Part shown: positions 1 to 64,000 of the stretch, one piece after another
Position numbering within the stretch: the stretch's first letter is position 1
Layout of the letters: every line of letters starts with the position of its first letter
Origin: a bacterium
GTDB lineage: Bacteria; Patescibacteriota; Microgenomatia; UBA1400; PJMF01
Reading direction: 5' to 3'
Length of the DNA: 64,000 nucleotides
NCBI GenBank assembly: GCA_017431625.1
Contig: JAFRKQ010000015.1
Span: 17,608-81,607, forward strand
Position numbers and translations under genes: made by a program
Notes under the pieces: model-generated
What the model was told of the DNA's origin: nothing
The model's input: the letters and a program-made list of their open reading frames with translations, nothing else
The model's database searches: none

Positions 1-194
1 TGATGGGCATTCGTCCCACTGTTCGTGGTACGGCTCAGCACCCTGGTTCACATCCACATGGTGGTGGTGAAGGTCGTAGTGGCATTGGTTTGTCGCACCC
101 GAAGACTCCATGGGGTAAGCCCGCCTTGGGTCACAAGACTCGCAAACAGTCAAAGAAAAATAAGATGATTGTCAAAGATAGAAGGATGAAGTAA
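1..194 (+). CDS. rplB: 50S ribosomal protein L2, C-terminal fragment (gene starts upstream of window)
   Basis: ORF 3..194 ...[34 protein letters not shown] is the conserved uL2 C-terminus; stop TAA 192-194 overlaps rpsS ATG. Confidence 0.85.
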
Positions 195-478
195 TGAGTA
201 GAAGCGCAAAAAAAGGTCCCTACGTGGACGAGAAACTATTAGCTAAAGTGATGGCACAAAAAGCGAGTGGATCGAAGAGTTCGATTAAGACTTGGGCTCG
301 TGCTTGTGTGGTGGCTCCAGAATTTATTGGTCACACTTTCAGTGTCCATCAGGGTAAGAAGTTTGTGGAAGTGTATGTCACGGAGACAATGGTCGGTCAC
401 AAACTGGGTGAATTTGCTCCCACCAGGACTTTCAAAGGTCATGGTCGGATTGTGAAACGTGTCTTGACTAAGACTTGA
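194..478 (+). CDS. rpsS: 30S ribosomal protein S19
   Basis: 94 aa [16 protein letters not shown]...[15 protein letters not shown] typical uS19; position after L2. Confidence 0.95.
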
Positions 479-493
479 TGCTGGAGGTGGAAA

Positions 494-880
494 ATGACAA
501 CTATTATAGCAGAACAAAAAAATGTCCGTCAATCTTCACGCAAGGTACGTTTGGTAGCCAATCAAGTGAAAAAGCTTGATTTGGAGTCGGCAGTGAGACA
601 ATTGACGGTGATGGAAAAACGTAGTAGCATGGTGATTCTCAAAACTGTCAAACAGGCTTTGGCTAATGCGGTGAAAAATTCTGGTTTGGCGATTGAGGAT
701 CTGGAGTTGACTGATATTGTCGTGGCAGATGGACCGATTTTGCGTCGCATGCGAGCTGTTTCTCGCGGTCGTGGTCATGGTATTGACAAAAGGACGTGTC
801 ATGTCCGTGTGGTATTGAAAACAAAAGAGGCTGCAGTAGTGCCGGCAACGGCCGTGGCTGAGGCTAAAGGAAAGAATTAA
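494..880 (+). CDS. rplV: 50S ribosomal protein L22
   Basis: 128 aa, uL22-like (KAVAKNVRLSPRKVRLVA-type N-term), conserved operon position. Confidence 0.9.
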   Translation: MTTIIAEQKNVRQSSRKVRLVANQVKKLDLESAVRQLTVMEKRSSMVILKTVKQALANAVKNSGLAIEDLELTDIVVADGPILRRMRAVSRGRGHGIDKRTCHVRVVLKTKEAAVVPATAVAEAKGKN

Positions 881-884
881 GACT

Positions 885-1538
885 ATGGGACAAAAAGTAA
901 ATCCGATTGGCTATCGAGTGGGAGTGACTCAGTCTGCTGCGTCCAAGTGGTATGCTGGTAAGGGTGAGTATGGCGCGTTGTTGTTACAAGACAAACAATT
1001 GCGTGATTTGCTCAATAAAGAGTTGGAAAGTGCAGGCTTGGTGAAAGCTGAGATCGAGCGATCAGTGAATTTGATCAAAATCACTATTAATGTTTCCAGA
1101 CCAGGTGTGGTGATTGGCCGCGGTGGCACCAGTTTAGAGCAACTCAAGAAGAAAATTGAAGTTCAGGTCAATAAGAATGCCAAAAAAGGCGAGAAAATTC
1201 GCATTGATTTGAAAGTGGAAGAGGTTAAAAAGGCTGATGCATCGGCAAAATTGGTGGCAGAGAAGATTGCTGGTCAGTTGATTAAGCGTTTCCCCCATCG
1301 CCGGGCTATCAGTCAGGCGATTGAAAAAGCGATGGCAGCCGGTGCACGTGGTATCAAAATTCAGCTCTCAGGGAGAATTGGTGGAGCAGAGATTTCTCGC
1401 AGTGAAAAGTACTTCCAGGGTAGTATTCCCACTCAAACATTGCGAGCAAATATTGATTACTATGAAATGCCTATTCACACCAAGTCAGGTTATGTTGGCA
1501 TAAAAGTATGGATACATAAAGGAACTTTGAACGCATAA
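885..1538 (+). CDS. rpsC: 30S ribosomal protein S3
   Basis: 217 aa MGQKVNPIGYRVGV... KH domain and uS3 C-domain. Confidence 0.95.
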   Translation: MGQKVNPIGYRVGVTQSAASKWYAGKGEYGALLLQDKQLRDLLNKELESAGLVKAEIERSVNLIKITINVSRPGVVIGRGGTSLEQLKKKIEVQVNKNAKKGEKIRIDLKVEEVKKADASAKLVAEKIAGQLIKRFPHRRAISQAIEKAMAAGARGIKIQLSGRIGGAEISRSEKYFQGSIPTQTLRANIDYYEMPIHTKSGYVGIKVWIHKGTLNA

Positions 1539-1555
1539 GTTTAGAGTAAAAAGCT

Positions 1556-1963
1556 ATGTTAGAACCGAAAAAACGCAAATATCGAAAATGCTTTCGCGGC
1601 AAGAATCGTGGCAAGGCACAGCGTGGGACTCAAGTAGCCTTTGGCGACTATGGTCTCAAGGCTTTAGAACATGGCTTGTTGACTGATCGCGAGATTGAAG
1701 CCGCGCGTAAAAAAATTACTTTTGCCACCAAAAAAGTTGGTAAGTATTGGTTTCGGGTCTTTCCCCACAAACCGGTGACCAAAAAGCCTGTCGGAGTCAA
1801 GATGGGTAGCGGCAAGGGTGATATTGATCACTATGTGGCGGTAGTTAAGCCAGGCATGATTCTTTTTGAGATTGGTGGAGTGGATATTGCTACTGCCAAG
1901 AGTGCTTTTAGTAAAGCTGGACATAAGTTATCCGTCAAAACGGCGTTAGTGAGCAAGGATTAA
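1556..1963 (+). CDS. rplP: 50S ribosomal protein L16
   Basis: 135 aa MLEPKKRKYRKCFRGKNRG... uL16. Confidence 0.95.
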   Translation: MLEPKKRKYRKCFRGKNRGKAQRGTQVAFGDYGLKALEHGLLTDREIEAARKKITFATKKVGKYWFRVFPHKPVTKKPVGVKMGSGKGDIDHYVAVVKPGMILFEIGGVDIATAKSAFSKAGHKLSVKTALVSKD

Positions 1964-1964
1964 C

Positions 1965-2183
1965 ATGAAAAAAACACAAATGCGCCAATGGCGTGAAAAA
2001 GATAATCAACAGGTAGAGGCAGAATTGAAGACTTTGTCGGCTAAGTTGACGAGTGCCTATCTGACCAAGAGTGCCGGTAAATTGCAGAATGTAGCTATGA
2101 TTAAAAACATCCGGCGCGATATCGCTTGGCTCAAAACAATCATGGGCGAGCGCGCTGAACAACCAGTAGTAAGTGAAAGTTAA
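1965..2183 (+). CDS. rpmC: 50S ribosomal protein L29
   Basis: 72 aa helical protein between L16 and S17. Confidence 0.85.
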   Translation: MKKTQMRQWREKDNQQVEAELKTLSAKLTSAYLTKSAGKLQNVAMIKNIRRDIAWLKTIMGERAEQPVVSES

Positions 2184-2185
2184 AC

Positions 2186-2437
2186 ATGAAAAGTCTTACG
2201 GGAAAAGTGGTTTCACTTAAGAATCAGCAGACAGCGGTGGTGGAAGTGGAAAATCATTTCCAACATCCGCTTTATAAAAAGTATTTGACACGTACCAAAA
2301 AGTACGCCTGTCAGCTTGATGAGGGGGTGTCTTTAACTCTTGGTCAGGAAGTAGAAATTGTCTCTTGTCGACCAATTAGCAAAACCAAGCACTTCCGTGT
2401 TCAAATGCAGACAGCTAATGGCAGAAGGGAAAAATAA
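2186..2437 (+). CDS. rpsQ: 30S ribosomal protein S17
   Basis: 83 aa ...[14 protein letters not shown]... uS17. Confidence 0.9.
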
Positions 2438-2439
2438 TT

Positions 2440-2814
2440 ATGATACAGTTGCGATCAGTGCTTGATGTCGCTGATAATAGCGGCGCAAAACAAATTCGGG
2501 TCATCCAAGTTCATGGAGGTTCCAAACGTCGTTACGGTTATGTTGGTGACGTGGTGGCCGCTTCGGTCATTAAGGCTGATCCCAATGGTACCGTTAAAAA
2601 AGGTGAAAAGGTGAAAGCAGTGATAGTTCGGACTAAAAAGGAATTTCGCCGTAGCGGTGGTGAGTATGTCCGTTTTGGTGATAATGCAGCTGTTATTATT
2701 ACTGCTCGAGAAAATCTCGATCCCATTGGTACTCGTGTTTTTGGGCCAGTGGCGCGTGAAGTTAAAAATGCTGGCTTTACCAAGATTGCTAATTTAGCGC
2801 CAGAAGTTTTGTAA
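2440..2814 (+). CDS. rplN: 50S ribosomal protein L14
   Basis: 124 aa [17 protein letters not shown]... uL14. Confidence 0.95.
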
Positions 2815-2827
2815 GTGGAGGTGAGCA

Positions 2828-3136
2828 ATGAAATTCAGAGTTAATGACCAAGTAATCATCACCAGCGGTAAAGACAAAGGACGCAAATCAAAAATTATTC
2901 AAGTTTTGCCCGCTAAAGATCAGGTGGTAGTGGAAGGAGTGAATATGTACACTCGCCATATCCGCAAGATGATGGGGCGTCCTGGTGAAAAAATCAGACG
3001 GGAGCGTCCCCTCTCGACGGCCAAGATTGCGATTATTAATGACAAAGGTCAAGCGGATCGTATTGGCTTTGTAGTTGACAATGGGACGAAAAAACGTATC
3101 TATAAGAAGACGAAAACAGTGATGACAGAGAGTTAA
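2828..3136 (+). CDS. rplX: 50S ribosomal protein L24
   Basis: 102 aa MKFRVNDQVIITSGKDKGRKSKI KOW motif. Confidence 0.9.
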   Translation: MKFRVNDQVIITSGKDKGRKSKIIQVLPAKDQVVVEGVNMYTRHIRKMMGRPGEKIRRERPLSTAKIAIINDKGQADRIGFVVDNGTKKRIYKKTKTVMTES

Positions 3137-3137
3137 T

Positions 3138-3686
3138 ATGAATCGATTAAAACAACGCTACAATGATGAAGTCATTCCGCAACTCCAAAAGGAGTTGGGT
3201 GTGTCAAGTAAGTTTGAGGTGCCGGCTTTGAAGAAGGTGGTGCTTAATATGGGAGTGTCAGATCCAGCCGATCCTAGAGAACGACGTCGGGCTTTGGAAA
3301 ACATCAGCAGTCAAATCGCTTTGATTACAGGCCAAAAACCACAAGTAACGGTGGCTAAGAAAGCGATTTCCAATTTTAAGTTGCGTGCCGGTGATCCCAT
3401 GGGTGTGATGGTGACCTTGCGTGGCGAGCGTATGTGGCAATTTGTTGATAAGCTCATCGCTATTGTTTTACCTCGGGTCAAAGATTTCCGTGGCGTGAGT
3501 CGCACCGCTTTCGATGGTCATGGCAACTATTCGTTGGGGATTGAAGAGCAGATTATTTTCCCTGAGATTGAATATGATAAAATTGAACGCATCCGGGGTT
3601 TACAATTAAATTTTGTCACCAACAGCAATGATAAAGATGCTTATCGTATGTTGGAATTATTAGGTATGCCTTTTGCGAAGGAATAA
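3138..3686 (+). CDS. rplE: 50S ribosomal protein L5
   Basis: 182 aa uL5 (YNDEV...ALENISSQIALITGQKP). Confidence 0.95.
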   Translation: MNRLKQRYNDEVIPQLQKELGVSSKFEVPALKKVVLNMGVSDPADPRERRRALENISSQIALITGQKPQVTVAKKAISNFKLRAGDPMGVMVTLRGERMWQFVDKLIAIVLPRVKDFRGVSRTAFDGHGNYSLGIEEQIIFPEIEYDKIERIRGLQLNFVTNSNDKDAYRMLELLGMPFAKE

Positions 3687-3704
3687 CGAGACGAAGGAAT
3701 CACT

Positions 3705-3935
3705 ATGGCTAAAGTTTCTAAAATCGAAAAAAACAAGAAACTCGCGCGCAAGCAAGCGCATTATCGGAGTTTGGGGGTGAAAAAACCCAACAAGGTGGCC
3801 AATCGTGTCGTTAATCGTTGCAGTTTAACTGGCCGACCCCATGGTTATATGCGCTATTTCGGTTTGTCACGTTTGACTTTCCGTGAATTGGCCAATCGAG
3901 GTGAGCTTCCAGGTGTAGTGAAAGCTAGTAAGTAA
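3705..3935 (+). CDS. rpsN: 30S ribosomal protein S14 (short form, single Cys, no Zn knuckle)
   Basis: 76 aa [12 protein letters not shown]...[19 protein letters not shown] uS14. Confidence 0.85.
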
Positions 3936-3946
3936 GGATTTTGATT

Positions 3947-4339
3947 ATGACAGATACCATTGCAGACATGCTGATTAGAATAAAGAATGCTTACTTGGCT
4001 AATAAGGATCAGGTGCAATTGCCGGCATCGAAAAAGCTGGAAGCGGTTGCGAATGTTTTGCGCGAAGCAGGCTATTTGTCAGAGGTGAAAGTAGTCACCA
4101 ATGATAAAAATCAGCGCAATCTTGAGCTAAGTCTTCTCTACTCTGGGGTGACGCCGGCGCTCACTGACGTGAAGCGGGTGTCCAAGCCTGGTTGCCGTGT
4201 ATATGTGACTGTTGGGGAGATTCCGGCGGTACTACATGGCTACGGCCTAGCAATTTTGTCTACCAGTGAAGGGATTCTATCGGGAGCTGCGGCCAAACAA
4301 AAGGGTGTCGGTGGCGAGCTTTTAGCTGAAGTATGGTAA
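3947..4339 (+). CDS. rpsH: 30S ribosomal protein S8
   Basis: MTDTIADMLIRIKNA... uS8; ATG 3947 preferred over upstream TTG because of SD TAAGGA spacing. Confidence 0.9.
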   Translation: MTDTIADMLIRIKNAYLANKDQVQLPASKKLEAVANVLREAGYLSEVKVVTNDKNQRNLELSLLYSGVTPALTDVKRVSKPGCRVYVTVGEIPAVLHGYGLAILSTSEGILSGAAAKQKGVGGELLAEVW

Positions 4340-4364
4340 GACTGTAAGGACAGAAAGACAGTGT

Positions 4365-4904
4365 ATGGCAAAAATAACAAATAAACCAATAATGATACCG
4401 TCCGGAGTTACGGCGAGCGTAGAAAATGGTGAGGTGACGATCAAAGGTGCCAAGGGGCAACTGAAGGTCCAGCTTTTGCCAAACATTGACGTGGAGATTG
4501 ACGGTGATAAGTTGATTGTCCATCAAGGCAGTCAAGAAAAACAAACTAAAGCTTTTGTTGGCCTCATTAAAGCCTTGGTCCGTAATGCCATTGCCGGAGT
4601 AACCACTGGTTTTAGCAAAACGCTTAAGCTGGTCGGTACTGGTTACCGGGTACAGGCTCAGGGCAAAGGGATAAGTCTGGCGGTGGGTTTTTCTCACACA
4701 GTGGAGTTTATGCCTCCTGAGGGTGTTGAGCTCAAAGTGGAGGGTCAAGATACTATCATCGTCAGTGGCTTTGACAAACAACAAGTAGGACAGGTAGCAG
4801 CTAATATCCGCAAAGTACGACCACCAGAACCTTATAAAGGTAAAGGTATTCGCTACGTTGATGAGGTCGTCCGTCGTAAGCAGGGTAAGACAGCCGCGAA
4901 GTAA
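4365..4904 (+). CDS. rplF: 50S ribosomal protein L6
   Basis: 179 aa uL6 two-domain protein. Confidence 0.9.
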   Translation: MAKITNKPIMIPSGVTASVENGEVTIKGAKGQLKVQLLPNIDVEIDGDKLIVHQGSQEKQTKAFVGLIKALVRNAIAGVTTGFSKTLKLVGTGYRVQAQGKGISLAVGFSHTVEFMPPEGVELKVEGQDTIIVSGFDKQQVGQVAANIRKVRPPEPYKGKGIRYVDEVVRRKQGKTAAK

Positions 4905-4912
4905 GGATCAAG

Positions 4913-5281
4913 ATGACAACAGTTGCACATAATTTATCCAATAGACAACGTCGACTCAAAAGAATGCATCGTCGCGTCAAAGCGATAGCGAGTCGGCCAA
5001 AACTCGTGATCACGCGCACCAATCGCTATATAGATCTGCAAGTGATCGGTGAAAATGGCTATGTCCAAGCGAGTGAAAGTGACATCGCTTTGGTCAAAGC
5101 TGGTCAGCTGGATCGTTCACTCACTAAAACCGAGCGGGCGGCGGCTACGGGTAAAGCATTGGCGGCCAAACTTCAGGAGAAAAATATCAAGTGCTTGGCA
5201 GTAGATCGCGGTGCGTACAAATTTCATGGTCGAATAAAGGCCGCAGTAGAAGCAATCAGAGAAAATGGAATTGAGGCGTAA
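4913..5281 (+). CDS. rplR: 50S ribosomal protein L18
   Basis: 122 aa uL18. Confidence 0.85.
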   Translation: MTTVAHNLSNRQRRLKRMHRRVKAIASRPKLVITRTNRYIDLQVIGENGYVQASESDIALVKAGQLDRSLTKTERAAATGKALAAKLQEKNIKCLAVDRGAYKFHGRIKAAVEAIRENGIEA

Positions 5282-5282
5282 A

Positions 5283-6065
5283 ATGGCATTGACTAATAAT
5301 AATACGAATAACAGTCGTTCTCAAGAGGCGAGTGTTGCTGAAGAAAAAAAGTACGAAGAAAAGGTCGTCCAGGTATCGCGTGTGTCCAAAAAGACCAAGG
5401 GCGGTAATCAATTTGGTTTCTCGATCCTAGTTGTGGTCGGCGATAAGAAGGGACGAGTGGGTGTCGGTTTGGGCAAAGGCAAAGATGTCTTGTCCTCGAT
5501 CAAAAAAGCCGTCAAGAAAGCACGTAAAAATATGATCAGTGTGCCAATGGATGGTACTACTATCCCCTTTCCTGTGCGGGTTAAAAAAGGCGCGGCCAAG
5601 GTTTTGCTCAAACCCGCTCCCAAGGGTTCGGGCGTTATTGCTGGTGGTGCTGTCCGTAGTGTAGTGGAAGCGGCTGGCATTCGTGATCTTTCGGCGAAAA
5701 TTTTGGGCACCAATAATCAAGCCAGTAATGTTTATGCCACCTTTACGGCGCTCAAACAAATGGAAAAAATGGTAGAACTTAAGGGTATTAAACTGAAGTC
5801 CATTGTGGAAATCGAAGCTGAAGAAGCGAAGAAATTTGAGGAAGAAGCAGCCAAGGCAAAAGCAGCCGAAAAAGGCAAGCAAGAAGCTTCAAAAAAGAAT
5901 CTTAAGAACGGTCGCAGTGGTGATAAAGCCAAAAAGCCTGTCAAAGATAGTAAAGATAAAAAGGGTGCTAAGTCAGCTGCTGTCAAAAAAGCTGCTAAGC
6001 CAGCGGCTAAATCAGCTCCCAGCAAGGGTGAGCAAGCGACACCCGCAGCCGAGTCGACCAAGTAG
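5283..6065 (+). CDS. rpsE: 30S ribosomal protein S5 with ~95 aa Lys/Ala/Glu-rich C-terminal extension
   Basis: uS5 core (VSRVSKKTKGG..FGFSILVVVGD...GIRDLSAKILG) then low-complexity tail KKFEEEAAKAKAAEKGK...AAKSAPSKG; ATG 5283 directly after rplR stop. Confidence 0.9.
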   Translation: MALTNNNTNNSRSQEASVAEEKKYEEKVVQVSRVSKKTKGGNQFGFSILVVVGDKKGRVGVGLGKGKDVLSSIKKAVKKARKNMISVPMDGTTIPFPVRVKKGAAKVLLKPAPKGSGVIAGGAVRSVVEAAGIRDLSAKILGTNNQASNVYATFTALKQMEKMVELKGIKLKSIVEIEAEEAKKFEEEAAKAKAAEKGKQEASKKNLKNGRSGDKAKKPVKDSKDKKGAKSAAVKKAAKPAAKSAPSKGEQATPAAESTK

Positions 6066-6088
6066 TCGGCGTCAATTAGAAAGGCCCA

Positions 6089-6523
6089 ATGTCAATTTTA
6101 AATCAGAATATCGATATCAGTAATAAGTCTAAAAAACGGCTTGGCCGTGGTTATGGTAGCGGCAAAGGCAAGACCGTTGGTCGCGGTACCAAAGGCTCGG
6201 GGGCGCGCAAAAGTCCTCACATGGCACCTATTTTTGAAGGCGGTCAGTTGCCACTCACCAAACGTTTGCCGATGATCCGTGGTAAATCGCGTTTTCAATC
6301 ATTTGCCAAAGTCGGTGAGGTCAATGTCGGTGATTTAGCCAAGCTAGACGCTGAGCTTATTAGTCTAGAAACACTCAAGCTTGCCGGTTTGGTGGATAAG
6401 CGGGTAAAAGCCGCAAAAGTGATTAACACTGGTAGCTTGGATAAAGCCGTTAAACTCCAAGGATTGCGCGTTTCGGCTGGAGCCAAAAAAGCCATTGAAG
6501 CTGCTGGCGGTAGCGTGGTTTAA
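6089..6523 (+). CDS. rplO: 50S ribosomal protein L15 (uL30 gene absent between rpsE and rplO)
   Basis: 144 aa ...KKRLGRGYGSGKGKTVGRGTKG uL15. Confidence 0.9.
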   Translation: MSILNQNIDISNKSKKRLGRGYGSGKGKTVGRGTKGSGARKSPHMAPIFEGGQLPLTKRLPMIRGKSRFQSFAKVGEVNVGDLAKLDAELISLETLKLAGLVDKRVKAAKVINTGSLDKAVKLQGLRVSAGAKKAIEAAGGSVV

Positions 6524-6543
6524 GACCTGATTGTGTGGATATT

Positions 6544-6575
6544 AAAACTCCCAACTTGATGGTTGGGAGTTTTTG
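6544..6575 (+). terminator. Rho-independent terminator ending the ribosomal protein operon
   Basis: AAAACTCCCAAC ttgatg GTTGGGAG + TTTTT. Confidence 0.75.
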
Positions 6576-6599
6576 GTGGTTGGCCAAAATGATAATTGC

Positions 6600-6608
6600 T
6601 GTTATAAT
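6600..6608 (+). promoter_or_regulatory. Extended -10 (TGtTATAAT) for leaderless rmuC
   Basis: TGnTATAAT with ATG 6615 six nt downstream. Confidence 0.5.
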
Positions 6609-6614
6609 ATGAAT

Positions 6615-7697
6615 ATGGAAATAACTATTTTGGTTTTGTTGATTTTGGTGATAGTTTTGCTGCTGCTCAATTTGCTTTTGACCTATGCTCTCAAGATGCG
6701 ACAACCGGACTTGGAAAAAACGCTTTCGCGCCAGCGCCGGGAGTTGACCCTCACACTTGAGTCTTTCGGTCAAGGCCAGGAACGTCAACTTCAGCATCTA
6801 ACAGCGATGACCGAAAAACGTCTTGAGTCCATGCGTCAAACTGTGGATGAAAAACTACAAACTTCTCTGGAACGCCGACTCAATGATTCTTTTCGCCAGG
6901 TATCTGAGCGGCTGGAAATGGTTTATAAAGGTTTGGGTGAAATGCAGACGCTGGCGGCCGGTGTCGGTGATCTCAAGAAAGTACTTACCAATGTCAAGGT
7001 CCGGGGTACGTGGGGTGAAGTCCAACTGGGCAATTTGTTGTCGCAGTTTTTGGCGCAAAGCGACTATACCGAAAACGTGGCTACCGTCCCTGGTAGTAGC
7101 AATCGGGTGGAATTTGCGATCAAACTTCCGAGCAAAAATAATGATCAAGACAATGTTTTATTACCTATTGATGCGAAATTTCCCTTAGAAGATTTTGAGC
7201 GTTTGCAATTGGCACAAGAGCAAGCTGACAAAAGTTTGATTGACATTGAGTCCAAGGCTTTGTATACGCGTTTGAAAAAATGCGCCAAAGATATTCACGA
7301 TAAGTACTTGTCGCCACCGAAGACCACAGATTTTGCGATTATGTATTTGCCGCTTGAAGGTCTGTATGCCCAAGTGAGTCAAAATGTCGCTTTGTGTCGT
7401 CAACTCCAACAAGATTATCGGGTGACTGTCATGGGACCCAATACCATTGCTGCTTTTTTGAATAGCCTTCAGTTGGGTTTTCGCACATTAACGATTGAAA
7501 AGCGCTCAGCCCAAGTGTGGCAGCTTTTGGGCGAGATCCAAACTGAGTTTGCTAAATTTGGACTCATTTTGCAAAAAACGCAAAAGAAATTGCAAGAAGC
7601 CAGCAACATCATCAGCGAGGCTCAAAGCAAATCAACCACAATTAATCGCAAACTTCAAAGTGTGGAAAATCGTGATTTACTCCAAGAGCCTGTGTAA
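6615..7697 (+). CDS. rmuC: DNA recombination protein RmuC
   Basis: N-terminal TM then coiled coil and RGTWGEVQL / IDAKFPLEDFERL motifs of the RmuC family. Confidence 0.8.
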   Translation: MEITILVLLILVIVLLLLNLLLTYALKMRQPDLEKTLSRQRRELTLTLESFGQGQERQLQHLTAMTEKRLESMRQTVDEKLQTSLERRLNDSFRQVSERLEMVYKGLGEMQTLAAGVGDLKKVLTNVKVRGTWGEVQLGNLLSQFLAQSDYTENVATVPGSSNRVEFAIKLPSKNNDQDNVLLPIDAKFPLEDFERLQLAQEQADKSLIDIESKALYTRLKKCAKDIHDKYLSPPKTTDFAIMYLPLEGLYAQVSQNVALCRQLQQDYRVTVMGPNTIAAFLNSLQLGFRTLTIEKRSAQVWQLLGEIQTEFAKFGLILQKTQKKLQEASNIISEAQSKSTTINRKLQSVENRDLLQEPV

Positions 7698-7790
7698 CAA
7701 AAATGCCATTTTTGTCACAAAAAACCAGATATGCGCGTTTAACACGCGTTTAACAAAAATGCGAAATTGTACATATTTTGTCTACATGTA
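7698..7790. repeat. Repeat element X (contains tandem GCGTTTAACA x2), copy 1
   Basis: ~85% identical to the reverse complement of 22826-22920. Confidence 0.6.
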
Positions 7791-7796
7791 AAAAAT

Positions 7797-7843
7797 GCCG
7801 AGCTCCGCGCGGAGCTCGGCAGTCCGCAGTTATTCGGTAAACT
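7797..7843. repeat. GC-rich palindromic element (family Z), short inverted copy; terminator-like after rmuC
   Basis: Perfect palindrome GCCGAGCTCCGCGCGGAGCTCGGC; its reverse complement aligns with 18307-18384 with an internal deletion. Confidence 0.6.
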
Positions 7844-7875
7844 CAAATTGATGAAAAACTTTTAGCAGCGAACCC

Positions 7876-8010
7876 GAAACAAATATTTAAGCTGGCTCAA
7901 ACAGCTCGCCCAGCAAATATTTAGCCGGGCGCTCAAACAGCGGCTCGCATGACATGGACGTCACGGCTCGCCAAACTCGCGCCAACGGCAAAAATATTTG
8001 CTATGGGCTC
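7876..8010. repeat. Repeat element Y (degenerate ~30-nt tandem units CAAATATTTAGCnGGnCTCAAACAGC...), copy 1
   Basis: Shares a 25-nt exact block AAATATTTAGCCGGGCGCTCAAACA and ~80% identity over ~105 nt with 22672-22790. Confidence 0.6.
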
Positions 8011-8077
8011 GCTGTTTGTAGAGTCTTAATGGCGACATTAGCATTTCATTAAAAATGAGACACTGTCTATTGATTTT

Positions 8078-8914
8078 TCAGCTATTCGGTTGATGCTCAG
8101 TTTTGAAAATAAGTAAGTGAGCTTTTGGTGGTGAACAAAAACGAAAATACGGCAACTCGTTGCCGATGCCCGGCGAGACGAGCATCCGCGCTTGTGGGGT
8201 TTGGACTAGGCCGACTTGGTAGTCGTAGGCCGCAATGCGATGAGGCACAAAAGGCTGGTAACGAAAAAAAGTAATTTGCGAGCCGTGTGTGTGGCCGGCG
8301 AGAACAAAATTGACACCGTCTTGGGGAGTCAATCTGTCAATAAAATTTGGTTGGTGTGATAATAGAATTGTAAAAGTTTTTTTGTCAGTGTGCTCATGTG
8401 CGAGCGCGAAATCAGGATGGCCAAACCACATGTCCCCCACTCCATCAAGACGGATCTGGGCTGAACCACGCTCAAGGGTGACGCCTTGATTGTGAAGCAG
8501 CCTTATACCGGCTCTTTGAAGTTGCTGGCGATTAAAGTCAATGCTAAAATCATAATCATGATTGCCCAAAACGGCATAACAACCCAAACTGGGCGGACGG
8601 ATTTTTTGCAAGATCCCCAAAAGTTCAATGTAGTCGCTCACGAGTTTTTGATGGGAGCGATATTTGGTCAAATAATCACCGCCAAAAAGTACCAAGTCAG
8701 GTTGGAGGCGATTGATTTTGCTGACCATGCGGCGGAGTCTGCTGACGTTGGAAAAGGGACCATGATGAATATCACTGACAAAAACCACTCGCAAATTGTG
8801 AAACTCAGCTGGTAATTGCTGGTCACGGATGATAGTCCGCTCAAAACCAAGCGACAGCGTTTCGGTGGCGATATAAGATGCGAGTAAACCGGTAAAAGCC
8901 AAGCCAGGTGTCAT
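8078..8914 (-). CDS. Calcineurin-like metallophosphoesterase (YkuE-like)
   Basis: VSDIHHG...GDY...GNHDY...GHTHG metallophosphatase motifs. Confidence 0.75.
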   Translation of the reverse strand: MTPGLAFTGLLASYIATETLSLGFERTIIRDQQLPAEFHNLRVVFVSDIHHGPFSNVSRLRRMVSKINRLQPDLVLFGGDYLTKYRSHQKLVSDYIELLGILQKIRPPSLGCYAVLGNHDYDFSIDFNRQQLQRAGIRLLHNQGVTLERGSAQIRLDGVGDMWFGHPDFALAHEHTDKKTFTILLSHQPNFIDRLTPQDGVNFVLAGHTHGSQITFFRYQPFVPHRIAAYDYQVGLVQTPQARMLVSPGIGNELPYFRFCSPPKAHLLIFKTEHQPNS

Positions 8915-9912
8915 GAGTGGGTTTCGATTAATTTGACAATTTCGTGAGCACCTAAACGCTCATTACCAAGCGCCACTAAGAATTGGAGTAAAGGATAGGA
9001 CTGAAGGTCTACTTGGTGATCACTCAAAACGCGCAGAGTATTGGCGCTTTCGGCAGTTTTACCTTGGGCTTGCAGTTGCTCGAGAGCTTGACTAAAGCGG
9101 TGGCCTTCGCCCAAAAGTACCCCGAGTTGATGATTGCGCGTGGCCGGATCAGTGGCACTCATGACCATGTCATTGCCCCAACACTGACTGACAAAATCAA
9201 AAGTCTCACGCTCGGCCCCGCGGCTGATAGCAAATTGCTCACATTCACTGGCCAAAAGGGAGAGACAATGTGTCTGGGTGCCATAGCTAAAACCCAAACC
9301 TGCGACCACACCGACGGCCAGCGAGACGAGATTTTTTAAGGCCCCAGCATACTCTACTCCCACCAAATCATGGCTTAATTGTAAGCGTAAATGTGGACTG
9401 GCAAAAATCTTTTGGAGTAGTGCAAGCACCGCGGGATCGTGCCCCGCTAGAGTAGCACCCAAGTATTGTTCTTGAGTCAGGGCTGTCCCGGTAGTGCCGC
9501 CAGCCAGAGCATTGATCGTTACCGGCAGGCCGTGAAGTTCTTGAGCGATCACATCACTTACGATCCCACCACTGTCATGATCGAGTGCTTTGATAATAGA
9601 AACCAAACATAAAGGATGATCAATTAGCGGGCGCAATTGCTGGAGTATAGGACGCAAACCAGTAGATGAAACTGCCAGGACAATAACATCACTGTCTTTG
9701 ACACCAGCGGCGAGATCATTGGTGGCCTGTGTGCGCGTCAACTCCACGGTGGGGTAAAATTGAGGGTGGGTGTGTTGGGTTTGGATATGGTCGATCAACT
9801 CTTGATTGCGCGCGTACAGCCACAAATCAAGAGTGTCATCATTTTTGCGATCAAGATGGACAGCTAAAGCAAAACCAAAATTACCCGCGCCCAAAATTGT
9901 TACTTTTTGCAT
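8911..9912 (-). CDS. gpsA: NAD(P)H-dependent glycerol-3-phosphate dehydrogenase
   Basis: ILGAGNFGFALA Rossmann N-term, GpsA-like C-terminal domain; 333 aa. Confidence 0.8.
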   Translation of the reverse strand: MQKVTILGAGNFGFALAVHLDRKNDDTLDLWLYARNQELIDHIQTQHTHPQFYPTVELTRTQATNDLAAGVKDSDVIVLAVSSTGLRPILQQLRPLIDHPLCLVSIIKALDHDSGGIVSDVIAQELHGLPVTINALAGGTTGTALTQEQYLGATLAGHDPAVLALLQKIFASPHLRLQLSHDLVGVEYAGALKNLVSLAVGVVAGLGFSYGTQTHCLSLLASECEQFAISRGAERETFDFVSQCWGNDMVMSATDPATRNHQLGVLLGEGHRFSQALEQLQAQGKTAESANTLRVLSDHQVDLQSYPLLQFLVALGNERLGAHEIVKLIETHS

Positions 9913-9933
9913 GGTCTTTTATTATATCACGTC

Positions 9934-10554
9934 TTATTCACGGCAACAATCAAGCATTCTGTTGAGAGTTGCTCCTAATTTTTTCCAGGTACTGTCATGG
10001 TTTTTGGTTTCTTGGCTCGTGTCAGTGAGTGCTGAGGTGGCCACGGTGTCGATTTGGTCGGTATTGGTGGCCAGCTCCTCCTCTTTTTTGATGTCAGCCA
10101 GAAGGGCTTTTTTGTCTTGCTCGCTGAATTGACTACTGGTTTGGTTTTGATCAATGAGCTTGAGATTGAGCGCCCAAAAAAGATTGTAGAGATTGTAGGA
10201 CATCTCAAAAAGATGATAAGCGTGGTCTTTGTCATTGGCCATGGCTTTGGTGCCCACCTCCATCACCCGCATACTGGCGGCCAGGAGATGTTTGCTGGTA
10301 CACCAGACTTCTCCTTCATAGTCTTTGATGATTAATTTAAGCAATTCCTTGCGCATTTCACGGATTTGGGCGAGCATTTCAAAGTAACTAGTCTTGCCGG
10401 TTTTATTGGCGGTAAAAAATAAATGCTCTTCAATCGAGATTAAATTCATAATGCCAATGGACAAGTCTTCATCGGAGGAAAGATCAAGTTTGTGCCCTTT
10501 TTCGATTTTTTTGGCCTGTTCCATATACTCGTCAAGTTTTTTTTGATCAATCAT
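9934..10554 (-). CDS. Hypothetical protein (coiled-coil rich, acidic C-terminus)
   Basis: ORF with SD GAAGGA 7 nt before ATG 10554 and an extended -10 TGTGGTAAAAT upstream; no recognisable family. Confidence 0.5.
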   Translation of the reverse strand: MIDQKKLDEYMEQAKKIEKGHKLDLSSDEDLSIGIMNLISIEEHLFFTANKTGKTSYFEMLAQIREMRKELLKLIIKDYEGEVWCTSKHLLAASMRVMEVGTKAMANDKDHAYHLFEMSYNLYNLFWALNLKLIDQNQTSSQFSEQDKKALLADIKKEEELATNTDQIDTVATSALTDTSQETKNHDSTWKKLGATLNRMLDCCRE

Positions 10555-10654
10555 GGCGATCCTTCTAGTCACTTTTTTCTAATAGCTATTTTACCACACT
10601 TTTGTGACTTTTTACGTCAAAAAAAGGTGAAAATGGTTGACAAACACATTAATG

Positions 10655-10800
10655 ATATGGTGATTTAGATATTATAGGATGTTTACGCATTATAGGATAA
10701 AATTTTCCAGGTATGAAAACTAAAAATTATCCTATAATATAATATTCTGATTAAAATTAGTCTGGAGTTTCTTTTATATTATAGGATTAAAAATGCTAAT
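10655..10800. repeat. ATTATAGGAT/ATCCTATAAT box repeat element, copy 1
   Basis: ATTATAGGAT-N30(TTCCAGG)-ATCCTATAAT-N40(GTCTGGAG)-ATTATAGGAT; same architecture at 42575-42730, 50985-51150, 62415-62540. Confidence 0.7.
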
Positions 10801-10831
10801 TTCAAGTGCTAAGCGCCAGATGCTCTTTTTG

Positions 10832-10840
10832 TGATATAAT
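10832..10840 (+). promoter_or_regulatory. Extended -10 (TGaTATAAT) for RNase P RNA
   Basis: 7 nt upstream of the predicted P1 5' strand. Confidence 0.5.
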
Positions 10841-10846
10841 ACACCC

Positions 10847-11106
10847 ACGGTAAGGCGACTCCAGGACAACCGCCGGTATCGGTCAAGATACTGGAGGAAA
10901 GTCTGGACAGCGCAAGAGAGGCTAGGTACAGAGTCACAGAGACGAGCCGTTTGAGTACGGGTGCAACGAGATAATCCCTAGCTGCTGCAACCGCCAGGTT
11001 TGACCTTAATGGACCTCTTGCCTATCATGGTCATGATCCCGCGGGCATTAGATAGATGGTTGTCAACCAAACAGAATCCAGCTTACTCGGAGCCGACCTT
11101 GCCGTC
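10847..11106 (+). ncRNA. rnpB: RNase P RNA (bacterial type, reduced ~260 nt)
   Basis: P4 strands GGAAAGTCTGGAC (10895-10907) and ACAGAATCCAGCTTA (11071-11085), matching the universal GGAAAGUCCGG / ACAGAAxCCGGCUUA with compensatory CCGG->CTGG/CCAG changes; P1 CGGTAAGG/CCTTGCCG and P2 CGACTCC/GGAGCCG pairings. Confidence 0.55.
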
Positions 11107-12561
11107 GGGTAAAAACTGACTGTAATGCTCGACAAATCCTCGTCCGAGTCCCGGAATCACCTGTAGATCGGGTAGCTTTTGCCAAGGAATGATACTTAGA
11201 TATGACAGCGTGAGATCGGTAATAATAGTACTGGGAATGAGTTTTTGTCGGCGGGCCTGTAGTTGGCGCCACTGCTGCCACTGGTGCAGGTTTTGTTTCA
11301 CTTTTTGGGGATAATGAAAATGGTAGCCAAGACAATTATCACACAAACCACACTCAAAACCAGGACGGCGCTCGTCAAAATAAGCCAAGACAAAACGTTG
11401 TCGACAAGTACGGCACTCGAGAAACTTTTGCACTTGCACTAGTTTTTGGAAAAGAATTTTTTGTCGCTGGGGTGTGAGCGTGTGGTTGCCTTTGATAAAT
11501 TGCAAACTGATTTCCAGATCTTTGTGGGTGTAAAAGGCATAGCAACGCGCGAGCTGGCCATCGCGCCCACCACGACCAATTTCTTGAAAGTAGTTTTCCA
11601 AATTGCTGCTGATTTGCGCGTGAATGACAAAGCGTACGTGTGGTTGGTCAACACCCATACCAAAAGCATTAGTAGCGACAATCACGGGTGTTACTCCGGC
11701 GATGAATTCCTCCTGAATTTGCGCTCGAGCGTCTTTGTCCAAGCCACCGTGATAGACTTTGATGAGTTTTTCGGGACGCAAAAGCGCATTGAGTTTGTCG
11801 GCAATAAAAACTGCCTGTCGGCGAGTGAGCACGTAAATGATGCCAATTTCACCTTGATGTTGTTGGAGTACCCACAGGATCTTGAGTAGTTTGTCGTGTT
11901 CGTTAAAACAATGATTGACCATAATTTTGAGATTGTCGCGGGCAAATGATTGCTGGCTGTGGAGTGGCTGGCGCAAGCCGCAAAAGCGCACAATGTCTCG
12001 TTGCGCTTGGTGATTGGCCGTGGCTGTCAGGGCAATAATCGGTGGTCTGGTGTCGGGGAAAATCTGCTGCAAGATGCGGCCGATTTGCAAGTAATGGGGG
12101 CGAAAATCATGACCCCAAACGCTCACACAGTGAGCTTCATCGATAGCAATGGCACTAATTGGCGATTGTCGGCATTGAGCTTGGAAACTATTACTACTGA
12201 GAGTTTCGGGAGCAGTGTAGACAAATTGATACTCGCCGCGTTTAAATTTTTCCAGGCGTCTGGCTCGCTCCTGACTCGTCAAGGTACTATTAATAAAAGT
12301 AGCGCGTAAGTTTCTTTTTTGCAAATTGGTCACTTGGTCTTGCATCAGGGAAATGAGCGGGGAAATAATTAAGACGCTGCCGCCCAAATATAGCCCCGGG
12401 ATTTGAAAACACAGACTTTTTCCACCACCTGTGGGGAGAATTGCCAAAACATCACGACCCGTGCAGACAGCCTCAATGATTTCCAGCTGTCCGGGGCGGA
12501 AATGAGGGTAGCCGAAATGCTCCAGCAAGAGAGCTTCGAGTTGTATTGATAGCTGGGTCAT
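11083..12561 (-). CDS. recQ: ATP-dependent DNA helicase RecQ
   Basis: FGYPHFRPGQLEIIEAV...LPTGGGKSLCFQIP...DEAHCVSVWGHDFRP, RQC Zn-binding Cys cluster; leaderless (TATAAT 7 nt before ATG 12561). Confidence 0.85.
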   Translation of the reverse strand: MTQLSIQLEALLLEHFGYPHFRPGQLEIIEAVCTGRDVLAILPTGGGKSLCFQIPGLYLGGSVLIISPLISLMQDQVTNLQKRNLRATFINSTLTSQERARRLEKFKRGEYQFVYTAPETLSSNSFQAQCRQSPISAIAIDEAHCVSVWGHDFRPHYLQIGRILQQIFPDTRPPIIALTATANHQAQRDIVRFCGLRQPLHSQQSFARDNLKIMVNHCFNEHDKLLKILWVLQQHQGEIGIIYVLTRRQAVFIADKLNALLRPEKLIKVYHGGLDKDARAQIQEEFIAGVTPVIVATNAFGMGVDQPHVRFVIHAQISSNLENYFQEIGRGGRDGQLARCYAFYTHKDLEISLQFIKGNHTLTPQRQKILFQKLVQVQKFLECRTCRQRFVLAYFDERRPGFECGLCDNCLGYHFHYPQKVKQNLHQWQQWRQLQARRQKLIPSTIITDLTLSYLSIIPWQKLPDLQVIPGLGRGFVEHYSQFLPDGKVGSE

Positions 12562-12699
12562 GTTTTTGATTATACTGACAATGTTGTCAAATGATTTCGC
12601 CACTGAGGCCTTTTTACTGACAGTTTGCTGATAAAAATGCCTTGAAATCAATATTTATTTGTGATTGATATTTCGTCATTTTTGTACGCTTGGGGTGGC

Positions 12700-12729
12700 T
12701 TGACAAGTGGCCGGACTATTTGTTACAAT
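12700..12729 (+). promoter_or_regulatory. Sigma70-type promoter of the pilin operon (TTGACA-18-TACAAT), leaderless
   Basis: -35 TTGACA 12700-12705, -10 TACAAT 12724-12729, ATG 12737 seven nt downstream. Confidence 0.6.
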
Positions 12730-12736
12730 GGTTTTT

Positions 12737-13399
12737 ATGAAAAAACGCACCGCGTTTACACTGGTAGAGATGATGGTTATCGTCGCAGTTTTGGGGATTT
12801 TATCCACTTTTGGTTTTGCCAGCTACAGCCGTTTTGCCCAGCGTCTGGAGGTAGAAAACGCTGCTAAAGAGTTGATTACTTTTATTCGCCAAGTACAAGG
12901 GTATGCAAGGAATGGGGATCGAGGGAATAACGCTTTGGGTTCTGGTTGTAATGCTACTGTGTTTGATATTGCTAGCGATAACAGCAAATTACTTGGTTGG
13001 CGGATTGATTTAAAAGCAAATGAAGCCAATGGCTATCCGGTTTGTTGGACGAGTTCTAGCCCGCGAGTAGCGGATGAGACAGGCGGCAAGTCGTTAGATT
13101 TAACTACAATTAATTCAAGTATTAAGTTTTATTGTTCTGGATGGAGCACTTGCAGTAGTAGTACTAATTATTTTTTTGTAAAATCTATTTTTGGTGATAC
13201 CTGGTATCAACATGAATATACTAAAGGATCAATTGATACCACTGGTGTTGGTAATAAAAACAAAATTATTGTTGTTAGCGATGGCGAATTTTATTATCGT
13301 TTCCGGTTGTCAAATGGATCCATCACTAATGGTAGTTTCTGTGAAAAAGCACACTGCTTTGACAATGATCGTACTAATAGTTTAACTGCTGATGATTAA
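12737..13399 (+). CDS. Type IV pilin / pseudopilin (prepilin-type N-terminal cleavage/methylation domain)
   Basis: MKKRTA|FTLVEMMVIVAVLGIL class III signal (A at -1, E at +5); Cys-containing variable C-terminal domain. Confidence 0.7.
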   Translation: MKKRTAFTLVEMMVIVAVLGILSTFGFASYSRFAQRLEVENAAKELITFIRQVQGYARNGDRGNNALGSGCNATVFDIASDNSKLLGWRIDLKANEANGYPVCWTSSSPRVADETGGKSLDLTTINSSIKFYCSGWSTCSSSTNYFFVKSIFGDTWYQHEYTKGSIDTTGVGNKNKIIVVSDGEFYYRFRLSNGSITNGSFCEKAHCFDNDRTNSLTADD

Positions 13400-13940
13400 T
13401 ATGCCAAAACACAATCGATACCTTCACCATTTGCCTGCCACTTCTATCATTGAGCTGATGGTCTCGGCGGCTTTAATTGGCATGGTTTTAACAGCGCTCA
13501 CACTCAACATGGCGCGGACACAGCGCACTCTGGAGAATACTTTTTTACGTTCCAAGGCTACTGATATGGCCAATAGTTGTATGAATTATTTTCGGGCTGC
13601 CAGAGATAATAATGAGTGGCCAATTTTTTGTGATAGAGTTAAGAATGTTACAGTTAATTCTACTGGTTCTCCTCTTGGCGGTAATATCAATGCTAGTTCA
13701 AGCATTTTGAATCCAATTTGTCCGCAAGGTGCGTATGCTGGATCAAATTTTTATTTAAATCTCGCTAGGAGTGGGCGTAGTGGTTGCTCTAATATAGAGT
13801 GTTTTTGTAAAGGAAATCGTGATGAAGCGTATTTTAATCTACAAGTTATTGTACATTATCAGGATGCCATTGGTGTGGACAAATCTGTTACAGTGACCGA
13901 GCGTTTCTCTCGCGGTCAGCTTGATGCTGAATATAAATAA
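13392..13940 (+). CDS. Minor pilin-like protein (degenerate prepilin N-terminus)
   Basis: ..PA|TSIIELMVSAALIGMVL with Glu at +5; Cys-rich C-terminus; alternative start ATG 13401. Confidence 0.5.
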   Translation: MINMPKHNRYLHHLPATSIIELMVSAALIGMVLTALTLNMARTQRTLENTFLRSKATDMANSCMNYFRAARDNNEWPIFCDRVKNVTVNSTGSPLGGNINASSSILNPICPQGAYAGSNFYLNLARSGRSGCSNIECFCKGNRDEAYFNLQVIVHYQDAIGVDKSVTVTERFSRGQLDAEYK

Positions 13941-14038
13941 ACTATAGTAGTGCTTGTCGCGATTGTAATGTTGCCAAATGCCAGCGATTTGTGTTATAAT
14001 GAACTTGAAAATTGACAACAATAATTGAGAAAGATAGT

Positions 14039-15475
14039 ATGGCGCAAACAGTAATGGGTAAAATAAATGATTGGGGTGGCCTAGATGAGGACGATCCCAT
14101 TATTGATAATTCGGCGCTGACAATGGAAGAGCTCACAGAAGTGTCGGTATCGGGGCTCGATGACGAACCCACAGCGGTGTCGGTTGGTGCGCCAGAGACA
14201 CCAGCGCCCGTGACTTTTCCGCATGTGCCGGCGGCAGCCACTGTGGTCTCCAGTGAACCGGTGGTATTACAACCGGTGGCAGATGAAGTACCACTGACGG
14301 CTGATAGTGCTACCACTGATTGGCAACCAGATGTGGTCCCGGCGGCGGCGACTGTTGATATGTCACCGGTGACGACCGTGACGCAGGCAGAATTGGCTGC
14401 CGCCTCAGCGATGGCAGCGGGCAGCGAGCTGCCAAATCTCAAGACGCAAGAATCAGCACCCGTGGTGGCTAGTGAGCGTGAGACAACCGAAACAGTGAAA
14501 AAGGTGTCAGCAAAAGTGGCGACTAAATCATTGCTGACCCGTTGGCGCGGCACTAAATTCAAGCCGGCCAAAGAGACTGACAAGGTGAAAAAAACGGCAC
14601 CCAAGCGCGCCCCGAAACAGTCAAAAGCTCGCACTGGAAAAAATGAATGGCAGCTGGTGACACTGGCTTTGTTGTTGGTGGTGGGGGTAGCTGGTGGGAG
14701 TTTCTGGTATCGCCGTCGCGGCGGTCAAGTGGCCGGCATCAAAAAAGAATTGGTCGCTGATTACCGTTTGGGTGCGGGTTATATTGCTACTACTGGCGTG
14801 TGTACGCCGGTTATTGACCCGAGCGTGCGTGCGAGTGTGGATGATTTTGTTTCGATTATTTCTGGTGATGGCTATATTGATGAAAGTGTTACGGGTGAGT
14901 TACGAACGCAGTTTGATTTTTTTCAGGAGCACGCTTTGGGTACAGGCGCCAGACACTGCTTTGCTTTGGAGTACTGTCATAATGATTTTGCCAATAATCT
15001 CCCCTTTGTACTTGCTTATGCTAGGCGCGCTTACGTGGATACTCATTATGGCAATGCCGGCGTGGGAGGTGTTGGCGGTCAGTGGGTAGCGGCGGGGCAA
15101 TTGCGTCAAGATGTGACTCAGCTTTTTGGTGTGAGTGAGGTTGATGTTAGCCTTTTCCCGGTCACCAATGGGACGATAAATGATGTTTACAATGCTGCCG
15201 ATGATTTATTCTTGATCCCTGCAGATGTGAATATCAGTGGACCTTATCACTATGAGCTGGAAAAAATACGGGCAAACGCCGCTACCAAGCAGCGAGTGTT
15301 TGTAGCCAAGATGGTCACTAGCGATAGCGCTTGTCAAGTAGTGATTAATGATGATCATTGCAATTGTCCGCAGACGCGTTATTATTTGGTACAAGATATT
15401 AATCCGGCTACTGGTGAGTATGTTTATACTCACGAGTATGTACAAGTTACAGGTGAGCGGCAAAAGGTAGATTGA
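14039..15475 (+). CDS. Single-pass membrane protein, paralog A of a tandem triplet (acidic disordered N-terminus, TM, 6-Cys C-terminal domain)
   Basis: TM WQLVTLALLLVVGVAGG; C-terminal motifs LEYCHNDF and CQVVINDDHCNCPQTRYYLV shared with the next two genes; alternative TTG start 14012. Confidence 0.6.
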   Translation: MAQTVMGKINDWGGLDEDDPIIDNSALTMEELTEVSVSGLDDEPTAVSVGAPETPAPVTFPHVPAAATVVSSEPVVLQPVADEVPLTADSATTDWQPDVVPAAATVDMSPVTTVTQAELAAASAMAAGSELPNLKTQESAPVVASERETTETVKKVSAKVATKSLLTRWRGTKFKPAKETDKVKKTAPKRAPKQSKARTGKNEWQLVTLALLLVVGVAGGSFWYRRRGGQVAGIKKELVADYRLGAGYIATTGVCTPVIDPSVRASVDDFVSIISGDGYIDESVTGELRTQFDFFQEHALGTGARHCFALEYCHNDFANNLPFVLAYARRAYVDTHYGNAGVGGVGGQWVAAGQLRQDVTQLFGVSEVDVSLFPVTNGTINDVYNAADDLFLIPADVNISGPYHYELEKIRANAATKQRVFVAKMVTSDSACQVVINDDHCNCPQTRYYLVQDINPATGEYVYTHEYVQVTGERQKVD

Positions 15476-15476
15476 A

Positions 15477-16604
15477 ATGTCAATACCCAAAGGCTATCCG
15501 ACGCCTCGTGTGCCTTCACCAACCAAAAGTGAAGACTGGCAAATTGGTGGACAACAAGATGCGGCGGGCAAAGTGCAGATGATTTTTGCGGGACAATCAC
15601 CAGCTTTCCCGGATTTAGTGCCCGCCAGCGAGCTGCCTGCGTCCAGCGCGTCTACTCCTACTCCACCACCGACACAGACACCGAGTCCCTCGGCGCATAA
15701 AATTCGCCGACGTCCGGACAAAATGAAAGGCCCGGGCTTTAATTGGCGAGGACTACATTGGCCATTGTATATTTCAGCGCTTGCAGTCGTGATTTTGTTG
15801 GCTCACGTACTGATGCGCTTTGCTAGTATGAGTGGCTTGCGCGATAATTTGGGTCACGAGTATCTGAATCAAGATTTGACACGTTTGGGAGCACCGCCTG
15901 TTGTTCCTTGTTTGGCTAGCGAAGAGGTGACTCTGCGTGAAAGCTTGGACGAGTTGGCGGCGACTTATGAGGCGACCTATTTTCGCGAGGAGCCAACCGT
16001 TGATGACCGAGCGCTTTTGGAGCGTTTCCTTAAACCAGCTCGAGTGGCTCAAGCGGTGGATTGTCTTGGCGGTGTCTATTGCCGGCAAGATTTTACCAAT
16101 CCGACGCTGCAAAAGTCAGTAATTCGGCATCTTTTGGCTTATGATTTGTCTTTGGTGCCAGGGCATAGTGAACCAGCCGGAACTTTTATGGTACAGCTGT
16201 ACTCGATGTTTGGTACCAAGCAAGTGGATTTGGCCACCGTACCTGATTTGGATTATCAAGCAGCTGATGAGACTTTTATTGTGCCCACACCTGTGGATGC
16301 GCCCACGCCTGCTTATGACTATACTTTGGAAGCTATTTGGATCAGTCCTAGTGAGGATGAAGCTGTATATCAAGCGCTTATGACGCCGACGCCGTCGTGT
16401 ACCTTGTCACTGCACGGCCAATGTTCTTGTCCACTGGCTCGTTACTATTTGGTTTTGCGCTATGATCCCGAAAGTGATCACTGGATGCACGCTTATCATT
16501 TTGTCCGTCGTCTTGGAGGAATTGATAATTTGCAGACTGGCGAACAAGTGACTGCGCCCGCGGCTTCAGACTCGACAAATGTTTTAGAAAGTGATAAACT
16601 ATAA
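15477..16604 (+). CDS. Single-pass membrane protein, paralog B
   Basis: TM LHWPLYISALAVVILLAHVL; CLGGVYCRQDF and CTLSLHGQCSCPLARYYLV motifs. Confidence 0.6.
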   Translation: MSIPKGYPTPRVPSPTKSEDWQIGGQQDAAGKVQMIFAGQSPAFPDLVPASELPASSASTPTPPPTQTPSPSAHKIRRRPDKMKGPGFNWRGLHWPLYISALAVVILLAHVLMRFASMSGLRDNLGHEYLNQDLTRLGAPPVVPCLASEEVTLRESLDELAATYEATYFREEPTVDDRALLERFLKPARVAQAVDCLGGVYCRQDFTNPTLQKSVIRHLLAYDLSLVPGHSEPAGTFMVQLYSMFGTKQVDLATVPDLDYQAADETFIVPTPVDAPTPAYDYTLEAIWISPSEDEAVYQALMTPTPSCTLSLHGQCSCPLARYYLVLRYDPESDHWMHAYHFVRRLGGIDNLQTGEQVTAPAASDSTNVLESDKL

Positions 16605-16630
16605 AAACAAAATTGCAAAGAAAGTAGCTT

Positions 16631-18253
16631 ATGCCAACAACCAATATTAATAATAGTCCTAATGCCAATTTGTCCACGCCTACTCCTATCGTGCCGGCGG
16701 GTTCTGCCCCCCAACCAGCAGCACCTGTGGGTGAGATTCCGACGCTCAATCCGGCACTGGTGAGTACTGGTCTACCCACTTTGGGTCAAAGTCTTTTGAT
16801 CTCTACCACTCCTCCACCCGCTGCCCCCACGCCGGCCCCTGCCGCTGCATTGAGTCAAACACTACCAACTACTGCGCCTGTTGTCCCGCCTTCATCGCCA
16901 GCTCCAGTGGCTACCCCTACTCCTTCTACTCCACTAGTCCCGCCAGCTCCCGCACCGGCGCCAGCTAGTCCAATTGCCCCCACCCCAACACCAGCGACAG
17001 TACCCACTCATCCGGTAGGTCTGGCCACACCTTCTGTGGGTACGCCACCGACCGCGGCACCACCAGCAACGGCTTCTGTTCCTACGCCGGGATTGCCACC
17101 AACACCAACACCAACACCGATGTCTGTACCAGCAGTGTCTTCAACACCAGCTCCCGCACCGGCGCCAGCTGCTACTCCCGCTCCAGTAGGCCCAGTCTCG
17201 GCTCCTAGTGTGCCGCCTATGCCAGGAACTGGTACAGGTACTAATACCTCGGGGAGTGTGCCGCCAGTGATCCCTTCAGTAGCACCCACCGCTCCTGGTG
17301 CTGAGCCCAAGCCAGTAACTCCTATTGCAGAAACGCCAGCCGCTAAGCCCGAGAAGAAAACTGATCTGACGATGATTATTTTGGCGGTCGTTTTGGTGAT
17401 TCTTGTAGTGGTCGCGGGTGTGTTGTGGTGGATGAATGCCAATGGCAAAAGTCTTTTTGGTGGTCAGGTGGCAACGGTGGTCACTCCTGAGCCTGTGGTC
17501 GCGCCTATTACTACCCCAGAGCCGGTCGCTGACGCTTCACCCGGTGGCTCGCGTGAGGAATTGGTGGCGATTGATGTCGATGATCTTTGTTATGTCAATC
17601 CCGACTCTTTGGGCCAACAAAAAGATGTGGAAGAGTTTGTCACTTGGGTCAATAATTATTTTACTGACGATTTGGAAAACAGTGAGTATTACCAAAATCT
17701 TTTTAACTATTATATGGAACGAGCCATCATGGCACCACCACTTTGTGACTCACATCAGTTGTATTGCCGCGCTGCTTTCAGTGAGCGGCCAGATTTTGTG
17801 GCTCAGTTTAGTCATTTTGGTGAACAATGGGAGCGACAAACTACCGAGTCAAAAACGCTCACGGGCCAGTCAATTCGCGATCGGGCGTTGATTGATTTTA
17901 ATATGCCTGATTTGGTCTTGGATGAGAATACTGGTCGTGGCAGTCTAGCTGGTAATGGCTGGAAATACAATGCCGATCAAGATATATTGCTTTCTTTTGG
18001 TGAGTATACTTTGCCCCAGCAAGATTACACTTATCGGTTTGTTAAGGGTATGCAATTGGCGGCTACCCAAGAAGTGGTGCTGATCGGACAAGGGGTGGCA
18101 ACACAAAATTGCAAGGAGGAAAATAACTGTGTTTGCGAAGCTTCACAAATATATTTGTATTTACAAAAAGGGCCAACCGGCGAGCTTTATTATTCTAATC
18201 TCTTTATTGAGCCATTGGTAGGCAAAACTGCTGAGGTAGATGCTGATTTATAA
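16631..18253 (+). CDS. Single-pass membrane protein, paralog C (240-aa Pro/Ala/Thr-rich N-terminus)
   Basis: TM LTMIILAVVLVILVVVAGVLWW; LCDSHQLYCRAAF and NCKEENNCVCEASQIYLYL motifs. Confidence 0.6.
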   Translation: MPTTNINNSPNANLSTPTPIVPAGSAPQPAAPVGEIPTLNPALVSTGLPTLGQSLLISTTPPPAAPTPAPAAALSQTLPTTAPVVPPSSPAPVATPTPSTPLVPPAPAPAPASPIAPTPTPATVPTHPVGLATPSVGTPPTAAPPATASVPTPGLPPTPTPTPMSVPAVSSTPAPAPAPAATPAPVGPVSAPSVPPMPGTGTGTNTSGSVPPVIPSVAPTAPGAEPKPVTPIAETPAAKPEKKTDLTMIILAVVLVILVVVAGVLWWMNANGKSLFGGQVATVVTPEPVVAPITTPEPVADASPGGSREELVAIDVDDLCYVNPDSLGQQKDVEEFVTWVNNYFTDDLENSEYYQNLFNYYMERAIMAPPLCDSHQLYCRAAFSERPDFVAQFSHFGEQWERQTTESKTLTGQSIRDRALIDFNMPDLVLDENTGRGSLAGNGWKYNADQDILLSFGEYTLPQQDYTYRFVKGMQLAATQEVVLIGQGVATQNCKEENNCVCEASQIYLYLQKGPTGELYYSNLFIEPLVGKTAEVDADL

Positions 18254-18306
18254 AGAATTGGATCGCAAGAAAAATATCGCTACCTTAAGTGGCGATATTT
18301 TTTTGC

Positions 18307-18384
18307 TTACCGAAACACTCGCGACTGCCGAGCTGTGCACACAGCTGTGCAGTCGTGTGCGGAGCTCCGCGCGGAGCTCCGCAC
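18307..18384. repeat. GC-rich palindromic element (family Z), full copy; bidirectional terminator between convergent genes
   Basis: TTACCGAAACACTC...GCTGTGCACACAGC...GTGCGGAGCTCCGCGCGGAGCTCCGCAC. Confidence 0.65.
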
Positions 18385-18459
18385 TAATCCTTTGTTAGTT
18401 TTACTCGTGCAAACAACAAGAGCAATTTATTTTTTACCGAATAACTGAAATTTGGTTGT

Positions 18460-19611
18460 TTATAATGATTTTTGCTCGTCGACTATCAATTGATAGTAAT
18501 TACGTTTGCCCACGCGCAAAATATGATTGTCCAAAAGCTCTAGTGCTCCTTGCTTGTCAAGCCGGCGCAGTTGTGATTTGCTGGTGGCTGGTTGGGCGAA
18601 TTTGGCGAGTGTCTGTAAAGGTTCGGAAAAACTTGGTACTACGACCACGGGTAAATTGTCGGGCAGTTTTTTTTCACTCACTGTGCGCTGCCAAAAATCA
18701 GCAGCCTCATCAGCAGCGGTGGCATCATGGTAAAACTCTACCAAAGTGTGAGCAAGCTTTTTCTTGTATGTCATCGGGTTGGCACCGGTAGCCATCTCTT
18801 TTTGCATGGTAGTAATTTCTGGTGTGGGCACATCGGTGAGCAGTGTGAAATAGTCAATGATCACCTCATCGGTGGCCGACATCATTTTGGCGTACATTTC
18901 GCGAGCTGGGGCGTCCATGGCGATAAAATTATTAAAACTCTTAGACATTTTACGACCATCAAGTCCATTAATAATTGGTACGGTCAAAACCCATTTTTCG
19001 TGATTATTGTATACTTTTTGTAAGTCACGACCAACAAGCATATTAAAAGTTTGGTCACTACCACCAATTTCCAAGTCGACGTCCATAGCGACGCTGTCAT
19101 AACCTTGCAGCATTGGGTAAATGATTTCGTGACCAAAAATAGGTAAATTTTTTTTGAGACGAGCTTGGAACATATCTCGCTCCAAAAGTTGTTGGACGGT
19201 AGTTTTGGCTAGCAGTTTGACAATATCGGCGTAGGTAAGTTTGTCAAGCCAATCGCCATTATAACGAATTTCAATTTTGTCAAAATCCAAAATTTTACTT
19301 GCTTGCTGGCGCCAAGTTTTGAAGTTGGCTTGAATTTGCTCGTCTGTCAACATTGGGCGGGCGCTATCACGACCCGAGGGATCACCGATGCGTACGGTGC
19401 CGTTGCCAACAAGTAAAATCACGTGATGTCCAGCCTGAGCAAACGCTTGGAGTTTGCGCAGACCGACACTGTGTCCTAAGTGCAAAAGCCCACCAGTCGG
19501 GTCAATTCCTTGATAAAGAGTAATTGGCCGCTGGTTCATGAGCGCCGCTAGCGTTTTTGAGTCGGGTAAAATTTTATCGACACCTCGGGTTAAAAGTTCA
19601 CTTTTGATCAT
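18460..19611 (-). CDS. tyrS: Tyrosine--tRNA ligase
   Basis: GIDPTGGLLHLGH (HIGH) and KMSKS class I motifs, TyrRS-type N-terminus. Confidence 0.85.
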   Translation of the reverse strand: MIKSELLTRGVDKILPDSKTLAALMNQRPITLYQGIDPTGGLLHLGHSVGLRKLQAFAQAGHHVILLVGNGTVRIGDPSGRDSARPMLTDEQIQANFKTWRQQASKILDFDKIEIRYNGDWLDKLTYADIVKLLAKTTVQQLLERDMFQARLKKNLPIFGHEIIYPMLQGYDSVAMDVDLEIGGSDQTFNMLVGRDLQKVYNNHEKWVLTVPIINGLDGRKMSKSFNNFIAMDAPAREMYAKMMSATDEVIIDYFTLLTDVPTPEITTMQKEMATGANPMTYKKKLAHTLVEFYHDATAADEAADFWQRTVSEKKLPDNLPVVVVPSFSEPLQTLAKFAQPATSKSQLRRLDKQGALELLDNHILRVGKRNYYQLIVDEQKSL

Positions 19612-19631
19612 TTTTCTTTCTACACTGGTTT

Positions 19632-20666
19632 TTAGAATTGTTGCAAGAATTTGAGATTGCCATTGTAAAAGTCACGGATGTCATCGATTTGGATATGATC
19701 TTGGAGAGTATAAGTGCGCTCAATCCCCCACCCAAAAGCAAAACCAGAATACTCTTGTGGATCCAGACCACAAGCAGTCAAAACATTGGGGTGCACCATA
19801 CCAGCGCCGCCGACTTCATGCCAGCCACTTTTGCAAAACTTACACTTGTCGCCATTGGGTAATTTACCAGTACCACCACACAAATGACAAGAAAAATCAA
19901 TCTCAAAACTCGGCTCGGTAAACTGGAAGTGGAAGGGGCGAATACGGCTTTTGGTGCCTGGACCGTAAAACTCACGTGCAAAATAATCCAGGACACCTTT
20001 AAGATGAGTGATATTAACATCACGGTCCACCATAAGCCCTTCAAATTGGTGAAACATTTGGGTGTGAGTCACGTCTTGCTGACGCCTGTAGGTGCGGGTA
20101 ATGTTGATCATACGAATTGGGGGTTGGCGCAAGCGCATCATCTCGTGCACTTGACCATTGGAAGTGTGAGGAGTCATGACCCAACGGATCTTATTTTTGC
20201 CGGGTTTGCCCGGATGGGCGACAAAAAAAGTCTCCCATTCGTCACGAGCTGGGTGACCAGGGCTCATATTGAGACGTCCAAAGACATTTTCATCGTCGTC
20301 TAGCTCAGGGTGGCGGACTCTGACAAAACCCAACTCGGCAAAAATACTGACAATTTTTTCCGTGGCCTGACTGATAGGATGTAAGTGGCCGATAGGCTCG
20401 TCACTGGCTGGTAGGGTGTAGTCAATGCTTTCTTGGGTAGGAGTGCCAGCTTGACTTTTTTGGGTGGCAAGCATCTCTAGGTCTTTTTTGAGTTGATTGA
20501 GGAGCTGTCCGGCGGCTTTTTTGTCGCTGATGTCTTTGATTGTCGCAGACAATTGTTTAAAAAGTCCCTTCTTGCCAAGATATTTTACTTGCCAGTCTGG
20601 TGCTTGATCTTGACGGGCTTGTTTGAGTAAATCATTAATTTGGGTTTGAAATTCTTTTTGGGTCAT
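19632..20666 (-). CDS. pheS: Phenylalanine--tRNA ligase alpha subunit
   Basis: FHQFEGLMVD...GFAFGWGIERTYTL class II core; leaderless from TGTGGTATAAT-7nt-ATG at 20666. Confidence 0.9.
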   Translation of the reverse strand: MTQKEFQTQINDLLKQARQDQAPDWQVKYLGKKGLFKQLSATIKDISDKKAAGQLLNQLKKDLEMLATQKSQAGTPTQESIDYTLPASDEPIGHLHPISQATEKIVSIFAELGFVRVRHPELDDDENVFGRLNMSPGHPARDEWETFFVAHPGKPGKNKIRWVMTPHTSNGQVHEMMRLRQPPIRMINITRTYRRQQDVTHTQMFHQFEGLMVDRDVNITHLKGVLDYFAREFYGPGTKSRIRPFHFQFTEPSFEIDFSCHLCGGTGKLPNGDKCKFCKSGWHEVGGAGMVHPNVLTACGLDPQEYSGFAFGWGIERTYTLQDHIQIDDIRDFYNGNLKFLQQF

Positions 20667-20673
20667 AAGCCTT

Positions 20674-20682
20674 ATTATACCA
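20674..20682 (-). promoter_or_regulatory. Extended -10 (TGgTATAAT) for leaderless pheS
   Basis: 7 nt upstream of ATG 20666 on minus strand. Confidence 0.55.
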
Positions 20683-20711
20683 CACAAATCAGATCGTTCA
20701 CTCGTTAAGTT

Positions 20712-20738
20712 AGCAAAACCCCGCCTTTGGTGGCGGGG
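20712..20738 (-). terminator. Rho-independent terminator
   Basis: CCCCGCC tttggt GGCGGGG followed by TTTTGC on the minus strand, after the stop of 20768..20971. Confidence 0.7.
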
Positions 20739-20767
20739 CAAAATTTCCTTTTGCGTGTAAGCCTGAT

Positions 20768-20971
20768 TTAGGCCTCGCGTTTGAGTACTGGCATACCGGT
20801 ACGAACAGTCTCGACGACTTTATAACCAGCTGGCACTTCTTCCAAAGAACCATCGCGGACATCTTTGGCGAAGTAATAGATTTGTTGTTCGCGGCCATTT
20901 TTAAGCGTCACCTTTTTGGTGTGCAAAAAGTACTGGACGCCCTTTTTGTTGGTGTAGCTAAATGCTGCCAT
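20768..20971 (-). CDS. Small hypothetical protein (67 aa)
   Basis: ORF followed by a strong terminator; MAAFSYTNKKGVQYFLHTKK...; no family recognised. Confidence 0.5.
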   Translation of the reverse strand: MAAFSYTNKKGVQYFLHTKKVTLKNGREQQIYYFAKDVRDGSLEEVPAGYKVVETVRTGMPVLKREA

Positions 20972-21084
20972 GTTACCTTTCTTTCGCGAGATCTTTTACT
21001 TATTTCTCGCCTGAACTTTTACTGTACTTGAGTTTACCCCTGATAGCCCAGGTTGTCAAGGGGTAAAATGGGTGGAAATGTCCT

Positions 21085-21582
21085 TTATTGCTCAGGAGCA
21101 TTGATCGTTCCGGTCAAAACTACCTGTTCATCATGACGAATCTCAATGGTGATCGGCAGCTGAGCTTTGGGGAGTGAGTCACTAATAAGCAGTCCGCCTT
21201 TGTTTAATTCTAGGCTGCCAAGGTCACGCCAAGTGTCGTCCTCAGCGGTTTTGACAAAAGCGTGATAGACTTCCTCGCTATCAGTGGGGAGATTGGCATT
21301 GACGGAAAAAAGTACCTGATCGCCTTGGAATTGATAGCGGACTTCACCGTGAGCATTTTGACCAGTAGCATTAAGATTGACGGCTTCGTAATCACCAATG
21401 CCACGGCGCAAGTTTTCGAGGGCTTCACGATTGGCATCTTTGAGTGGTACAATAGGCGCACTTGAGGCAACTTCAGGAGTTTGTAAATCGCTGACTTCGC
21501 GGGAACGATACCAACGCATGCCCAAAAAGGCCACCAGTGCTAGTGCCACAATGGGTAAAATAATCGGTAAATACTTTTTCAT
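21085..21582 (-). CDS. Hypothetical membrane-anchored protein (N-terminal signal anchor)
   Basis: MKKYLPIILPIVALALVAFLG then soluble domain; conserved TTGTCAAGAGGCAATT promoter motif upstream. Confidence 0.5.
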   Translation of the reverse strand: MKKYLPIILPIVALALVAFLGMRWYRSREVSDLQTPEVASSAPIVPLKDANREALENLRRGIGDYEAVNLNATGQNAHGEVRYQFQGDQVLFSVNANLPTDSEEVYHAFVKTAEDDTWRDLGSLELNKGGLLISDSLPKAQLPITIEIRHDEQVVLTGTINAPEQ

Positions 21583-21690
21583 ATCCTAATTTACCTTTCT
21601 GCATCATTTTTCTTGTTAATACAGCATATTTTCCACATTTTTGACGATTTGTCAAGAGGCAATTTATAATCTCAGTAGTGAACTATCAAT

Positions 21691-22416
21691 TTATCTTGAT
21701 GCAGGGGCAGAAAACTGCTCAGTGGTTATCTGGGTCTTGTCTAGGCCACGTTCACGGCACAGGTAATCAATAGTGCTATTAATCATCGCCGGATTGCCAC
21801 ACAAATAGAAGTGGTCGCTAGGTAAAAGCTCGAGGCCACGCAATTGGTCGGTCACATAGCCACGCTCGAGTGTCCAACTATCATCGGGATCAGAAATCGT
21901 GGGGATAAAGTGAAAATTGGGGAAGGATTTTTGCAGATCTTGGAAATCATCAAGCCAAAAAAACTCGCTAGAATTGTTGGCACCCCAAAAAAAGTAGAGT
22001 TCGCGACGGGTTTGCTGGAGTTGGAGTTGGTCGATAGTAATTGCATGCAAAGGCGACATGCCGCTGCCAGTGGCCAGCAAAAAAAGGCGGCCATCACCAT
22101 GCTCAGGAGCGACGCAGAGCTGACCCAAGGGGCCTAGGCAGTTGATTTGATCGCCAAATTTGAGATTCCTAATATAATTGACTCCAATGCCATTAGGCCG
22201 ATAATCCAAGATAATTTCAAAACTACTGTCAAGATCAGGACGATCACACATCGAGTAGGCGCGCATCGTATTCTCCCCCACCTCGATCATCAGATATTGG
22301 CCGGCTTGATTGTGTAATTGAGCAGGCGAGGTTAAATCAAAACGGTACCAACCGTAACGTTGATTTAATTTGCTAAAATCTGCTAGCTTGGCAGTCATTT
22401 TTTGTGGTATAATCAT
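21691..22416 (-). CDS. FAD/NAD(P)-binding oxidoreductase (ferredoxin-NADP reductase family)
   Basis: RAYS FAD motif and LLATGSGMSP NAD(P) motif; leaderless (TATAAT 8 nt before ATG 22416). Confidence 0.7.
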   Translation of the reverse strand: MIIPQKMTAKLADFSKLNQRYGWYRFDLTSPAQLHNQAGQYLMIEVGENTMRAYSMCDRPDLDSSFEIILDYRPNGIGVNYIRNLKFGDQINCLGPLGQLCVAPEHGDGRLFLLATGSGMSPLHAITIDQLQLQQTRRELYFFWGANNSSEFFWLDDFQDLQKSFPNFHFIPTISDPDDSWTLERGYVTDQLRGLELLPSDHFYLCGNPAMINSTIDYLCRERGLDKTQITTEQFSAPASR

Positions 22417-22430
22417 AGAACTTGATTATA
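22405..22430. promoter_or_regulatory. Divergent overlapping -10 elements: TGgTATAAT (+, tRNA-Val) and TATAAT (-, FNR-like gene)
   Basis: Plus-strand -10 22408-22413 abuts the minus-strand start codon 22414-22416; minus-strand -10 22425-22430. Confidence 0.45.
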
Positions 22431-22463
22431 ACATAGATCTTTGAAAAAATCAGGGTTAAGTTT

Positions 22464-22537
22464 GGTCGCATGGCTCAGTTGGTTAGAGCGTTCGATTCAC
22501 ATTCGAGAGGTCCTAGGTTCGAATCCTAGTGCGACCA
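22464..22537 (+). tRNA. tRNA-Val (anticodon CAC)
   Basis: Cloverleaf: acceptor GGTCGCA/TGCGACC, D GCTC/GAGC, anticodon loop TTCACAT, T arm CTAGG-TTCGAAT-CCTAG; no encoded CCA. Confidence 0.9.
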
Positions 22538-22671
22538 CAGTTTTATTTTTTTTGGGTTAAAAACTCATTTGGGAATTATTGTAGTTTGTTATCAAATAAT
22601 CACTGCCGAGTTTTGTACACGTTGATACAGTTTGTGTTGACAGATAAAACGTACCATGCTAACGCCGCTCA

Positions 22672-22790
22672 CCCGGACAAATATTTAGCCGGGCGCTCAA
22701 ACAATGACTGCGCGTGCTCGCCTTCGGCGCCACGCTCGTCAAACTCGCGCCAGCGGTCAAAACATTTGCTTCGGGCTCACAGCTTATATT
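22672..22790. repeat. Repeat element Y, copy 2
   Basis: See 7876-8010. Confidence 0.6.
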
Positions 22791-22825
22791 TTTTCATCAT
22801 TTAAATAATAGATAAAATGTGTACA

Positions 22826-22920
22826 ATTTAAGCATTTTGTTAAACACGTGTTAAACGCTCACATCTGGTTTTTAGTGACAGAAATGGTGTTTTTGTAAAA
22901 TCAATGGCAACGCATTTTCA
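22826..22920. repeat. Repeat element X, copy 2 (inverted)
   Basis: Reverse complement ~85% identical to 7698-7790 incl. G(C/T)GTTTAACA x2. Confidence 0.6.
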
Positions 22921-22988
22921 TTGACCTTGGTTTAGTTAGCGATTGACAGTCGGCATTTTTTTTGATATAAAATATTGTTAGAGGCTAA

Positions 22989-23138
22989 ATGAAAGGCATT
23001 ATGCGCGTGGAAACACAAGTGGTTAATTTTACAATTTCTCGTCCACGTATCAGTAAAGTCTATCCCCTACCCGTCAATGCCAAAGTCGTAATTCCTCGTT
23101 TTAAAACCCTCCTTAAAACTAAAACCGATAAAAAATAA
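22989..23138 (+). CDS. Possible small basic protein (49 aa) in a 660-bp non-coding stretch
   Basis: ATG with SD AGAGG 6 nt upstream; MKGIMRVETQVVNFTISRPRISKVYPLPVNAKVVIPRFKTLLKTKTDKK; below ORF-track cutoff, no homology recognised. Confidence 0.25.
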   Translation: MKGIMRVETQVVNFTISRPRISKVYPLPVNAKVVIPRFKTLLKTKTDKK

Positions 23139-23200
23139 TTATTTTTTAACTTTTAATTTGCTTGCTCAGTCAAGAGTTTTATCGTGTATAATATGAGCAT

Positions 23201-24061
23201 ATGCTGATTGTCATGCACATCAAACCGGATTTGGATGCGATTGCCAGTTCGTGGCTTTTGGTGCGCTTTGACAGCCAACACTATGCGGGTAGTCGTCTGG
23301 CTTTTACGCCCGCGGGGACCACTCTTGATCCAGCGAAAGTGGCAGCTTTGGGCTATCGGCCTGATCAGGTCACTCACGTGGACACTGGCAAAGGGCGTTT
23401 TGATCATCATGTGCCTGAGCGGGCGGGTCCACAGTATTCGGCGACTTCGCTGGTTTATGATTATTTGCTCGAAATTCACCCGGAGTATCGTACTGATAGT
23501 GCTTTGCGCGAAATCGTCAGTATCGTCACGGAAATTGATCACTTTGGGGAAGTCTACTGGCCTGATGCCAATAATCCTCGTTATGAGTTTATGCTCCACC
23601 AAATTATCGATGCGATGGATGCGACGCCTACCCATGATGATTCTTATCAAGCGCAGTTGGGTCATCGTTTGCTGGATTTTGTCTATGCCAGTATGAAATT
23701 GCATCTCAAAGCCACCGAGAAACTGGGTGAGGGCATCACTTTTCCTCTCAAGACTGGCGGTGAGGCTTTTGCGATTTTAACGGGCAGTGAAGAGATTTTG
23801 AGCGTGGCCCAAAAAGCGGGTTATTTGTTGGTGGTCAAAAAAGATAAATATTCTGGACATATCAGGATCAAAGCGCGCCCAGATGCGCCGTTTAATCTCG
23901 ACGCGGTCTATAAGTTGGTTACAGCCGCTGATACAGTGGGTACTTGGTACTATCACCCCAGTGGTAAGATGCTTTTGAATGGTTCGCGCAAAAGTGGCAC
24001 TCATGTGCCCTCACCTTTGAGTTTGGATGAGGTGGTGGCCATGATCAAAAAAGTGCTCTAA
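23201..24061 (+). CDS. DHH-family phosphoesterase (NrnA-like)
   Basis: HIKPDLDAIAS and GKGRFDHH motifs; leaderless TGTATAAT-8nt-ATG. Confidence 0.6.
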   Translation: MLIVMHIKPDLDAIASSWLLVRFDSQHYAGSRLAFTPAGTTLDPAKVAALGYRPDQVTHVDTGKGRFDHHVPERAGPQYSATSLVYDYLLEIHPEYRTDSALREIVSIVTEIDHFGEVYWPDANNPRYEFMLHQIIDAMDATPTHDDSYQAQLGHRLLDFVYASMKLHLKATEKLGEGITFPLKTGGEAFAILTGSEEILSVAQKAGYLLVVKKDKYSGHIRIKARPDAPFNLDAVYKLVTAADTVGTWYYHPSGKMLLNGSRKSGTHVPSPLSLDEVVAMIKKVL

Positions 24062-24080
24062 ATGGTAGTGAAAGGTAAAA

Positions 24081-24437
24081 ATGGACAAGACAGTTTTTGA
24101 GAGAATCCGCGATCGGGAAATTCCGGCCCAGTTTGAGTATGAAGACGACCAGGTGATGGCCTTTCGTGATATTCACCCCCAAGCACCAGTCCATGTCTTG
24201 ATTGTGCCCAAAGTTGCTTATCCCACGCTTGAAGATATTCCTCCAGAAGATGATCTTCAACTTAAGCTAATCTTGGTGGCCCGTCAGGTGGCAAATAAAC
24301 TTGGGATTGCCAAAAACTATCGTTTGTTGATGAATGTGGGTCGCCAAGTCCAGGAGGTGGCTCATGTCCACTTGCATCTTTTGGGCGGCTGGCGCGCGCC
24401 GCAGGCCAATGACCCCGAGACGATGAAGCTGGTCTAA
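24081..24437 (+). CDS. HIT-family (histidine triad) nucleotide hydrolase
   Basis: HVHLHLLGG HxHxHxx motif. Confidence 0.85.
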   Translation: MDKTVFERIRDREIPAQFEYEDDQVMAFRDIHPQAPVHVLIVPKVAYPTLEDIPPEDDLQLKLILVARQVANKLGIAKNYRLLMNVGRQVQEVAHVHLHLLGGWRAPQANDPETMKLV

Positions 24438-24488
24438 ATAGCAAATTGCCTGTCAAAATAGGAAATTGTGTGGTATAATATCAGTCTT

Positions 24489-24872
24489 ATGAAAGCAAAT
24501 ATACATCCTCAATGGCAAGAATGCACTGTGACGTGCGCTTGTGGTAATAGTTTTGTCACCGGGGCGACGACTCCCACGATGCAAGTGGACATCTGCAATA
24601 AGTGCCATCCGTTTTTTACGGGTGAACAGCGTTTTGTTGATAAAGAAGGTCGGCTAGAAAAATTCCAAAAGAAAATGGCCGATTCCAAAGTCCGTCGTGA
24701 GCAAGAAGCCAAGCGCTTGGCAGCCAAGAAAGCTCGGCGAGAGGCAGCCAAGGTCATTCGTGCCAGCGAACCCACCAGTGCCAAGCAAGTACTTAACAAG
24801 GCTAAATCGGCGATGGAAGCTGCCGAAAAGGCGGCCGTAGCTGAGGCCAAACAAGCTGAGAGCAAATCTTAG
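24489..24872 (+). CDS. rpmE: 50S ribosomal protein L31 with ~60 aa Lys/Ala-rich C-terminal extension
   Basis: MKANIHPQW..C.C....C.KCHPFFTG bL31 core then KRLAAKKARREAAK...AEAKQAESKS tail; leaderless TGgTATAAT-9nt-ATG. Confidence 0.85.
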   Translation: MKANIHPQWQECTVTCACGNSFVTGATTPTMQVDICNKCHPFFTGEQRFVDKEGRLEKFQKKMADSKVRREQEAKRLAAKKARREAAKVIRASEPTSAKQVLNKAKSAMEAAEKAAVAEAKQAESKS

Positions 24873-24918
24873 CAATTATGAGTGAAGGAAAGGGGCTTGA
24901 CCGCGAGGTACAAGCCCT

Positions 24919-25863
24919 TTGTGGATAATGTATAATCCTTATCAAGCCCAACTAGACCGACTCGCCGCTTTAGTGAAGGAAAATGAAGCCTTAATGATGG
25001 ATCCTGAACTACAAGAGTTGGCTCGTAGTGAGATTGCGGATTTACGTGCTCAAATAGAGTCACTCCAGGCAGCAGCGGACGCGATGCAAGTGACCACGGC
25101 TGGAGCAGCCACTAATTTGGCGCTCGCCAATTGTATTATGGAGGTGCGTGGCGGCGCCGGCGGCAATGAAGCCAAACTGTGGGCGGGTGAACTTTTGCGC
25201 ATCTACTTGCGCTACAGCGAACACCATCATCTCAAGGTGGAATATTTAGATGATGACGTGATCAAAATTAAAGGTCACGTGACTGACACTGACGGCACTA
25301 CCTGGTATCCTTATCAACTTTTTAAGTGGGAGTCGGGAGTGCATCGGGTACAACGCGTACCAGTGACCGAAAGCAGCGGTCGGATTCATACCTCCACCGC
25401 CTCACTGGCGGTGTTGCCAGAGATTAAGACTACTAGTGTCCAGATCCGAGAAGAAGATTTAGATTGGCAATTTACCAGGGCCGGCGGCGCCGGTGGCCAA
25501 AATGTCAATAAGGTCAACTCGGCGGTCCGCTTGACACATATTCCCACGGGGATCGTGGTCAGTGCGCGCCAAGAGCGCAAGCAAGCCCAAAATCGCCAAA
25601 TCGCTTTGGAAATGCTGGCAGCCAAATTATGGGAGATCGAGGAAGAAAAGCGTCAGCAAGCTTTGGGTAATGCTAGAAGTGCGATTGGTCGGGCACAGCG
25701 GGCCGAAAAAATCCGGACTTACAATTTCCCCCAAAATCGCGTTACTGATCACCGGCTCAATCAAAGTTGGTATGACTTACCAGTAGTTTTGGAAGGGCAT
25801 ATCGGCGAAATTTTGCGAGCCTGTCGACAACTGGAGGCCGACACTGTGACTATTGGAGATTAG
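24919..25863 (+). CDS. prfA: Peptide chain release factor 1
   Basis: [17 protein letters not shown] (PxT) and [10 protein letters not shown] (GGQ) motifs; start may be ATG 24928. Confidence 0.85.
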
Positions 25864-25885
25864 TTTTGTGGTAAAATAAAACGTC

Positions 25886-26992
25886 ATGAAAAAAATCATC
25901 GCGATTATCACTAGTTTTTGGATCGTGATTGTGACAGGTGGACATGTTTGGGCGCAAAGCGAAAATATGGAAGCGGTGATTACGGCGGTAGAAGACACCA
26001 AGACCGTTGTTCCTGCTGGTGGAGGGCCAGCACAAGTAAGTCAAAACTTGAGACTTTTAATCACCTCGGGTGATAAAAAGGGCCAGGAGATAACACTGGA
26101 AAATGATAATGCTCCGGTAGCTAATTTGCGTCAGTACCAATTGGGTGACAAAGTGGTGCTTTACAATCAGCCGGAAACGGAGAATTATACGATCGCAGAC
26201 GTTGTCCGTCGGCCAGTTTTAGCTTGGCTTTTTGCTATCTTTGTGGTCGCAGCCATTGTCGTTGGTCACTGGCAAGGAGTGACTTCACTACTGGGGTTGG
26301 CGGCTTCTTTTGTCCTGATTTTTTTCTGGATCGTACCACGAGTGGCGAGCGGCAGCAATCCGATTGTGATGGTGACTGCAGGTTGTTTGATTATTATCCC
26401 CATTATGTTTTTGTTGTCACATGGTTGGAATAAAACGACTTTGGTGGCGATGGTGGCCACTTTGATGGCAATGATGTTTACAGGTGGCCTAATCGTGATT
26501 TTTGTGCAATGGGCGAGATTGACTGGGCTGGCGTCCGAAGAAGCTGGCTTTCTTTTAGCGATGAATCCAGATTTACTTGATTTTCGCCAACTGCTGGCGG
26601 CCGGGATGCTTTTTGCTACTTTGGGAGTGCTCGATGATGTCACGATTTCACAAGCAGCGATTGTCAGTGAACTGAAAAAAACTGATCCTACGCTAGATTT
26701 TTGGCGACTTTATGCGGGTGCAAGCAAACTGGGGCGTGACCATATTGCCTCAATGATCAATACCTTGATTCTGGTTTATGCTGGGGCCAGCTTTCCCCTA
26801 CTCTTGCTTTTTAATCAATCACGAGAAAGTTTGAGTCTGGTGCTTAATTATGAAATCATCGCCGATGAGATTGTACGGACGCTCACGGGCAGTATTGGTT
26901 TGATTATGGCGGTACCACTGACCACTCTTTTGGCTTGCTTGGTAGAGACGACTAAGTTTCGTGCGGGTGCGCGTCGCCCTCACCATAAATAA
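25886..26992 (+). CDS. YibE/F-family membrane protein
   Basis: Signal peptide, soluble domain, then 6-7 TM helices typical of YibE/F. Confidence 0.65.
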   Translation: MKKIIAIITSFWIVIVTGGHVWAQSENMEAVITAVEDTKTVVPAGGGPAQVSQNLRLLITSGDKKGQEITLENDNAPVANLRQYQLGDKVVLYNQPETENYTIADVVRRPVLAWLFAIFVVAAIVVGHWQGVTSLLGLAASFVLIFFWIVPRVASGSNPIVMVTAGCLIIIPIMFLLSHGWNKTTLVAMVATLMAMMFTGGLIVIFVQWARLTGLASEEAGFLLAMNPDLLDFRQLLAAGMLFATLGVLDDVTISQAAIVSELKKTDPTLDFWRLYAGASKLGRDHIASMINTLILVYAGASFPLLLLFNQSRESLSLVLNYEIIADEIVRTLTGSIGLIMAVPLTTLLACLVETTKFRAGARRPHHK

Positions 26993-27012
26993 CACCTATT
27001 CGTCAAGGAAAA

Positions 27013-27687
27013 CTACTCTTGATAGAGGGCTCTGGCGACCAGCAAATCCTGAGGGTAAGTGATTTTGAGATTGCGATTGTTGCCGGTGACGATGGCCACT
27101 GGTCGCTCAAGAAAACGAGTGACCAGTTCGCTTTCGTCGGTCATTTTGTCAAAACCAGCCTCGCGTGCTCGGGTGAAAGCGCGCAAAATTAGCTCTCGCT
27201 GGAAAGTTTGTGGTGTTTGTGCTAGGTAGATGGTGTTGCGGTCAATGGCGGCGGTATTTTGCTGGTCATGCACGACTTTAATGCTGTCCGTGGCGGGTGC
27301 GGCTACCAAGGCGGCTCCGTGAGCAGCAGCTAAATTATAGCTTTGACGGATATGCTCGGCACTAATCAGTGGCCTGGCGGCGTCATGAATGGCCACAAGC
27401 TCGCCGCTGGCGGTTTGAATGCCAAGGAGTGATGATTGCCAACGCTGCGCCCCGCCCTCAATGATTTTAATTCTGGAGTCGGGACAAAATTCATCAATCA
27501 GTTTTTGGTATTGCTGGCGCCATTGGGAGTGAGAGACCACGATAATCTCGGTTATCTCGGGGAGCAAAAAGGCACGGATACTGTGAATGATCACTGGTGT
27601 GTCCGCAATTGTATCTAGCAGTTTATTGCCGCCATAACGCTCTCCCACACCAGCAGCGACCAAAACAGCACTTAACACTTTTGTCAT
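27013..27687 (-). CDS. IspD/TarI-family cytidylyltransferase
   Basis: LSAVLVAAGVGERYGGNKLL N-terminal nucleotidyltransferase motif; two upstream promoters, proximal one leaderless. Confidence 0.7.
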   Translation of the reverse strand: MTKVLSAVLVAAGVGERYGGNKLLDTIADTPVIIHSIRAFLLPEITEIIVVSHSQWRQQYQKLIDEFCPDSRIKIIEGGAQRWQSSLLGIQTASGELVAIHDAARPLISAEHIRQSYNLAAAHGAALVAAPATDSIKVVHDQQNTAAIDRNTIYLAQTPQTFQRELILRAFTRAREAGFDKMTDESELVTRFLERPVAIVTGNNRNLKITYPQDLLVARALYQE

Positions 27688-27772
27688 AAGCCGTATTATA
27701 ACATAAAAACCTTTACCAATAAGCCCCAAAAACCCTCCTGAAATCAGGCTTAATGGTAGCGAAGTGTCCTTT

Positions 27773-27801
27773 ATTATATCACATATGGTCACTTTTGTCA
27801 A
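27773..27801 (-). promoter_or_regulatory. Sigma70 promoter TTGACA-17-TATAAT preceded by conserved AATTGCCTC
   Basis: Minus strand: AATTGCCTCTTGACAaaagtgaccatatgtgaTATAAT. Confidence 0.6.
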
Positions 27802-27810
27802 GAGGCAATT

Positions 27811-27837
27811 TTAGCACTAGCTCTTGCAATTTGCTAA
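27811..27837. promoter_or_regulatory. CIRCE-like inverted repeat (HrcA operator candidate) upstream of dnaJ-like gene
   Basis: TTAGCACTA-N9-ATTTGCTAA vs consensus TTAGCACTC-N9-GAGTGCTAA; lies just upstream of -10 TGTATAAT (27845-27852). Confidence 0.6.
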
Positions 27838-27860
27838 TTTTCGGTGTATAATAGGTGCCT

Positions 27861-28709
27861 ATGCCAACAAAAAGAGATTATTATGAAGTTTTGGGAGTGA
27901 GCAAGACGGCGAGTGAGGACGAAATCAAGTCGGCCTATCGCAAAATGGCTCTCAAATATCATCCAGATCGTAATAAAGCCGCTGATGCTGAGGCAAAATT
28001 TAAGGAAATCAATGAAGCTTATCAAGTTTTGAGTGATAAAAGTCAGCGGCAAAAGTATGATCAATTTGGCCACTCAGCTTTTGATCCAGCGGCTGGCATG
28101 GGTGGCAATCCTTTCTCGGGTGCCTATCAACAAGGGCCATTCACTTGGTCATATTCCACTGGCGGTTCGCCTTTTGGTGATGGAGTGGATTTCATTGATC
28201 CTTTTGAAGTTTTTAATAGTTTTTTTGGCGGTAGCTACAATAGCCGGCGGATGCCTAATTATTCGCTCCACCTTGATTTTATGGAAGCCGCTTTGGGGTG
28301 TGAAAAAACTATTAGTGTGGGTGATCGCCGACAAACAATCAAGATCCCGGCTGGGGTTGATGATGGGACTCGCATCAAATTTACTGATTTTTACGTCACT
28401 TTTGACGTGGGTGCTGATCCTTATTTCAAGCGGCAAGGAGCGGATTTGTATGTCGATGTTTCGCTTCCAGTTTCGGCTTTAATTATTGGGGCAACAATCA
28501 AGGTAAAGACATTGACGGGTGAGATTAAGATGAAAGTGCGTGAGGGGACACCATCACACACGATGCTGCGACTTTCGGGCGAAGGTTTGGACCGATTGGA
28601 TCGGCGTGGTAAGGGTAATTTGTATGTGCGCCTGATCGCTGATATTCCCAAAAAGCTCAATCGTCAACAAAAACAAGTGGTCAATGCTTTGCGGGATGTT
28701 GGCCTATAA
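27861..28709 (+). CDS. DnaJ-class co-chaperone without zinc finger (type II, CbpA-like)
   Basis: J domain DYYEVLGV...[13 protein letters not shown] with HPD, G/F region, two C-terminal beta-sandwich domains, no CxxCxGxG repeats. Confidence 0.75.
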
Positions 28710-28785
28710 GTGGATTGATGCTTAAAAACTACTCACTATACCCGTAAAAAGATACGATTAAAGCCAAAAATAAGGCGAAAAGTGT

Positions 28786-29115
28786 TTAGTGACCAATGAG
28801 ACGGCGCAGATTGTCTACGACTCCCCCATTGACTGTGGGGTTGGGATTGTATGCGATTTCGGCTTGATTTATAGCTTGATGCTGTCTAGCAGCAGCGATT
28901 TGGGCCACTTGGTCGCGAGCTGATTGGAGAGCTGCCTGTTCTTGGAGATGTTTTTGTTCGAGCATTTCTTTTTGGGCTTGAGCAGCGGCTTTTTGGGCGA
29001 CAATGCCAGGAACACGCGGTATACGACCCAAAACTCCGCGTAAATGGTCATTGAGTAACACTCCAGAGTGCCCAGTATAAGGCAATTCATCATAGTTAAA
29101 GTTTTGTTTGTCCAT
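28786..29115 (-). CDS. Hypothetical protein (109 aa)
   Basis: ORF only; Gln/Ala-rich helical segment. Confidence 0.4.
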   Translation of the reverse strand: MDKQNFNYDELPYTGHSGVLLNDHLRGVLGRIPRVPGIVAQKAAAQAQKEMLEQKHLQEQAALQSARDQVAQIAAARQHQAINQAEIAYNPNPTVNGGVVDNLRRLIGH

Positions 29116-29409
29116 GTGACTTATTATACACTAAAATTGACAAAAATGGCACTAGTCTTGTTTGATCTTGTGCGGATATAAAAATATCGGTTACTGACAT
29201 TTAGACTTATAAAATTAAACGAGACTGATAAAATTGCCTGTAAAAATCCCATAAGTTTTGATTTAAACAATTGATATTAATATCTAAAAATTATTAACTA
29301 ACGCTAATATTGGGGCTTGCACTTTTGTCGGTTTTGTATTATAATAGGGGCGTTTGGGTAACCAGACGAAAAGCGAAAATAGAATTTGAGAAGAAATATT
29401 AAGGGCGAT

Positions 29410-31632
29410 ATGTTAAAAAATAATAAACTGCTTTACATTTTACCAGAAATGTCTTTCACAGCAACCGTGGGTGAAACGCCAAAACAGGACTATTATTTTG
29501 TCCAAACATTTCACCAAATTAACGGTGAGTTTATGCGCGATGAGAACTTTATTCACGAAAGCCTCAAAAAGTTGTTTGAGCGTGTGGAAGAAGCGCAATA
29601 TACTTTGGTATTGCCAGATTTTCTTTTTACAGATACTATTGTTAATGTACCCGAAACAGACGATGTCAAAATAGCTCAGTATTTGCGTGATCAATTGTTA
29701 CCACGCATTGAAGTCTCAACATTTTCGCACGAGACACGCACGTCGGTACTACTTCAGCGTAAAACTACGGCTAAAGTGCAGCTGTCGGCTTTTGAAAAGG
29801 AGCTGGCGGCTTCGTTGAAATTAGCCATTGGCAGTCGTGACATCACCATTGATGAAATTGTGCCTTTGTCATGGGCGCTCAAAGCAGCTGTCAGTCTTGA
29901 ACCCTCGCTCACTATTGCCCAAGTTGGTGAACGGTTATATTTGGCTGAACACTATATCGGTATTAATCAGACGATTAGTACCCCGATTAATGATTTGGAC
30001 GTGCTAGCGGAGTCGGTACGGACTTTGAAAGGCTCTGATCCTAATTTGCAAACCACTTATCTTTTCACCTCACAACTGGTGGAAGAAAAACTCAAGAAGT
30101 TCTTACTCAAGACTTTGCCGGTACAGCAGCTGACAGAGCCCATCGAAGAAGAAGCAAAAATTCCCCCATATGTCAAGCAAATTATTGAAGTGACTGCTAG
30201 AACTTTGAGTCTGTCGGATTTTGCTGTGCCTCGTTTCACTCTCCAGGCTGACGATCTTTTGGGTCAGATTCCCGCTTTGCCGGTCACCCAAGCAGAAGAA
30301 ACAACTGAGACAAAAGTCGAACCCGAAACAAGCGTGGAGTCCATTGATAATCATGATAATCAATCAACGAAGGAGCAAGCGGCCGAGGTGGCAGCTGTAG
30401 CGACAGCGGTGGCTCGCAGTTTGGACTTGGAGACGGCTAGTGACGCCGCGCTAGCATCACCAACAGCAAAACAATCTCAGTCGCCAGCAGACTCGACAAC
30501 GTCAGCAGCAAAATCAGCAGTAGCCTTGGACTCGGAAAAAGAAACTCCTCAACAAGCTTCGGAGTCCGAGGTCAGCGAGCCGGCTCAACCGGCGGCAGCC
30601 GAGCAAGCAAGTGAAGTGCCGGCGACGACAGCAACACCACCACAAGTGGCAACGGCTAGTCTCAATCGCGAGCCAACGCTGACGCAAGCAGCGGTGAGCG
30701 CAGAGTCAGTCGCAGTTGATGCCAAATCAGAAGCGTCATCATCTACGTCTCAGGCAGAGGTTACGGCACAAGCGTCACCGGTTTTGGTAGAGTCAGCGCC
30801 AGCGATTGCTGCTAAGCCGGAGACACCCGCTCTGGCGTCAGCATCAACACCGGCTCAACTCAAACAACCAGAAACGCCAGTCTTAAGTCAACCAGCGAAA
30901 GTGGAACAATTGCCTAGCAATGAGGCGATGCCGCGTTTGAGTTTCATGTCTCCCAAGCAAACTGCAACTAGCGAAACTATATCAGCGACTAATAACCCCA
31001 GTTCTCAGGATACTGAAGCGACCAAAAACGATAAAACTAGTGCAAAAAATGACAAAAAAGATGATAAAATATCAGCTAGTAAGCAATCGACGAGCAAGAA
31101 GAAAGGAAGCATGTCTTCATTTATAAAAAAATTACTGTTGTTTTTGTTGATTTTTGTGATTGTCATCGCTATCGGTATTGGTGTTGGGGTGTTAATCTTA
31201 TCCATGACCGATAAAGATTTTTTCAAGCGTGACGATTTACCAGAACCAGAGATGTCAGCTTTGCCCACGCCTGAGCCAGAAGAAGTGCCAGTACCCGAGG
31301 AATCTTCACCTGAAGCGGAAATTGTTGAGGAAGAAGAAGAAATTGATCCGGCTGAGTTTTCACTTAAAGTGGTTAATGCCACTGGGGTTGCTGGATTGGC
31401 TGGCAAGGCCAAAACTGCTCTTGAATCAGCAGGTTTTAGTGGCGTGCAAACCGGCAATGCTGCTGGTGAATATGAGACAGAAGGCACTTTTGTCTTGATG
31501 AAGGAAAAAAATTCGGCACTGATTAAGGCTTTGGAACAAGCTACCGGGCGGACGATGAATTACGATGAGGATGTAGACGTGGAAGACAAGGCTGGTAGCT
31601 TTGACGCGGTCATTGTCCTTAATGAGGAATAA
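29410..31632 (+). CDS. Membrane protein with cytoplasmic N-terminal domain, ~290-aa Ser/Ala/Thr/Glu-rich linker, TM helix and C-terminal LytR_C domain
   Basis: TM LLLFLLIFVIVIAIGIGVGVLIL; C-terminus FSLKVVNATGVAGLAGKAKTALESAGFSGVQTGNA...DAVIVLNE matches LytR_C; ATG 29410 with SD AAGGG. Confidence 0.6.
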   Translation: MLKNNKLLYILPEMSFTATVGETPKQDYYFVQTFHQINGEFMRDENFIHESLKKLFERVEEAQYTLVLPDFLFTDTIVNVPETDDVKIAQYLRDQLLPRIEVSTFSHETRTSVLLQRKTTAKVQLSAFEKELAASLKLAIGSRDITIDEIVPLSWALKAAVSLEPSLTIAQVGERLYLAEHYIGINQTISTPINDLDVLAESVRTLKGSDPNLQTTYLFTSQLVEEKLKKFLLKTLPVQQLTEPIEEEAKIPPYVKQIIEVTARTLSLSDFAVPRFTLQADDLLGQIPALPVTQAEETTETKVEPETSVESIDNHDNQSTKEQAAEVAAVATAVARSLDLETASDAALASPTAKQSQSPADSTTSAAKSAVALDSEKETPQQASESEVSEPAQPAAAEQASEVPATTATPPQVATASLNREPTLTQAAVSAESVAVDAKSEASSSTSQAEVTAQASPVLVESAPAIAAKPETPALASASTPAQLKQPETPVLSQPAKVEQLPSNEAMPRLSFMSPKQTATSETISATNNPSSQDTEATKNDKTSAKNDKKDDKISASKQSTSKKKGSMSSFIKKLLLFLLIFVIVIAIGIGVGVLILSMTDKDFFKRDDLPEPEMSALPTPEPEEVPVPEESSPEAEIVEEEEEIDPAEFSLKVVNATGVAGLAGKAKTALESAGFSGVQTGNAAGEYETEGTFVLMKEKNSALIKALEQATGRTMNYDEDVDVEDKAGSFDAVIVLNEE

Positions 31633-31634
31633 TC

Positions 31635-31946
31635 GTGATGGCGAAGACTAAAGCGGCTCCAGCCGCCGTAACGCCAGAGGAAGTAGCTGAGGCGGTGTCG
31701 GAAGACACCGCCCAGCTTGAGTTAGAAAAGCTGCAGAAAAAAATTGCTCGTGAAGAGAGGCGCAAGCGGCGAGAAATCGAAGCCACCAAACAAAAACAAG
31801 CCAAATGGCTGCTTCCAAGTCTGCTTTTGGGGACGATGCTGGTGTCATGGATATTAAGTCGACTCAATTTTGATGTTGATTCTACCCCAGCGCCAGCTGC
31901 TGAGTCACCGGCAAACGCGGAAGGCACTGAAACTTATCAAGATTGA
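31635..31946 (+). CDS. Small single-pass membrane protein (103 aa)
   Basis: ORF immediately after the preceding gene; TM WLLPSLLLGTMLVSWIL. Confidence 0.4.
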   Translation: MMAKTKAAPAAVTPEEVAEAVSEDTAQLELEKLQKKIAREERRKRREIEATKQKQAKWLLPSLLLGTMLVSWILSRLNFDVDSTPAPAAESPANAEGTETYQD

Positions 31947-32593
31947 TGTTTTTGGGGATAATTTTGCAGGAGAGTGAGAATTTGGGTAGGTTTTTTTACT
32001 AAATAGTCAGGCTTAAACCTTTCTAGTCCGATTTGTGAGTTGTAGCCGTAAGTGAGTGACACTACTGGCATTCCGATTTGTTGGCAAGCTTGAATGTCAC
32101 GGATTTCATCGCCAAAATACAGAGTGCTTTTTATTGGTATTTGATAGCGACGGCACAACTTTTTGAGCGTTTTTGCTTTGCGCCAAAGTCCTTTGGTGGG
32201 CATGATATCAGCAAAGACAGTGTCCAGGTCATATTGACGTAAAAAGTTTTGTACACTTGGAACATCATTGGAGGTAACGATATACATTTGATAGCCTTGG
32301 TCATAAAGGGTATTGAGGGTGTAAACAATACCGGGATAAGCTTTAATTTGGTGAGCGTGGGCGTGAATGTGTTTTTTGGCGCGCATCAGCAAATAAACAA
32401 ATTTCCACCAGCCGCCAGGAATAGTGTGAATGATTTGCCAAATCGTGAGCGAACGCAATTGATTAATGGTGTGTCGGCGGTGAAAATAGTCGCCCCACTT
32501 TTCGTATTCGACACGCAAAATTTCCATAGTGGGTGTAAAAGTATCAGCAATGGTGCCATCAAAATCAAATATCAAAACTGGTTTTTCTTGCAT
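31937..32593 (-). CDS. HAD-superfamily hydrolase
   Basis: LIFDFDGTIADT motif I, downstream HAD motifs. Confidence 0.75.
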   Translation of the reverse strand: MQEKPVLIFDFDGTIADTFTPTMEILRVEYEKWGDYFHRRHTINQLRSLTIWQIIHTIPGGWWKFVYLLMRAKKHIHAHAHQIKAYPGIVYTLNTLYDQGYQMYIVTSNDVPSVQNFLRQYDLDTVFADIMPTKGLWRKAKTLKKLCRRYQIPIKSTLYFGDEIRDIQACQQIGMPVVSLTYGYNSQIGLERFKPDYLVKKPTQILTLLQNYPQKHQS

Positions 32594-32642
32594 ATTTACT
32601 CTTTACAAAACTTGCCTCGTATGATAAACTAAATAAGTCATT

Positions 32643-33476
32643 ATGTCAACAATCATTTTATTTTTGAGTTTTTGGTTGGTCGCTTTTGGGTCGCGAGTAG
32701 AGGCTCAACAAGCATCGACAGTCTCAGCGCAAATGGAAGATAGCGAAGGTTTGGGAGCGGTGGGCGGCACTTCATCTTCGGATAATTTTATTATGACTTT
32801 GGGTGTCAATCAAGGCGATGATTCTAGTGATGACGACCTTAGTCAGACGTTGTCACTGCTTTCTCCGGCCAGTTATCGTCAGCTTTTGACGAGCAGCGGT
32901 GGACTTTATGGTGATAGCTTCGCCAGTGGTGAGGCGACTGGTATTAATACCGATATTCAGTTTAGTATTGACAAACTTTGGGTTGATTTCCCTTACATGT
33001 CACCAGGCATCTTGGCTACGGGTCAAAATGAACTGATAATTAACTCGAACGCCCCGATCGGCTATTCACTTTACACCGGCGAGGATTTACCACTGCATTT
33101 GCCGGAGATGGAGCAGAGACTTTTGGTGGATGGGCTTGCGGTTTATCCACGGGAAATCATTGCTGCGACCACTTGTGATGCCGGCGATTGCGATGATCAG
33201 ACGGCTGGTACTTGGGTTAATGGCGAAATTGCTGGTTTTGGTTATACTGTCATGGGTGATGACGCTTTGGCTGATTTTGCCGGTGGACAAAAGTATCGTG
33301 CCTTTAGTGATCTCAAACTGGGACAGCCAGCGCGACTGATCGCTACCAAAGATGCTTCTAGTCAGGCGCTGTCGCAGCGTCAACTCACTGTCCGCTATCA
33401 AGTGGGTGTCCGCGGTGATACTGAGGCAGGAGTGTTTCAAAACAGCGTTTATTATACATTAGTTCCAAATTATTAA
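32643..33476 (+). CDS. Secreted acidic protein (signal peptide), unknown function
   Basis: MSTIILFLSFWLVAFGSRVEA signal peptide; beta-rich. Confidence 0.5.
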   Translation: MSTIILFLSFWLVAFGSRVEAQQASTVSAQMEDSEGLGAVGGTSSSDNFIMTLGVNQGDDSSDDDLSQTLSLLSPASYRQLLTSSGGLYGDSFASGEATGINTDIQFSIDKLWVDFPYMSPGILATGQNELIINSNAPIGYSLYTGEDLPLHLPEMEQRLLVDGLAVYPREIIAATTCDAGDCDDQTAGTWVNGEIAGFGYTVMGDDALADFAGGQKYRAFSDLKLGQPARLIATKDASSQALSQRQLTVRYQVGVRGDTEAGVFQNSVYYTLVPNY

Positions 33477-33477
33477 C

Positions 33478-34491
33478 ATGTCAATTCTCTCTCGAGGTCA
33501 AAAACAAATCATTGTCTGGATGTGTGCTTGGTTTCTGACAGCAGTAGGTGCAGTGCAAGCGGTTGATTTGACAGTCTCACCAGCACAAAACTACATTCAA
33601 ATAGATGGTGGCGAGGAGCAGATTTTGGATTATATCTTGAGTAATGAAGACGTCGATGATTTGCAGGTGAGTCTGTCAGCGATGAGCTTTGCCACAGGTG
33701 ATCTCGATGGCAAACCTATTTTGAGTGCTCGCTTAGATTTTCCCTATTTATCGTTATTGTCTGCAGGTGAAACAGTGGATACCATCACCCTGGCGGCCGG
33801 CTCCAGTCAAACGGTCCAGGTGAAGGTAGCACCTCCTTTGGGAACTCCAGTCAAGGAATATCCGTTGGTGTTACTTTTTGAAGCACGGGTGGCGACTCCA
33901 GATGATCAAGTGGGTAGCGGCGTAGGTATGCAAGTGGGTTCGAATTTAATTGTCCGCCTTGATCACAGCAATGAAGACAAAAGTGATTTGTCAATTGCAC
34001 TGGTGGACAATTGGCATGGTTTAGTGGACACTTTTGGCCGAACAAGCCAACAAGTGCTGGTACGCAATCGAGGCAGCTTCGGCACATTAATCAATGGCGA
34101 GGTGACTCTTCGGCGCGGACAACAAGAGGTAGCTCATTGGGATTTTTACCCGGACTTGGTTTTGGGGGAAAGTGAGCGTCTGGCGCGAGTGAGTGATGGT
34201 AGTATTGATGGTAATGGCAATATTTCTTTGAGTTCATCACTTGATTTACCGCCATTTTTGTTGGGGCATTATACTCTTGAAGCCCGAGTGCACAGTATTA
34301 AAGCTAGTCGTGACATGGGCTCGACAGTAACAGTCAGCTTTATTGCTCTTCCCTATTGGCTTTTGACTCTATTGGTGGTGATTGCAGTTTTGGTAATTAT
34401 TACCGCGAAAGTGTCGCGCCCCAAAACCAAAAAACAACAACTTCAGAAACGTCTTGCACAAATGAAACGACAAAAAGAATTTTTTGAGTAA
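33478..34491 (+). CDS. Cell-surface protein with signal peptide and C-terminal TM anchor plus basic tail
   Basis: N-terminal signal peptide, C-terminal LPYWLLTLLVVIAVLVIITAKVSRPKTKK; start 2 nt after preceding stop. Confidence 0.5.
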   Translation: MSILSRGQKQIIVWMCAWFLTAVGAVQAVDLTVSPAQNYIQIDGGEEQILDYILSNEDVDDLQVSLSAMSFATGDLDGKPILSARLDFPYLSLLSAGETVDTITLAAGSSQTVQVKVAPPLGTPVKEYPLVLLFEARVATPDDQVGSGVGMQVGSNLIVRLDHSNEDKSDLSIALVDNWHGLVDTFGRTSQQVLVRNRGSFGTLINGEVTLRRGQQEVAHWDFYPDLVLGESERLARVSDGSIDGNGNISLSSSLDLPPFLLGHYTLEARVHSIKASRDMGSTVTVSFIALPYWLLTLLVVIAVLVIITAKVSRPKTKKQQLQKRLAQMKRQKEFFE

Positions 34492-34557
34492 ATTTTGTGA
34501 ACGTTTAATTTTTGTGTACAAAATGGATAATAACCACTATATTTAGGATTTTTTTGA

Positions 34558-34929
34558 TTAAGGGAAAGTGATATTTTCGTAGTGGTCAATGTTTGCTGGA
34601 GTGATGGCGACAATGTCAAAGCGCCAGTCGGTCTGGAGATGGTGCTGCTTGGCATAACGTTTACCAGCGGTGATAAAGGCTTTAAGTTTGCGCTTATCAA
34701 CAGCGTCAGCGGGATTACCGCCATCATCATTACGTCGAGTTTTCACTTCCACAAAAACAGTTTCTTGATAGCGAGGATCAAAAGCGACCAGGTCAAGTTC
34801 ATACTGGCCGCAACGGACATTGCGCGCCAAAATCTGATAGTCTTTTGCCTCTAAATAAACACTGGCTAGAGTCTCACCGGCTTGACCAAGAGTTTTTTTA
34901 AGCAGCGATGCTGGCGACGGGATTGACAC
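34558..34929 (-). CDS. yraN: YraN-family endonuclease (UPF0102)
   Basis: GETLASVYLEAKDYQILARNVRCGQYELDLVAFD...VFVEVKTR; GTG start 34929 overlaps rplS 3' end by 32 nt. Confidence 0.65.
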   Translation of the reverse strand: MSIPSPASLLKKTLGQAGETLASVYLEAKDYQILARNVRCGQYELDLVAFDPRYQETVFVEVKTRRNDDGGNPADAVDKRKLKAFITAGKRYAKQHHLQTDWRFDIVAITPANIDHYENITFP

Positions 34930-35263
34930 TCGTACCTCGAGCTTTTTCCTTAATTCTAGTAGCGCGTCGACCGATCTTGTCTCGCAGATAGTAGAGCTTA
35001 GCTCGACGCACGTCACCGTGTCGCTTGATTACCACCTTCTGCAGACTAGGTAACTCGAGTGGAAAGATTTTTTCTACCGCCACATTGTTGCTGGCAATTT
35101 TGCGCACAGTGAAAGCACGACCAGTTTCTTGTCCGCCAGCGGCGATCACAATACCTTCAAAAACTTGAATTCGTTTTTTGCTGCCTTCGCTCACCTCCTG
35201 GTGAACAGCCACAGTGTCACCCACACTAATTTGTTGATCTTGAAAAGTAAAATGTTGTGCCAT
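34898..35263 (-). CDS. rplS: 50S ribosomal protein L19
   Basis: 121 aa bL19 (QVFEGIVIA...RRAKLYYLR). Confidence 0.9.
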   Translation of the reverse strand: MAQHFTFQDQQISVGDTVAVHQEVSEGSKKRIQVFEGIVIAAGGQETGRAFTVRKIASNNVAVEKIFPLELPSLQKVVIKRHGDVRRAKLYYLRDKIGRRATRIKEKARGTSVNPVASIAA

Positions 35264-35406
35264 ACCAATTTGTTCCTTGTTTGTTTTTTCCTAAGGGTCA
35301 TATTATATCACAAAAAATATAAATTTCGGGGGGCAATTTTATCAAAATGTGTAATTGGTCGAGCTTGATAAAACGACCGGTGTTTTTCCCGCCTGGAAAC
35401 CAGACA

Positions 35407-35444
35407 AATTGCCTCTTGTCAAAAATGATCTTTTTTGGTATAAT
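35407..35444 (+). promoter_or_regulatory. Promoter AATTGCCTC-TTGTCA-17-TGgTATAAT, leaderless (ATG 35452)
   Basis: -35 35416-35421, -10 35439-35444, 7-nt gap to ATG. Confidence 0.6.
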
Positions 35445-35451
35445 TGAGGTA

Positions 35452-37233
35452 ATGGCAGAAGAGAATATTGATCAATCGCAAAAAAACAAGCCGGCAGCAC
35501 TGACAGCTCCACCGGTGGGTACTCGTTTGCCTGATGACCCAGGAAAGCCCAAAAGACGTCGCCGCCGTGGTCGGCGGGGACGTGGTCGGAGAACGCAATT
35601 GCCAGATAGCGTTGTTGCTGGACAGCAACAATCTCAACAATTAGCTCGTCAACAGCAACAAGCGCGTTTGGGCTCGCTGGATCAGGAACTCAAGCCTGAT
35701 GTTGCGGCCGTTACTCATGGATCTCAGACTAATAAAACTCAAAGCCTGGACAATAACGATAAACATCAGTCGGCAGACCAAAAAACATCATCTTCAGCTA
35801 ACACCTCGCCATCAGATCAAGCTCAAGAAGAATCGCTCTCGTCAACTTTACCAGCTTTGCGCGTCAACGGTAAACCTTATCGCCCAGCAGAAAAACGTGG
35901 AGATCGGTCTGCGGCCAAAGTTGATAAAAATGCGACTTTTCAAAAAAAACTAGTTGTCAAAAAAGATCCTGATATCCCAAACAAATTGGCTGACGTGGGG
36001 AAGAAAGTCCATATAGCTTTTGCTGGTAAAAAGCCAGATGCGCCAGCTGAGACGATCGCGGCTGAGACGATTTATCAGACTTCAGCGCCAAATGAAAAAC
36101 GCCACGGCAGAAATAATAGGACGGGCAAAAATAACCAGCAAATCCGTTCCCAGTCAGCAGTTATTGGTGAGACATCATCTCGGTCGAAGGCGGAAGCGCC
36201 GATTTTGGACACAGGTTTGGCGCAGGCGTCTCAAGAACGATCACTAGCCAGTGAGTCGAGTCGTCACAATCAACAACGCCGTGACAAAGAAAGTGAGCAA
36301 AAAGAAGCTGAAGCCACCGCTCACCGCTTTACTCCCCATTTGTCTAGTGGCTTAAAAGGGTCAACGCCAACTTTTTCTTTACAAGATATCCAACGAGCTC
36401 GCCGTCGTCGTCGCATTTGGGGTAGTTTGCTGTTACTTATTTTGCTGGCAGCGGCTTACTTTTTGTGGGCTGGTATTCAGCAAGCTCGCCAGAGCGTTGG
36501 CGAAATGATCGGTGAGACTAACAAACGTGAGCTTGAGCAGTTGGTACCAACAAGTGAAGTACCACAACCTCATACTAAGGCTACTTTGAGTGGCAAGGTG
36601 GTGACCGGCGGTTTGCATTTTCCATCCGTTACGGTGGATCGCATTGCGATTTATATCCGTTATGGCGAAGAGAACTCTTTCCGTGACACTGGCATTCGTT
36701 TGATGCGCGGCGAGGAGAAATGGAGTTTTTCTCAGGCTGACAGCGGTGAAAGTTATGAAATTCAAGCAGTCCTGATTGATAATGGTCGTCAAATTGCTTA
36801 CTCGGATGTCGTGACAGCGACGGCTCCAGCGGCTGAGATTGTGCTGACTTTTCCCGCTGGTAGTGGTGAGGTGCCGACTGAAAACATTCGCGACAATCTT
36901 GCTGATCAAGCACCAGCCGAGCCAGTGCTTCAATTATCGGAATCACCCACTATTTCTGGTGTTGTCCGCTTGGAAGGAGATTTTCCAGCGGGTGCTCAGG
37001 TGGTCATTTGGTTGGGCGAAGACCATGGTGGTCAAGTGCGACAAGATGCTTATACTTTTGGTATCAGTAGTAGTGAGACAGCATATACGATCAGTGAACT
37101 CAAAGCCGATGTTAATTACGTGATGGATGCTGTGTTACAAAGTGCCGATGGACAGATTTTGGGGTTGGCTGGTCAGAGTTTGCTTGCTCGTTCTCCGGCT
37201 ACCGATGCTAATTTTGTGATTAAACTTAATTAG
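35452..37233 (+). CDS. Single-pass membrane protein with Arg/Gly-rich disordered cytoplasmic N-terminus and extracytoplasmic C-terminal domain
   Basis: KPKRRRRRGRRGRGRR stretch, TM IWGSLLLLILLAAAYFLWAGI, ~230-aa C-domain. Confidence 0.55.
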   Translation: MAEENIDQSQKNKPAALTAPPVGTRLPDDPGKPKRRRRRGRRGRGRRTQLPDSVVAGQQQSQQLARQQQQARLGSLDQELKPDVAAVTHGSQTNKTQSLDNNDKHQSADQKTSSSANTSPSDQAQEESLSSTLPALRVNGKPYRPAEKRGDRSAAKVDKNATFQKKLVVKKDPDIPNKLADVGKKVHIAFAGKKPDAPAETIAAETIYQTSAPNEKRHGRNNRTGKNNQQIRSQSAVIGETSSRSKAEAPILDTGLAQASQERSLASESSRHNQQRRDKESEQKEAEATAHRFTPHLSSGLKGSTPTFSLQDIQRARRRRRIWGSLLLLILLAAAYFLWAGIQQARQSVGEMIGETNKRELEQLVPTSEVPQPHTKATLSGKVVTGGLHFPSVTVDRIAIYIRYGEENSFRDTGIRLMRGEEKWSFSQADSGESYEIQAVLIDNGRQIAYSDVVTATAPAAEIVLTFPAGSGEVPTENIRDNLADQAPAEPVLQLSESPTISGVVRLEGDFPAGAQVVIWLGEDHGGQVRQDAYTFGISSSETAYTISELKADVNYVMDAVLQSADGQILGLAGQSLLARSPATDANFVIKLN

Positions 37234-37465
37234 GGCGGGTCTACAACTCACCGAAACACTCAAAAAATGGTCAAAAATTTATCTGAAAGTCTGATGGATG
37301 CATTTGTGGCAAGTATCAAAATATCACTGGTGTATAGGTAATATTTGTAACGATAATAAATTTTTTTTCGCCGATTGCTACTCTTAAGTGCCAAGCTTGG
37401 TGCAAAGCGGCGCAGTAACATATTGCTAATAAGCGTGTAGATATACTCGACTACTGGTATTGTTT

Positions 37466-38362
37466 TTACAGACTTTGTAATTTGCTAACTGTATCTAAGT
37501 AGGTAACAGCACTCAAAGCAGCAACATTGCCCTCACCGGCAGCTTTAATGTATTGATAAGGGGCGCCGGTGAGATCGCCAGCTGCAAATACCCCTGGTAA
37601 ATTAGTTTTACCAGCACGATCAATCACGACACGATTGCCTTCAATGTTTAAGTCGGGTAAAAGTCGCCACGGTGGACTCGTGGGACGGAAAATAAAAACT
37701 CCATCAACACTGACAGTGGATTCCCCAAAACTCACAACCATTTTTTTGTCTTCACTTTGAGTGATATTGGCAGGGCGACCTTGAGCCAGTTCTAAATTTT
37801 TTGGCGGTGGTTCTTGAGAAAAAGCATCGGCATATTGCGGATAATAATAAACATGAGCAGCCAGTTGACACAAAAAGCGGGTTTCGGTTTCGTCGCTAGC
37901 AGCGTAGGCGATCACAACTGTGTCTTTGTCACGATAAGCTCGACCATCGCAAGTAGCACAATAACTAACGCCGTGCCCTAAGAATTTTGTCTCGCCAGGA
38001 AGTGGTGTCGCGCGGACACTGCCAGTAGCGAGAATAACACTACGGGCTTCGTAGAGATTATTTTCGCCTTGAATCGAAAAAAACTCGCCAAAATCAATTA
38101 CCTCTGTAATGCGGTCGGCGGTAATTTCTAGGTCAAAATTTTTGGCGTGAGCGACAAATTTGCGATTGAGTTTTTGACCGGTAACATCCGGCAAGCCTAG
38201 ATAGTTTTCGATTTTGTGTTCGCCGGCTAAATGTGTGGCTCCAGATTCAAAAATAATGACTGATTTATTACGAATCTTGGCAGTGATAGCGGCTTCAAGT
38301 CCCGCTGGACCGGCACCAATAATGGCAATGTCAAAACGTTGACTAGCCAAACTTGTACTCAT
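37466..38362 (-). CDS. trxB: Thioredoxin-disulfide reductase
   Basis: IIGAGPAG FAD motif, CATC redox-active disulfide. Confidence 0.9.
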   Translation of the reverse strand: MSTSLASQRFDIAIIGAGPAGLEAAITAKIRNKSVIIFESGATHLAGEHKIENYLGLPDVTGQKLNRKFVAHAKNFDLEITADRITEVIDFGEFFSIQGENNLYEARSVILATGSVRATPLPGETKFLGHGVSYCATCDGRAYRDKDTVVIAYAASDETETRFLCQLAAHVYYYPQYADAFSQEPPPKNLELAQGRPANITQSEDKKMVVSFGESTVSVDGVFIFRPTSPPWRLLPDLNIEGNRVVIDRAGKTNLPGVFAAGDLTGAPYQYIKAAGEGNVAALSAVTYLDTVSKLQSL

Positions 38363-40026
38363 GTCTTTCCTTGCTGTTGTTTGTAAGTTTGTGCCGCTTG
38401 AATGAAAGCCACAAAAAGAGGATGCGGTGCAAGGGGGCGAGTTTTGTATTCAGGATGGCCTTGAGTTGCAACAAAGAAGGGGTGAACACTTACTGGCAGC
38501 TCGATAAACTCGACAAAAAAGTCATCAGGTGAAGTGCCAGAAAAAACCAAGCCCTTTTGCTCTAATTGCTCGCGATAGTTATTGTTGACCTCAAAGCGAT
38601 GACGATGGCGCTCACTCACTAGCCCATCTTGTTGCTGTTTGAAGGCATTGGCCTGCTGATAAATGCGATAAGTCAAAGTGTCTTTTTTGAGGATAGCATC
38701 ATGAGCCCCGAGACGCATGGAGGCACCTTCACCTTTGATGGTTTGGCGTTGATCATCGCGAGGAATGGCGTGAATGACAGGATAAGGTGTTTGCGGGTCG
38801 ACTTCGGTGCTATTGGCATTTTGAAGACCAGCGACATGACGAGCGAATTCCACTACTGCCAGTTGCATCCCATAACATAATCCCAAGAAAGGCACTTGGT
38901 GTTCGCGCGCATATTGAATGGCGGTAATTTTCCCCTCTACTCCCCGGCTGCCCCAACCAATTGGCACAATGATACCATCAAGATGATACAAGTCGTCAAT
39001 TTTTTTTGACTCTTTTTCTAAATCTTCGGCCTTAATAAACTGCAAATCCAAATTAAGACCGGTAGCAGTTTGGGTGTGAGCGAGGGCCTCAAGCAGCGAA
39101 GCGTAAGAATCACGCAATTCATATTCGCCGGAGCTTAAATACTTAGCAATAATGCCGATTTTGAGAGTAAGTTTTTTGGGAGCATCAATTTTACTTACCA
39201 TTTTTTTCCAGGCCGACAGGTCTGGCGTGTGGTCTTCGAGACCAAGTTTTTTGAGCGCCTTGCTGGCAAAATTCTGCTCTTCAAAAATTAAGGGGAGTTC
39301 ATAGATACTGTGACAATCAGGATTGGAAATAATGTCGGCGGGTGCGAGATTACAGTAGTAAGCAACTTTGTCTTTACGCTTATCGTCAATAGGAATTTGC
39401 GCCCGGCCAACAATAAAATCTGGTTGAATACCCATGCTATTGAGATTTTTGACTGAGAGTTGAGTGGGCTTGGACTTGAGTTCATTGATATGGGCCGGCT
39501 TGGGGAAATAAGTCACATGGACATGAATGACATCGTCTGGTTTTTGGAGTTTAAGAATCCGGTTGGCTTCATAATAAATGGTATTTTGGTACTCGCCAGC
39601 GCAACCACCGAGTTCGATGAGAATGATGTCAAAGCCATGGGCCGCTTTTTCAATGCGCCTGATCACCTCTTCTGGTAAGTAAGGAATAGCGTCAACGGTT
39701 TTGCCCTTAAACTCAAGGTCACAGGTTTTTTTAATCATTGTTTGGTAGATTTGGCCGACAGTACAATAATTTTTCAAACCCACCTCTTGTCCCAAAAAAC
39801 GTTCATAAGTACCCAGGTCCAAGTCGGCCTCAGTGCCATCTTCACATAAAAATACATCGCCATGTTCAATTGGGTTAATATTGCCAGCATCGAGGTTGAG
39901 ATAGTTTTCAAATTTGATATTAGTGACGCGATAACCACGGGCTTTGAGAGTCACTCCTAGAGATGCCGCTGTCACCCCTTTACCTAAACCTGACAACACC
40001 CCGCCAGAAACAAAAATATATTTCAT
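38359..40026 (-). CDS. pyrG: CTP synthase
   Basis: MKYIFVSGGVLSGLGKG synthetase N-terminus, class I glutamine amidotransferase C-domain (GLCYGMQ); SD GAGAGG. Confidence 0.9.
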   Translation of the reverse strand: MKYIFVSGGVLSGLGKGVTAASLGVTLKARGYRVTNIKFENYLNLDAGNINPIEHGDVFLCEDGTEADLDLGTYERFLGQEVGLKNYCTVGQIYQTMIKKTCDLEFKGKTVDAIPYLPEEVIRRIEKAAHGFDIILIELGGCAGEYQNTIYYEANRILKLQKPDDVIHVHVTYFPKPAHINELKSKPTQLSVKNLNSMGIQPDFIVGRAQIPIDDKRKDKVAYYCNLAPADIISNPDCHSIYELPLIFEEQNFASKALKKLGLEDHTPDLSAWKKMVSKIDAPKKLTLKIGIIAKYLSSGEYELRDSYASLLEALAHTQTATGLNLDLQFIKAEDLEKESKKIDDLYHLDGIIVPIGWGSRGVEGKITAIQYAREHQVPFLGLCYGMQLAVVEFARHVAGLQNANSTEVDPQTPYPVIHAIPRDDQRQTIKGEGASMRLGAHDAILKKDTLTYRIYQQANAFKQQQDGLVSERHRHRFEVNNNYREQLEQKGLVFSGTSPDDFFVEFIELPVSVHPFFVATQGHPEYKTRPLAPHPLFVAFIQAAQTYKQQQGKT

Positions 40027-40099
40027 ATTTACCTCTCTAGGGCTTTCATTGTACCGCAATAGGCATAAAAATCAAGGTCTTGATTTTCTGGTGAGAGTG

Positions 40100-40108
40100 T
40101 GGTATAAT
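40100..40108 (+). promoter_or_regulatory. Extended -10 (TGgTATAAT) for tRNA-Asp
   Basis: 26 nt upstream of tRNA 5' end. Confidence 0.5.
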
Positions 40109-40134
40109 GTCAATCCTTAACAAATAGAGATATT

Positions 40135-40211
40135 GGCTCGGTGGTGTAGCTGGTTAACATAACTCCCTGTCACGGAGTAGATCGCCGGTTCGAGTCCGGT
40201 CCGAGTCGCCA
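40135..40211 (+). tRNA. tRNA-Asp (anticodon GTC), CCA encoded
   Basis: Acceptor GGCTCGG/CCGAGTC, anticodon stem ACTCC/GGAGT loop CTGTCAC, T arm GCCGG-TTCGAGT-CCGGT. Confidence 0.9.
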
Positions 40212-40220
40212 AAGTACTAA

Positions 40221-40247
40221 TGTCTCAGAAGTTGGGACATTTTTTTG
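40221..40247 (+). terminator. Terminator-like hairpin + T tract after tRNA-Asp
   Basis: TGTCTCA gaagt TGGGACA TTTTTTT (one mismatch in stem). Confidence 0.5.
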
Positions 40248-40356
40248 GTGCAGTTTTGCCTACTTATTCTTCCAGCCAAGATAAATCGAAGTCGTTTGGT
40301 GATACTTATGTGTTGGCCAACTCGACTAGCTCTTCGTGCGTCAATTGTGGAGGGAG

Positions 40357-41661
40357 TTAGTAGGCTTCATCATTATAGCGTGAGTTGATACCCCAATCAC
40401 TGATTTTGGCAACACCATGTCCAGTGTGACCAACACCCAAGGGATATTGATCTCCGTTGGGAGTTGGCATACGCTCTTGCTGGCGTCGTTGATTGTCCCA
40501 CGCATAGCCTTCACCGTCAATCATGGTGGTAGACTCAAAGTGGTAACCGGTGGGCGACAAGCTGCACTCCACACTAGGAGTTTTAGTCAGACAATCGGGA
40601 TCATTTTGACTGGCGACACCTACACAACCAGCGTGCCCAGCAATGTAAGATGAACCACCACCGCCAGTGCCGACGTAGTTGGTAACACTACCACCAGCTT
40701 CCCCACCATACCAACCGCCACCACCGCCGCTGCCATAACTAGGTGCACTACCGCCTTGGCCAAAAGCACTCCGACGCCAGAAATCGCCCGCAGTGACTTC
40801 ACTGGTTACTTGTGTTCCGCCTGCTCGATTGATGTAATCGGGAGACTCGTCACCACAAAAAGCAAAATTTGTATTAGTGCCAGAATAACCAACAAGTCCA
40901 CCGGCACTACCACCTTTGGCACGACAACCAGCATAATTGAGCGCGCCACCGCCACCACCGGCAACCATAATCCGACTGCTGAGGGAACCGGTATCGTACC
41001 ATTCTCCTTTGATCAGGCGAATATCAGTGGCACCGCCACCACCGCTTCCCCAAGAGGATGGGGCTACGCCACCAGCGCCGCCGGCATTAAATGCTGCTGT
41101 TTTTTCGCCGTTGCCCACAACATGTTCGCCGACATAAACATAAACGATCGTGTCATTGTCAACAGTGAGTATCCCCGCGGTATAAGCTCCACAGCCACCG
41201 TCATTGTGCTGTTCGTCAATATTGCCACCTTGGGCACCCCAAAGTTCAACATAATACGTGTGATTGGCCTTGAGTGTCACCGTCTGCACTGCTCCTGTAT
41301 AAGTAAAAATCTTGCTACCATGCTCTGCTATTGTTTGTTCTTGGGTGTCGGTAACGACTATGCTATTATTGTCAGGCGGAATTTCCCAGTCAATCTTATT
41401 ATCTATAGCAACGTGACTTGGTGATGAGGGTGCGGGTGTGGGTAATGGTTGACCATCGTCGTTTTGGCTTGCAATATTCAAGAAACTGTCTTGAGAAGTC
41501 GATCTGGGTGTTTGATAGGTAGTAATTGCAGCGGCACCAACCAAAGTGACAATGACGATAAAAACACCAATGGTAACAATCGTGCTAGTGTCATCACTGT
41601 TAGGTTGGTATTTTGAAGCGGTATTATTGCTAGTATTGAGATTTTCTTCTTGACTGGACAT
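40357..41661 (-). CDS. Membrane-anchored glycine-rich-domain surface protein
   Basis: N-terminal TM IVTIGVFIVIVTLVGAAAI, then YVELWGAQGG...GGGGA...GGSAGGLVGY...GGGGGWYGGEAGG repeats reminiscent of the ALK-type Gly_rich domain; own promoter TTGACA-17-TATAGT. Confidence 0.6.
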   Translation of the reverse strand: MSSQEENLNTSNNTASKYQPNSDDTSTIVTIGVFIVIVTLVGAAAITTYQTPRSTSQDSFLNIASQNDDGQPLPTPAPSSPSHVAIDNKIDWEIPPDNNSIVVTDTQEQTIAEHGSKIFTYTGAVQTVTLKANHTYYVELWGAQGGNIDEQHNDGGCGAYTAGILTVDNDTIVYVYVGEHVVGNGEKTAAFNAGGAGGVAPSSWGSGGGGATDIRLIKGEWYDTGSLSSRIMVAGGGGGALNYAGCRAKGGSAGGLVGYSGTNTNFAFCGDESPDYINRAGGTQVTSEVTAGDFWRRSAFGQGGSAPSYGSGGGGGWYGGEAGGSVTNYVGTGGGGSSYIAGHAGCVGVASQNDPDCLTKTPSVECSLSPTGYHFESTTMIDGEGYAWDNQRRQQERMPTPNGDQYPLGVGHTGHGVAKISDWGINSRYNDEAY

Positions 41662-41685
41662 AGTTTTTTATCTTTGTTTTTATTC

Positions 41686-41714
41686 ACTATAACGTATTTT
41701 TTTGGCTTTGTCAA
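41686..41714 (-). promoter_or_regulatory. Sigma70 promoter TTGACA-17-TATAGT for the glycine-rich protein gene
   Basis: Minus strand; diverged copy of TTTGTCAAGA(G/C)G motif at 41705-41719. Confidence 0.55.
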
Positions 41715-41970
41715 GACGACATGTGGGCTCAATCATTGCGAAATAAAAAATCATGCCCTTTATAGCGTATATTTGCTGGATAAAATCTGCGAATTTCTTC
41801 TGTCTGGAGAAAAATTTTGTGAGTTGATGACAAATAATCAATAAGATTATTTGAGCCAAACAAGCGCAAGATGATGTAGCTTATCTAGGTGAGTATATAT
41901 TTTGCCAGACACTGGGTTTCAATTGTCGCGCACTGATGTCAGCGAGCTTGAATAATCCTTTGTCTACTGG

Positions 41971-42011
41971 TAAACAAAAAACAGGTGACAACGTCACCTG
42001 TTTTTTGTTTT
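41971..42011. terminator. Bidirectional terminator (A-tract, perfect 8-bp stem, T-tract)
   Basis: AAACAAAAAA CAGGTGAC aa GTCACCTG TTTTTTGTTTTT downstream of hsp20. Confidence 0.75.
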
Positions 42012-42029
42012 TGGTCCATCAAGATCAGC

Positions 42030-42458
42030 TTAATTGATTTCGATGTGTTTGCTCTCTGGCAGCTTCTCTGGCTCTTGCTTTTTGGGCAAAGTGATTTGCA
42101 AAATTCCATCATTGAAGCTGGCTTTAATGTCGTCGCGAGTGATATCTTCGCCGACATAGAAGCTTCGGGCGCAAGAACCATAGAAGCGTTCTTGACGGAC
42201 GAACCGCTCCCCTTCTTTCTCGTCCACATTTTTGTGGGTTTGAGCGGAGATTTTGAGATAACCGTCTTCGAGTTGGATGTCAATATTATCCTTGCTAAAT
42301 CCAGGCATATCAACATCAATTAGATATTCGCCTTTCTTTTCGCGGATGTCAGTTTTCATCAAACTGCCAGTTGAGGGTGAGAAGAAATCCCCTCCTCCAA
42401 AAAAGCTGTCAAAAAGATCAAAATCACGTCCGCGGCGTGGTACCATAGTCATGAGCAT
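42030..42458 (-). CDS. Hsp20/alpha-crystallin small heat-shock protein
   Basis: 142 aa ACD domain (GYLKISAQ...ERFYGSCARSF...DGILQITLPK). Confidence 0.9.
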   Translation of the reverse strand: MLMTMVPRRGRDFDLFDSFFGGGDFFSPSTGSLMKTDIREKKGEYLIDVDMPGFSKDNIDIQLEDGYLKISAQTHKNVDEKEGERFVRQERFYGSCARSFYVGEDITRDDIKASFNDGILQITLPKKQEPEKLPESKHIEIN

Positions 42459-42494
42459 ATGGCTCCTTTCTGTAATAATTTTTAATTACCTGTG

Positions 42495-42545
42495 ATTATA
42501 GCACAATTTTTAGCAATGTCAACACCCAATTGCTAGTAGTGCTAA
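42495..42545. promoter_or_regulatory. hsp20 promoter (TTGACA-16-TATAAT, minus) overlapped by CIRCE-like inverted repeat
   Basis: TTAGCAATG-N9-AATTGCTAG (42510-42536) followed by AGTGCTAA (42538-42545). Confidence 0.55.
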
Positions 42546-42574
42546 AAAAAACTAATTTTTTCTTGATTGATGGG

Positions 42575-42730
42575 AAAAAATTGTCTATTTTAGTGAATTA
42601 TCCTATAATTTATGAGATTGTCCAGACTAATTTAAAACGGAATAATATATTATAGGATAAATAGTAACTTTTTTGCCTGGAAAAATATGGCAAAACTTGG
42701 TTAAAATCCTATAATAATTAAAAATTATGG
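42575..42730. repeat. ATTATAGGAT/ATCCTATAAT box repeat element, copy 2
   Basis: ATCCTATAAT-N40(GTCCAGAC)-ATTATAGGAT-N47(GCCTGGAAAAA)-ATCCTATAAT. Confidence 0.7.
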
Positions 42731-42795
42731 AGTAATTATCAATTTGATATAAAAACTGGCGGGCGAAAAAGACAAAGTCGTGATATAATAGGGGC

Positions 42796-44544
42796 ATGAA
42801 GCAAAAACTGACGAGTTTTTTGGCCTGGTTTGATGACTATTTTTTGTTGATAGCTAGTATTTTTTTGCTGTTTTTTATTCCTTTGTGGCCCAAAATTCCC
42901 TTGGCTGATATTATTCCAGGCTATATTGTCCGCTTGCGCCTGGAAGATATTTTCGTTTTTGCGATTTTTGTGATTTACTTGATCCAAGTGGCTCGAGGTA
43001 AGGTTGCCTGGCGGATGCCCACTTGGCAGTTAATTTTTGGTTACGTAGCAGTAGGTTTAATGTCGATATTGACAGGAATTTTTGTCATTCATACAATTCC
43101 GTTTCTCCTACCAGAGATGGGCAGCTTGGGTGACGTTATCGCCGCCGGTGTGCATGTGGCAAAGTCATTTTTGCACTGGGCACGTTACATTGAGTATTTT
43201 TTCTTGGCTTTTTTATTCTATTCAGCTATCAACAAGCGCGTGGCCCTCAAAACAATCGCAGCGTGCATGTTATTGACGGTGGTAGCGATCACAGTCTACG
43301 GTTGGGGGCAAAAGTATTGCTATTGGCCCGTTTATTCAACGATGAACCGAGAATTTGCCAAGGGTATGAAGCTGGTGCTTACTCCTCATGCTCGGGTACA
43401 ATCAACTTTTGGTGGCCATTATGATTTTGCGGCCTATTTGGTATTACTTTTGCCTTTTACTCTCATGATTGCCAAAAAGGCCCGTAATATCTGGCCAAAG
43501 TATCCTCGTTTGTTGACTGGCTTGGCATGGTTGGCTCATTTTGCGGGAGTCTGGAGCTTGATTATTTCGGCAGCCAGAACCTCAATTATTGCTTATTTTA
43601 TAGGTACAGTTTTGGTTTTTACTCTTGATGTTTTTATGAGTAAACGGCCTCGTCGCCGTCAGGTATGGGCTTGGTGTAGTCAACAAGTGGCTTATTTTGC
43701 TTTGGTGGGCGTGCTTGTTTTTGGTTGGGGACAAGACATGATTGAGCGTTTTGAACACACACTCGACTCAATTCCTTGGGTACATGATACGTATCACACC
43801 GCCAACCGTTGGCGCAAAGAATTACCTTATAAATTGGGCTGGAAGGAATGGGAACAGCCAGAGGGAACAGTAGCTGTTGTGGTTGATGATTTTGGTAATA
43901 ATTCGGTGCTCACGCCAACTGACACACAACCGCAACCAGTCGCGCCATCACCTTCATCGGAACCCACCAGTGACAATCGTCCAGTGGATGTTTATGAGGA
44001 TATTCCGGATATTAAGATAGCAGTGGATGCTTCGGGTAACGCTTATACTTATGAAGCTACCCGGACTTGGTCGGTCAATGCAGAAAAATACGGTTTGTCG
44101 ATGGCCATCCGTTTTGATACTCTCTGGCCCAATGCCATTCGTGGTTTTAGTCGCAATCCCCTTTTGGGGAGTGGCTATGGTACCCTGACTAAGGGTGAGT
44201 CACTCTCGGTTTTTACCGAGGCGGATAGCACTGATTGCAATTATTTGCGCACTTTGGGTGAAACAGGACTTTTGGGCTTTATTTGTTTTTATGGTGCCGT
44301 TGTTTGGGCCATTATTATTGCTTGGCAGCAATGTCGTCTGGCTGATAATTTGCTACAGATGATCAATTTGGCTTATTTGGGTGCAGCGGTGGGTATCTTG
44401 GTGAACGCTTTGTATATCGATGTTTTCGCGGCTTCTAAAGTAGCGTTTACTTTCTGGATGTTGACTGGTATCTTTTGGGCATCACAAAAGAAGGCTATTA
44501 GAGCCATTGAAATAACTCAAGATGAGAAAAAAGTTGACGCTTAA
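42796..44544 (+). CDS. O-antigen ligase/Wzy_C-family polytopic membrane protein
   Basis: ~10 TM helices, large external loop ending in DCNYLRTLGETGLLGF (O-antigen-ligase H/N-x-x-L...E-x-G motif); leaderless. Confidence 0.6.
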   Translation: MKQKLTSFLAWFDDYFLLIASIFLLFFIPLWPKIPLADIIPGYIVRLRLEDIFVFAIFVIYLIQVARGKVAWRMPTWQLIFGYVAVGLMSILTGIFVIHTIPFLLPEMGSLGDVIAAGVHVAKSFLHWARYIEYFFLAFLFYSAINKRVALKTIAACMLLTVVAITVYGWGQKYCYWPVYSTMNREFAKGMKLVLTPHARVQSTFGGHYDFAAYLVLLLPFTLMIAKKARNIWPKYPRLLTGLAWLAHFAGVWSLIISAARTSIIAYFIGTVLVFTLDVFMSKRPRRRQVWAWCSQQVAYFALVGVLVFGWGQDMIERFEHTLDSIPWVHDTYHTANRWRKELPYKLGWKEWEQPEGTVAVVVDDFGNNSVLTPTDTQPQPVAPSPSSEPTSDNRPVDVYEDIPDIKIAVDASGNAYTYEATRTWSVNAEKYGLSMAIRFDTLWPNAIRGFSRNPLLGSGYGTLTKGESLSVFTEADSTDCNYLRTLGETGLLGFICFYGAVVWAIIIAWQQCRLADNLLQMINLAYLGAAVGILVNALYIDVFAASKVAFTFWMLTGIFWASQKKAIRAIEITQDEKKVDA

Positions 44545-46081
44545 ACGCTCTCACTGGTTTTTGGCATTTATTCTTAGTCTGGCTTTTGCCGTTCGGCTTT
44601 ATCGACTTACTTATCCTTTGCTTGATTGGCATTCTTTTCGTCAAGCTGATACTGCTTCGGTCACGCGTGAGTTTGTCAAACATCGCTATCCTATTTGGCG
44701 GCCACATTATCATGATCTTGGTGATATCCAAAGTGGTTTGGACAATTTGGCTGGTGATCGGATGGTAGAATTTCCTTTAGTGAATTATTTGCTGGCGTGT
44801 TGGCTGCGAGTTTTTCCTACTTGGGATTTGGTAGTGACCTCGCGTTTGGCAGCCGCGCTGGCCTCCACTGGCTCATGCTGGTGTCTTTATTGGCTGGTAA
44901 AAAAGCTCGTATCTAGCAACAGTGATGATGACTCGCAAGTGGAATGGCTAGCACAACTTTCGGCCTTAACGATGGCAATTCTGCCTTATTCTATTTATTA
45001 TGGTCGAGTCATCTTGCCAGAACCTTTTCAGGTTTTTTTTGGCTTGTTAGCGCTTGTGAGTTTTGTGAGCTATTTGCGAGAGCATCGCTGGTCATCTTGG
45101 GGTTTGACGGTGGTGAGTTTGCTGACTGCTTTGCTCATCAAACCGACAACAGTTTTTTGGGGACCTTTATTTTTACTTTTGGCTTGGCAAAAAGATGGTT
45201 GGCATTGTCTCAAACGCGGCGATTTGTGGCTTCTGGCTTTGGTGGCGGTTTTGCCTTTGGGGTGGTGGCGGTTATATATTCGCCAGTTTCCGGCGGGGAT
45301 TCCGGCGAGTGACTGGTTGTTTAACGGACCAATTGCTGGTGTGGCTCCACGTTGGCGGCCGATGTGGTGGCGCTGGCTTTTTTACGAACGTTTGACCAAG
45401 GATTGGCTGGGTTGGTTGGGAGCCATGTGGCTGATTTTGGGATTGTATCCTCTATCGGTGTTTCACCGAAAAACTCACGTCTCTTGGCGACAGCTTGATA
45501 TTTTTGTTTATTGTTGGTTGGCACTTGATTTTGTTTATCTGAGTGTTTTTGCTCGTGGTAATATTCAACATGATTATTATCAATATCTTTTATTGCCAGC
45601 GGTAGCTGTGTTGGTAGGTCGTGGGGTGGCAATTTTTGTCAGTTGGACCCAGCGTTTTTGGCCATGGCGAAGTTTAACGATAGTGCTAGCGGTAGTTATC
45701 AGTGCTGGTGCTTGGTGTTTGGCTTGGCAGCGCGTGGGTGGCTATTTTAATGTCAATAATTGGGCTCAAGTACGGATTGGTCATCAAGCAGATTTGCTGC
45801 TACCAAGTGATGCCTTAGTGATCGCTCATGCTTATGATGCTGATACTAGTTTTCTTTTTCAAACCAATCGTTGCGGTTGGTCTACAGGGTTGGAGTTGGA
45901 GGATAAAATTACCAAAGGTGCACATTTTTTTGTGGGCACTGATACTGATGATTTATATCACCATTTGCTTGACAATTATCAGCTTTTGGCGCAAAATGAG
46001 GATGGCTTTATTTTTGATTTGACCGCCAGTAGTGCAGGACAGCTAACAGCGACGGCAAGTGGACAAGAAAGACAACCATGA
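44522..46081 (+). CDS. ArnT/PMT-like GT-C fold membrane glycosyltransferase
   Basis: Polytopic; N-terminal LRLYRLTYP...FRQADTA loop typical of lipid-carrier-dependent glycosyltransferases. Confidence 0.55.
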   Translation: MRKKLTLKRSHWFLAFILSLAFAVRLYRLTYPLLDWHSFRQADTASVTREFVKHRYPIWRPHYHDLGDIQSGLDNLAGDRMVEFPLVNYLLACWLRVFPTWDLVVTSRLAAALASTGSCWCLYWLVKKLVSSNSDDDSQVEWLAQLSALTMAILPYSIYYGRVILPEPFQVFFGLLALVSFVSYLREHRWSSWGLTVVSLLTALLIKPTTVFWGPLFLLLAWQKDGWHCLKRGDLWLLALVAVLPLGWWRLYIRQFPAGIPASDWLFNGPIAGVAPRWRPMWWRWLFYERLTKDWLGWLGAMWLILGLYPLSVFHRKTHVSWRQLDIFVYCWLALDFVYLSVFARGNIQHDYYQYLLLPAVAVLVGRGVAIFVSWTQRFWPWRSLTIVLAVVISAGAWCLAWQRVGGYFNVNNWAQVRIGHQADLLLPSDALVIAHAYDADTSFLFQTNRCGWSTGLELEDKITKGAHFFVGTDTDDLYHHLLDNYQLLAQNEDGFIFDLTASSAGQLTATASGQERQP

Positions 46082-47292
46082 AAATATTGATGCTTACGCC
46101 ATATCTCCCCTATCCCCTGCTTTCTGGAGGTCAGATTCGGACTTATAATTTACTCAAAAAAATGGCCGACAAACACGAGATTACTCTTTTTGCGCTGATT
46201 AAAAATGAACAAGAGAAACAGTATATTAAAGAACTTGAACAATATTGTCATAAAGTGCGAGTTTTTAAGCGCTCGAGTAAACCTTTTACGCTGCGCAATA
46301 TTCTGCGTACGGCCATTTCGAGCTATCCGTTTTTGGTCATTCGCAATCATGTCTCATCAGTGATTAGTGCCGTCAGACAAGAGCTCGAGAGTGAAAATTA
46401 TGATTTAATTCACGCGGAGACTTTTTACATGATGCCTCATTTACCAGCTACTAAAATTCCGGTAATGCTGGTGGAGCAGACGATTGAGTATTTAGGCTAT
46501 GAAAGTTTTGCACAGACGACTCGCTGGCAGTTTTTGCGTCCTTTGCTGAAAATTGATATTAATAAAATTAAGTACTGGGAAAAGTATTACTGGCAGCACT
46601 GTGATCAACTCGTCACGATGAGCGAGGACGATAAAACTTTTATTGCTAGTGAAATTGGTGAAACCACACCAATTGATGTGGTGGCTAATGGTGTGGATAC
46701 AGCGTGGTTTAGTGAGCAAAAATTTGCCAAAAGAAAAGTACCAACACTTTTATCGGTGGGAACTTTTAAGTGGTTGCCCAATGTTGAGGCAGTACGTTTT
46801 CTCATTCAGAAAGTCTGGCCGTTAATTAAAAGGCAACGTCAAGATATTAAACTTTGGGTGGTGGGTAATGCGCCCACTGATGAAATCTTGCGTTTCGCGG
46901 CTCGTGATCCGCAAATAGAAGTTTCTGGCCGTATTGCTGACATCCGTGAGGCTTTTGGTGGGGCGCACATTCTTTTGGCACCGGTGTTTTCTGGTAAAGG
47001 TACGCGCTATAAAATTTTGGAGGCGATGGCTTCGGGTACGCCGATTATTGCCACTAGTACCGCGGTTGAGGGTCTGGGTGTGGTCAATCGCGAAGAGGTA
47101 ATTATTGCCGATACTGCGGAAGCGATGGCTCGTGAGGCTTTGGCTTTATTGGCTGATGACCAACTGCAAGCAAGACTTTCTCACGGTGGGAGGCAATTTG
47201 TACGCGAACATTATGATTGGGAGTTAATCGCCAAGCGCTTGGATGATATCTACCAGCGAGTGGGTAAAAAAGATAATGCAAGAAAAAATTGA
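46078..47292 (+). CDS. Glycosyltransferase family 4
   Basis: MKILMLTPYLPYP...SGGQ N-domain, EAMASGTPIIATSTA C-domain. Confidence 0.8.
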   Translation: MKILMLTPYLPYPLLSGGQIRTYNLLKKMADKHEITLFALIKNEQEKQYIKELEQYCHKVRVFKRSSKPFTLRNILRTAISSYPFLVIRNHVSSVISAVRQELESENYDLIHAETFYMMPHLPATKIPVMLVEQTIEYLGYESFAQTTRWQFLRPLLKIDINKIKYWEKYYWQHCDQLVTMSEDDKTFIASEIGETTPIDVVANGVDTAWFSEQKFAKRKVPTLLSVGTFKWLPNVEAVRFLIQKVWPLIKRQRQDIKLWVVGNAPTDEILRFAARDPQIEVSGRIADIREAFGGAHILLAPVFSGKGTRYKILEAMASGTPIIATSTAVEGLGVVNREEVIIADTAEAMAREALALLADDQLQARLSHGGRQFVREHYDWELIAKRLDDIYQRVGKKDNARKN

Positions 47293-48151
47293 TTTGTCAA
47301 TTATTATTGTCAGTTATAATGGCAGCTTTTGGCTCAAAAAAACGCTTGAGAGTCTCAAGGAGTTTTACTTGGATCAGACGACCAAACGAGTGGCAGTTTA
47401 TTTAGTGGATAATGCGAGCACTGATGATGTGGTGGTAATGACACGTCAAAACTTCCCGTTTGTACAGATTATTGAGTTAGAAAAAAATTTGGGATTTGCG
47501 GCCGCTAATAATCGAGCGCTCAAAGAAATTTCTAGCGACTATGTGATGCTGCTAAATCCCGATACGCAATTGGACGAACGCTCGCGAATAGATTTACTGC
47601 TTGATTATTTATCCGCTCACCAGGAGGTGGGTATGATTGGTCCTAAGCTGTTGTTGACAGATGGACGCTTGGATCCAGCGTGTCATCGGGGTGAACCCAA
47701 TCCGTGGGCAGCAGCGTGTTACTTTTTGCGGTTGGAAAAATTGTGGCCACGTTGGCGTTTGGTTAATGGTTATCACCGTGGCGATTTGGATATGGATAAG
47801 ATTCATTCGATTGAAGCTATTTCTGGGGCAGCGATGATAGTGCCACGATCAGCTCTTGAGGTAGTCGGACTTTTGGATGAGAGATTTTTTCTTTACGCTG
47901 AAGATTTGGATTGGGCGCGACGTTTTCGGGAAGCTGGTTACCAAATTATTTACGATCCCGAATGTATTATCATTCATCACAAAAATAAAACTGGTATTGC
48001 CAATCAAGATGCACAAATTTCTGGCAAGAGTCGTGAGTATTTTTTCAATACCATGCTACAATATTATGACAAGTATTATGCCGACAAACTACCAAAATTT
48101 ATGCGTCGGCTTGTCCAAAGTTTTTTATTTGTCAAAAAAGAAGGTTGGTAA
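47276..48151 (+). CDS. Glycosyltransferase family 2
   Basis: LSIIIVSYNG...VDNASTDD, DxD-type GT-A fold. Confidence 0.8.
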   Translation: MQEKIDLSIIIVSYNGSFWLKKTLESLKEFYLDQTTKRVAVYLVDNASTDDVVVMTRQNFPFVQIIELEKNLGFAAANNRALKEISSDYVMLLNPDTQLDERSRIDLLLDYLSAHQEVGMIGPKLLLTDGRLDPACHRGEPNPWAAACYFLRLEKLWPRWRLVNGYHRGDLDMDKIHSIEAISGAAMIVPRSALEVVGLLDERFFLYAEDLDWARRFREAGYQIIYDPECIIIHHKNKTGIANQDAQISGKSREYFFNTMLQYYDKYYADKLPKFMRRLVQSFLFVKKEGW

Positions 48152-48227
48152 ACCGAAACACTGAGGACTGCATAGCTCCGCACACATCTCGGCAGTCGCT
48201 TACACAGCTCCGCGCCGAGCTCGGCAG
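48151..48227. repeat. GC-rich palindromic element (family Z) copy; terminator-like after GT2 gene
   Basis: AACCGAAACACT...CAGCTCCGCGCCGAGCTCGGCAG. Confidence 0.6.
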
Positions 48228-48303
48228 TGTGAATAATAGTAGTTAAAGACAAATAATAAAATTGCTCACGCACAAATTAAATTTTGCGTGTATAATCGCC
48301 TTT

Positions 48304-49347
48304 ATGGATGTAAGTAAACTCTATGTGCAAGATTTTCGTCAGTTCGCACAAAGAACTTGGGATTTGGCGCCGGGAATCAATCTGGTGATTGCTCCCAATG
48401 GTTCGGGCAAAACGACATTACTTGAAGCTTTGCATCTTTTGGCTACTGGCAAGAGTTTTCGGGCGAACAAAACCGTCGAGATGGTGCGCTTTGGTCAGGA
48501 AATTGCGAGAGTTTATGCACTAGCTGATGATAAGCTCAAACTAGGGATAACACTGACGGGCGGATTGGTAGGTGGTCAAAAGGCAGCTGCTAAATATTAT
48601 CAAATCAACCAAACGAGAAAACGGGCGGTAGATTTTGTGGGTAATTTGCTGACAGCCACGTTCAGGCCAGAGGATTTGCGTTTGATTGAAGGCTCAAGCA
48701 GTAGACGACGCGATTATTTGGATGGACCTTTGAGCCTAGTCAGCCAAGTATATCGGGAAGCTGACAAAAAATATTCAGCTGCCTTGATACGTCGTAACAA
48801 GACACTCAAAGCGATTCGTGACGATGGCTTGGATGAAAGCTTGTTGTCATTGTGGGATCGGCAGGTGCTGGAATTTGGACCCGTGGTGCAAAGATTGCGA
48901 GCTGCTTATGTTGATTTTGTCAATACGCGGGTGCAGTTCGCTCGCCCGTATCATCTTATATATCAACATTCTCTCATGAGTCCAGAAAGACTCCTCTCTC
49001 ACCGTCGGGCTGAGCTGGCTGTTGGTTATACTTTGGTGGGGCCGCATAAAGATGATTTACTCATTGAAGCCGAGCTGGGCGGACAGATGGTCAATCTCGC
49101 GACTTATGGTTCGCGTGGACAACAACGTCTGGCAGTGTTGTGGCTCAAATTGGCTGAGCTTGAGTATATCAAGCGAGAGACCAAGCGAGTGCCGATTTTG
49201 CTTTTGGATGATATTTTTTCCGAGCTGGATGATCAAGCGCGCGAGCTCGTACTTGCCCAAGTGCAACAACAAACCACCATTATTACTTCTATTGATCAAG
49301 AATTGACAAAAATAATCGGTAAGCAAGTAAATACAATAGTTTTATGA
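48304..49347 (+). CDS. recF: DNA replication and repair protein RecF
   Basis: Walker A APNGSGKTTLLEA, RecF signature regions; leaderless (TATAAT-7nt-ATG 48304). Confidence 0.85.
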   Translation: MDVSKLYVQDFRQFAQRTWDLAPGINLVIAPNGSGKTTLLEALHLLATGKSFRANKTVEMVRFGQEIARVYALADDKLKLGITLTGGLVGGQKAAAKYYQINQTRKRAVDFVGNLLTATFRPEDLRLIEGSSSRRRDYLDGPLSLVSQVYREADKKYSAALIRRNKTLKAIRDDGLDESLLSLWDRQVLEFGPVVQRLRAAYVDFVNTRVQFARPYHLIYQHSLMSPERLLSHRRAELAVGYTLVGPHKDDLLIEAELGGQMVNLATYGSRGQQRLAVLWLKLAELEYIKRETKRVPILLLDDIFSELDDQARELVLAQVQQQTTIITSIDQELTKIIGKQVNTIVL

Positions 49348-49925
49348 CAATAAATAATCACATGTCACAAGAAATTACCGCGTCCACACTGGAAACAGTA
49401 CCGGGGCGGCGACGTTTGACCAAAGAAGTCAAAATAATTTTGGCTGCTTTGGCTACGGTCATCATTGTGGGGCTTTTGGGACAAGTGTTGCGTCACTGGC
49501 GGCGTGAGTATACCACTTTGTCGGCGTATCTGCTGAGTCTGCCTGATTATTCTTATGTGACCGCTTCGATTAATGATCAACCTTTTCGTTTGGAGCTGGT
49601 CAATACTAATACTTCAAGACAGCAAGGTTTGTCAGATCGCAGTGAAATTGGCAGTGATGGTATGCTTTTTGTGATGCCGATGTTGGGCACTTATCCTTTT
49701 TGGATGCCACGCATGCATTTTGATTTGGATATTGTGTGGTTGGCTGAAGATCAGATTGTGGATATTACACCCAATGTGCCGGCCCAACCAGGTGTGCCTT
49801 TGGGTCAGCTGCCATTTTATACCAATGATCAGCCTTGTAATCTGATTTTGGAGTTGCCAGCGGGACGAGCCGCACTTTTAGGTCTGCAAGTGGGCGACAA
49901 ACTGGTAGTCCAGCGCGACTTATAA
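49344..49925 (+). CDS. DUF192-domain protein
   Basis: Signal anchor then LDIVWL...beta-rich DUF192-like core; ATGA overlap with recF. Confidence 0.6.
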   Translation: MTINNHMSQEITASTLETVPGRRRLTKEVKIILAALATVIIVGLLGQVLRHWRREYTTLSAYLLSLPDYSYVTASINDQPFRLELVNTNTSRQQGLSDRSEIGSDGMLFVMPMLGTYPFWMPRMHFDLDIVWLAEDQIVDITPNVPAQPGVPLGQLPFYTNDQPCNLILELPAGRAALLGLQVGDKLVVQRDL

Positions 49926-50897
49926 AGTTGTGAGTAATAAGGTAGCCTGACCTTCTAGGGTGTACTCTCCCAAGCCAGCGGGAATAAAAGCGGTTTCCCC
50001 TTTTTGGAAGGTGTAAATCATCCCCGAGTGTACAATTTGAAATTGACCCTCGAGAGTGAGATAAACCTGACAACTACCACCGGTAGCTTTTTGGGTAAAA
50101 GCTGATTGTAAAGTGAGTTTGCGGACGTGGAAATAATCGCAAGCGGCCAGTTCCTGCCAACTATTGCCCTCAACGGTGGGTACTGGTGGGGCGAGTGGTG
50201 CCAGGGGTGTAGGCTCAAGAGTGCTGACAGCCAAAGCATCCTTGATATGCAAGGGACGCTTTTTACCATCAAAATCTACTCGACCATAGTCACAGACGCG
50301 ATAAGTCAAGTCACAGGCTTGTTGAATTTCGGCAATCAAAAGACCCTTGCCAATGCCATGGACAGTGCCAGGCGGCAAGAAAAAGACATCGCCGGGATGA
50401 GCAGGCACTTGGCGTAAAATTTCGGGTAAAGTGTCATTTTCGATGTGCTTTTTGAAGTCACGTCGGTCGGTAATTTCGGCTACACCATAATAAAGACTAG
50501 CACCGGGTTGGGCCTCGACTACGTACCACATTTCGGTTTTTCCCGAAAAATTGGGACCCGGTCCAGCATAACCTTTGCCTGGATGGACTTGAATGGAGAG
50601 ATCATCCATGGCGTCAATGTACTTAATAATTAAAGGAAAATCAGTACTTTTGGCCTGACGAGTAATAACTTTTGGCCCCATGGTCTCAAGATAATGAGTA
50701 AAAGTTTCACCAGCAAAAAAACCACCATCAATTTTGCTTTGACCATTAGGATGAGTGGAAACTTCCCATGATTCGGCGACGTTTTTGAGTTCCTTTTGGG
50801 GTTTTTTGCCATATTGCTTGACCAGACGCTGCCCGCCCCAAATTGTTTCGCGCAAAAAGGGATCCATTTTAAGAGGTGCTAAAAGCTCATTTATCAT
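49920..50897 (-). CDS. manA: Mannose-6-phosphate isomerase, class I
   Basis: ETIWGG N-terminus, LSIQVHP and cupin motifs; 325 aa. Confidence 0.75.
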   Translation of the reverse strand: MINELLAPLKMDPFLRETIWGGQRLVKQYGKKPQKELKNVAESWEVSTHPNGQSKIDGGFFAGETFTHYLETMGPKVITRQAKSTDFPLIIKYIDAMDDLSIQVHPGKGYAGPGPNFSGKTEMWYVVEAQPGASLYYGVAEITDRRDFKKHIENDTLPEILRQVPAHPGDVFFLPPGTVHGIGKGLLIAEIQQACDLTYRVCDYGRVDFDGKKRPLHIKDALAVSTLEPTPLAPLAPPVPTVEGNSWQELAACDYFHVRKLTLQSAFTQKATGGSCQVYLTLEGQFQIVHSGMIYTFQKGETAFIPAGLGEYTLEGQATLLLTTL

Positions 50898-50984
50898 AAT
50901 AAGTCTATTATATCATGAAAAAAGCCATAAAAATTACTAATTTTGACCAAAAAATAACAAAAATGAGTACGAACTTAAGTATCT

Positions 50985-51150
50985 TTCGGGTGTTATTTAT
51001 ATTATAAGTCCGAAACTTTTAATATTATAGGATTTTAAGCCATTATAGCTCATAATTTCCAGGCGAAAATTTGCTGAAAGTCCTATAAGATATTTTTACG
51101 TTCGGAAAAAGTCTGGATGATTATTAATATTATAGGATATATTTGTATAC
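50985..51150. repeat. ATTATAGGAT/ATCCTATAAT box repeat element, copy 3
   Basis: ATTATAGGAT...TTCCAGGCGAAAAT...GTCCTATAAG...AGTCTGGAT...ATTATAGGAT. Confidence 0.65.
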
Positions 51151-51247
51151 ATTTTGTCTACACTTATTCCATAAGCACATGCTGAGCTGCCGGCAAAAAA
51201 ATACCCCGACGGTGTCGAGGTATTTAGGGTTGGCTAGGAGACTGTCT

Positions 51248-52648
51248 TCACGCTTTGATGATGGACATAGTGTTGGTACCACCTTGACGATGAGGAATGC
51301 CGTGGGTGACAATCAACCGTTCGCCGGGAGTGATAATCCCCTGCTGCTTTAAGTAAGCAATGGTTTTGTTGGCATCACTAGCAATGTCGGAAGGAGCCAA
51401 AACAGGCTCGACAGCATAAGCCAAAGATAGAGCGTAATAAACACGTTCGTCGTCGGTCACGGCAATTACTTGACGGCTAGGATGAAGACTGGCAGCAAGC
51501 AGAGCACTGTGGCCAGTGCTGGTGAGATTCACCAAACGATCCACCTCTAATCCACTAGTTTCAGTCAACTCGATAGCAGCATTGATGACGGCTTCTTGTG
51601 GATCATTGGTGACTTTGATCGTGAGATTTTCATTGGCATAAGGTTCATTAAAGGCGGCAATAGTCGCTTGAGTTTTTACCGCTCGCACCGGATATTTACC
51701 AATGGTAGTTTCCTCAGAGAGCATGATGGCATCAGTGCCGTCGTAGATAGCGTGAGCAACATCGGAAACCTCAGCGCGGGTGGGTCGTGGTAGTTCAGTC
51801 ATACTTTTGAGCATTTGGGTGGCCGTAATCACTGGTTTGGCTTGAGCGCGACACAAATCAATAATTTTCTTTTGCCAGAAAACCAATTCTTCATAAGGCA
51901 TCTCAACGCCAAGATCGCCACGAGCCACCATAACACTATCAGAGGCGGTTACAATCTCTTGGAGATTGTCTAGTGCGGCTTGGGTTTCAATTTTGGAAAT
52001 GATTTTGGATTTCAAGCCTCGTTTGTCAAGCTCTTGACGTAAAAACTCGATGTCTTTGGCGTCGCGGACAAATGATAGACCGACATAGTCAATCAAATCT
52101 GTGCCTTGAGCGCCATCTAATTGGGCGTAATCAGCGCTCACCAGAGATGGCATATCAATGGTGACCCCGGGCACATTCATGGTTTTGCGATGCTTGACTG
52201 TGCAATTGGTGAGAGCGGTCAAAACCAAATGATCACTATTTTTGGCGGTGACTTTTAGCTCACAAGCACCATCGTCTAGCAAAATCATATTGTCAACTTG
52301 CAATGATTCCACGACGTTTTGGGGGATGATCACTTTTTTGACGGCATCAAGATTTTCATTATAAGTAAAAACACATGTCTCTCCCTCAATCAGGTCAAAA
52401 GGTTTTTCTTGTGGGAGGTTGATGCGAATTTCTGGTCCTTGTAAATCCAACAAAATAGCCACACTGGCGTGTTTTTCTTGGGCAACTTTGCGCACGCGGC
52501 GAATTCTTTCTTGGTGCCACTCGGGACTGGAGTGTTTGGTATTAAAACGAGCGACATTCATACCAGCATCAATGAGCTTGGCGATGATCTCCTCAGTCTC
52601 TGTCGCTGGACCAATAGTGGCCACGAGTTTGGTTAATTTTTGGGGCAT
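51248..52648 (-). CDS. pyk: Pyruvate kinase
   Basis: KLVATIGPA N-terminus, PK barrel and C-domain; 466 aa. Confidence 0.9.
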   Translation of the reverse strand: MPQKLTKLVATIGPATETEEIIAKLIDAGMNVARFNTKHSSPEWHQERIRRVRKVAQEKHASVAILLDLQGPEIRINLPQEKPFDLIEGETCVFTYNENLDAVKKVIIPQNVVESLQVDNMILLDDGACELKVTAKNSDHLVLTALTNCTVKHRKTMNVPGVTIDMPSLVSADYAQLDGAQGTDLIDYVGLSFVRDAKDIEFLRQELDKRGLKSKIISKIETQAALDNLQEIVTASDSVMVARGDLGVEMPYEELVFWQKKIIDLCRAQAKPVITATQMLKSMTELPRPTRAEVSDVAHAIYDGTDAIMLSEETTIGKYPVRAVKTQATIAAFNEPYANENLTIKVTNDPQEAVINAAIELTETSGLEVDRLVNLTSTGHSALLAASLHPSRQVIAVTDDERVYYALSLAYAVEPVLAPSDIASDANKTIAYLKQQGIITPGERLIVTHGIPHRQGGTNTMSIIKA

Positions 52649-52757
52649 GTTCCCTCTCTAACGTGCATTTGGCACGTGGCTAATTACTTTTTGGATGAAA
52701 TCAACTGACTAAATATCATTAGAGTTTTCACTTCATCTGTCTTATTGTACCACAGTT

Positions 52758-55163
52758 TTATTTTTTCGGTGTCGCTTGATCTTTATGATTTGTTTTTTTC
52801 TTGGCTACAGGCTCAAGAGCAATCTCGAGGTTTTCGCGAACGCTTTTGGTGGGTACAAATTTGATATTCTTGCGAATTTCTTCTGGTATCTCTACCAAAT
52901 CACGCTGATTTTCCCAGGGAATACAGATAGTTTGACACCCCGCTCTAGCAGCGGCAATGGATTTTTCCTTAAGGCCACCAATACGCAAAACTTTGCCGCG
53001 CAATGTTACCTCGCCAGTCATAGCCACATCTTTTTTCACTGGACGCCCAGTAAGCGCTGAGACTAGAGCAGTCACGATGGTTACGCCAGCAGAAGGGCCA
53101 TCTTTGGGCACGGCTCCTTCGGGCACATGTAAGTGAATGTCGGTATGATCAAGTTTTTTGATAGTTAGTCCAAAGTCAGCAGCGTGAGAGCGAACATAAG
53201 TCATCGCTGCTTGAGCTGATTCTTTCATGACGTCACCTAGCTGACCTGTAAGCTTAAGCTCTCCTTTGCCTTCACTGGTGGCCACCTCAATAAAAAGCAC
53301 ATCGCCACCAACACTGGTCCAAGCAAGGCCGGTCGCAACACCCACCTCGTTTTCTTGGTTTTTTATGCTGACATCAAATTTTTGTGGGCCTAAAAATTCG
53401 GCTAATTTTTTGTCATCCACAACAATATTTTGGAGTTTTTTGTTGGCTACTAGGAGACGGGCGCTTTTGCGCATGATCTTGTCGAGTTGTCGGGAGAGTT
53501 CGCGCACACCAGCCTCTTTAGTATAATTTTCGATAATTTCATTAAGAATTTTTTCGTCGATGGTGACCTGCTCTGGTTTGAGACCGGCATTGGCCAAAGA
53601 TTCTGGCAAAAGATATTTTTGGGCAATGATCATTTTTTCCGAGACGGTGTAGCCAGCATAGCGGATAATCTCCATCCGATCGAGCAAAGGCTCGGGAATG
53701 TCAGTGGTATTGGCGGTGGCAATAAATATTATTTTGGATAAATCATAGGGCATGTCAAGGTAATGGTCTTCAAAAGTTTTGTTTTGTGATGGATCGAGCA
53801 CTTCGAGAAGAGCAGCTGAAGGATCCCCGTGATAGTCATAGTCCATTTTGTCAATTTCATCAAGCATAAAAACGGGATTGCTGGTGCCAGCTTGTTTGAG
53901 ACCATTGATAATTCGACCCGCCATAGCGCCGACATAAGTGCGTCTGTGGCCACGAATTTCGGCTTCATCGCGGACGCCACCTAGGGAAATGCGGGCAAAC
54001 TTGCGTCCCAAGGCTTTGGCAATACTTTGACCAATGCTAGTTTTGCCCACTCCTGGCGGTCCCACAAAACACAAAATTGTGGGCTTTTCGTTGACTTTTT
54101 TTTGATCTTGATGTAGGCGCAAGACGGCGATGTATTCCAAAATCCGATCCTTAACTTCTTCCAGACCATAATGAGATTCATTGAGAATTTTTTCGGCTTT
54201 TTTGAGATCAAGGACATCATTGCTAAATTTATTCCACGGCAGTTCAAAAACGGTGTCCAGCCAGTTGCGCAAATAAGAGCTTTCGGGATTGAAAGATGAG
54301 GTGGAACGAAATTTTTGCAATTCTTTTTTGATTTTGTTTTTAATAGCTTCGCCAACGTCAAGTTTTTTGAGTTTGTTGTCGTATTCGCTGGAGTCATCGC
54401 CTTCATCAGTCAGTTCGCCCAATTCTTTTTGGATCATGGATAGGCGCTCGCGCAAGATATTTTCGCGCATGTTTTTTTCCATTTTTTTGTGAGTTTTGGT
54501 GATGACATCGGTTTCAATTTTGGCCACTTGCAGCTCGGTATTTACTTGCGCCATAGTGATTTTAATCCGCTCACTAATTTTGGTCGCTTCCAAGAGTTTT
54601 TGCTTATCACTGGGGCTGGCTGACAAAAGATTGCCAATGTGATCACAAGCTTGTCCTGGAGGTAATACACGCAAGAAAGCTAAAAAATTCTCTGGTTGCT
54701 CAATCAAACCAATGCTGATTAGCTGGGAAAAATCATGCAGGAGATGATTACGCATGAGTTCGATTTTTTCGGGTGTCAGGTCATATTCATCTTCAACAAT
54801 TTCGACATTGGCAATAATTGCTTTGTTGGCCGCGCTCGTGCGTCCCCAATTCAGTACGCGTGCACGGTGAATAGCGGTAACATTAACTGAATAACTATCG
54901 CGCTTAATGTCCTGAGTCACCGAACCGACTTTGGCAATAACTCCCATCTTGAAAAGATCGCGAGCGGTGGGATTGTCAATATTGGGTGATTTCTGAGCGG
55001 TAATAAAAATAAAATCTTGGGATTTACGACTGGCACGGACGGCAGCTTTGCTGGATTCGCGAGTAAAAATCATCTGAGTCTGCATGCCGGGGAAAAGAAC
55101 ACCCTCTTTGAGGGGGGCGGTGGGTAATAACATGATATTTTCTAAAATTTCGACTTCTGACAT
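52758..55163 (-). CDS. lon: ATP-dependent Lon protease
   Basis: LON N-domain, AAA+ Walker [10 protein letters not shown], proteolytic domain PKDGPSAG; leaderless ATG 55163. Confidence 0.9.
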
Positions 55164-55172
55164 ATGGGGCGT

Positions 55173-55214
55173 ATTATACCACAACTTTTAGCAGTGTCAA
55201 GGGCTGGTTGCTAA
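55173..55214. promoter_or_regulatory. lon promoter (TTGACA-16-TATAAT, minus) overlapped by CIRCE-like inverted repeat
   Basis: TTAGCAGTG-N9-GGTTGCTAA at 55188-55214. Confidence 0.55.
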
Positions 55215-55242
55215 AAAAATGCTGCCAGTCAAACGGAAAACG

Positions 55243-55251
55243 TGGTATAAT
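55243..55251 (+). promoter_or_regulatory. Extended -10 (TGgTATAAT) for suf operon
   Basis: 11 nt upstream of sufC ATG 55263. Confidence 0.5.
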
Positions 55252-55262
55252 ACAGACAATTG

Positions 55263-56021
55263 ATGACGAAAACAGATGATTTGCTACAGATTAGAAATTT
55301 AAGTGTCGCGTTGGAAACGAAAAAAGTTTTACATGATATTGATTTGACTTTGGGCGTTGGTCAAACATTGGTGCTTTTGGGCCCTAATGGCGCGGGCAAA
55401 TCGACTTTGGCAAACACGATTGCGGGTATTGATCGTTACCAATTGACACAGGGCGAGATTAATTTTTGTGGACAAGTGATTAATGACTGGTCGCTAACTC
55501 GTCGGGCACAAGCTGGTCTGATGATGACGTGGCAAAATCCTCCGTCCTTGCCAGGAGTATTGACGAGTAATTTTTTACGTCAAGCCTACGAAAAAACTGG
55601 ACAGGAAAAGCTAACTATCTTTGAGTTTCAACAAAAATTGAACAAATTTTGTGAACAATTACACCTACCAATTACCATGATGTCACGTGATTTTGGTGTG
55701 GGATTTTCTGGAGGCGAAAAAAAGAAGTTGGAATTGTTACAACTATTATTACTACGACCGCAAGTGGCCATTGTTGATGAACTCGATGCTGGCTTGGACA
55801 CTGACGCCGTCAAATTGGTGAGTCAAAACTTGCGTGCTTTCCAAAAAGAAACGCAGGCAGGCCTGATTATCATCACTCACACAGCCCAAATTTTGGCTCA
55901 TTGGCCAATTGATGATGTTTTGGTGCTATATCAAGGACACATTGCGGCCACTGGTGGTCAAGAGTTAATCGCTCGCATACAAAAAGATGGTTATAGCTGG
56001 CTAAAGGAAGAAGATGACTAA
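55263..56021 (+). CDS. sufC: Fe-S cluster assembly ATPase SufC
   Basis: ABC ATPase with Walker A GPNGAGKST and signature FSGGEKKK. Confidence 0.9.
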   Translation: MTKTDDLLQIRNLSVALETKKVLHDIDLTLGVGQTLVLLGPNGAGKSTLANTIAGIDRYQLTQGEINFCGQVINDWSLTRRAQAGLMMTWQNPPSLPGVLTSNFLRQAYEKTGQEKLTIFEFQQKLNKFCEQLHLPITMMSRDFGVGFSGGEKKKLELLQLLLLRPQVAIVDELDAGLDTDAVKLVSQNLRAFQKETQAGLIIITHTAQILAHWPIDDVLVLYQGHIAATGGQELIARIQKDGYSWLKEEDD

Positions 56022-57354
56022 GGGTCTGGCGCGCGAGCTTGTCATGGAAATATCGCGCATTAAAGATGATCCGGAGTGGATGCGTCAATTGCGCTTGCAA
56101 AGTTTGGATATATATAATAGTACCCCCTTACCCGCATGGGGGCCTGATTTATCTGGTTTGGATTTATCACAGATTGAAACTTTTGTCTGGCCGAAAAACA
56201 AAATCCATGATGACTGGTCTCAAGTGCCGCCTGAAATTCGCGATACTTTTTCTCGTCTGGGTATTCCACAAGCAGAAGAGAAATTTCTTGCTGGCGTGGG
56301 AGCACAACTAGATTCTGAGATGGTGTACCATCGTCTACAAGAAATGGCAGCCGAACAGGGAGTGTATTATGCTGATTTGGAAAGTGCTTTGCATTCTGAT
56401 TATGAGTCAATGATCCGGGAACATTTTGCTACGTTAATCAAACCAACTGATCATAAATTTGCTGCTTTGCACACGGCGGTGTGGTCAGGAGGTTCTTTTG
56501 TGTATTTGCCACCCGGTGTGAGTTTGACATTGCCTTTGCAAGCTTATTTTCGTCTCAACGCCAAGGGGGCGGGACAATTTGAACACACGTTGATTATCGT
56601 CGATCAGGGTGCGAGTTTGCATTTTATTGAAGGTTGCTCGGCACCACGCTACAATCAAGTTAGTCTACATGCTGGTAGTGTAGAACTTTTTGTGCGTCCG
56701 CGCGGCTACTTGCGCTATACTACGATCGAAAATTGGTCGCGCAATATGTATAATCTCAATACCAAAAGAGCGTACGTGGATGATGAGGGCGTGATTGAAT
56801 GGGTATCGGGAAGTTTTGGTTCGTGTACCACCTGTCTGTATCCAGAAAGTATTTTGGCGGGTGATAAAGCAAAATCAAGTTATTCGGGAGTGACTTTTGC
56901 GGGGACTGGTCAGTGCTTGGATACTGGTTTTAAAGTGCAACATTTGGGTCGTAATACTAGTAGCCATGTCCAAGCGAAGTCAATCGCTAAAGGTGGCGGA
57001 GTGTCAGTTTTTCGCAGTAGTATTTGGGTGGGCGATCAGGCAGCTAATACCAAGACTTCATTGGCTTGCCACTCATTAATTCTGGATGCACACTCGCGCA
57101 GTGATACTATTCCGGCGATGGTGGTCAATCATCCGGAGACTGATTTGGGACATGAGGCGAGCGTGGGGCGTGTCAGTGATGAGCAATTGCATTATTTACA
57201 GGCGCGAGGCTTGACTCAACAGCAAGCATTACAACTTTTGGTTAGTGGTTTTGTTTCCGATTTTACCAATCAATTGCCACTAGAATACGCGTTGGAGATG
57301 AATAATTTACTTAATTTGGAATTGTCTCCAACGAGTAAGGAAGGACAAATATAA
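56014..57354 (+). CDS. sufB: Fe-S cluster assembly protein SufB
   Basis: 446 aa SufB/SufD-family beta-helix, overlaps sufC by 8 nt. Confidence 0.9.
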   Translation: MTKGLARELVMEISRIKDDPEWMRQLRLQSLDIYNSTPLPAWGPDLSGLDLSQIETFVWPKNKIHDDWSQVPPEIRDTFSRLGIPQAEEKFLAGVGAQLDSEMVYHRLQEMAAEQGVYYADLESALHSDYESMIREHFATLIKPTDHKFAALHTAVWSGGSFVYLPPGVSLTLPLQAYFRLNAKGAGQFEHTLIIVDQGASLHFIEGCSAPRYNQVSLHAGSVELFVRPRGYLRYTTIENWSRNMYNLNTKRAYVDDEGVIEWVSGSFGSCTTCLYPESILAGDKAKSSYSGVTFAGTGQCLDTGFKVQHLGRNTSSHVQAKSIAKGGGVSVFRSSIWVGDQAANTKTSLACHSLILDAHSRSDTIPAMVVNHPETDLGHEASVGRVSDEQLHYLQARGLTQQQALQLLVSGFVSDFTNQLPLEYALEMNNLLNLELSPTSKEGQI

Positions 57355-58280
57355 TGCAGAAAAATATTGATAAATCAATTATTTTTCTGGATAAATTTGT
57401 TGCTGTGCCAACGTGGAGTTGGTTGGGTTTGCAACCTCATGACGCTCTGGTGGCAGTTAATTCATCGGCAACTCAAGTCCAAATCGACAAAAAAATACCA
57501 CGACTGATAACTTACCGAATAAGTGATTTATCGGTGGACAACAGTGGCTTGGCAACCATTAATTTACAACTTGTTTTGGCGCCTTTGGCATCTGTCTGCT
57601 TGTTATTAGATTTTGGCGCATTGGATAAATTGGAAAAAATAAAAAGCGTTTTTTGTTGCTTGAAAAGTGAACTGCCGGCGCACGCGCAGCTGCGAGTTGG
57701 TATTTGCGTGCATGCTGGCAGCCGCCAAAATGTAAGCATCATCGGTCAGTGGCGTTTGCAGCGTGATAGTCAGCTTGAGTTGGCTGGTATGTACACTGGA
57801 GATGGCAAAGTTAGTGATAGACAGTTTGTTTTTTTAGCCGCACCACGAGCGCATGCGAGCGTTCAAACTTTTTACGATAGCGGTGGCGGGCAAATTGATA
57901 ATGATTATCAAATTGTTCATGCGTCTTCACAGACGCGAAGTCAGATTAATACTGATGGTATTATCCGGACAAATGGCCAAAAAACCTGGCGGGCTACCAT
58001 AGATTTTCGCGCTGGTAGTCGTGGCAGTCAAGGGAGTGAAAGCGAAAATGTTTTAGTTTTGGGACAGGCTGGGAGTAATAAATCGTTGCCGATAATTCTG
58101 ACACATGAAGATGATATTAAGGCAACACACAGTGTTAGCAGTGGTCGTGTGAGTGATGAAGTTGAGTGCTATGCTAGTGGTCGCGGTCTGACTCGCGAGC
58201 AAATAGAACAACTTTTGATTGACGGCAAGAAACAAAAAGTGCAAGGTTTGATTGATCAGTGGTCGCAAACAAAAGGATAG
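57354..58280 (+). CDS. sufD: Fe-S cluster assembly protein SufD (short form)
   Basis: SufB/D C-terminal beta-helix, position between sufB and sufS. Confidence 0.7.
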   Translation: MQKNIDKSIIFLDKFVAVPTWSWLGLQPHDALVAVNSSATQVQIDKKIPRLITYRISDLSVDNSGLATINLQLVLAPLASVCLLLDFGALDKLEKIKSVFCCLKSELPAHAQLRVGICVHAGSRQNVSIIGQWRLQRDSQLELAGMYTGDGKVSDRQFVFLAAPRAHASVQTFYDSGGGQIDNDYQIVHASSQTRSQINTDGIIRTNGQKTWRATIDFRAGSRGSQGSESENVLVLGQAGSNKSLPIILTHEDDIKATHSVSSGRVSDEVECYASGRGLTREQIEQLLIDGKKQKVQGLIDQWSQTKG

Positions 58281-58286
58281 CTATTT

Positions 58287-59525
58287 ATGGAGACAAAAAA
58301 TATTTTGCGTGATGAAGTAGTGCTGCGCCGACGTGGTGATTTCCCTTTTTTGTCTACGCATCCAGAACTGGTTTATTTTGATAATGCGGCGACGACACAA
58401 AAACCACAATCGGTTTTGTGGTCACAACAGAATTGGTATCAAAATCTCAATAGCAATCCTTTACGCGGAATGTATGATTTGAGCGCCAAAGCGACCGCGC
58501 AATATGAACGCGCTCGGGCCTTGGTGGCTAGCTTTATTGGTGCCAACACTGATGAAATCATTTTTACTAGCGGGGCGACAATGGGTTTAAATTTTTTGGC
58601 TTTAATGCAAACCGCCAACTGCCAAAAAGGTGACGAAATCTTAGTGTCAGTTTTGGAGCATCACGCTAATTTACTCCCTTGGCAAGAATTAGCGAGACGC
58701 AACGGAGCGCGTTTGGTCTATATTGAGCCGGATGAAAATGGTTTTTTGAGCGTGGATGCGCTGACAAGACAAATGTCAACACGGACCAAAATTGTCGCGC
58801 TGACTGGCATGTCCAATGTCGTTGGCAATCCGCCAGCGCTCAAACACATCAGTCAACTGATTCATAAAAACAATGCCTTATTTTTTGTTGATGGAGCGCA
58901 GTTAATCGCTCATCAGGCTATTAATGTTCACGCTTTGGATATCGACGCTTTGAGTTTTTCGGGACACAAGCTTTATGGTCCAATGGGGATTGGGGTTTTG
59001 TATCTGCGCCGCCAATTGGCCGAACAAGTGCCGCCGATTTTTGTTGGTGGTGAAATGATTAGTGAGGTGACTCGCGATCACTTTACTCTCGCGCCAATTC
59101 CACAACGCTTTGAGGCTGGCACAGTCAACGCCGCTGGAGCAGTGGGTTTAGCCAAAGCCATCGAGTATGTACAGGAGCTGGGAATGAATAATATTGCAGC
59201 TCGCGAACAGGAATTGACTATGTATTTGCTGCAGCAAATGCAAAGCTTGCCGGCAGTACAGATTCTTGGTAGCGCTAATGCCAGTGATCATTGCGGCCTT
59301 GTAAGTTTCAATCTTGCCGATGTCCATGCACACGACGTGGCGACTATTTTGGCCAGTGAAGGGATAGCAGTGCGCGCGGGTCATCATTGCGCGGCGGTTT
59401 TGCATCAGTTTTTCGGTGTACCAGCAAGCGTGCGAGTGAGTTTGAGCTGGTATAATACGCGCGGAGAAATTGACAAATTTATCCGTGTGTTAGCGACAGT
59501 ACGTGGGAGAATGGGTTATGAATGA
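58287..59525 (+). CDS. sufS: Cysteine desulfurase SufS
   Basis: Class V aminotransferase; SFSGHKLYGPMGIGVLY PLP-Lys region; active-site Cys (RAGHHCA). Confidence 0.9.
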   Translation: METKNILRDEVVLRRRGDFPFLSTHPELVYFDNAATTQKPQSVLWSQQNWYQNLNSNPLRGMYDLSAKATAQYERARALVASFIGANTDEIIFTSGATMGLNFLALMQTANCQKGDEILVSVLEHHANLLPWQELARRNGARLVYIEPDENGFLSVDALTRQMSTRTKIVALTGMSNVVGNPPALKHISQLIHKNNALFFVDGAQLIAHQAINVHALDIDALSFSGHKLYGPMGIGVLYLRRQLAEQVPPIFVGGEMISEVTRDHFTLAPIPQRFEAGTVNAAGAVGLAKAIEYVQELGMNNIAAREQELTMYLLQQMQSLPAVQILGSANASDHCGLVSFNLADVHAHDVATILASEGIAVRAGHHCAAVLHQFFGVPASVRVSLSWYNTRGEIDKFIRVLATVRGRMGYE

Positions 59526-59964
59526 TAGTTTTTATGGTGAAGTCCTAACGGAACATTATTTGTATCCGCGACACCAGCGGCAATTGGCGACTTATGATCG
59601 ACGCCAAGTGGGTGTGAATGCGAGTTGTGGTGATAGTTTGGAACTGCAAATTAAATTTGCCGGTGATCGAATTCAGGATTTGGCTTTTAGTGGTCAGGGG
59701 TGTGCGCTCTCGCGAGCCAGTAGTGACATTGTCTGTGGACTTTTGCAAGGACGCAGTCTGAGTGAAGCCCAAAAAATCATTGTCGCTTTTGATCAATTGG
59801 CGGCGGGTCAGGCCCATGAAGAACAAAAACAATTACTTGGTGAAGCGGTAAGTTTGGAGTCGGCGCTACAAATGCCTTTGCGGACCAAGTGTGTACAGTT
59901 GGCGTGGACACTAGCAGCTCAGTTGCTCCGGCCAATGTCTAGTGATAACAAAAACGAAACATGA
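59518..59964 (+). CDS. sufU: SufU/IscU-like Fe-S scaffold
   Basis: CGDSLELQIK...GQGCALSRASSDIVCG three-Cys scaffold; ATGA overlap with sufS. Confidence 0.8.
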   Translation: MNDSFYGEVLTEHYLYPRHQRQLATYDRRQVGVNASCGDSLELQIKFAGDRIQDLAFSGQGCALSRASSDIVCGLLQGRSLSEAQKIIVAFDQLAAGQAHEEQKQLLGEAVSLESALQMPLRTKCVQLAWTLAAQLLRPMSSDNKNET

Positions 59965-59980
59965 CAAGTAAGCTGGCAAC

Positions 59981-61183
59981 TTAAATAATGCCCAATTGGT
60001 AACCAGCGACTAGCATGATGACTATACTGATAGTCCCCCAAATGAGATTGAAAAGATGTTGCAAGCGCTGGACATAAAGATTGGCAATAAATTCACGAAT
60101 TAGAGCATTATTATAAAAATACCACGGTGCTTTAGCACCAATACCAATGGCTTTCAGGCCAATGGCGTGTGCGATCACCCCGCTGCGCCACACATGATAG
60201 CCTGTGGTAGCAAAAACAACGTTTTTATTGCCCTTCAATTGGTCGATAATTTTTTTGGAAAAAGCCATGTTTTCCCGAGTTGTTTTCGATTTATTTTCGG
60301 TGATAATCTTATGGGTACTAACACCTTTGGCCACAAGGTAATTCTTCATCGCTTGAGCTTCGGAAATCACCTCGTCACTTCCTTGTCCACCAGAAGGAAT
60401 ATAAGTGATAGCGGGTCCCAAAGCCTGTTTTTGCGCGCCAGCAAAGGCCAAAGCCCGATCAAGTCGTCCTTGTAGAATGGGTAGTGGTTGTCGATCACTG
60501 CCGACTTTGCAGCCTAAAATAATAAGAAAGTTTTGGTTAAGCGGCGGCTGATAATGTTCTGACTTGAGAGTGCAAATAATGACTCCCACCATCATACACT
60601 CAAGATAAGCGATAATAAGGCTCATTTCCGCTTCAAAAAAATAGATCAGACCATCAACAAGTCGAGAATGATCACCAATGAATTCGTCGAGAATAGCATA
60701 AAGATTGGGGACGATAAGACTGCTAAGTGTCAAGAGACTGCCCAAAGTAATGCCCAACATATTACTGACGCGATAGCCTTCCTTTTTGATCAGGACAATG
60801 TTGCTAATTACCAGCATCACGGCGAGCATCAGAGCAAAAGGCATCATCATCCATACGTGAATGGCAAAAGCATCAATGATAGTTTCATAAATATCATTGA
60901 GAGTAAAATTTTCAAAACCAAACAATAACCGATAAAGTTGAAAGACAATGGCATTGAGTAAAAAATACAACACCCCGAGATTGGACATAAGTGAATAAGA
61001 ATACATCGTGATTTTGGCTTGCGCGCGGATAAAGTAATAACAAAAAATCGCAATGACCACCATTACCACGAGTTTTTCGATTTCAAAAACCAAGCCAAAA
61101 AACCGGCTGCTAAAAGTATAATGATTGATCAGATGACAAATAATTATCATGCCGACGCTGATGGCCAAGGCCCGCTTTTTCAT
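59981..61183 (-). CDS. Polytopic membrane protein with C-terminal DUF218 (SanA/YdcF-like) domain
   Basis: N-terminal TM bundle; C-terminus ...IPSGGQGSDEVISEAQAMKNYL...TTRENMAFS DUF218 signature. Confidence 0.6.
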   Translation of the reverse strand: MKKRALAISVGMIIICHLINHYTFSSRFFGLVFEIEKLVVMVVIAIFCYYFIRAQAKITMYSYSLMSNLGVLYFLLNAIVFQLYRLLFGFENFTLNDIYETIIDAFAIHVWMMMPFALMLAVMLVISNIVLIKKEGYRVSNMLGITLGSLLTLSSLIVPNLYAILDEFIGDHSRLVDGLIYFFEAEMSLIIAYLECMMVGVIICTLKSEHYQPPLNQNFLIILGCKVGSDRQPLPILQGRLDRALAFAGAQKQALGPAITYIPSGGQGSDEVISEAQAMKNYLVAKGVSTHKIITENKSKTTRENMAFSKKIIDQLKGNKNVVFATTGYHVWRSGVIAHAIGLKAIGIGAKAPWYFYNNALIREFIANLYVQRLQHLFNLIWGTISIVIMLVAGYQLGII

Positions 61184-61271
61184 AAGAGTGATTATACCAC
61201 ATATCTTATCTTCCAGCTGTGGTATAATAACGACACTTGGCTATATAGTAGTACTGACTAACAAGGAAAAT

Positions 61272-62393
61272 ATGACCCAAAAAAAGACCAAAACTCAAGC
61301 GCAAACATTGGTAGTGGGGGCAGGCTTGTCGGGAGCGGTCATTGCCCGACGTTTGGCTGAAGAAAAAAATGAATCAGTGTTGGTGATTGACCGGCGCGAA
61401 CAAATCGGTGGCAACTGTTTTGACCAAAAAATCGAGGGGATTACAATACACCGTTACGGGGCACATATTTTTCACACTGACGATCAACAAGTGTGGACGT
61501 GGCTGTCGCGCTTTACTTGCTGGCATGAATATCGTCATCAAGTCCAAGCGCAATTGCGTGACCAGCTGATTTTTTTACCTTTCAATCTTAATGCTTTGGA
61601 ACAATGTTTTGCTCCCGAAAAAGTGACTTTAATGAAAAAAACACTCAAACAACATTTTGCGTCAGGACAAAAAGTGACGATTTTGCAGTTGCGTCAAATT
61701 CAGGATCCGGTCTTGCAAGAATTAGCTGACTATGTTTATGAACACATCTTTTTGCACTACACGCTCAAACAGTGGGAATGTCGGCTAGAAGATTTGGATA
61801 TGAGTGTGGCCGCTCGGGTGCCAGTAGTTTTTGATCGCGATGATCACTATTTTGCCAATCGCTATCAAGCAATACCGGCACAAGGTTATACGGCGATGAT
61901 AGAGAAAATTTTGGACCACCCCTTAGTCCAAGTACGTCTTGACACTGACTATCAATCGCTTAAAAATCAAGTTTTTCGGCATGTTTATTTTACGGGGGCA
62001 ATTGATGAATTTGGTGATTATTGTTTTGGGCCGCTCCCCTATCGCAGTCTGGAGTTTGTCAACCAAAAACTCGATCAAGAATACTATCAAGCAGTCAGTG
62101 TCGTTAATTATCCCGAAACACAAGAGTTTACCCGTATTATTGAACATAAACACTTTTTGGCCGAAAAAACACCCTACACCTGGATTACTCGCGAGTATCC
62201 ACGTTGTTTTGTGCTGGGACAAGGCGAGCGTTATTACCCGATCCAAAATCAAGCCAATCAAGAGTTGTATCGGCGCTATCGCGATCATTTAGCGAGTCAT
62301 CAGGATATCACTTTTTTGGGACGTTTGGGCGATTATCAATATTATGACATGGATAAAGCGGTGGCGCGAGCTTTGAACCTTGAGTTGCGCTAG
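61272..62393 (+). CDS. glf: UDP-galactopyranose mutase
   Basis: LVVGAGLSGAVIARRLAE FAD motif, ...IGGNCFD..., Glf C-terminal region; leadered with SD AAGGAAA. Confidence 0.85.
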   Translation: MTQKKTKTQAQTLVVGAGLSGAVIARRLAEEKNESVLVIDRREQIGGNCFDQKIEGITIHRYGAHIFHTDDQQVWTWLSRFTCWHEYRHQVQAQLRDQLIFLPFNLNALEQCFAPEKVTLMKKTLKQHFASGQKVTILQLRQIQDPVLQELADYVYEHIFLHYTLKQWECRLEDLDMSVAARVPVVFDRDDHYFANRYQAIPAQGYTAMIEKILDHPLVQVRLDTDYQSLKNQVFRHVYFTGAIDEFGDYCFGPLPYRSLEFVNQKLDQEYYQAVSVVNYPETQEFTRIIEHKHFLAEKTPYTWITREYPRCFVLGQGERYYPIQNQANQELYRRYRDHLASHQDITFLGRLGDYQYYDMDKAVARALNLELR

Positions 62394-62414
62394 TGCTGGC
62401 TCACTAAGACTTTT

Positions 62415-62540
62415 TATCTTATAGGATTTTAACCCTTTTTTTGTCAAAATCTCCAGGCAGAAAAATTTTATTTAATCCTATAATATATGTTATCGATTTA
62501 AAACCAGGCATGAAATTAAAATTATATAGGATAATATTGT
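62415..62540. repeat. ATTATAGGAT/ATCCTATAAT box repeat element, copy 4
   Basis: TTATAGGAT-N47(CTCCAGGCAGAAAAA)-ATCCTATAAT-N36(AAACCAGGCATGAAA)-ATATAGGAT. Confidence 0.7.
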
Positions 62541-62592
62541 ATAAATTTTTTACTCAAAATCGGAAAAAATCACCTTTTGATAAGCATTTTTG

Positions 62593-62666
62593 TGACTCCA
62601 GAGGGATTCGAACCCTCGATCTTTTGGATGAAAACCAAATATCCTGGACCGCTAGACGATGGAGCC
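62593..62666 (-). tRNA. tRNA-Glu (anticodon TTC)
   Basis: Reverse complement GGCTCCATCGTCTAGCGGTCCAGGAT...TTTGG-TTTTCAT-CCAAA...GAGGG-TTCGAAT-CCCTC-TGGAGTC-A closely parallels canonical tRNA-Glu. Confidence 0.85.
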
Positions 62667-62778
62667 AATATTCAAGAACTCACGTATTATATCACGTTTT
62701 TTGACAAATGTAGGGAGCAGTTTGGCCAAATTGGTCGTGGGCGTAGGAAAATGACCATGAATGTATGCTTTTGTTATC

Positions 62779-62807
62779 TTGACAAATGGGTCAAGTCCTA
62801 GTAAACT
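62779..62807 (+). promoter_or_regulatory. Promoter TTGACA-17-TAAACT, leaderless ftsE
   Basis: ATG 62815 seven nt after -10. Confidence 0.5.
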
Positions 62808-62814
62808 TGCACTT

Positions 62815-63648
62815 ATGATAAAGTTTGACCAAGTCAGTAAGGATTTTTGCCACGGACAAAAGGTTGCCTTGGAGGATGTATCTTTTGAAATAGATGATGG
62901 GGAGTTTGTTTTTGTCACTGGTCATTCTGGTAGTGGCAAAACCACCCTTTTGCGCTTGCTGATGCGTGAACTCCAACCCACTCATGGGACAGTGTATTTT
63001 GACAACAAAAATTTGCGTCGTCTTTCACGTGGCCGTGTAGCCAAACATCGGCGCAAAGTGGGAGTGGTTTTTCAAGACTATCGCTTGATAGAAGAGCTGA
63101 GTGTCGCTGAGAATATTGCTTTGCCTTTGGTGATTGCCAAAGCGCGCCGACGAGAGATTGACAAGCGCGTGACAGAACTGTTGGAGCTTTTGGGTTTGGA
63201 AGGCTACGAAAATGTTTTCCCCTCACAACTGTCCGGTGGTGAAGCTCAGCGAGTTGGCTTGGCCCGAGCTTTGATTACTGCTCCCGAAGTAATTTTTGCT
63301 GACGAACCTACAGGTAATCTTGATGCTGAAAACGCCTTGGAATTACTCAAACTTTTGGCGAGTGTGAATGAGTATGGTACCACAGTGATTATGACCACTC
63401 ATGATTTGAGTTTGTTGTCACAAATTGCCAATGCTAGACATATGGATTTTCGACGTGGACGCTTGGTACAAGATACTGGGAGTGCTATCAAAAATATGTT
63501 GGTAGGTAGCAATCCTGCCAATACTAAGCAACCAACCGAAAAGGTGGAGAAAACAGCACCAACTCCAGAAGAAATCACGGTGGAAGCATTGAGTGAAGAT
63601 CATGCTCCACAACCGGCAAAAAAGTCACAGAAAGACGAGCATGAGTAA
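62815..63648 (+). CDS. ftsE: Cell-division ABC transporter ATP-binding protein FtsE (with C-terminal extension)
   Basis: Walker A GHSGSGKTT, signature LSGGEAQR, Walker B IFADEPTGNLD; followed by ftsX. Confidence 0.85.
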   Translation: MIKFDQVSKDFCHGQKVALEDVSFEIDDGEFVFVTGHSGSGKTTLLRLLMRELQPTHGTVYFDNKNLRRLSRGRVAKHRRKVGVVFQDYRLIEELSVAENIALPLVIAKARRREIDKRVTELLELLGLEGYENVFPSQLSGGEAQRVGLARALITAPEVIFADEPTGNLDAENALELLKLLASVNEYGTTVIMTTHDLSLLSQIANARHMDFRRGRLVQDTGSAIKNMLVGSNPANTKQPTEKVEKTAPTPEEITVEALSEDHAPQPAKKSQKDEHE

Positions 63649-64000
63649 CGTTTTTTCTAGTTGGACTAATATGCGTCGGACTCCTTACCAGAGTTTGACG
63701 GCGCTTTTTGTGGTCATTGCCACTTTCTTTTTGTTGTATGTATTGACGGATCTTTTGTATATTGGCAATCGGGTTTTGAGTTATTTTGAAACGCAACCAG
63801 AAATTGTAGTTTTTTTTGATGTCAGTGTTAGCGACGCGCAAGCCACGGCCGCAGCCGACTTGGTACGCGCTTTGGATTATGTTGACGAGGTGACGGTAGT
63901 GGGTAAAAATGACGCTTTCGAGACTTATAAACAGGAAAACCAGGATGAACCACTGCTTTTGGGTTTGCTTAGTAGTGATCTTTTCCCCGTGAGTATGAGT
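63641..64000 (+). CDS. ftsX: Cell-division permease FtsX, N-terminal fragment (continues past window end)
   Basis: ATG overlaps ftsE stop; MSNVFSSWTNMRRTPYQSLTALFVVIATFFLLYVL... typical FtsX N-terminal TM and periplasmic domain start. Confidence 0.75.
   Translation, partial: MSNVFSSWTNMRRTPYQSLTALFVVIATFFLLYVLTDLLYIGNRVLSYFETQPEIVVFFDVSVSDAQATAAADLVRALDYVDEVTVVGKNDAFETYKQENQDEPLLLGLLSSDLFPVSMS

Follow-up and report, generated by a model that had tools for sequence, protein, structure and literature searches.

Is there a common switch for the genes of protein quality control in the Patescibacteria (candidate phyla radiation), where gene regulation is almost unstudied? The stretch of patescibacterial DNA analysed here, 64 kb long and called the window throughout, raises that question in a sharp form. 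A sequence-only reading had picked out three CIRCE-like inverted repeats, at 27811–27837, 42510–42536 and 55188–55214, on the promoters of a dnaJ-like gene, hsp20 and lon, and had predicted negative control of the three genes by HrcA. The repeats are where that reading placed them. What follows makes it highly probable, on comparative grounds, that they are operators for an HrcA-type repressor in a relaxed, Patescibacteria form of CIRCE.

Three repeats and the promoters that they overlap

When the outer hexamers and their spacing are taken as the pattern, TTAGCA-N15-TGCTAA, and one mismatch at most is allowed, S1, S2 and S3 are the sole matches in the window. They are listed here with one further half-site.

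27811–27837, no strand assigned: S1, putative operator in the dnaJ promoter, TTAGCACTA-N9-ATTTGCTAA, no mismatches to the pattern
42510–42536, no strand assigned: S2, putative operator in the hsp20 promoter, one mismatch
42537–42545, minus strand: extra half-site at hsp20, TTAGCACTA, 9 bp upstream of the distal arm of S2
55188–55214, no strand assigned: S3, putative operator in the lon promoter, no mismatches

The whole of S1 is TTAGCACTAGCTCTTGCAATTTGCTAA, with the parts TTAGCACTA-GCTCTTGCA-ATTTGCTAA. On the forward strand S2 is TTAGCAATGTCAACACCCAATTGCTAG (parts TTAGCAATG-TCAACACCC-AATTGCTAG, then TAGTGCTAA to 42545) and S3 is TTAGCAGTGTCAAGGGCTGGTTGCTAA (parts TTAGCAGTG-TCAAGGGCT-GGTTGCTAA). 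Read on the strand of its gene, S2 becomes CTAGCAATT-N9-ACATTGCTAA, its sole mismatch being in the distal arm, where C takes the place of T, and S3 becomes TTAGCAACC-N9-ACACTGCTAA. Chance would supply 0.28 matches with at most one mismatch, as estimated from 100 dinucleotide shuffles, none of which gave three; at two mismatches the six matches observed, against 3.8 expected, are at chance level. The trailing half-site that had been remarked on beside the hsp20 repeat is also present, as AGTGCTAA at 42538–42545 of the forward strand. With another arm, GGGTGTTGA, which overlaps the −35, the extra half-site forms a second, weak operator at 42519–42545 that overlaps S2, and the predicted hsp20 operator is in this sense a compound one.

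The genes and promoters concerned are as follows, with the suf operon that diverges from lon.

27824–27852, plus strand: dnaJ promoter, TTGCAA-17-TATAAT (promoter scan)
27861–28709, plus strand: DnaJ co-chaperone of 282 aa, with J domain and DnaJ_C and no zinc finger (Pfam)
42030–42458, minus strand: Hsp20/alpha-crystallin small heat-shock protein of 142 aa (Pfam)
42495–42522, minus strand: hsp20 promoter, TTGACA-16-TATAAT, 12/12, with an upstream TG (promoter scan)
52758–55163, minus strand: full-length Lon protease, with substrate-binding, AAA, lid and S16 domains (Pfam)
55173–55200, minus strand: lon promoter, TTGACA-16-TATAAT, 12/12, with an upstream TG (promoter scan)
55260–59964: suf operon, sufC-sufB-sufD-sufS-sufU

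Pfam bears out the gene identities proposed earlier, and among the approximately 50 larger ORFs scanned with it these are the only chaperone or protease genes. The element stands on all three of these quality-control genes and on no other gene scanned; groE and dnaK are not in the window. The dnaJ start is probably the ATG at 27861 since it fits a database protein, P0001, which at 282 aa is 100% identical to the window DnaJ, and because the ORF finder's start for lon, the TTG at 55184, falls in the promoter, the ATG at 55163 is likelier. A 434-aa ORF at 40357–41661 has a match to PF12810, the ALK/LTK glycine-rich domain (E = 2e-41), whose family takes its name from animal receptor kinases.

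Written on the gene strand, the three promoters run thus:

S1: operator TTAGCACTAGCTCTTGCAATTTGCTAA, then 9 nt ttttcggtg, then −10 TATAAT
S2: operator CTAGCAATTGGGTGTTGACATTGCTAA, then 9 nt aaattgtgc, then −10 TATAAT
S3: operator TTAGCAACCAGCCCTTGACACTGCTAA, then 9 nt aagttgtgg, then −10 TATAAT

The layout is common to all three: distal arm, −35 within the repeat spacer, gene-side arm, 9 nt, TATAAT, the gene-side arm taking up the beginning of the promoter spacer, between −35 and −10. The element had been described as sitting between or over the −35 and the −10, of which the part that stands is that it covers the −35 and the upstream promoter spacer, while its downstream end falls 9 nt short of the −10. 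That the TTGACA of the hsp20 and lon promoters is embedded in the repeat is confirmed by the promoter scan, and the −35 of dnaJ, TTGCAA, is inside as well. Two of the elements are in divergent intergenic regions: at 27773–27837, S1 starts 9 bp past the −35 that belongs to a divergent, perfect-consensus ispD promoter, and at 55188–55251, S3 stops 7 bp short of the predicted −35 of the divergent suf operon.

Might the repeats work instead as RNA structure, a thermometer or an attenuator, in the transcripts? An inverted repeat is capable of folding, and small heat-shock genes with RNA thermometers are known, but every repeat here stops 9 nt before the −10 and so is outside the mRNA from these promoters, and with 15 unpaired, variable bases between the arms only 6 bp can pair. 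The idea is barely credible and was rejected on the position of the repeats: as they are upstream of the −10, these promoters do not transcribe them, and they make sense only as DNA operators. Two other systems were searched for in the window and set aside. The CtsR box (GGTCAAA-NAN-GGTCAAA) gave four matches with at most three mismatches against 3.1 expected, and HAIR/HspR (CTTGAGT-N7-ACTCAAG) gave five against 2.5 at the same stringency, none of either near the three promoters.

The transcripts of dnaJ and lon probably have no leader. This reading of the sequence follows from an ATG only 8 nt (dnaJ, 27847–27863) or 9 nt (lon, 55163–55178) past the −10, with no Shine-Dalgarno in either; the gap is 7–9 nt in the related loci L081–L086 too. 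The hsp20 leader is approximately 40 nt long and carries GAAAGGAG.

Conservation in relatives and a relaxed consensus

The prediction had been tied to conservation upstream of orthologous chaperone genes, and in relatives the sites are indeed kept at lon, dnaJ and hsp20, the dnaJ upstream region of L095 being a place where the site has been lost. The nearest genome match for Lon is a Patescibacteria MAG, L081, with 81% Lon identity; a Lon-based scan of a species-representative genome collection returned two relatives, peptide words being poorly conserved. At lon the site is kept in L081 (TTAGCAATTGCCACTTGACACTGCTAA), L082 (TTAGCAATTACCACTTGACCCTGCTAA) and L086 (TTAGCAACTGATAATTGACACTGCTAA), each time followed by 9 nt and TATAAT. 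Upstream of the dnaJ orthologue, arms and layout are kept in L083, L084, L085, L086 and L094; L083, whose DnaJ is 81% identical to that of the window, carries another complete site immediately upstream of its dnaJ site, and L085 retains the gene order ispD-dnaJ-LytR_C. At hsp20 the site is kept in L081, where the distal arm is CTAGCA and the gene-side arm TGCCAA, in L087, which also keeps the neighbouring glycosyltransferase genes, and in L088. The latter two have TTAGCA without a mismatch as their distal arm, which makes the C of the window's S2 a single-base variant. The extra hsp20 half-site is kept in all three, as TTAGCACTA in L081, TTAGCGCTA in L087 and TTAGCAATC in L088.

Alignment of 11 orthologous promoters (A1) shows no variation at TAGCA, at a single T within the −35, at the gene-side arm's TGC..A or at TATAAT, and the spacer bases vary. 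Hexamers so strictly kept across relatives whose proteins are 62–81% identical argue that a protein which binds them is present.

What do the sites have in common beyond this clade's three promoters? From 42 distinct sites the symmetrised half-site is T (0.85), T (0.96), A (0.95), G (1.0), C (1.0), A (1.0), then G/A, T (0.67) and C (0.51). Judged from these sequences the outer hexamer alone is strict in this clade, and the Patescibacteria CIRCE consensus would be the relaxed TTAGCA(G/A)T(C)-N9-(G)A(C/T)TGCTAA. Against canonical CIRCE, TTAGCACTC-N9-GAGTGCTAA, the window sites have 13–14 matches of 18, and a search of the window with the 18-base consensus at up to three mismatches found none. 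The sites before hrcA in relatives score 13–16 of 18 on the same count, which implies that the whole clade uses a relaxed CIRCE.

A weight matrix of the arms only, trained solely on the sites of distant relatives, ranks the three window sites at the top with 21.7, 19.6 and 18.3 bits, at the low end of the range of the relatives' own scores (13.7–28.9). Fourth is an ORF-internal match at 30174 with 16.8 bits, which is near the 95th percentile of the maxima from shuffles; after it the score drops to 8.8. This fourth match, 30174–30200, is CAAGCAAATTATTGAAGTGACTGCTAG, lies inside an ORF with a LytR_C domain (29386–31632) and is probably due to chance. A 27-column matrix of the full width, spacer included, was tried and rejected; under it 30174 came out on top and the window sites had low scores. 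Its training sites, which precede hrcA, hold a −10 in the spacer where the window sites hold a −35.

Could the repeats then be accidental, or a consequence of how strong promoters are composed around the −35, with no repressor involved? Part of the local conservation does reflect the promoter, the −35 and −10 hexamers being conserved themselves, and the match at 30174 has a similar score under the arms-only matrix. Set against this, three sites are found where 0.28 are expected, and the ispD promoter (27801–27773), though of perfect consensus by the promoter scan, is without TTAGCA/TGCTAA arms. Further, the distal arm, which lies beyond the core promoter on the upstream side of the −35, does not vary in orthologues while adjacent bases do, and the three genes are all of one functional class. 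An origin by chance or from promoter composition is accordingly very improbable.

HrcA in more distant Patescibacteria

If a repressor binds, which one? Eighty metagenomic loci that encode DnaJ relatives were examined with, as probe, a HrcA sequence of B. subtilis. It found HrcA homologues in 30 of the 80, and 18 of these 30 are approximately 240–250 aa long and encoded a few kb upstream of dnaJ, in loci where DnaJ is 49–59% identical to that of the window; between all HrcA-bearing loci and the window clade the DnaJ identity is only 55–60%. Two of the short HrcAs were confirmed with PF01628 (58 and 63 bits, the Pfam cut-off being 22). In L002 the operon is hrcA-grpE-dnaK-dnaJ (Pfam) and its DnaJ, like that of the window, lacks the zinc finger, from which the ‘dnaJ-like’ gene of the window can be taken as the lineage’s dnaJ.

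Directly before hrcA, in about 30 Patescibacteria loci, is TTAGCA-N15-T(T/C/G)GCTAA, e.g., ttgacact-TTAGCAGTCATGCGCTATTATTGCTAA in L035 and TTAGCAGTAAAAATATAAGATTGCTAA in L002, with the −35 just upstream and the −10 in the repeat spacer. The motif also precedes dnaK (L003, L004, L014, L015) and, in seven loci (L003–L005, L007–L009, L035), a dnaJ that stands alone, apart from dnaK; where dnaJ directly follows dnaK it is served by the operon’s own site. Identical half-sites and spacing before hrcA and dnaK tie the motif to HrcA. The sequences suggest a design that recurs, in which the arms enclose a promoter hexamer: the −10 for hrcA of the relatives and the −35 for the window promoters.

The window itself, as had been said, is without hrcA. 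Neither phmmer with the B. subtilis HrcA nor an HMM of Patescibacteria HrcA found one among six-frame ORFs of at least 60 aa, and Pfam scans of approximately 50 further window ORFs revealed no HrcA. There is no hrcA within 10 kb in the loci of the close relatives L081–L088, and in the intermediate relatives L094 and L095 no HrcA is among the genes called around dnaJ. This gives some room to the suggestion that another repressor recognises TTAGCA-N15-TGCTAA, for instance after loss of hrcA in the lineage, as does the degeneracy here of the three inner bases of each arm, which classical CIRCE conserves. Yet the same outer hexamers at the same spacing directly before hrcA in the approximately 30 loci are a signature of HrcA autoregulation, the relatives’ hrcA sites are equally degenerate in their inner arms, and the sites show no consistent linkage to any other transcription factor gene. 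A different repressor is, on balance, unlikely, and lower still is the more specific scenario in which the lineage lost hrcA and another repressor took over three TTAGCA-N15-TGCTAA operators that are under purifying selection. What is likelier than this loss and takeover is that the short Patescibacteria HrcA, as a distinct minimal HrcA subfamily, may bind a relaxed CIRCE by its outer hexamers only.

The short HrcAs of the relatives, all outside the window, include the ORFs L024:6790–7545, L004:3732–4454, L002:6769–7512 and L035:5094–5837. Patescibacteria HrcA has approximately 240–250 aa as against approximately 340. It aligns to the B. subtilis HrcA in two blocks, approximately 2–123 and 230–330, covers only positions 75–215 of the Pfam HrcA C-terminal model, and aligns strongly to Thermotoga maritima HrcA (1STZ) only at the N-terminal winged helix, residues 14–105. 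The approximately 100 residues that it lacks are presumably the inserted dimerising domain of the 1STZ structure.

The conservation in relatives and the occurrence of the motif before hrcA and dnaK support the earlier prediction of HrcA-type negative control, and argue for HrcA as by far the most economical candidate for the protein that would bind S1–S3. We infer that it is encoded elsewhere in this genome. Bound as a dimer to the outer hexamers, the repressor would mask the −35 together with the upstream half of the promoter spacer and so deny RNA polymerase access to three very strong promoters of the sigma-70 type. By analogy with B. subtilis HrcA, folding stress would inactivate the repressor and dnaJ, hsp20 and lon would be released together, the presumed stimulus being heat or misfolding. 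HrcA activity in B. subtilis depends on GroEL/ES (Mogk et al. 1997, as cited in PMC7737663).

Comparison with known HrcA regulons

Full-text literature searches that combined HrcA with Patescibacteria or Saccharibacteria found no description of HrcA or CIRCE. The value of the present result is a concrete regulon together with a lineage-specific site model, in which only the outer hexamers count and a promoter hexamer is between the arms, for stress-regulon annotation in the thousands of such genomes. No new mechanism is revealed by the S1–S3 operators.

How far is all this from the textbook case? B. subtilis CIRCE, which with HrcA controls the dnaK and groE operons, has outer hexamers, TTAGCA and TGCTAA, and a 27-bp geometry identical to those here. 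There too the element is on chaperone promoters of the sigma-70 type, and in the relatives the motif precedes hrcA-grpE-dnaK(-dnaJ). However, the three inner bases of the window arms are degenerate, the lineage having TTAGCA(G/A)TC in place of TTAGCACTC; the B. subtilis element is between the −10 and the start codon whereas that of the window covers the −35; and the targets in the window are dnaJ, hsp20 and lon rather than groE and dnaK.

For low-GC Gram-positive bacteria there is precedent for a CIRCE on the promoter of a small heat-shock protein gene, as with hsp16 of Lactobacillus acidophilus (PMC3179173). Four loci found here, L090–L093, which have a GC content of 27–29% and by gene content are not Patescibacteria, encode an Hsp20 57–64% identical to that of the window, and their promoters read TTAGCACT(T/C)-N9-(A/C)AGTGCTAA, with TTGACA in the spacer, followed by 8–9 nt and TATAAT. 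The promoter-in-operator layout is that of the window, with arms that are near-canonical, whereas S2 of the window has degenerate inner arms, a hexamer in which C replaces T, and one more half-site upstream. The shared layout may be an old common promoter design, or may come from transfer of hsp20 together with its promoter. The L090–L093 loci also carry a gene for HSP90 or for a non-ribosomal peptide synthetase.

There is a likeness in gene content to the Mollicutes (Mycoplasma pneumoniae, M. gallisepticum and Spiroplasma), where HrcA and CIRCE control lon, dnaJ, clpB and dnaK (PMC7737663, PMC5138195). These extended regulons belong to very small genomes with few regulators, and their gene set matches that of the window, except that hsp20 is not among the Mollicute HrcA targets named in the passages used here and the hsp20 of the window carries S2. 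Functional CIRCEs of M. gallisepticum are reported to tolerate at most two changes (PMC5138195); unlike the window sites, Mollicute CIRCEs are near the canonical 18 bases, and the Mollicutes are an unrelated lineage. HrcA control of lon, dnaJ and small heat-shock protein genes is already known from Mollicutes and lactobacilli, and what is added here is a relaxed consensus in a little-studied lineage. Two unrelated genome-reduced groups, Mollicutes and Patescibacteria, would then both have placed lon and dnaJ under one conserved chaperone repressor.

Follow-up and report, generated by a model that had tools for sequence, protein, structure and literature searches.

The window, a 64-kb stretch of DNA from an ultra-small bacterium, a patescibacterium of the Microgenomates/Pacebacteria type, carries at 42796-48151 four genes, all on the + strand, that encode a WaaL-fold membrane protein and three glycosyltransferases (Table 1). 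An earlier sequence-only reading had taken them for a tightly packed, partly overlapping envelope glycosylation cluster. Open reading frames, Pfam assignments, folds and synteny bear this out, and each gene overlaps the next, by 23, 4 (ATGA) and 17 nt in turn. The GT2 reading frame offers alternative starts at 47243 and 47276, and the alignment of orthologues backs the latter, which had already been chosen. The four genes would form a single translationally coupled operon.

Table 1. Features of the cluster and its flanks, in window positions
Feature	Position	Strand	Basis
AT-rich intergenic region, HSP20 gene (divergent) to cluster	42459..42795	.	promoter-like sites in both directions
WaaL-fold (GT-C_B) polytopic membrane protein, 582 aa	42796..44544	+	Pfam, AF2 model, PDB fold match
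Signature motif DCNYLRTLGETGLLGF, residues 480-495	44233..44280	+	homologue alignment
GT-C_A glycosyltransferase, ArnT/PMT-like, 519 aa	44522..46081	+	PMT_2, AF2, Foldseek
GT4 (GT-B), predicted cytoplasmic, 404 aa	46078..47292	+	Pfam
GT2 (GT-A), predicted cytoplasmic, 291 aa	47276..48151	+	Pfam, NCBIfam
GC-rich repeat element after cluster, degenerate, non-folding	48152..48232	.	word sharing, folding vs shuffled

Upstream of the cluster lie two promoter-like sites on the + strand, TTGTCT-17-TATAAT (42581-42609) and ATGGCA-17-TATAAT (42687-42715), and on the HSP20 side a - strand site at 42522-42495 that matches at 12/12 positions with a TG extension; all three are consensus matches only. Downstream, no terminator-like site was found at 48152-48232. 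A family hairpin had been described here: the segment does share words with two elements that form strong hairpins, 7796-7821 (z -4.3) and 18321-18384 (z -6.3), but its own folding does not exceed that of shuffled sequence (z about 0), and it is a degenerate relative of those palindromic elements.

The original family calls (Wzy_C/O-antigen-ligase-like, ArnT/PMT-like GT-C, GT4 and GT2) hold on sequence, fold and synteny. The first protein matches Wzy_C at 32.0 bits, barely above the cut-off of 31.7, and has no match in NCBIfam or in a sequence search of solved structures, 7TPG included. Its AF2 model (pLDDT 82.6, pTM 0.85) shows a large extracytoplasmic region and a disordered Pro-rich linker at residues 362-404. 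The best fold match in the PDB is WaaL 7tpg (E 7e-6, probability 1.0), followed by FtsW at E 0.2, which leaves WaaL as the only significant match. Members of the family turned up in 209 species-level genomes, and their identity to the window's protein is 41-69% across 80 of species level and about 45% across the lineage.

An O-antigen-ligase-type motif had been noticed in this protein and is indeed present, but it is a ligase signature in which the His has become Asp, a change that had been missed. The family consensus is DNN[FY]LRTLGETG, and the counterpart in WaaL is H-N-x-x-x-(6 residues)-G, with Asp here replacing His. D480 is invariant in all 120 close homologues and in 140 of 141 aligned 50%-identity representatives; the position of C481 is Asn in 115 of the 120. 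D480 aligns with the catalytic His of WaaL, H313 in Cupriavidus metallidurans (Cm) and H337 in E. coli (Ec), in alignments that are each weak (HMMER 1.6 bits on a Cm fragment; hhalign 6% and 29% probability) and only mutually consistent. R261 aligns with Cm R191 and Ec R215, and R439 with Cm R265; both members of this pair, proposed to bind pyrophosphate in WaaL, are conserved in the family. H120, H127 and H208 are also invariant and could supply a base, a point against the mechanism favoured below. In PglS the H324A substitution is inactive (PMC12800693), and an invariant Asp at the catalytic His position of WaaL, PglL and PglS argues that the family, judged by its residues, is neither a canonical ligase nor a canonical O-oligosaccharyltransferase.

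The GT-C protein matches PMT_2 at 37.5 bits (cut-off 26.1), and its orthologues also match PF02366 PMT; a sequence search against solved GT-C structures gave no match. With the AF2 model (pLDDT 90.9), Foldseek retrieves STT3, PglB, AglB, ArnT 5f15, ALG9/12, Pmt4 and EmbC, ArnT 5f15 giving the top TM-score (0.63/0.61). The first loop carries the motif DWHxFRQADTASVTRE, the C-terminus forms an extracytoplasmic alpha/beta domain, and the invariant residues include D35, R40, Q41, D43, E83, K207, H350 and D351. The GT4 matches Glyco_trans_1_4 (85 bits) together with Glyco_transf_4 (53 bits), and its best NCBIfam match, TIGR03087, scores 207.8 bits, below the cut-off of 316. Its nearest solved relative is PimA (E 1.7e-10), a user of GDP-mannose, and its orthologue scores, about 500-600 bits, are the highest among the four genes. 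The GT2 (Glycos_transf_2, 68 bits) is of the rhamnosyltransferase/EpsD-like kind by Pfam and NCBIfam, assignments on which a GtrB/ArnC/DPM1-type polyprenyl-phosphate sugar synthase was rejected; no TM segments are predicted in it.

Comparison with relatives shows that the four genes form the heart of a conserved cluster of far greater size, which, with the WaaL-like/GT-C coupling and the exchange of His for Asp, goes beyond what had been read from the window. The order WaaL-like, GT-C, GT4, GT2 is kept in 58 of the 64 related loci with enough flank, and the GT-C gene lies directly downstream of the WaaL-like gene in 72 of 74. A further GT2 precedes the core in 64 of 68 loci; GT4b, GT4c, ManC and a phosphoglycosyltransferase follow it in 43 of 51. 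In most relatives with this order the four genes sit in the middle of a Wzx/Wzy-type cluster of some 16 genes, with a Polysacc_synt flippase, an epimerase/dehydratase, a second PMT_2 protein, a WcaF-like acetyltransferase, ManC, a WbaP-like phosphoglycosyltransferase and a DUF4012 protein; full clusters encode seven cytoplasmic glycosyltransferases, and the WaaL-fold protein is the sole Wzy/WaaL-type protein identified in them. No Wzz/PCP-type co-polymerase was seen in the clusters. The window's own clade has the four-gene core only, with a mannose-6-phosphate isomerase gene adjoining it, and genes for the phosphoglycosyltransferase, the flippase, ManC and the larger cluster's other glycosyltransferases are absent from all 64 kb; the pathway context is borrowed from relatives at 41-50% identity. 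The earlier suggestion that the GT-C enzyme implies lipid-carrier-dependent transfer finds indirect backing in these relatives, whose four genes adjoin the phosphoglycosyltransferase and the Wzx-type flippase.

In at least two lineages the WaaL-like and GT-C proteins are fused (P0276 and P0295; A1 551/503 bits, A2 503/542 bits), and the P0276 fusion gene occupies the same cluster position as the separate pair. Because the two genes are so regularly adjacent and their fusions sit in the same place, the two proteins probably act together. In P0315-type relatives the WaaL-like part is fused to another polytopic C-terminal half, TMTC-like by eye.

The host had been called likely LPS-free. The basis is taxonomic, the named homologues being Woesebacteria, Pacebacteria and Patescibacteria, and a 64-kb window cannot prove it. 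A CPR genome paper found no lipid A/LPS genes and called the envelope still unclear for every CPR bacterium so far studied (PMC5220378), and microscopy hints that CPR are without a Gram-negative envelope (PMC6744442). The glf gene that had been thought to supply UDP-galactofuranose is real (PF03275, 234.8 bits), but synteny lends its link to the cluster no support: none of the 80 related loci has a glf nearby.

On balance we favour a general mechanism in which the WaaL-fold protein and the GT-C enzyme work as a coupled pair in an undecaprenyl-phosphate (Und-P)-dependent envelope-glycan pathway. From the observed folds, conserved residues, synteny and fusions we infer its substrates, step order, complex and polymerisation as follows. 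The four genes would be the conserved core of a Wzx/Wzy-type pathway whose product may be a surface glycan conserved throughout Microgenomates/Pacebacteria-type Patescibacteria. At the cytoplasmic face, GT4 and GT2 would extend a lipid-linked oligosaccharide. After flipping, the WaaL-fold protein would take the whole glycan from Und-PP and pass it in one step to an acceptor hydroxyl, with the pyrophosphate held by R261 and R439 and with D480 standing in for the WaaL His. The GT-C enzyme, as obligate partner beside it and probably in complex with it, would transfer a sugar residue from a polyprenyl-phosphate donor onto either the acceptor or the glycan. It counts against this reading that no synthase for such a donor is encoded nearby. 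Within the mechanism we prefer, tentatively and as plausible rather than probable, a WaaL-fold protein that acts as a Wzy-like polymerase or terminal transferase for a wall-associated heteropolysaccharide. The full clusters, with phosphoglycosyltransferase, flippase, seven cytoplasmic glycosyltransferases and DUF4012 protein, resemble Gram-positive CPS/EPS loci. Conservation as strong as this family's is unusual for Wzy polymerases and speaks against the polymerase reading. DUF4012 is enriched in CPR and Gram-positives and occurs in a Bifidobacterium CPS/EPS locus (PMC6744442).

The WaaL-fold protein could instead be a PglL/PilO/WsfB-like O-oligosaccharyltransferase that moves a completed oligosaccharide from Und-PP to Ser/Thr/Tyr of pilins, S-layer or other surface proteins, with the GT-C enzyme as a second protein glycosyltransferase for the same targets; we consider this rather unlikely. 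The fold class and Wzy_C signature are common to O-oligosaccharyltransferases, and the relatives' phosphoglycosyltransferase, flippase, acetyltransferase and many glycosyltransferases, with no co-polymerase, also fit a protein O-glycosylation locus. The glycan locus is conserved, not hypervariable, as general O-glycosylation systems typically are, and the family is fused to PMT-type and, by eye, TMTC-like domains, of which the characterised enzymes are protein O-mannosyltransferases. CPR cells carry type IV pili, whose pilin glycosylation is so far predicted only (PMC11623550). The sequence-only reading had tied this function to pilins of the window. Pilin-like genes do exist at 12707-13399 and 13392-13940, but they lie 30 kb off, none of 80 related loci has a pilin gene closer than 10 kb to the cluster, and neither a target protein nor a sequon emerged; moreover, the His essential in PglS (H324, PMC12800693) is an invariant Asp here.

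Less likely again is a TacL/WaaL-like ligase for which the adjacent GT4 would make a membrane glycolipid anchor. The Und-PP-linked glycan would be joined to this anchor and then extended or decorated by the GT-C enzyme from polyprenyl-phosphate sugars, much as lipomannan is made, to give a lipoglycan equivalent in a monoderm to LPS or LTA. A precedent is the WaaL-like TacL of a monoderm, the enzyme that links teichoic acid chains to Glc-DAG (PMC5727136). PimA and PimB', the solved proteins nearest to the core GT4, use a membrane-lipid acceptor and GDP-mannose, ManC occurs in relatives' clusters and mannose-6-phosphate isomerase beside the window clade's own, and a self-contained anchor, ligase and extender unit would explain the lone four-gene core. 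Against this, GT4 specificity is unreadable from the scores, the best NCBIfam match being an EPS-type family below cut-off; the canonical ligase His is missing; and the cluster GT2 is not of the polyprenyl-phosphate mannose synthase type. CPR are also thought to scavenge lipids, and we know of no anchor lipid in them. That the four genes only happen to adjoin and do unrelated things, with a first protein that is no glycan transferase at all (a transporter, say, or a SEDS-like peptidoglycan polymerase), is disfavoured as very improbable: the Wzy_C margin of 0.3 bits, the solved structures without a sequence match and FtsW as second-best fold match would suit it, but WaaL alone is significant, gene order and in-situ GT-C fusions tie the genes together, and in relatives the gene is surrounded by others for glycosyltransferases and a phosphoglycosyltransferase.

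Among the closest known systems, WaaL (C. metallidurans, PDB 7TPG/7TPJ; E. coli) gives the only significant fold match and shares the Wzy_C signature, both pyrophosphate Arg and identical helix motif spacing, x-N-x-[YF]-L-x4-E-x-G. It differs in its catalytic His; the window's protein is also about 160 residues longer, with an extra extracytoplasmic insert that includes the linker, is paired or fused with a GT-C enzyme, and belongs to a host group reported to be without lipid A. PglL, PglS, TfpO and WsfB (Gram-positive S-layer glycosylation) share the Wzy_C/WaaL-type superfamily and transfer en bloc from Und-PP at the membrane's outer face, and WsfB shows that the family works in monoderms; the window's family departs from them in its Asp for PglS H324 and its lack of pilin adjacency. 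Like Wzy polymerases of O-antigen, CPS and EPS, it is the sole Wzy/WaaL-type protein identified in clusters that also encode a phosphoglycosyltransferase, a Wzx flippase and several glycosyltransferases, and it has conserved Arg in extracytoplasmic loops, but no Wzz/PCP partner was found for it, it is far better conserved than is typical of Wzy proteins, and in fold it comes nearest to WaaL. TacL, the lipoteichoic acid ligase of Streptococcus pneumoniae, is alike by description as a WaaL-like monoderm enzyme that passes an Und-PP-linked polymer to a glycolipid (PMC5727136). The window's cluster differs in having no teichoic acid genes. To our knowledge, no GT-C coupling has been described for TacL. 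The GT-C enzyme, finally, shares with ArnT (GT83) and PMT (GT39) the GT-C_A fold, the PMT_2 and orthologue PMT matches and invariant Asp residues in the first extracytoplasmic loop, but has its own RQADTA loop motif, and its gene is tied to that of a WaaL-fold enzyme.

All four open reading frames that the sequence-only reading had grouped as an envelope glycosylation cluster were confirmed in position on the forward strand (see the table), and they do overlap, by 23, 4 (ATGA) and 17 nt in succession, which suggests that the four genes are translationally coupled. A longer ORF from 47243 is possible for the GT2 gene; the position equivalent to 47276 is the start used by four orthologues. On the 5′ side, the cluster and a divergent HSP20 gene share an AT-rich spacer of 337 nt that contains promoter-like sites, and on the 3′ side a spacer of about 110-150 nt leads to recF. 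For recF itself (48262-49347), the ATG at 48304 (MDVSKLYVQDFRQF...) is a likelier start than the TTG at 48262, and with that start the spacer becomes about 150 nt.

Coordinates of the cluster genes and of the palindromic elements in the window
Feature	Position	Strand	Remark
WaaL-like gene	42796-44544	+	582 aa
GT-C gene	44522-46081	+	519 aa
GT4 gene	46078-47292	+	404 aa
GT2 gene	47276-48151	+	291 aa
GC-rich palindromic element	7796-7821		stable hairpin, z -4.3
GC-rich palindromic element	18321-18384		stable hairpin, z -6.3
Post-cluster element	48152-48232		scrambled; folds no better than shuffled sequence

A hairpin had also been placed directly after the cluster. The element found there does have words in common with the two strong hairpins, but it does not itself fold, and since it also offers no terminator-like site we rejected it as a hairpin or terminator. 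The intergenic palindrome family is made of the words GCCGAGCTC, GGAGCTCCGC and CTCGGCAGT, and the word ACCGAAACACT occurs at 18309, 37250 and 48152.

The first protein reaches 32.0 bits with Pfam Wzy_C (PF04932), marginally above the gathering score of 31.7, and most orthologues give only weak or faint matches. No NCBIfam model matches it, and a search of all PDB chains with either the sequence or a 62-sequence profile returned no meaningful match. An AlphaFold2 model was built on the 62-sequence alignment (pLDDT 82.6, pTM 0.85; disorder only in the Pro-rich residues 362-404), and Foldseek placed WaaL (7tpg_B) at its top with an E of 7.3e-6, a probability of 1.0 and a TM-score of 0.41/0.56. 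FtsW followed at an E of 0.2, leaving WaaL as the sole significant PDB match. Since the model is confident and its one significant match is WaaL, we regard the predicted WaaL-type (GT-C_B) polytopic fold with an extracytoplasmic domain as established, and the original call of a Wzy_C/O-antigen-ligase-like protein holds. Members of the family already carry the NCBI label ‘O-antigen ligase family protein’.

The active site was located through an anchor, the E. coli WaaL aligned to the Cupriavidus metallidurans structure (7TPG), in which R191, R265 and H313 of the latter equal R215, R288 and H337 of the former. The family was mapped onto this anchor by hhalign of its profile against the single E. 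coli sequence, by HMMER with the family profile against the C. metallidurans fragment, and by hhalign against a 38-sequence WaaL alignment composed of 37 enterobacterial sequences and the C. metallidurans fragment. In these mappings R261 falls on R191/R215, R439 falls on R265, and the catalytic His (H313 in C. metallidurans, H337 in E. coli) has D480 as its counterpart. Each mapping is weak singly, with probabilities of 3.5-29% and 6%, or a few bits; the three are mutually consistent and also fit the Pfam-matched residues 433-499, and in both HMMER and hhalign the match of D480 to the His fits the spacing to a conserved Gly 11 residues further. R439 is conserved in 143/143 aligned representatives, the R261 position is R or K, and D480 is Asp in 120/120 close homologues and in 140/141 aligned 50%-identity representatives (260/261), never His. 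Because the residue is held to be catalytic in WaaL and PglS, where PglS H324A is inactive (PMC12800693), a family with Asp in its place lacks a defining feature of WaaL or PglL membership. The mapping and the conservation of D480 are also the reason why the motif DCNYLRTLGETG, earlier taken for an O-antigen-ligase loop, can be read as the ligase signature H-N-x-[YF]-L-x4-E-x-G: the signature stands, but its His is replaced by Asp. Plausibly the family nonetheless works in a manner related to WaaL/PglL. A caveat to the Asp reading is that further invariant histidines (H120, H127, H208) lie in loops which, judged from the model, are extracytoplasmic. Beside the invariant Asp480, residue 481 (44236-44238) is Cys in the window protein and four close relatives and a conserved Asn in 115/120 homologues, making the Cys a clade-specific replacement.

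The second protein scores 37.5 bits with Pfam PMT_2 against a cut-off of 26.1, and its orthologues also match Pfam PMT. Its sequence met no meaningful match among all PDB chains, while its model (pLDDT 90.9) was matched at a Foldseek probability of 1.0 to STT3, PglB, ArnT, ALG9 and Pmt4, with AglB, ALG12 and EmbC as other matches of the GT-C_A fold. The PMT_2 score and these fold matches bear out the proposed ArnT/PMT-like GT-C. On the accompanying choice among GT39, GT83 and GT87, there are the PMT_2/PMT matches and the best TM-score, 0.63/0.61 with ArnT (5f15), against an E of only 0.01 for PimE (GT87); the NCBI label on family members is already ‘glycosyltransferase family 39 protein’. Two invariant residues, D35 and D43, lie in the first extracytoplasmic loop just after TM1 (helix 2-25), within the family motif DWHxFRQADTASVTRE.

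Both remaining proteins match their Pfam family domains above threshold, and NCBIfam gives no curated-level match for GT-C, GT4 or GT2. Among solved structures, the GT4 protein is closest to the GDP-mannose-dependent PimA and PimB′, a sequence kinship that offers GDP-mannose use as a lead without assigning it. The GT2 protein is soluble and resembles the rhamnosyltransferase, EpsD and MftF types, and the extra upstream GT2 of relatives is of the same kind. A polyprenyl-phosphate sugar synthase of the GtrB/ArnC/DPM1 type for the GT-C was not found among the cluster GT2s, and the cluster GT2, with these likenesses and no TM segment, was rejected as the donor synthase.

When one genome per species was scanned, two peptide patterns sufficed to find the first-protein family in 209 genomes, from which 80 loci of 22 kb were fetched and their ORFs classified with local phmmer. 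In 72 of the 74 loci with room, the gene that comes next on the 3′ side of the WaaL-like one is that of the GT-C, and the complete order WaaL-like, GT-C, GT4, GT2 is kept in 58/64. In most genomes, where the first protein is 41-50% identical to that of the window, the four genes are part of a larger conserved cluster, about 16 genes long, which begins with a Wzx-type flippase, an epimerase/dehydratase, a second PMT_2 protein, two GT4 and ruvCAB, continues with a WcaF-like acetyltransferase, a GT2, the four core genes and two more GT4, and ends with ManC, a WbaP-like polyprenyl-phosphate phosphoglycosyltransferase and a DUF4012 protein. DUF4012 is enriched in CPR and Gram-positives and also occurs in a Bifidobacterium CPS/EPS locus (PMC6744442). 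That ruvC-ruvA-ruvB belong to the stretch of the glycan cluster which has two GT4 on one side and the acetyltransferase on the other was itself checked in three loci (L002 6280-8350, L004 6263-8333, L087 19619-21789); the phmmer gene order flanking that position is the same in most of the 80. The genes called in L002, L004 and L086 include no Wzz/PCP co-polymerase, the single-pass DUF4012 protein being the only unassigned conserved gene, and a 370-aa unannotated membrane protein of L086, considered as an alternative Wzy, was set aside since by eye it resembles a further small protein of the GT-C type.

In the window's clade (L001/L007, L006, L008 and L038; 57-69% identity) the four genes alone remain at the locus, and the 64 kb of the window hold no phosphoglycosyltransferase, flippase, ManC or other cluster gene of the relatives. 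As in the window, HSP20 flanks the core in L001/L007, and recF and mannose-6-phosphate isomerase flank it in L001/L007 and L006; L038 keeps the isomerase alone nearby. Homologues of the first two proteins bear names such as Woesebacteria, Pacebacteria (placed by NCBI under Minisyncoccota) and Patescibacteria group. The record titles of loci L006-L085 are an unreliable guide to taxonomy: many MAG records are titled ‘uncultured Pseudomonadales bacterium’ despite a Patescibacteria-type locus, others Methylococcaceae, Limisphaerales or Flavobacteriaceae, and CP011212 is titled TM6 while the same protein is elsewhere named Pacebacteria GW2011_GWF2_38_9.

An exhaustive profile search gave 304 clusters at 50% identity (E <= 1e-30), and of the 149 sequences retrieved from it 67 are 800-1270 aa long and of three kinds. 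Two proteins, P0276 and P0295, join the WaaL-like domain to the same GT-C family (503 and 542 bits with the GT-C profile); P0276 matches Pfam PMT_2 and PMT, with no Wzy_C match at E <= 0.01, and in L086 it stands exactly where the two genes are found when unfused, with the acetyltransferase on one side and the GT4-GT2 pair on the other. Proteins of the P0315 type, including P0324 from Levybacteria and also P0327, have a different polytopic C-terminal half, TMTC-like by eye, which Pfam does not match. Given the near-universal adjacency of the two genes and the fusions, there is strong evidence that the WaaL-like enzyme and the GT-C act together. The third kind (P0249, P0252, P0260) comprises WaaL-like paralogues with a C-terminal membrane region and a metallophosphoesterase domain, about 38 of the 149 representatives by length and domain layout; in L087 (10001-13432) one of them precedes the main cluster, on its upstream side, as a second paralogue.

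Other genes of the window, glf and the pilins, had been connected with the cluster, and these connections found no support in synteny. Within 10 kb of the cluster, none of the 80 loci has a homologue of the window's glf, said to supply UDP-galactofuranose, or of its pilin-like gene at 12707-13399, whose kind had been named as notable for a PglL/PilO reading and lies 30 kb off in the window; both were rejected as cluster members. The two pilin-like genes (N-termini AFTLVEMMV and SIIELMV) were recognised via Pfam N_methyl and by eye, a regex for the canonical prepilin motif having found nothing; they open a forward-strand stretch (12707-18253) that goes on with three paralogous single-pass membrane proteins, whose N-terminal halves are rich in Pro/Thr/Ala and which, by eye, have a Cys-containing C-terminal domain (..C.CP..RYYLV..) in common; Pfam matches none of the three. 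A type I mannose-6-phosphate isomerase (49920-50897, reverse strand) lies downstream of the cluster, beyond recF and a DUF192 gene; it adjoins the cluster only in the window's clade and was for that reason rejected as a member, and distant relatives have the in-cluster ManC instead. These neighbours hint at mannose in the glycan, and prove nothing. Elsewhere in the window, a 434-aa protein (40357-41661, reverse strand) has, after a hydrophobic N-terminal segment, a glycine-rich domain (PF12810, 142.8 bits) that owes its name to the animal ALK/LTK receptor kinases, and a 748-aa protein (29386-31632, forward strand) has a C-terminal LytR_C as its sole Pfam match, with no LCP catalytic domain detected. 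No lpx or kds gene is among the scanned ORFs of the window, and a CPR genome paper reports that none for lipid A/LPS were found (PMC5220378); it is reasonable to take the organism as likely LPS-free, although 64 kb cannot prove it.

The reading we favour is an Und-P-dependent pathway in three stages. In the cytoplasm, GT4 and GT2 would build on a lipid-linked intermediate; outside, the WaaL-fold enzyme would move the Und-PP-linked glycan en bloc, with R261 and R439 holding the pyrophosphate and D480 as the base; and the GT-C would supply that same substrate or acceptor with a sugar derived from polyprenyl phosphate. The en bloc step may be a Wzy-like polymerisation, as the first protein is the sole Wzy/WaaL-type protein identified in a full Wzx-type cluster and a base that is Asp brings to mind the SEDS polymerases, which are related in fold; yet no co-polymerase came to light among the called genes of the three loci, and the conservation is unusually high for a polymerase. 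The conserved locus and the lack of a co-polymerase speak instead for protein O-glycosylation, or for ligation to a lipid or wall anchor, as do GT-C partner domains of PMT type and, by eye, TMTC type; against such a transfer stand the missing catalytic His and the lack of any link to pilins.

Our widest reading is tentative, and we would sooner expect it to fail than to hold in full: a Patescibacteria-specific two-enzyme machine of the outer face, in which a WaaL-fold transferase with Asp for the universal His, physically coupled and in some lineages fused to an ArnT/PMT-like GT-C, builds one lineage-conserved glycoconjugate, the principal polymer in the envelope of these ultra-small monoderms. 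If true, this glycoconjugate would fill in them the functional place of LPS or teichoic acids. For CPR/Patescibacteria, which live attached to hosts, the cell surface is important. The make-up and assembly of their envelope have been described as unclear (PMC5220378, PMC6744442), and the locus, found in 209 species-level genomes, is a concrete and widely conserved candidate envelope pathway, whose reduced four-gene form in the window suggests which parts are indispensable. The NCBI labels mean that the kinds of both membrane proteins were already known. The searchable literature yielded no account of the His-to-Asp active site of a WaaL-like family, of an obligate and sometimes fused WaaL-fold/GT-C pair or of the lineage-wide conserved cluster, nor did literature on Patescibacteria and O-antigen ligase, Wzy_C and PMT_2, or Microgenomates and O-antigen describe the system. 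Either an Asp-for-His WaaL-fold enzyme or a WaaL-fold/GT-C unit, if true, would broaden the view of the WaaL/PglL/Wzy superfamily, members of which serve bioconjugate vaccine production (PMC12800693).

In a comparison with known systems, the cluster's GT2 shows no likeness to the GtrB/ArnC/DPM1 type, which would supply a GT-C with its donor. Wzy polymerases go with a phosphoglycosyltransferase, a Wzx flippase and repeat-unit glycosyltransferases, which the relatives have alongside and the window's 64 kb do not, and with a Wzz/PCP partner, which the genes called in L002, L004 and L086 do not include. The TfpO/PilO type is associated with a pilin or target gene, an association that none of the 80 loci shows within 10 kb for the window's pilin-like gene, and where PglL, PilO and TfpO have a catalytic His (the equivalent of PglS H324) the window family has an invariant Asp. 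The same exchange separates it from WaaL, whose catalytic His (H313 in C. metallidurans, H337 in E. coli) corresponds to D480, whereas both Arg that bind the Und-PP pyrophosphate in WaaL (R191 and R265 of C. metallidurans) appear, from the alignments, to be kept.
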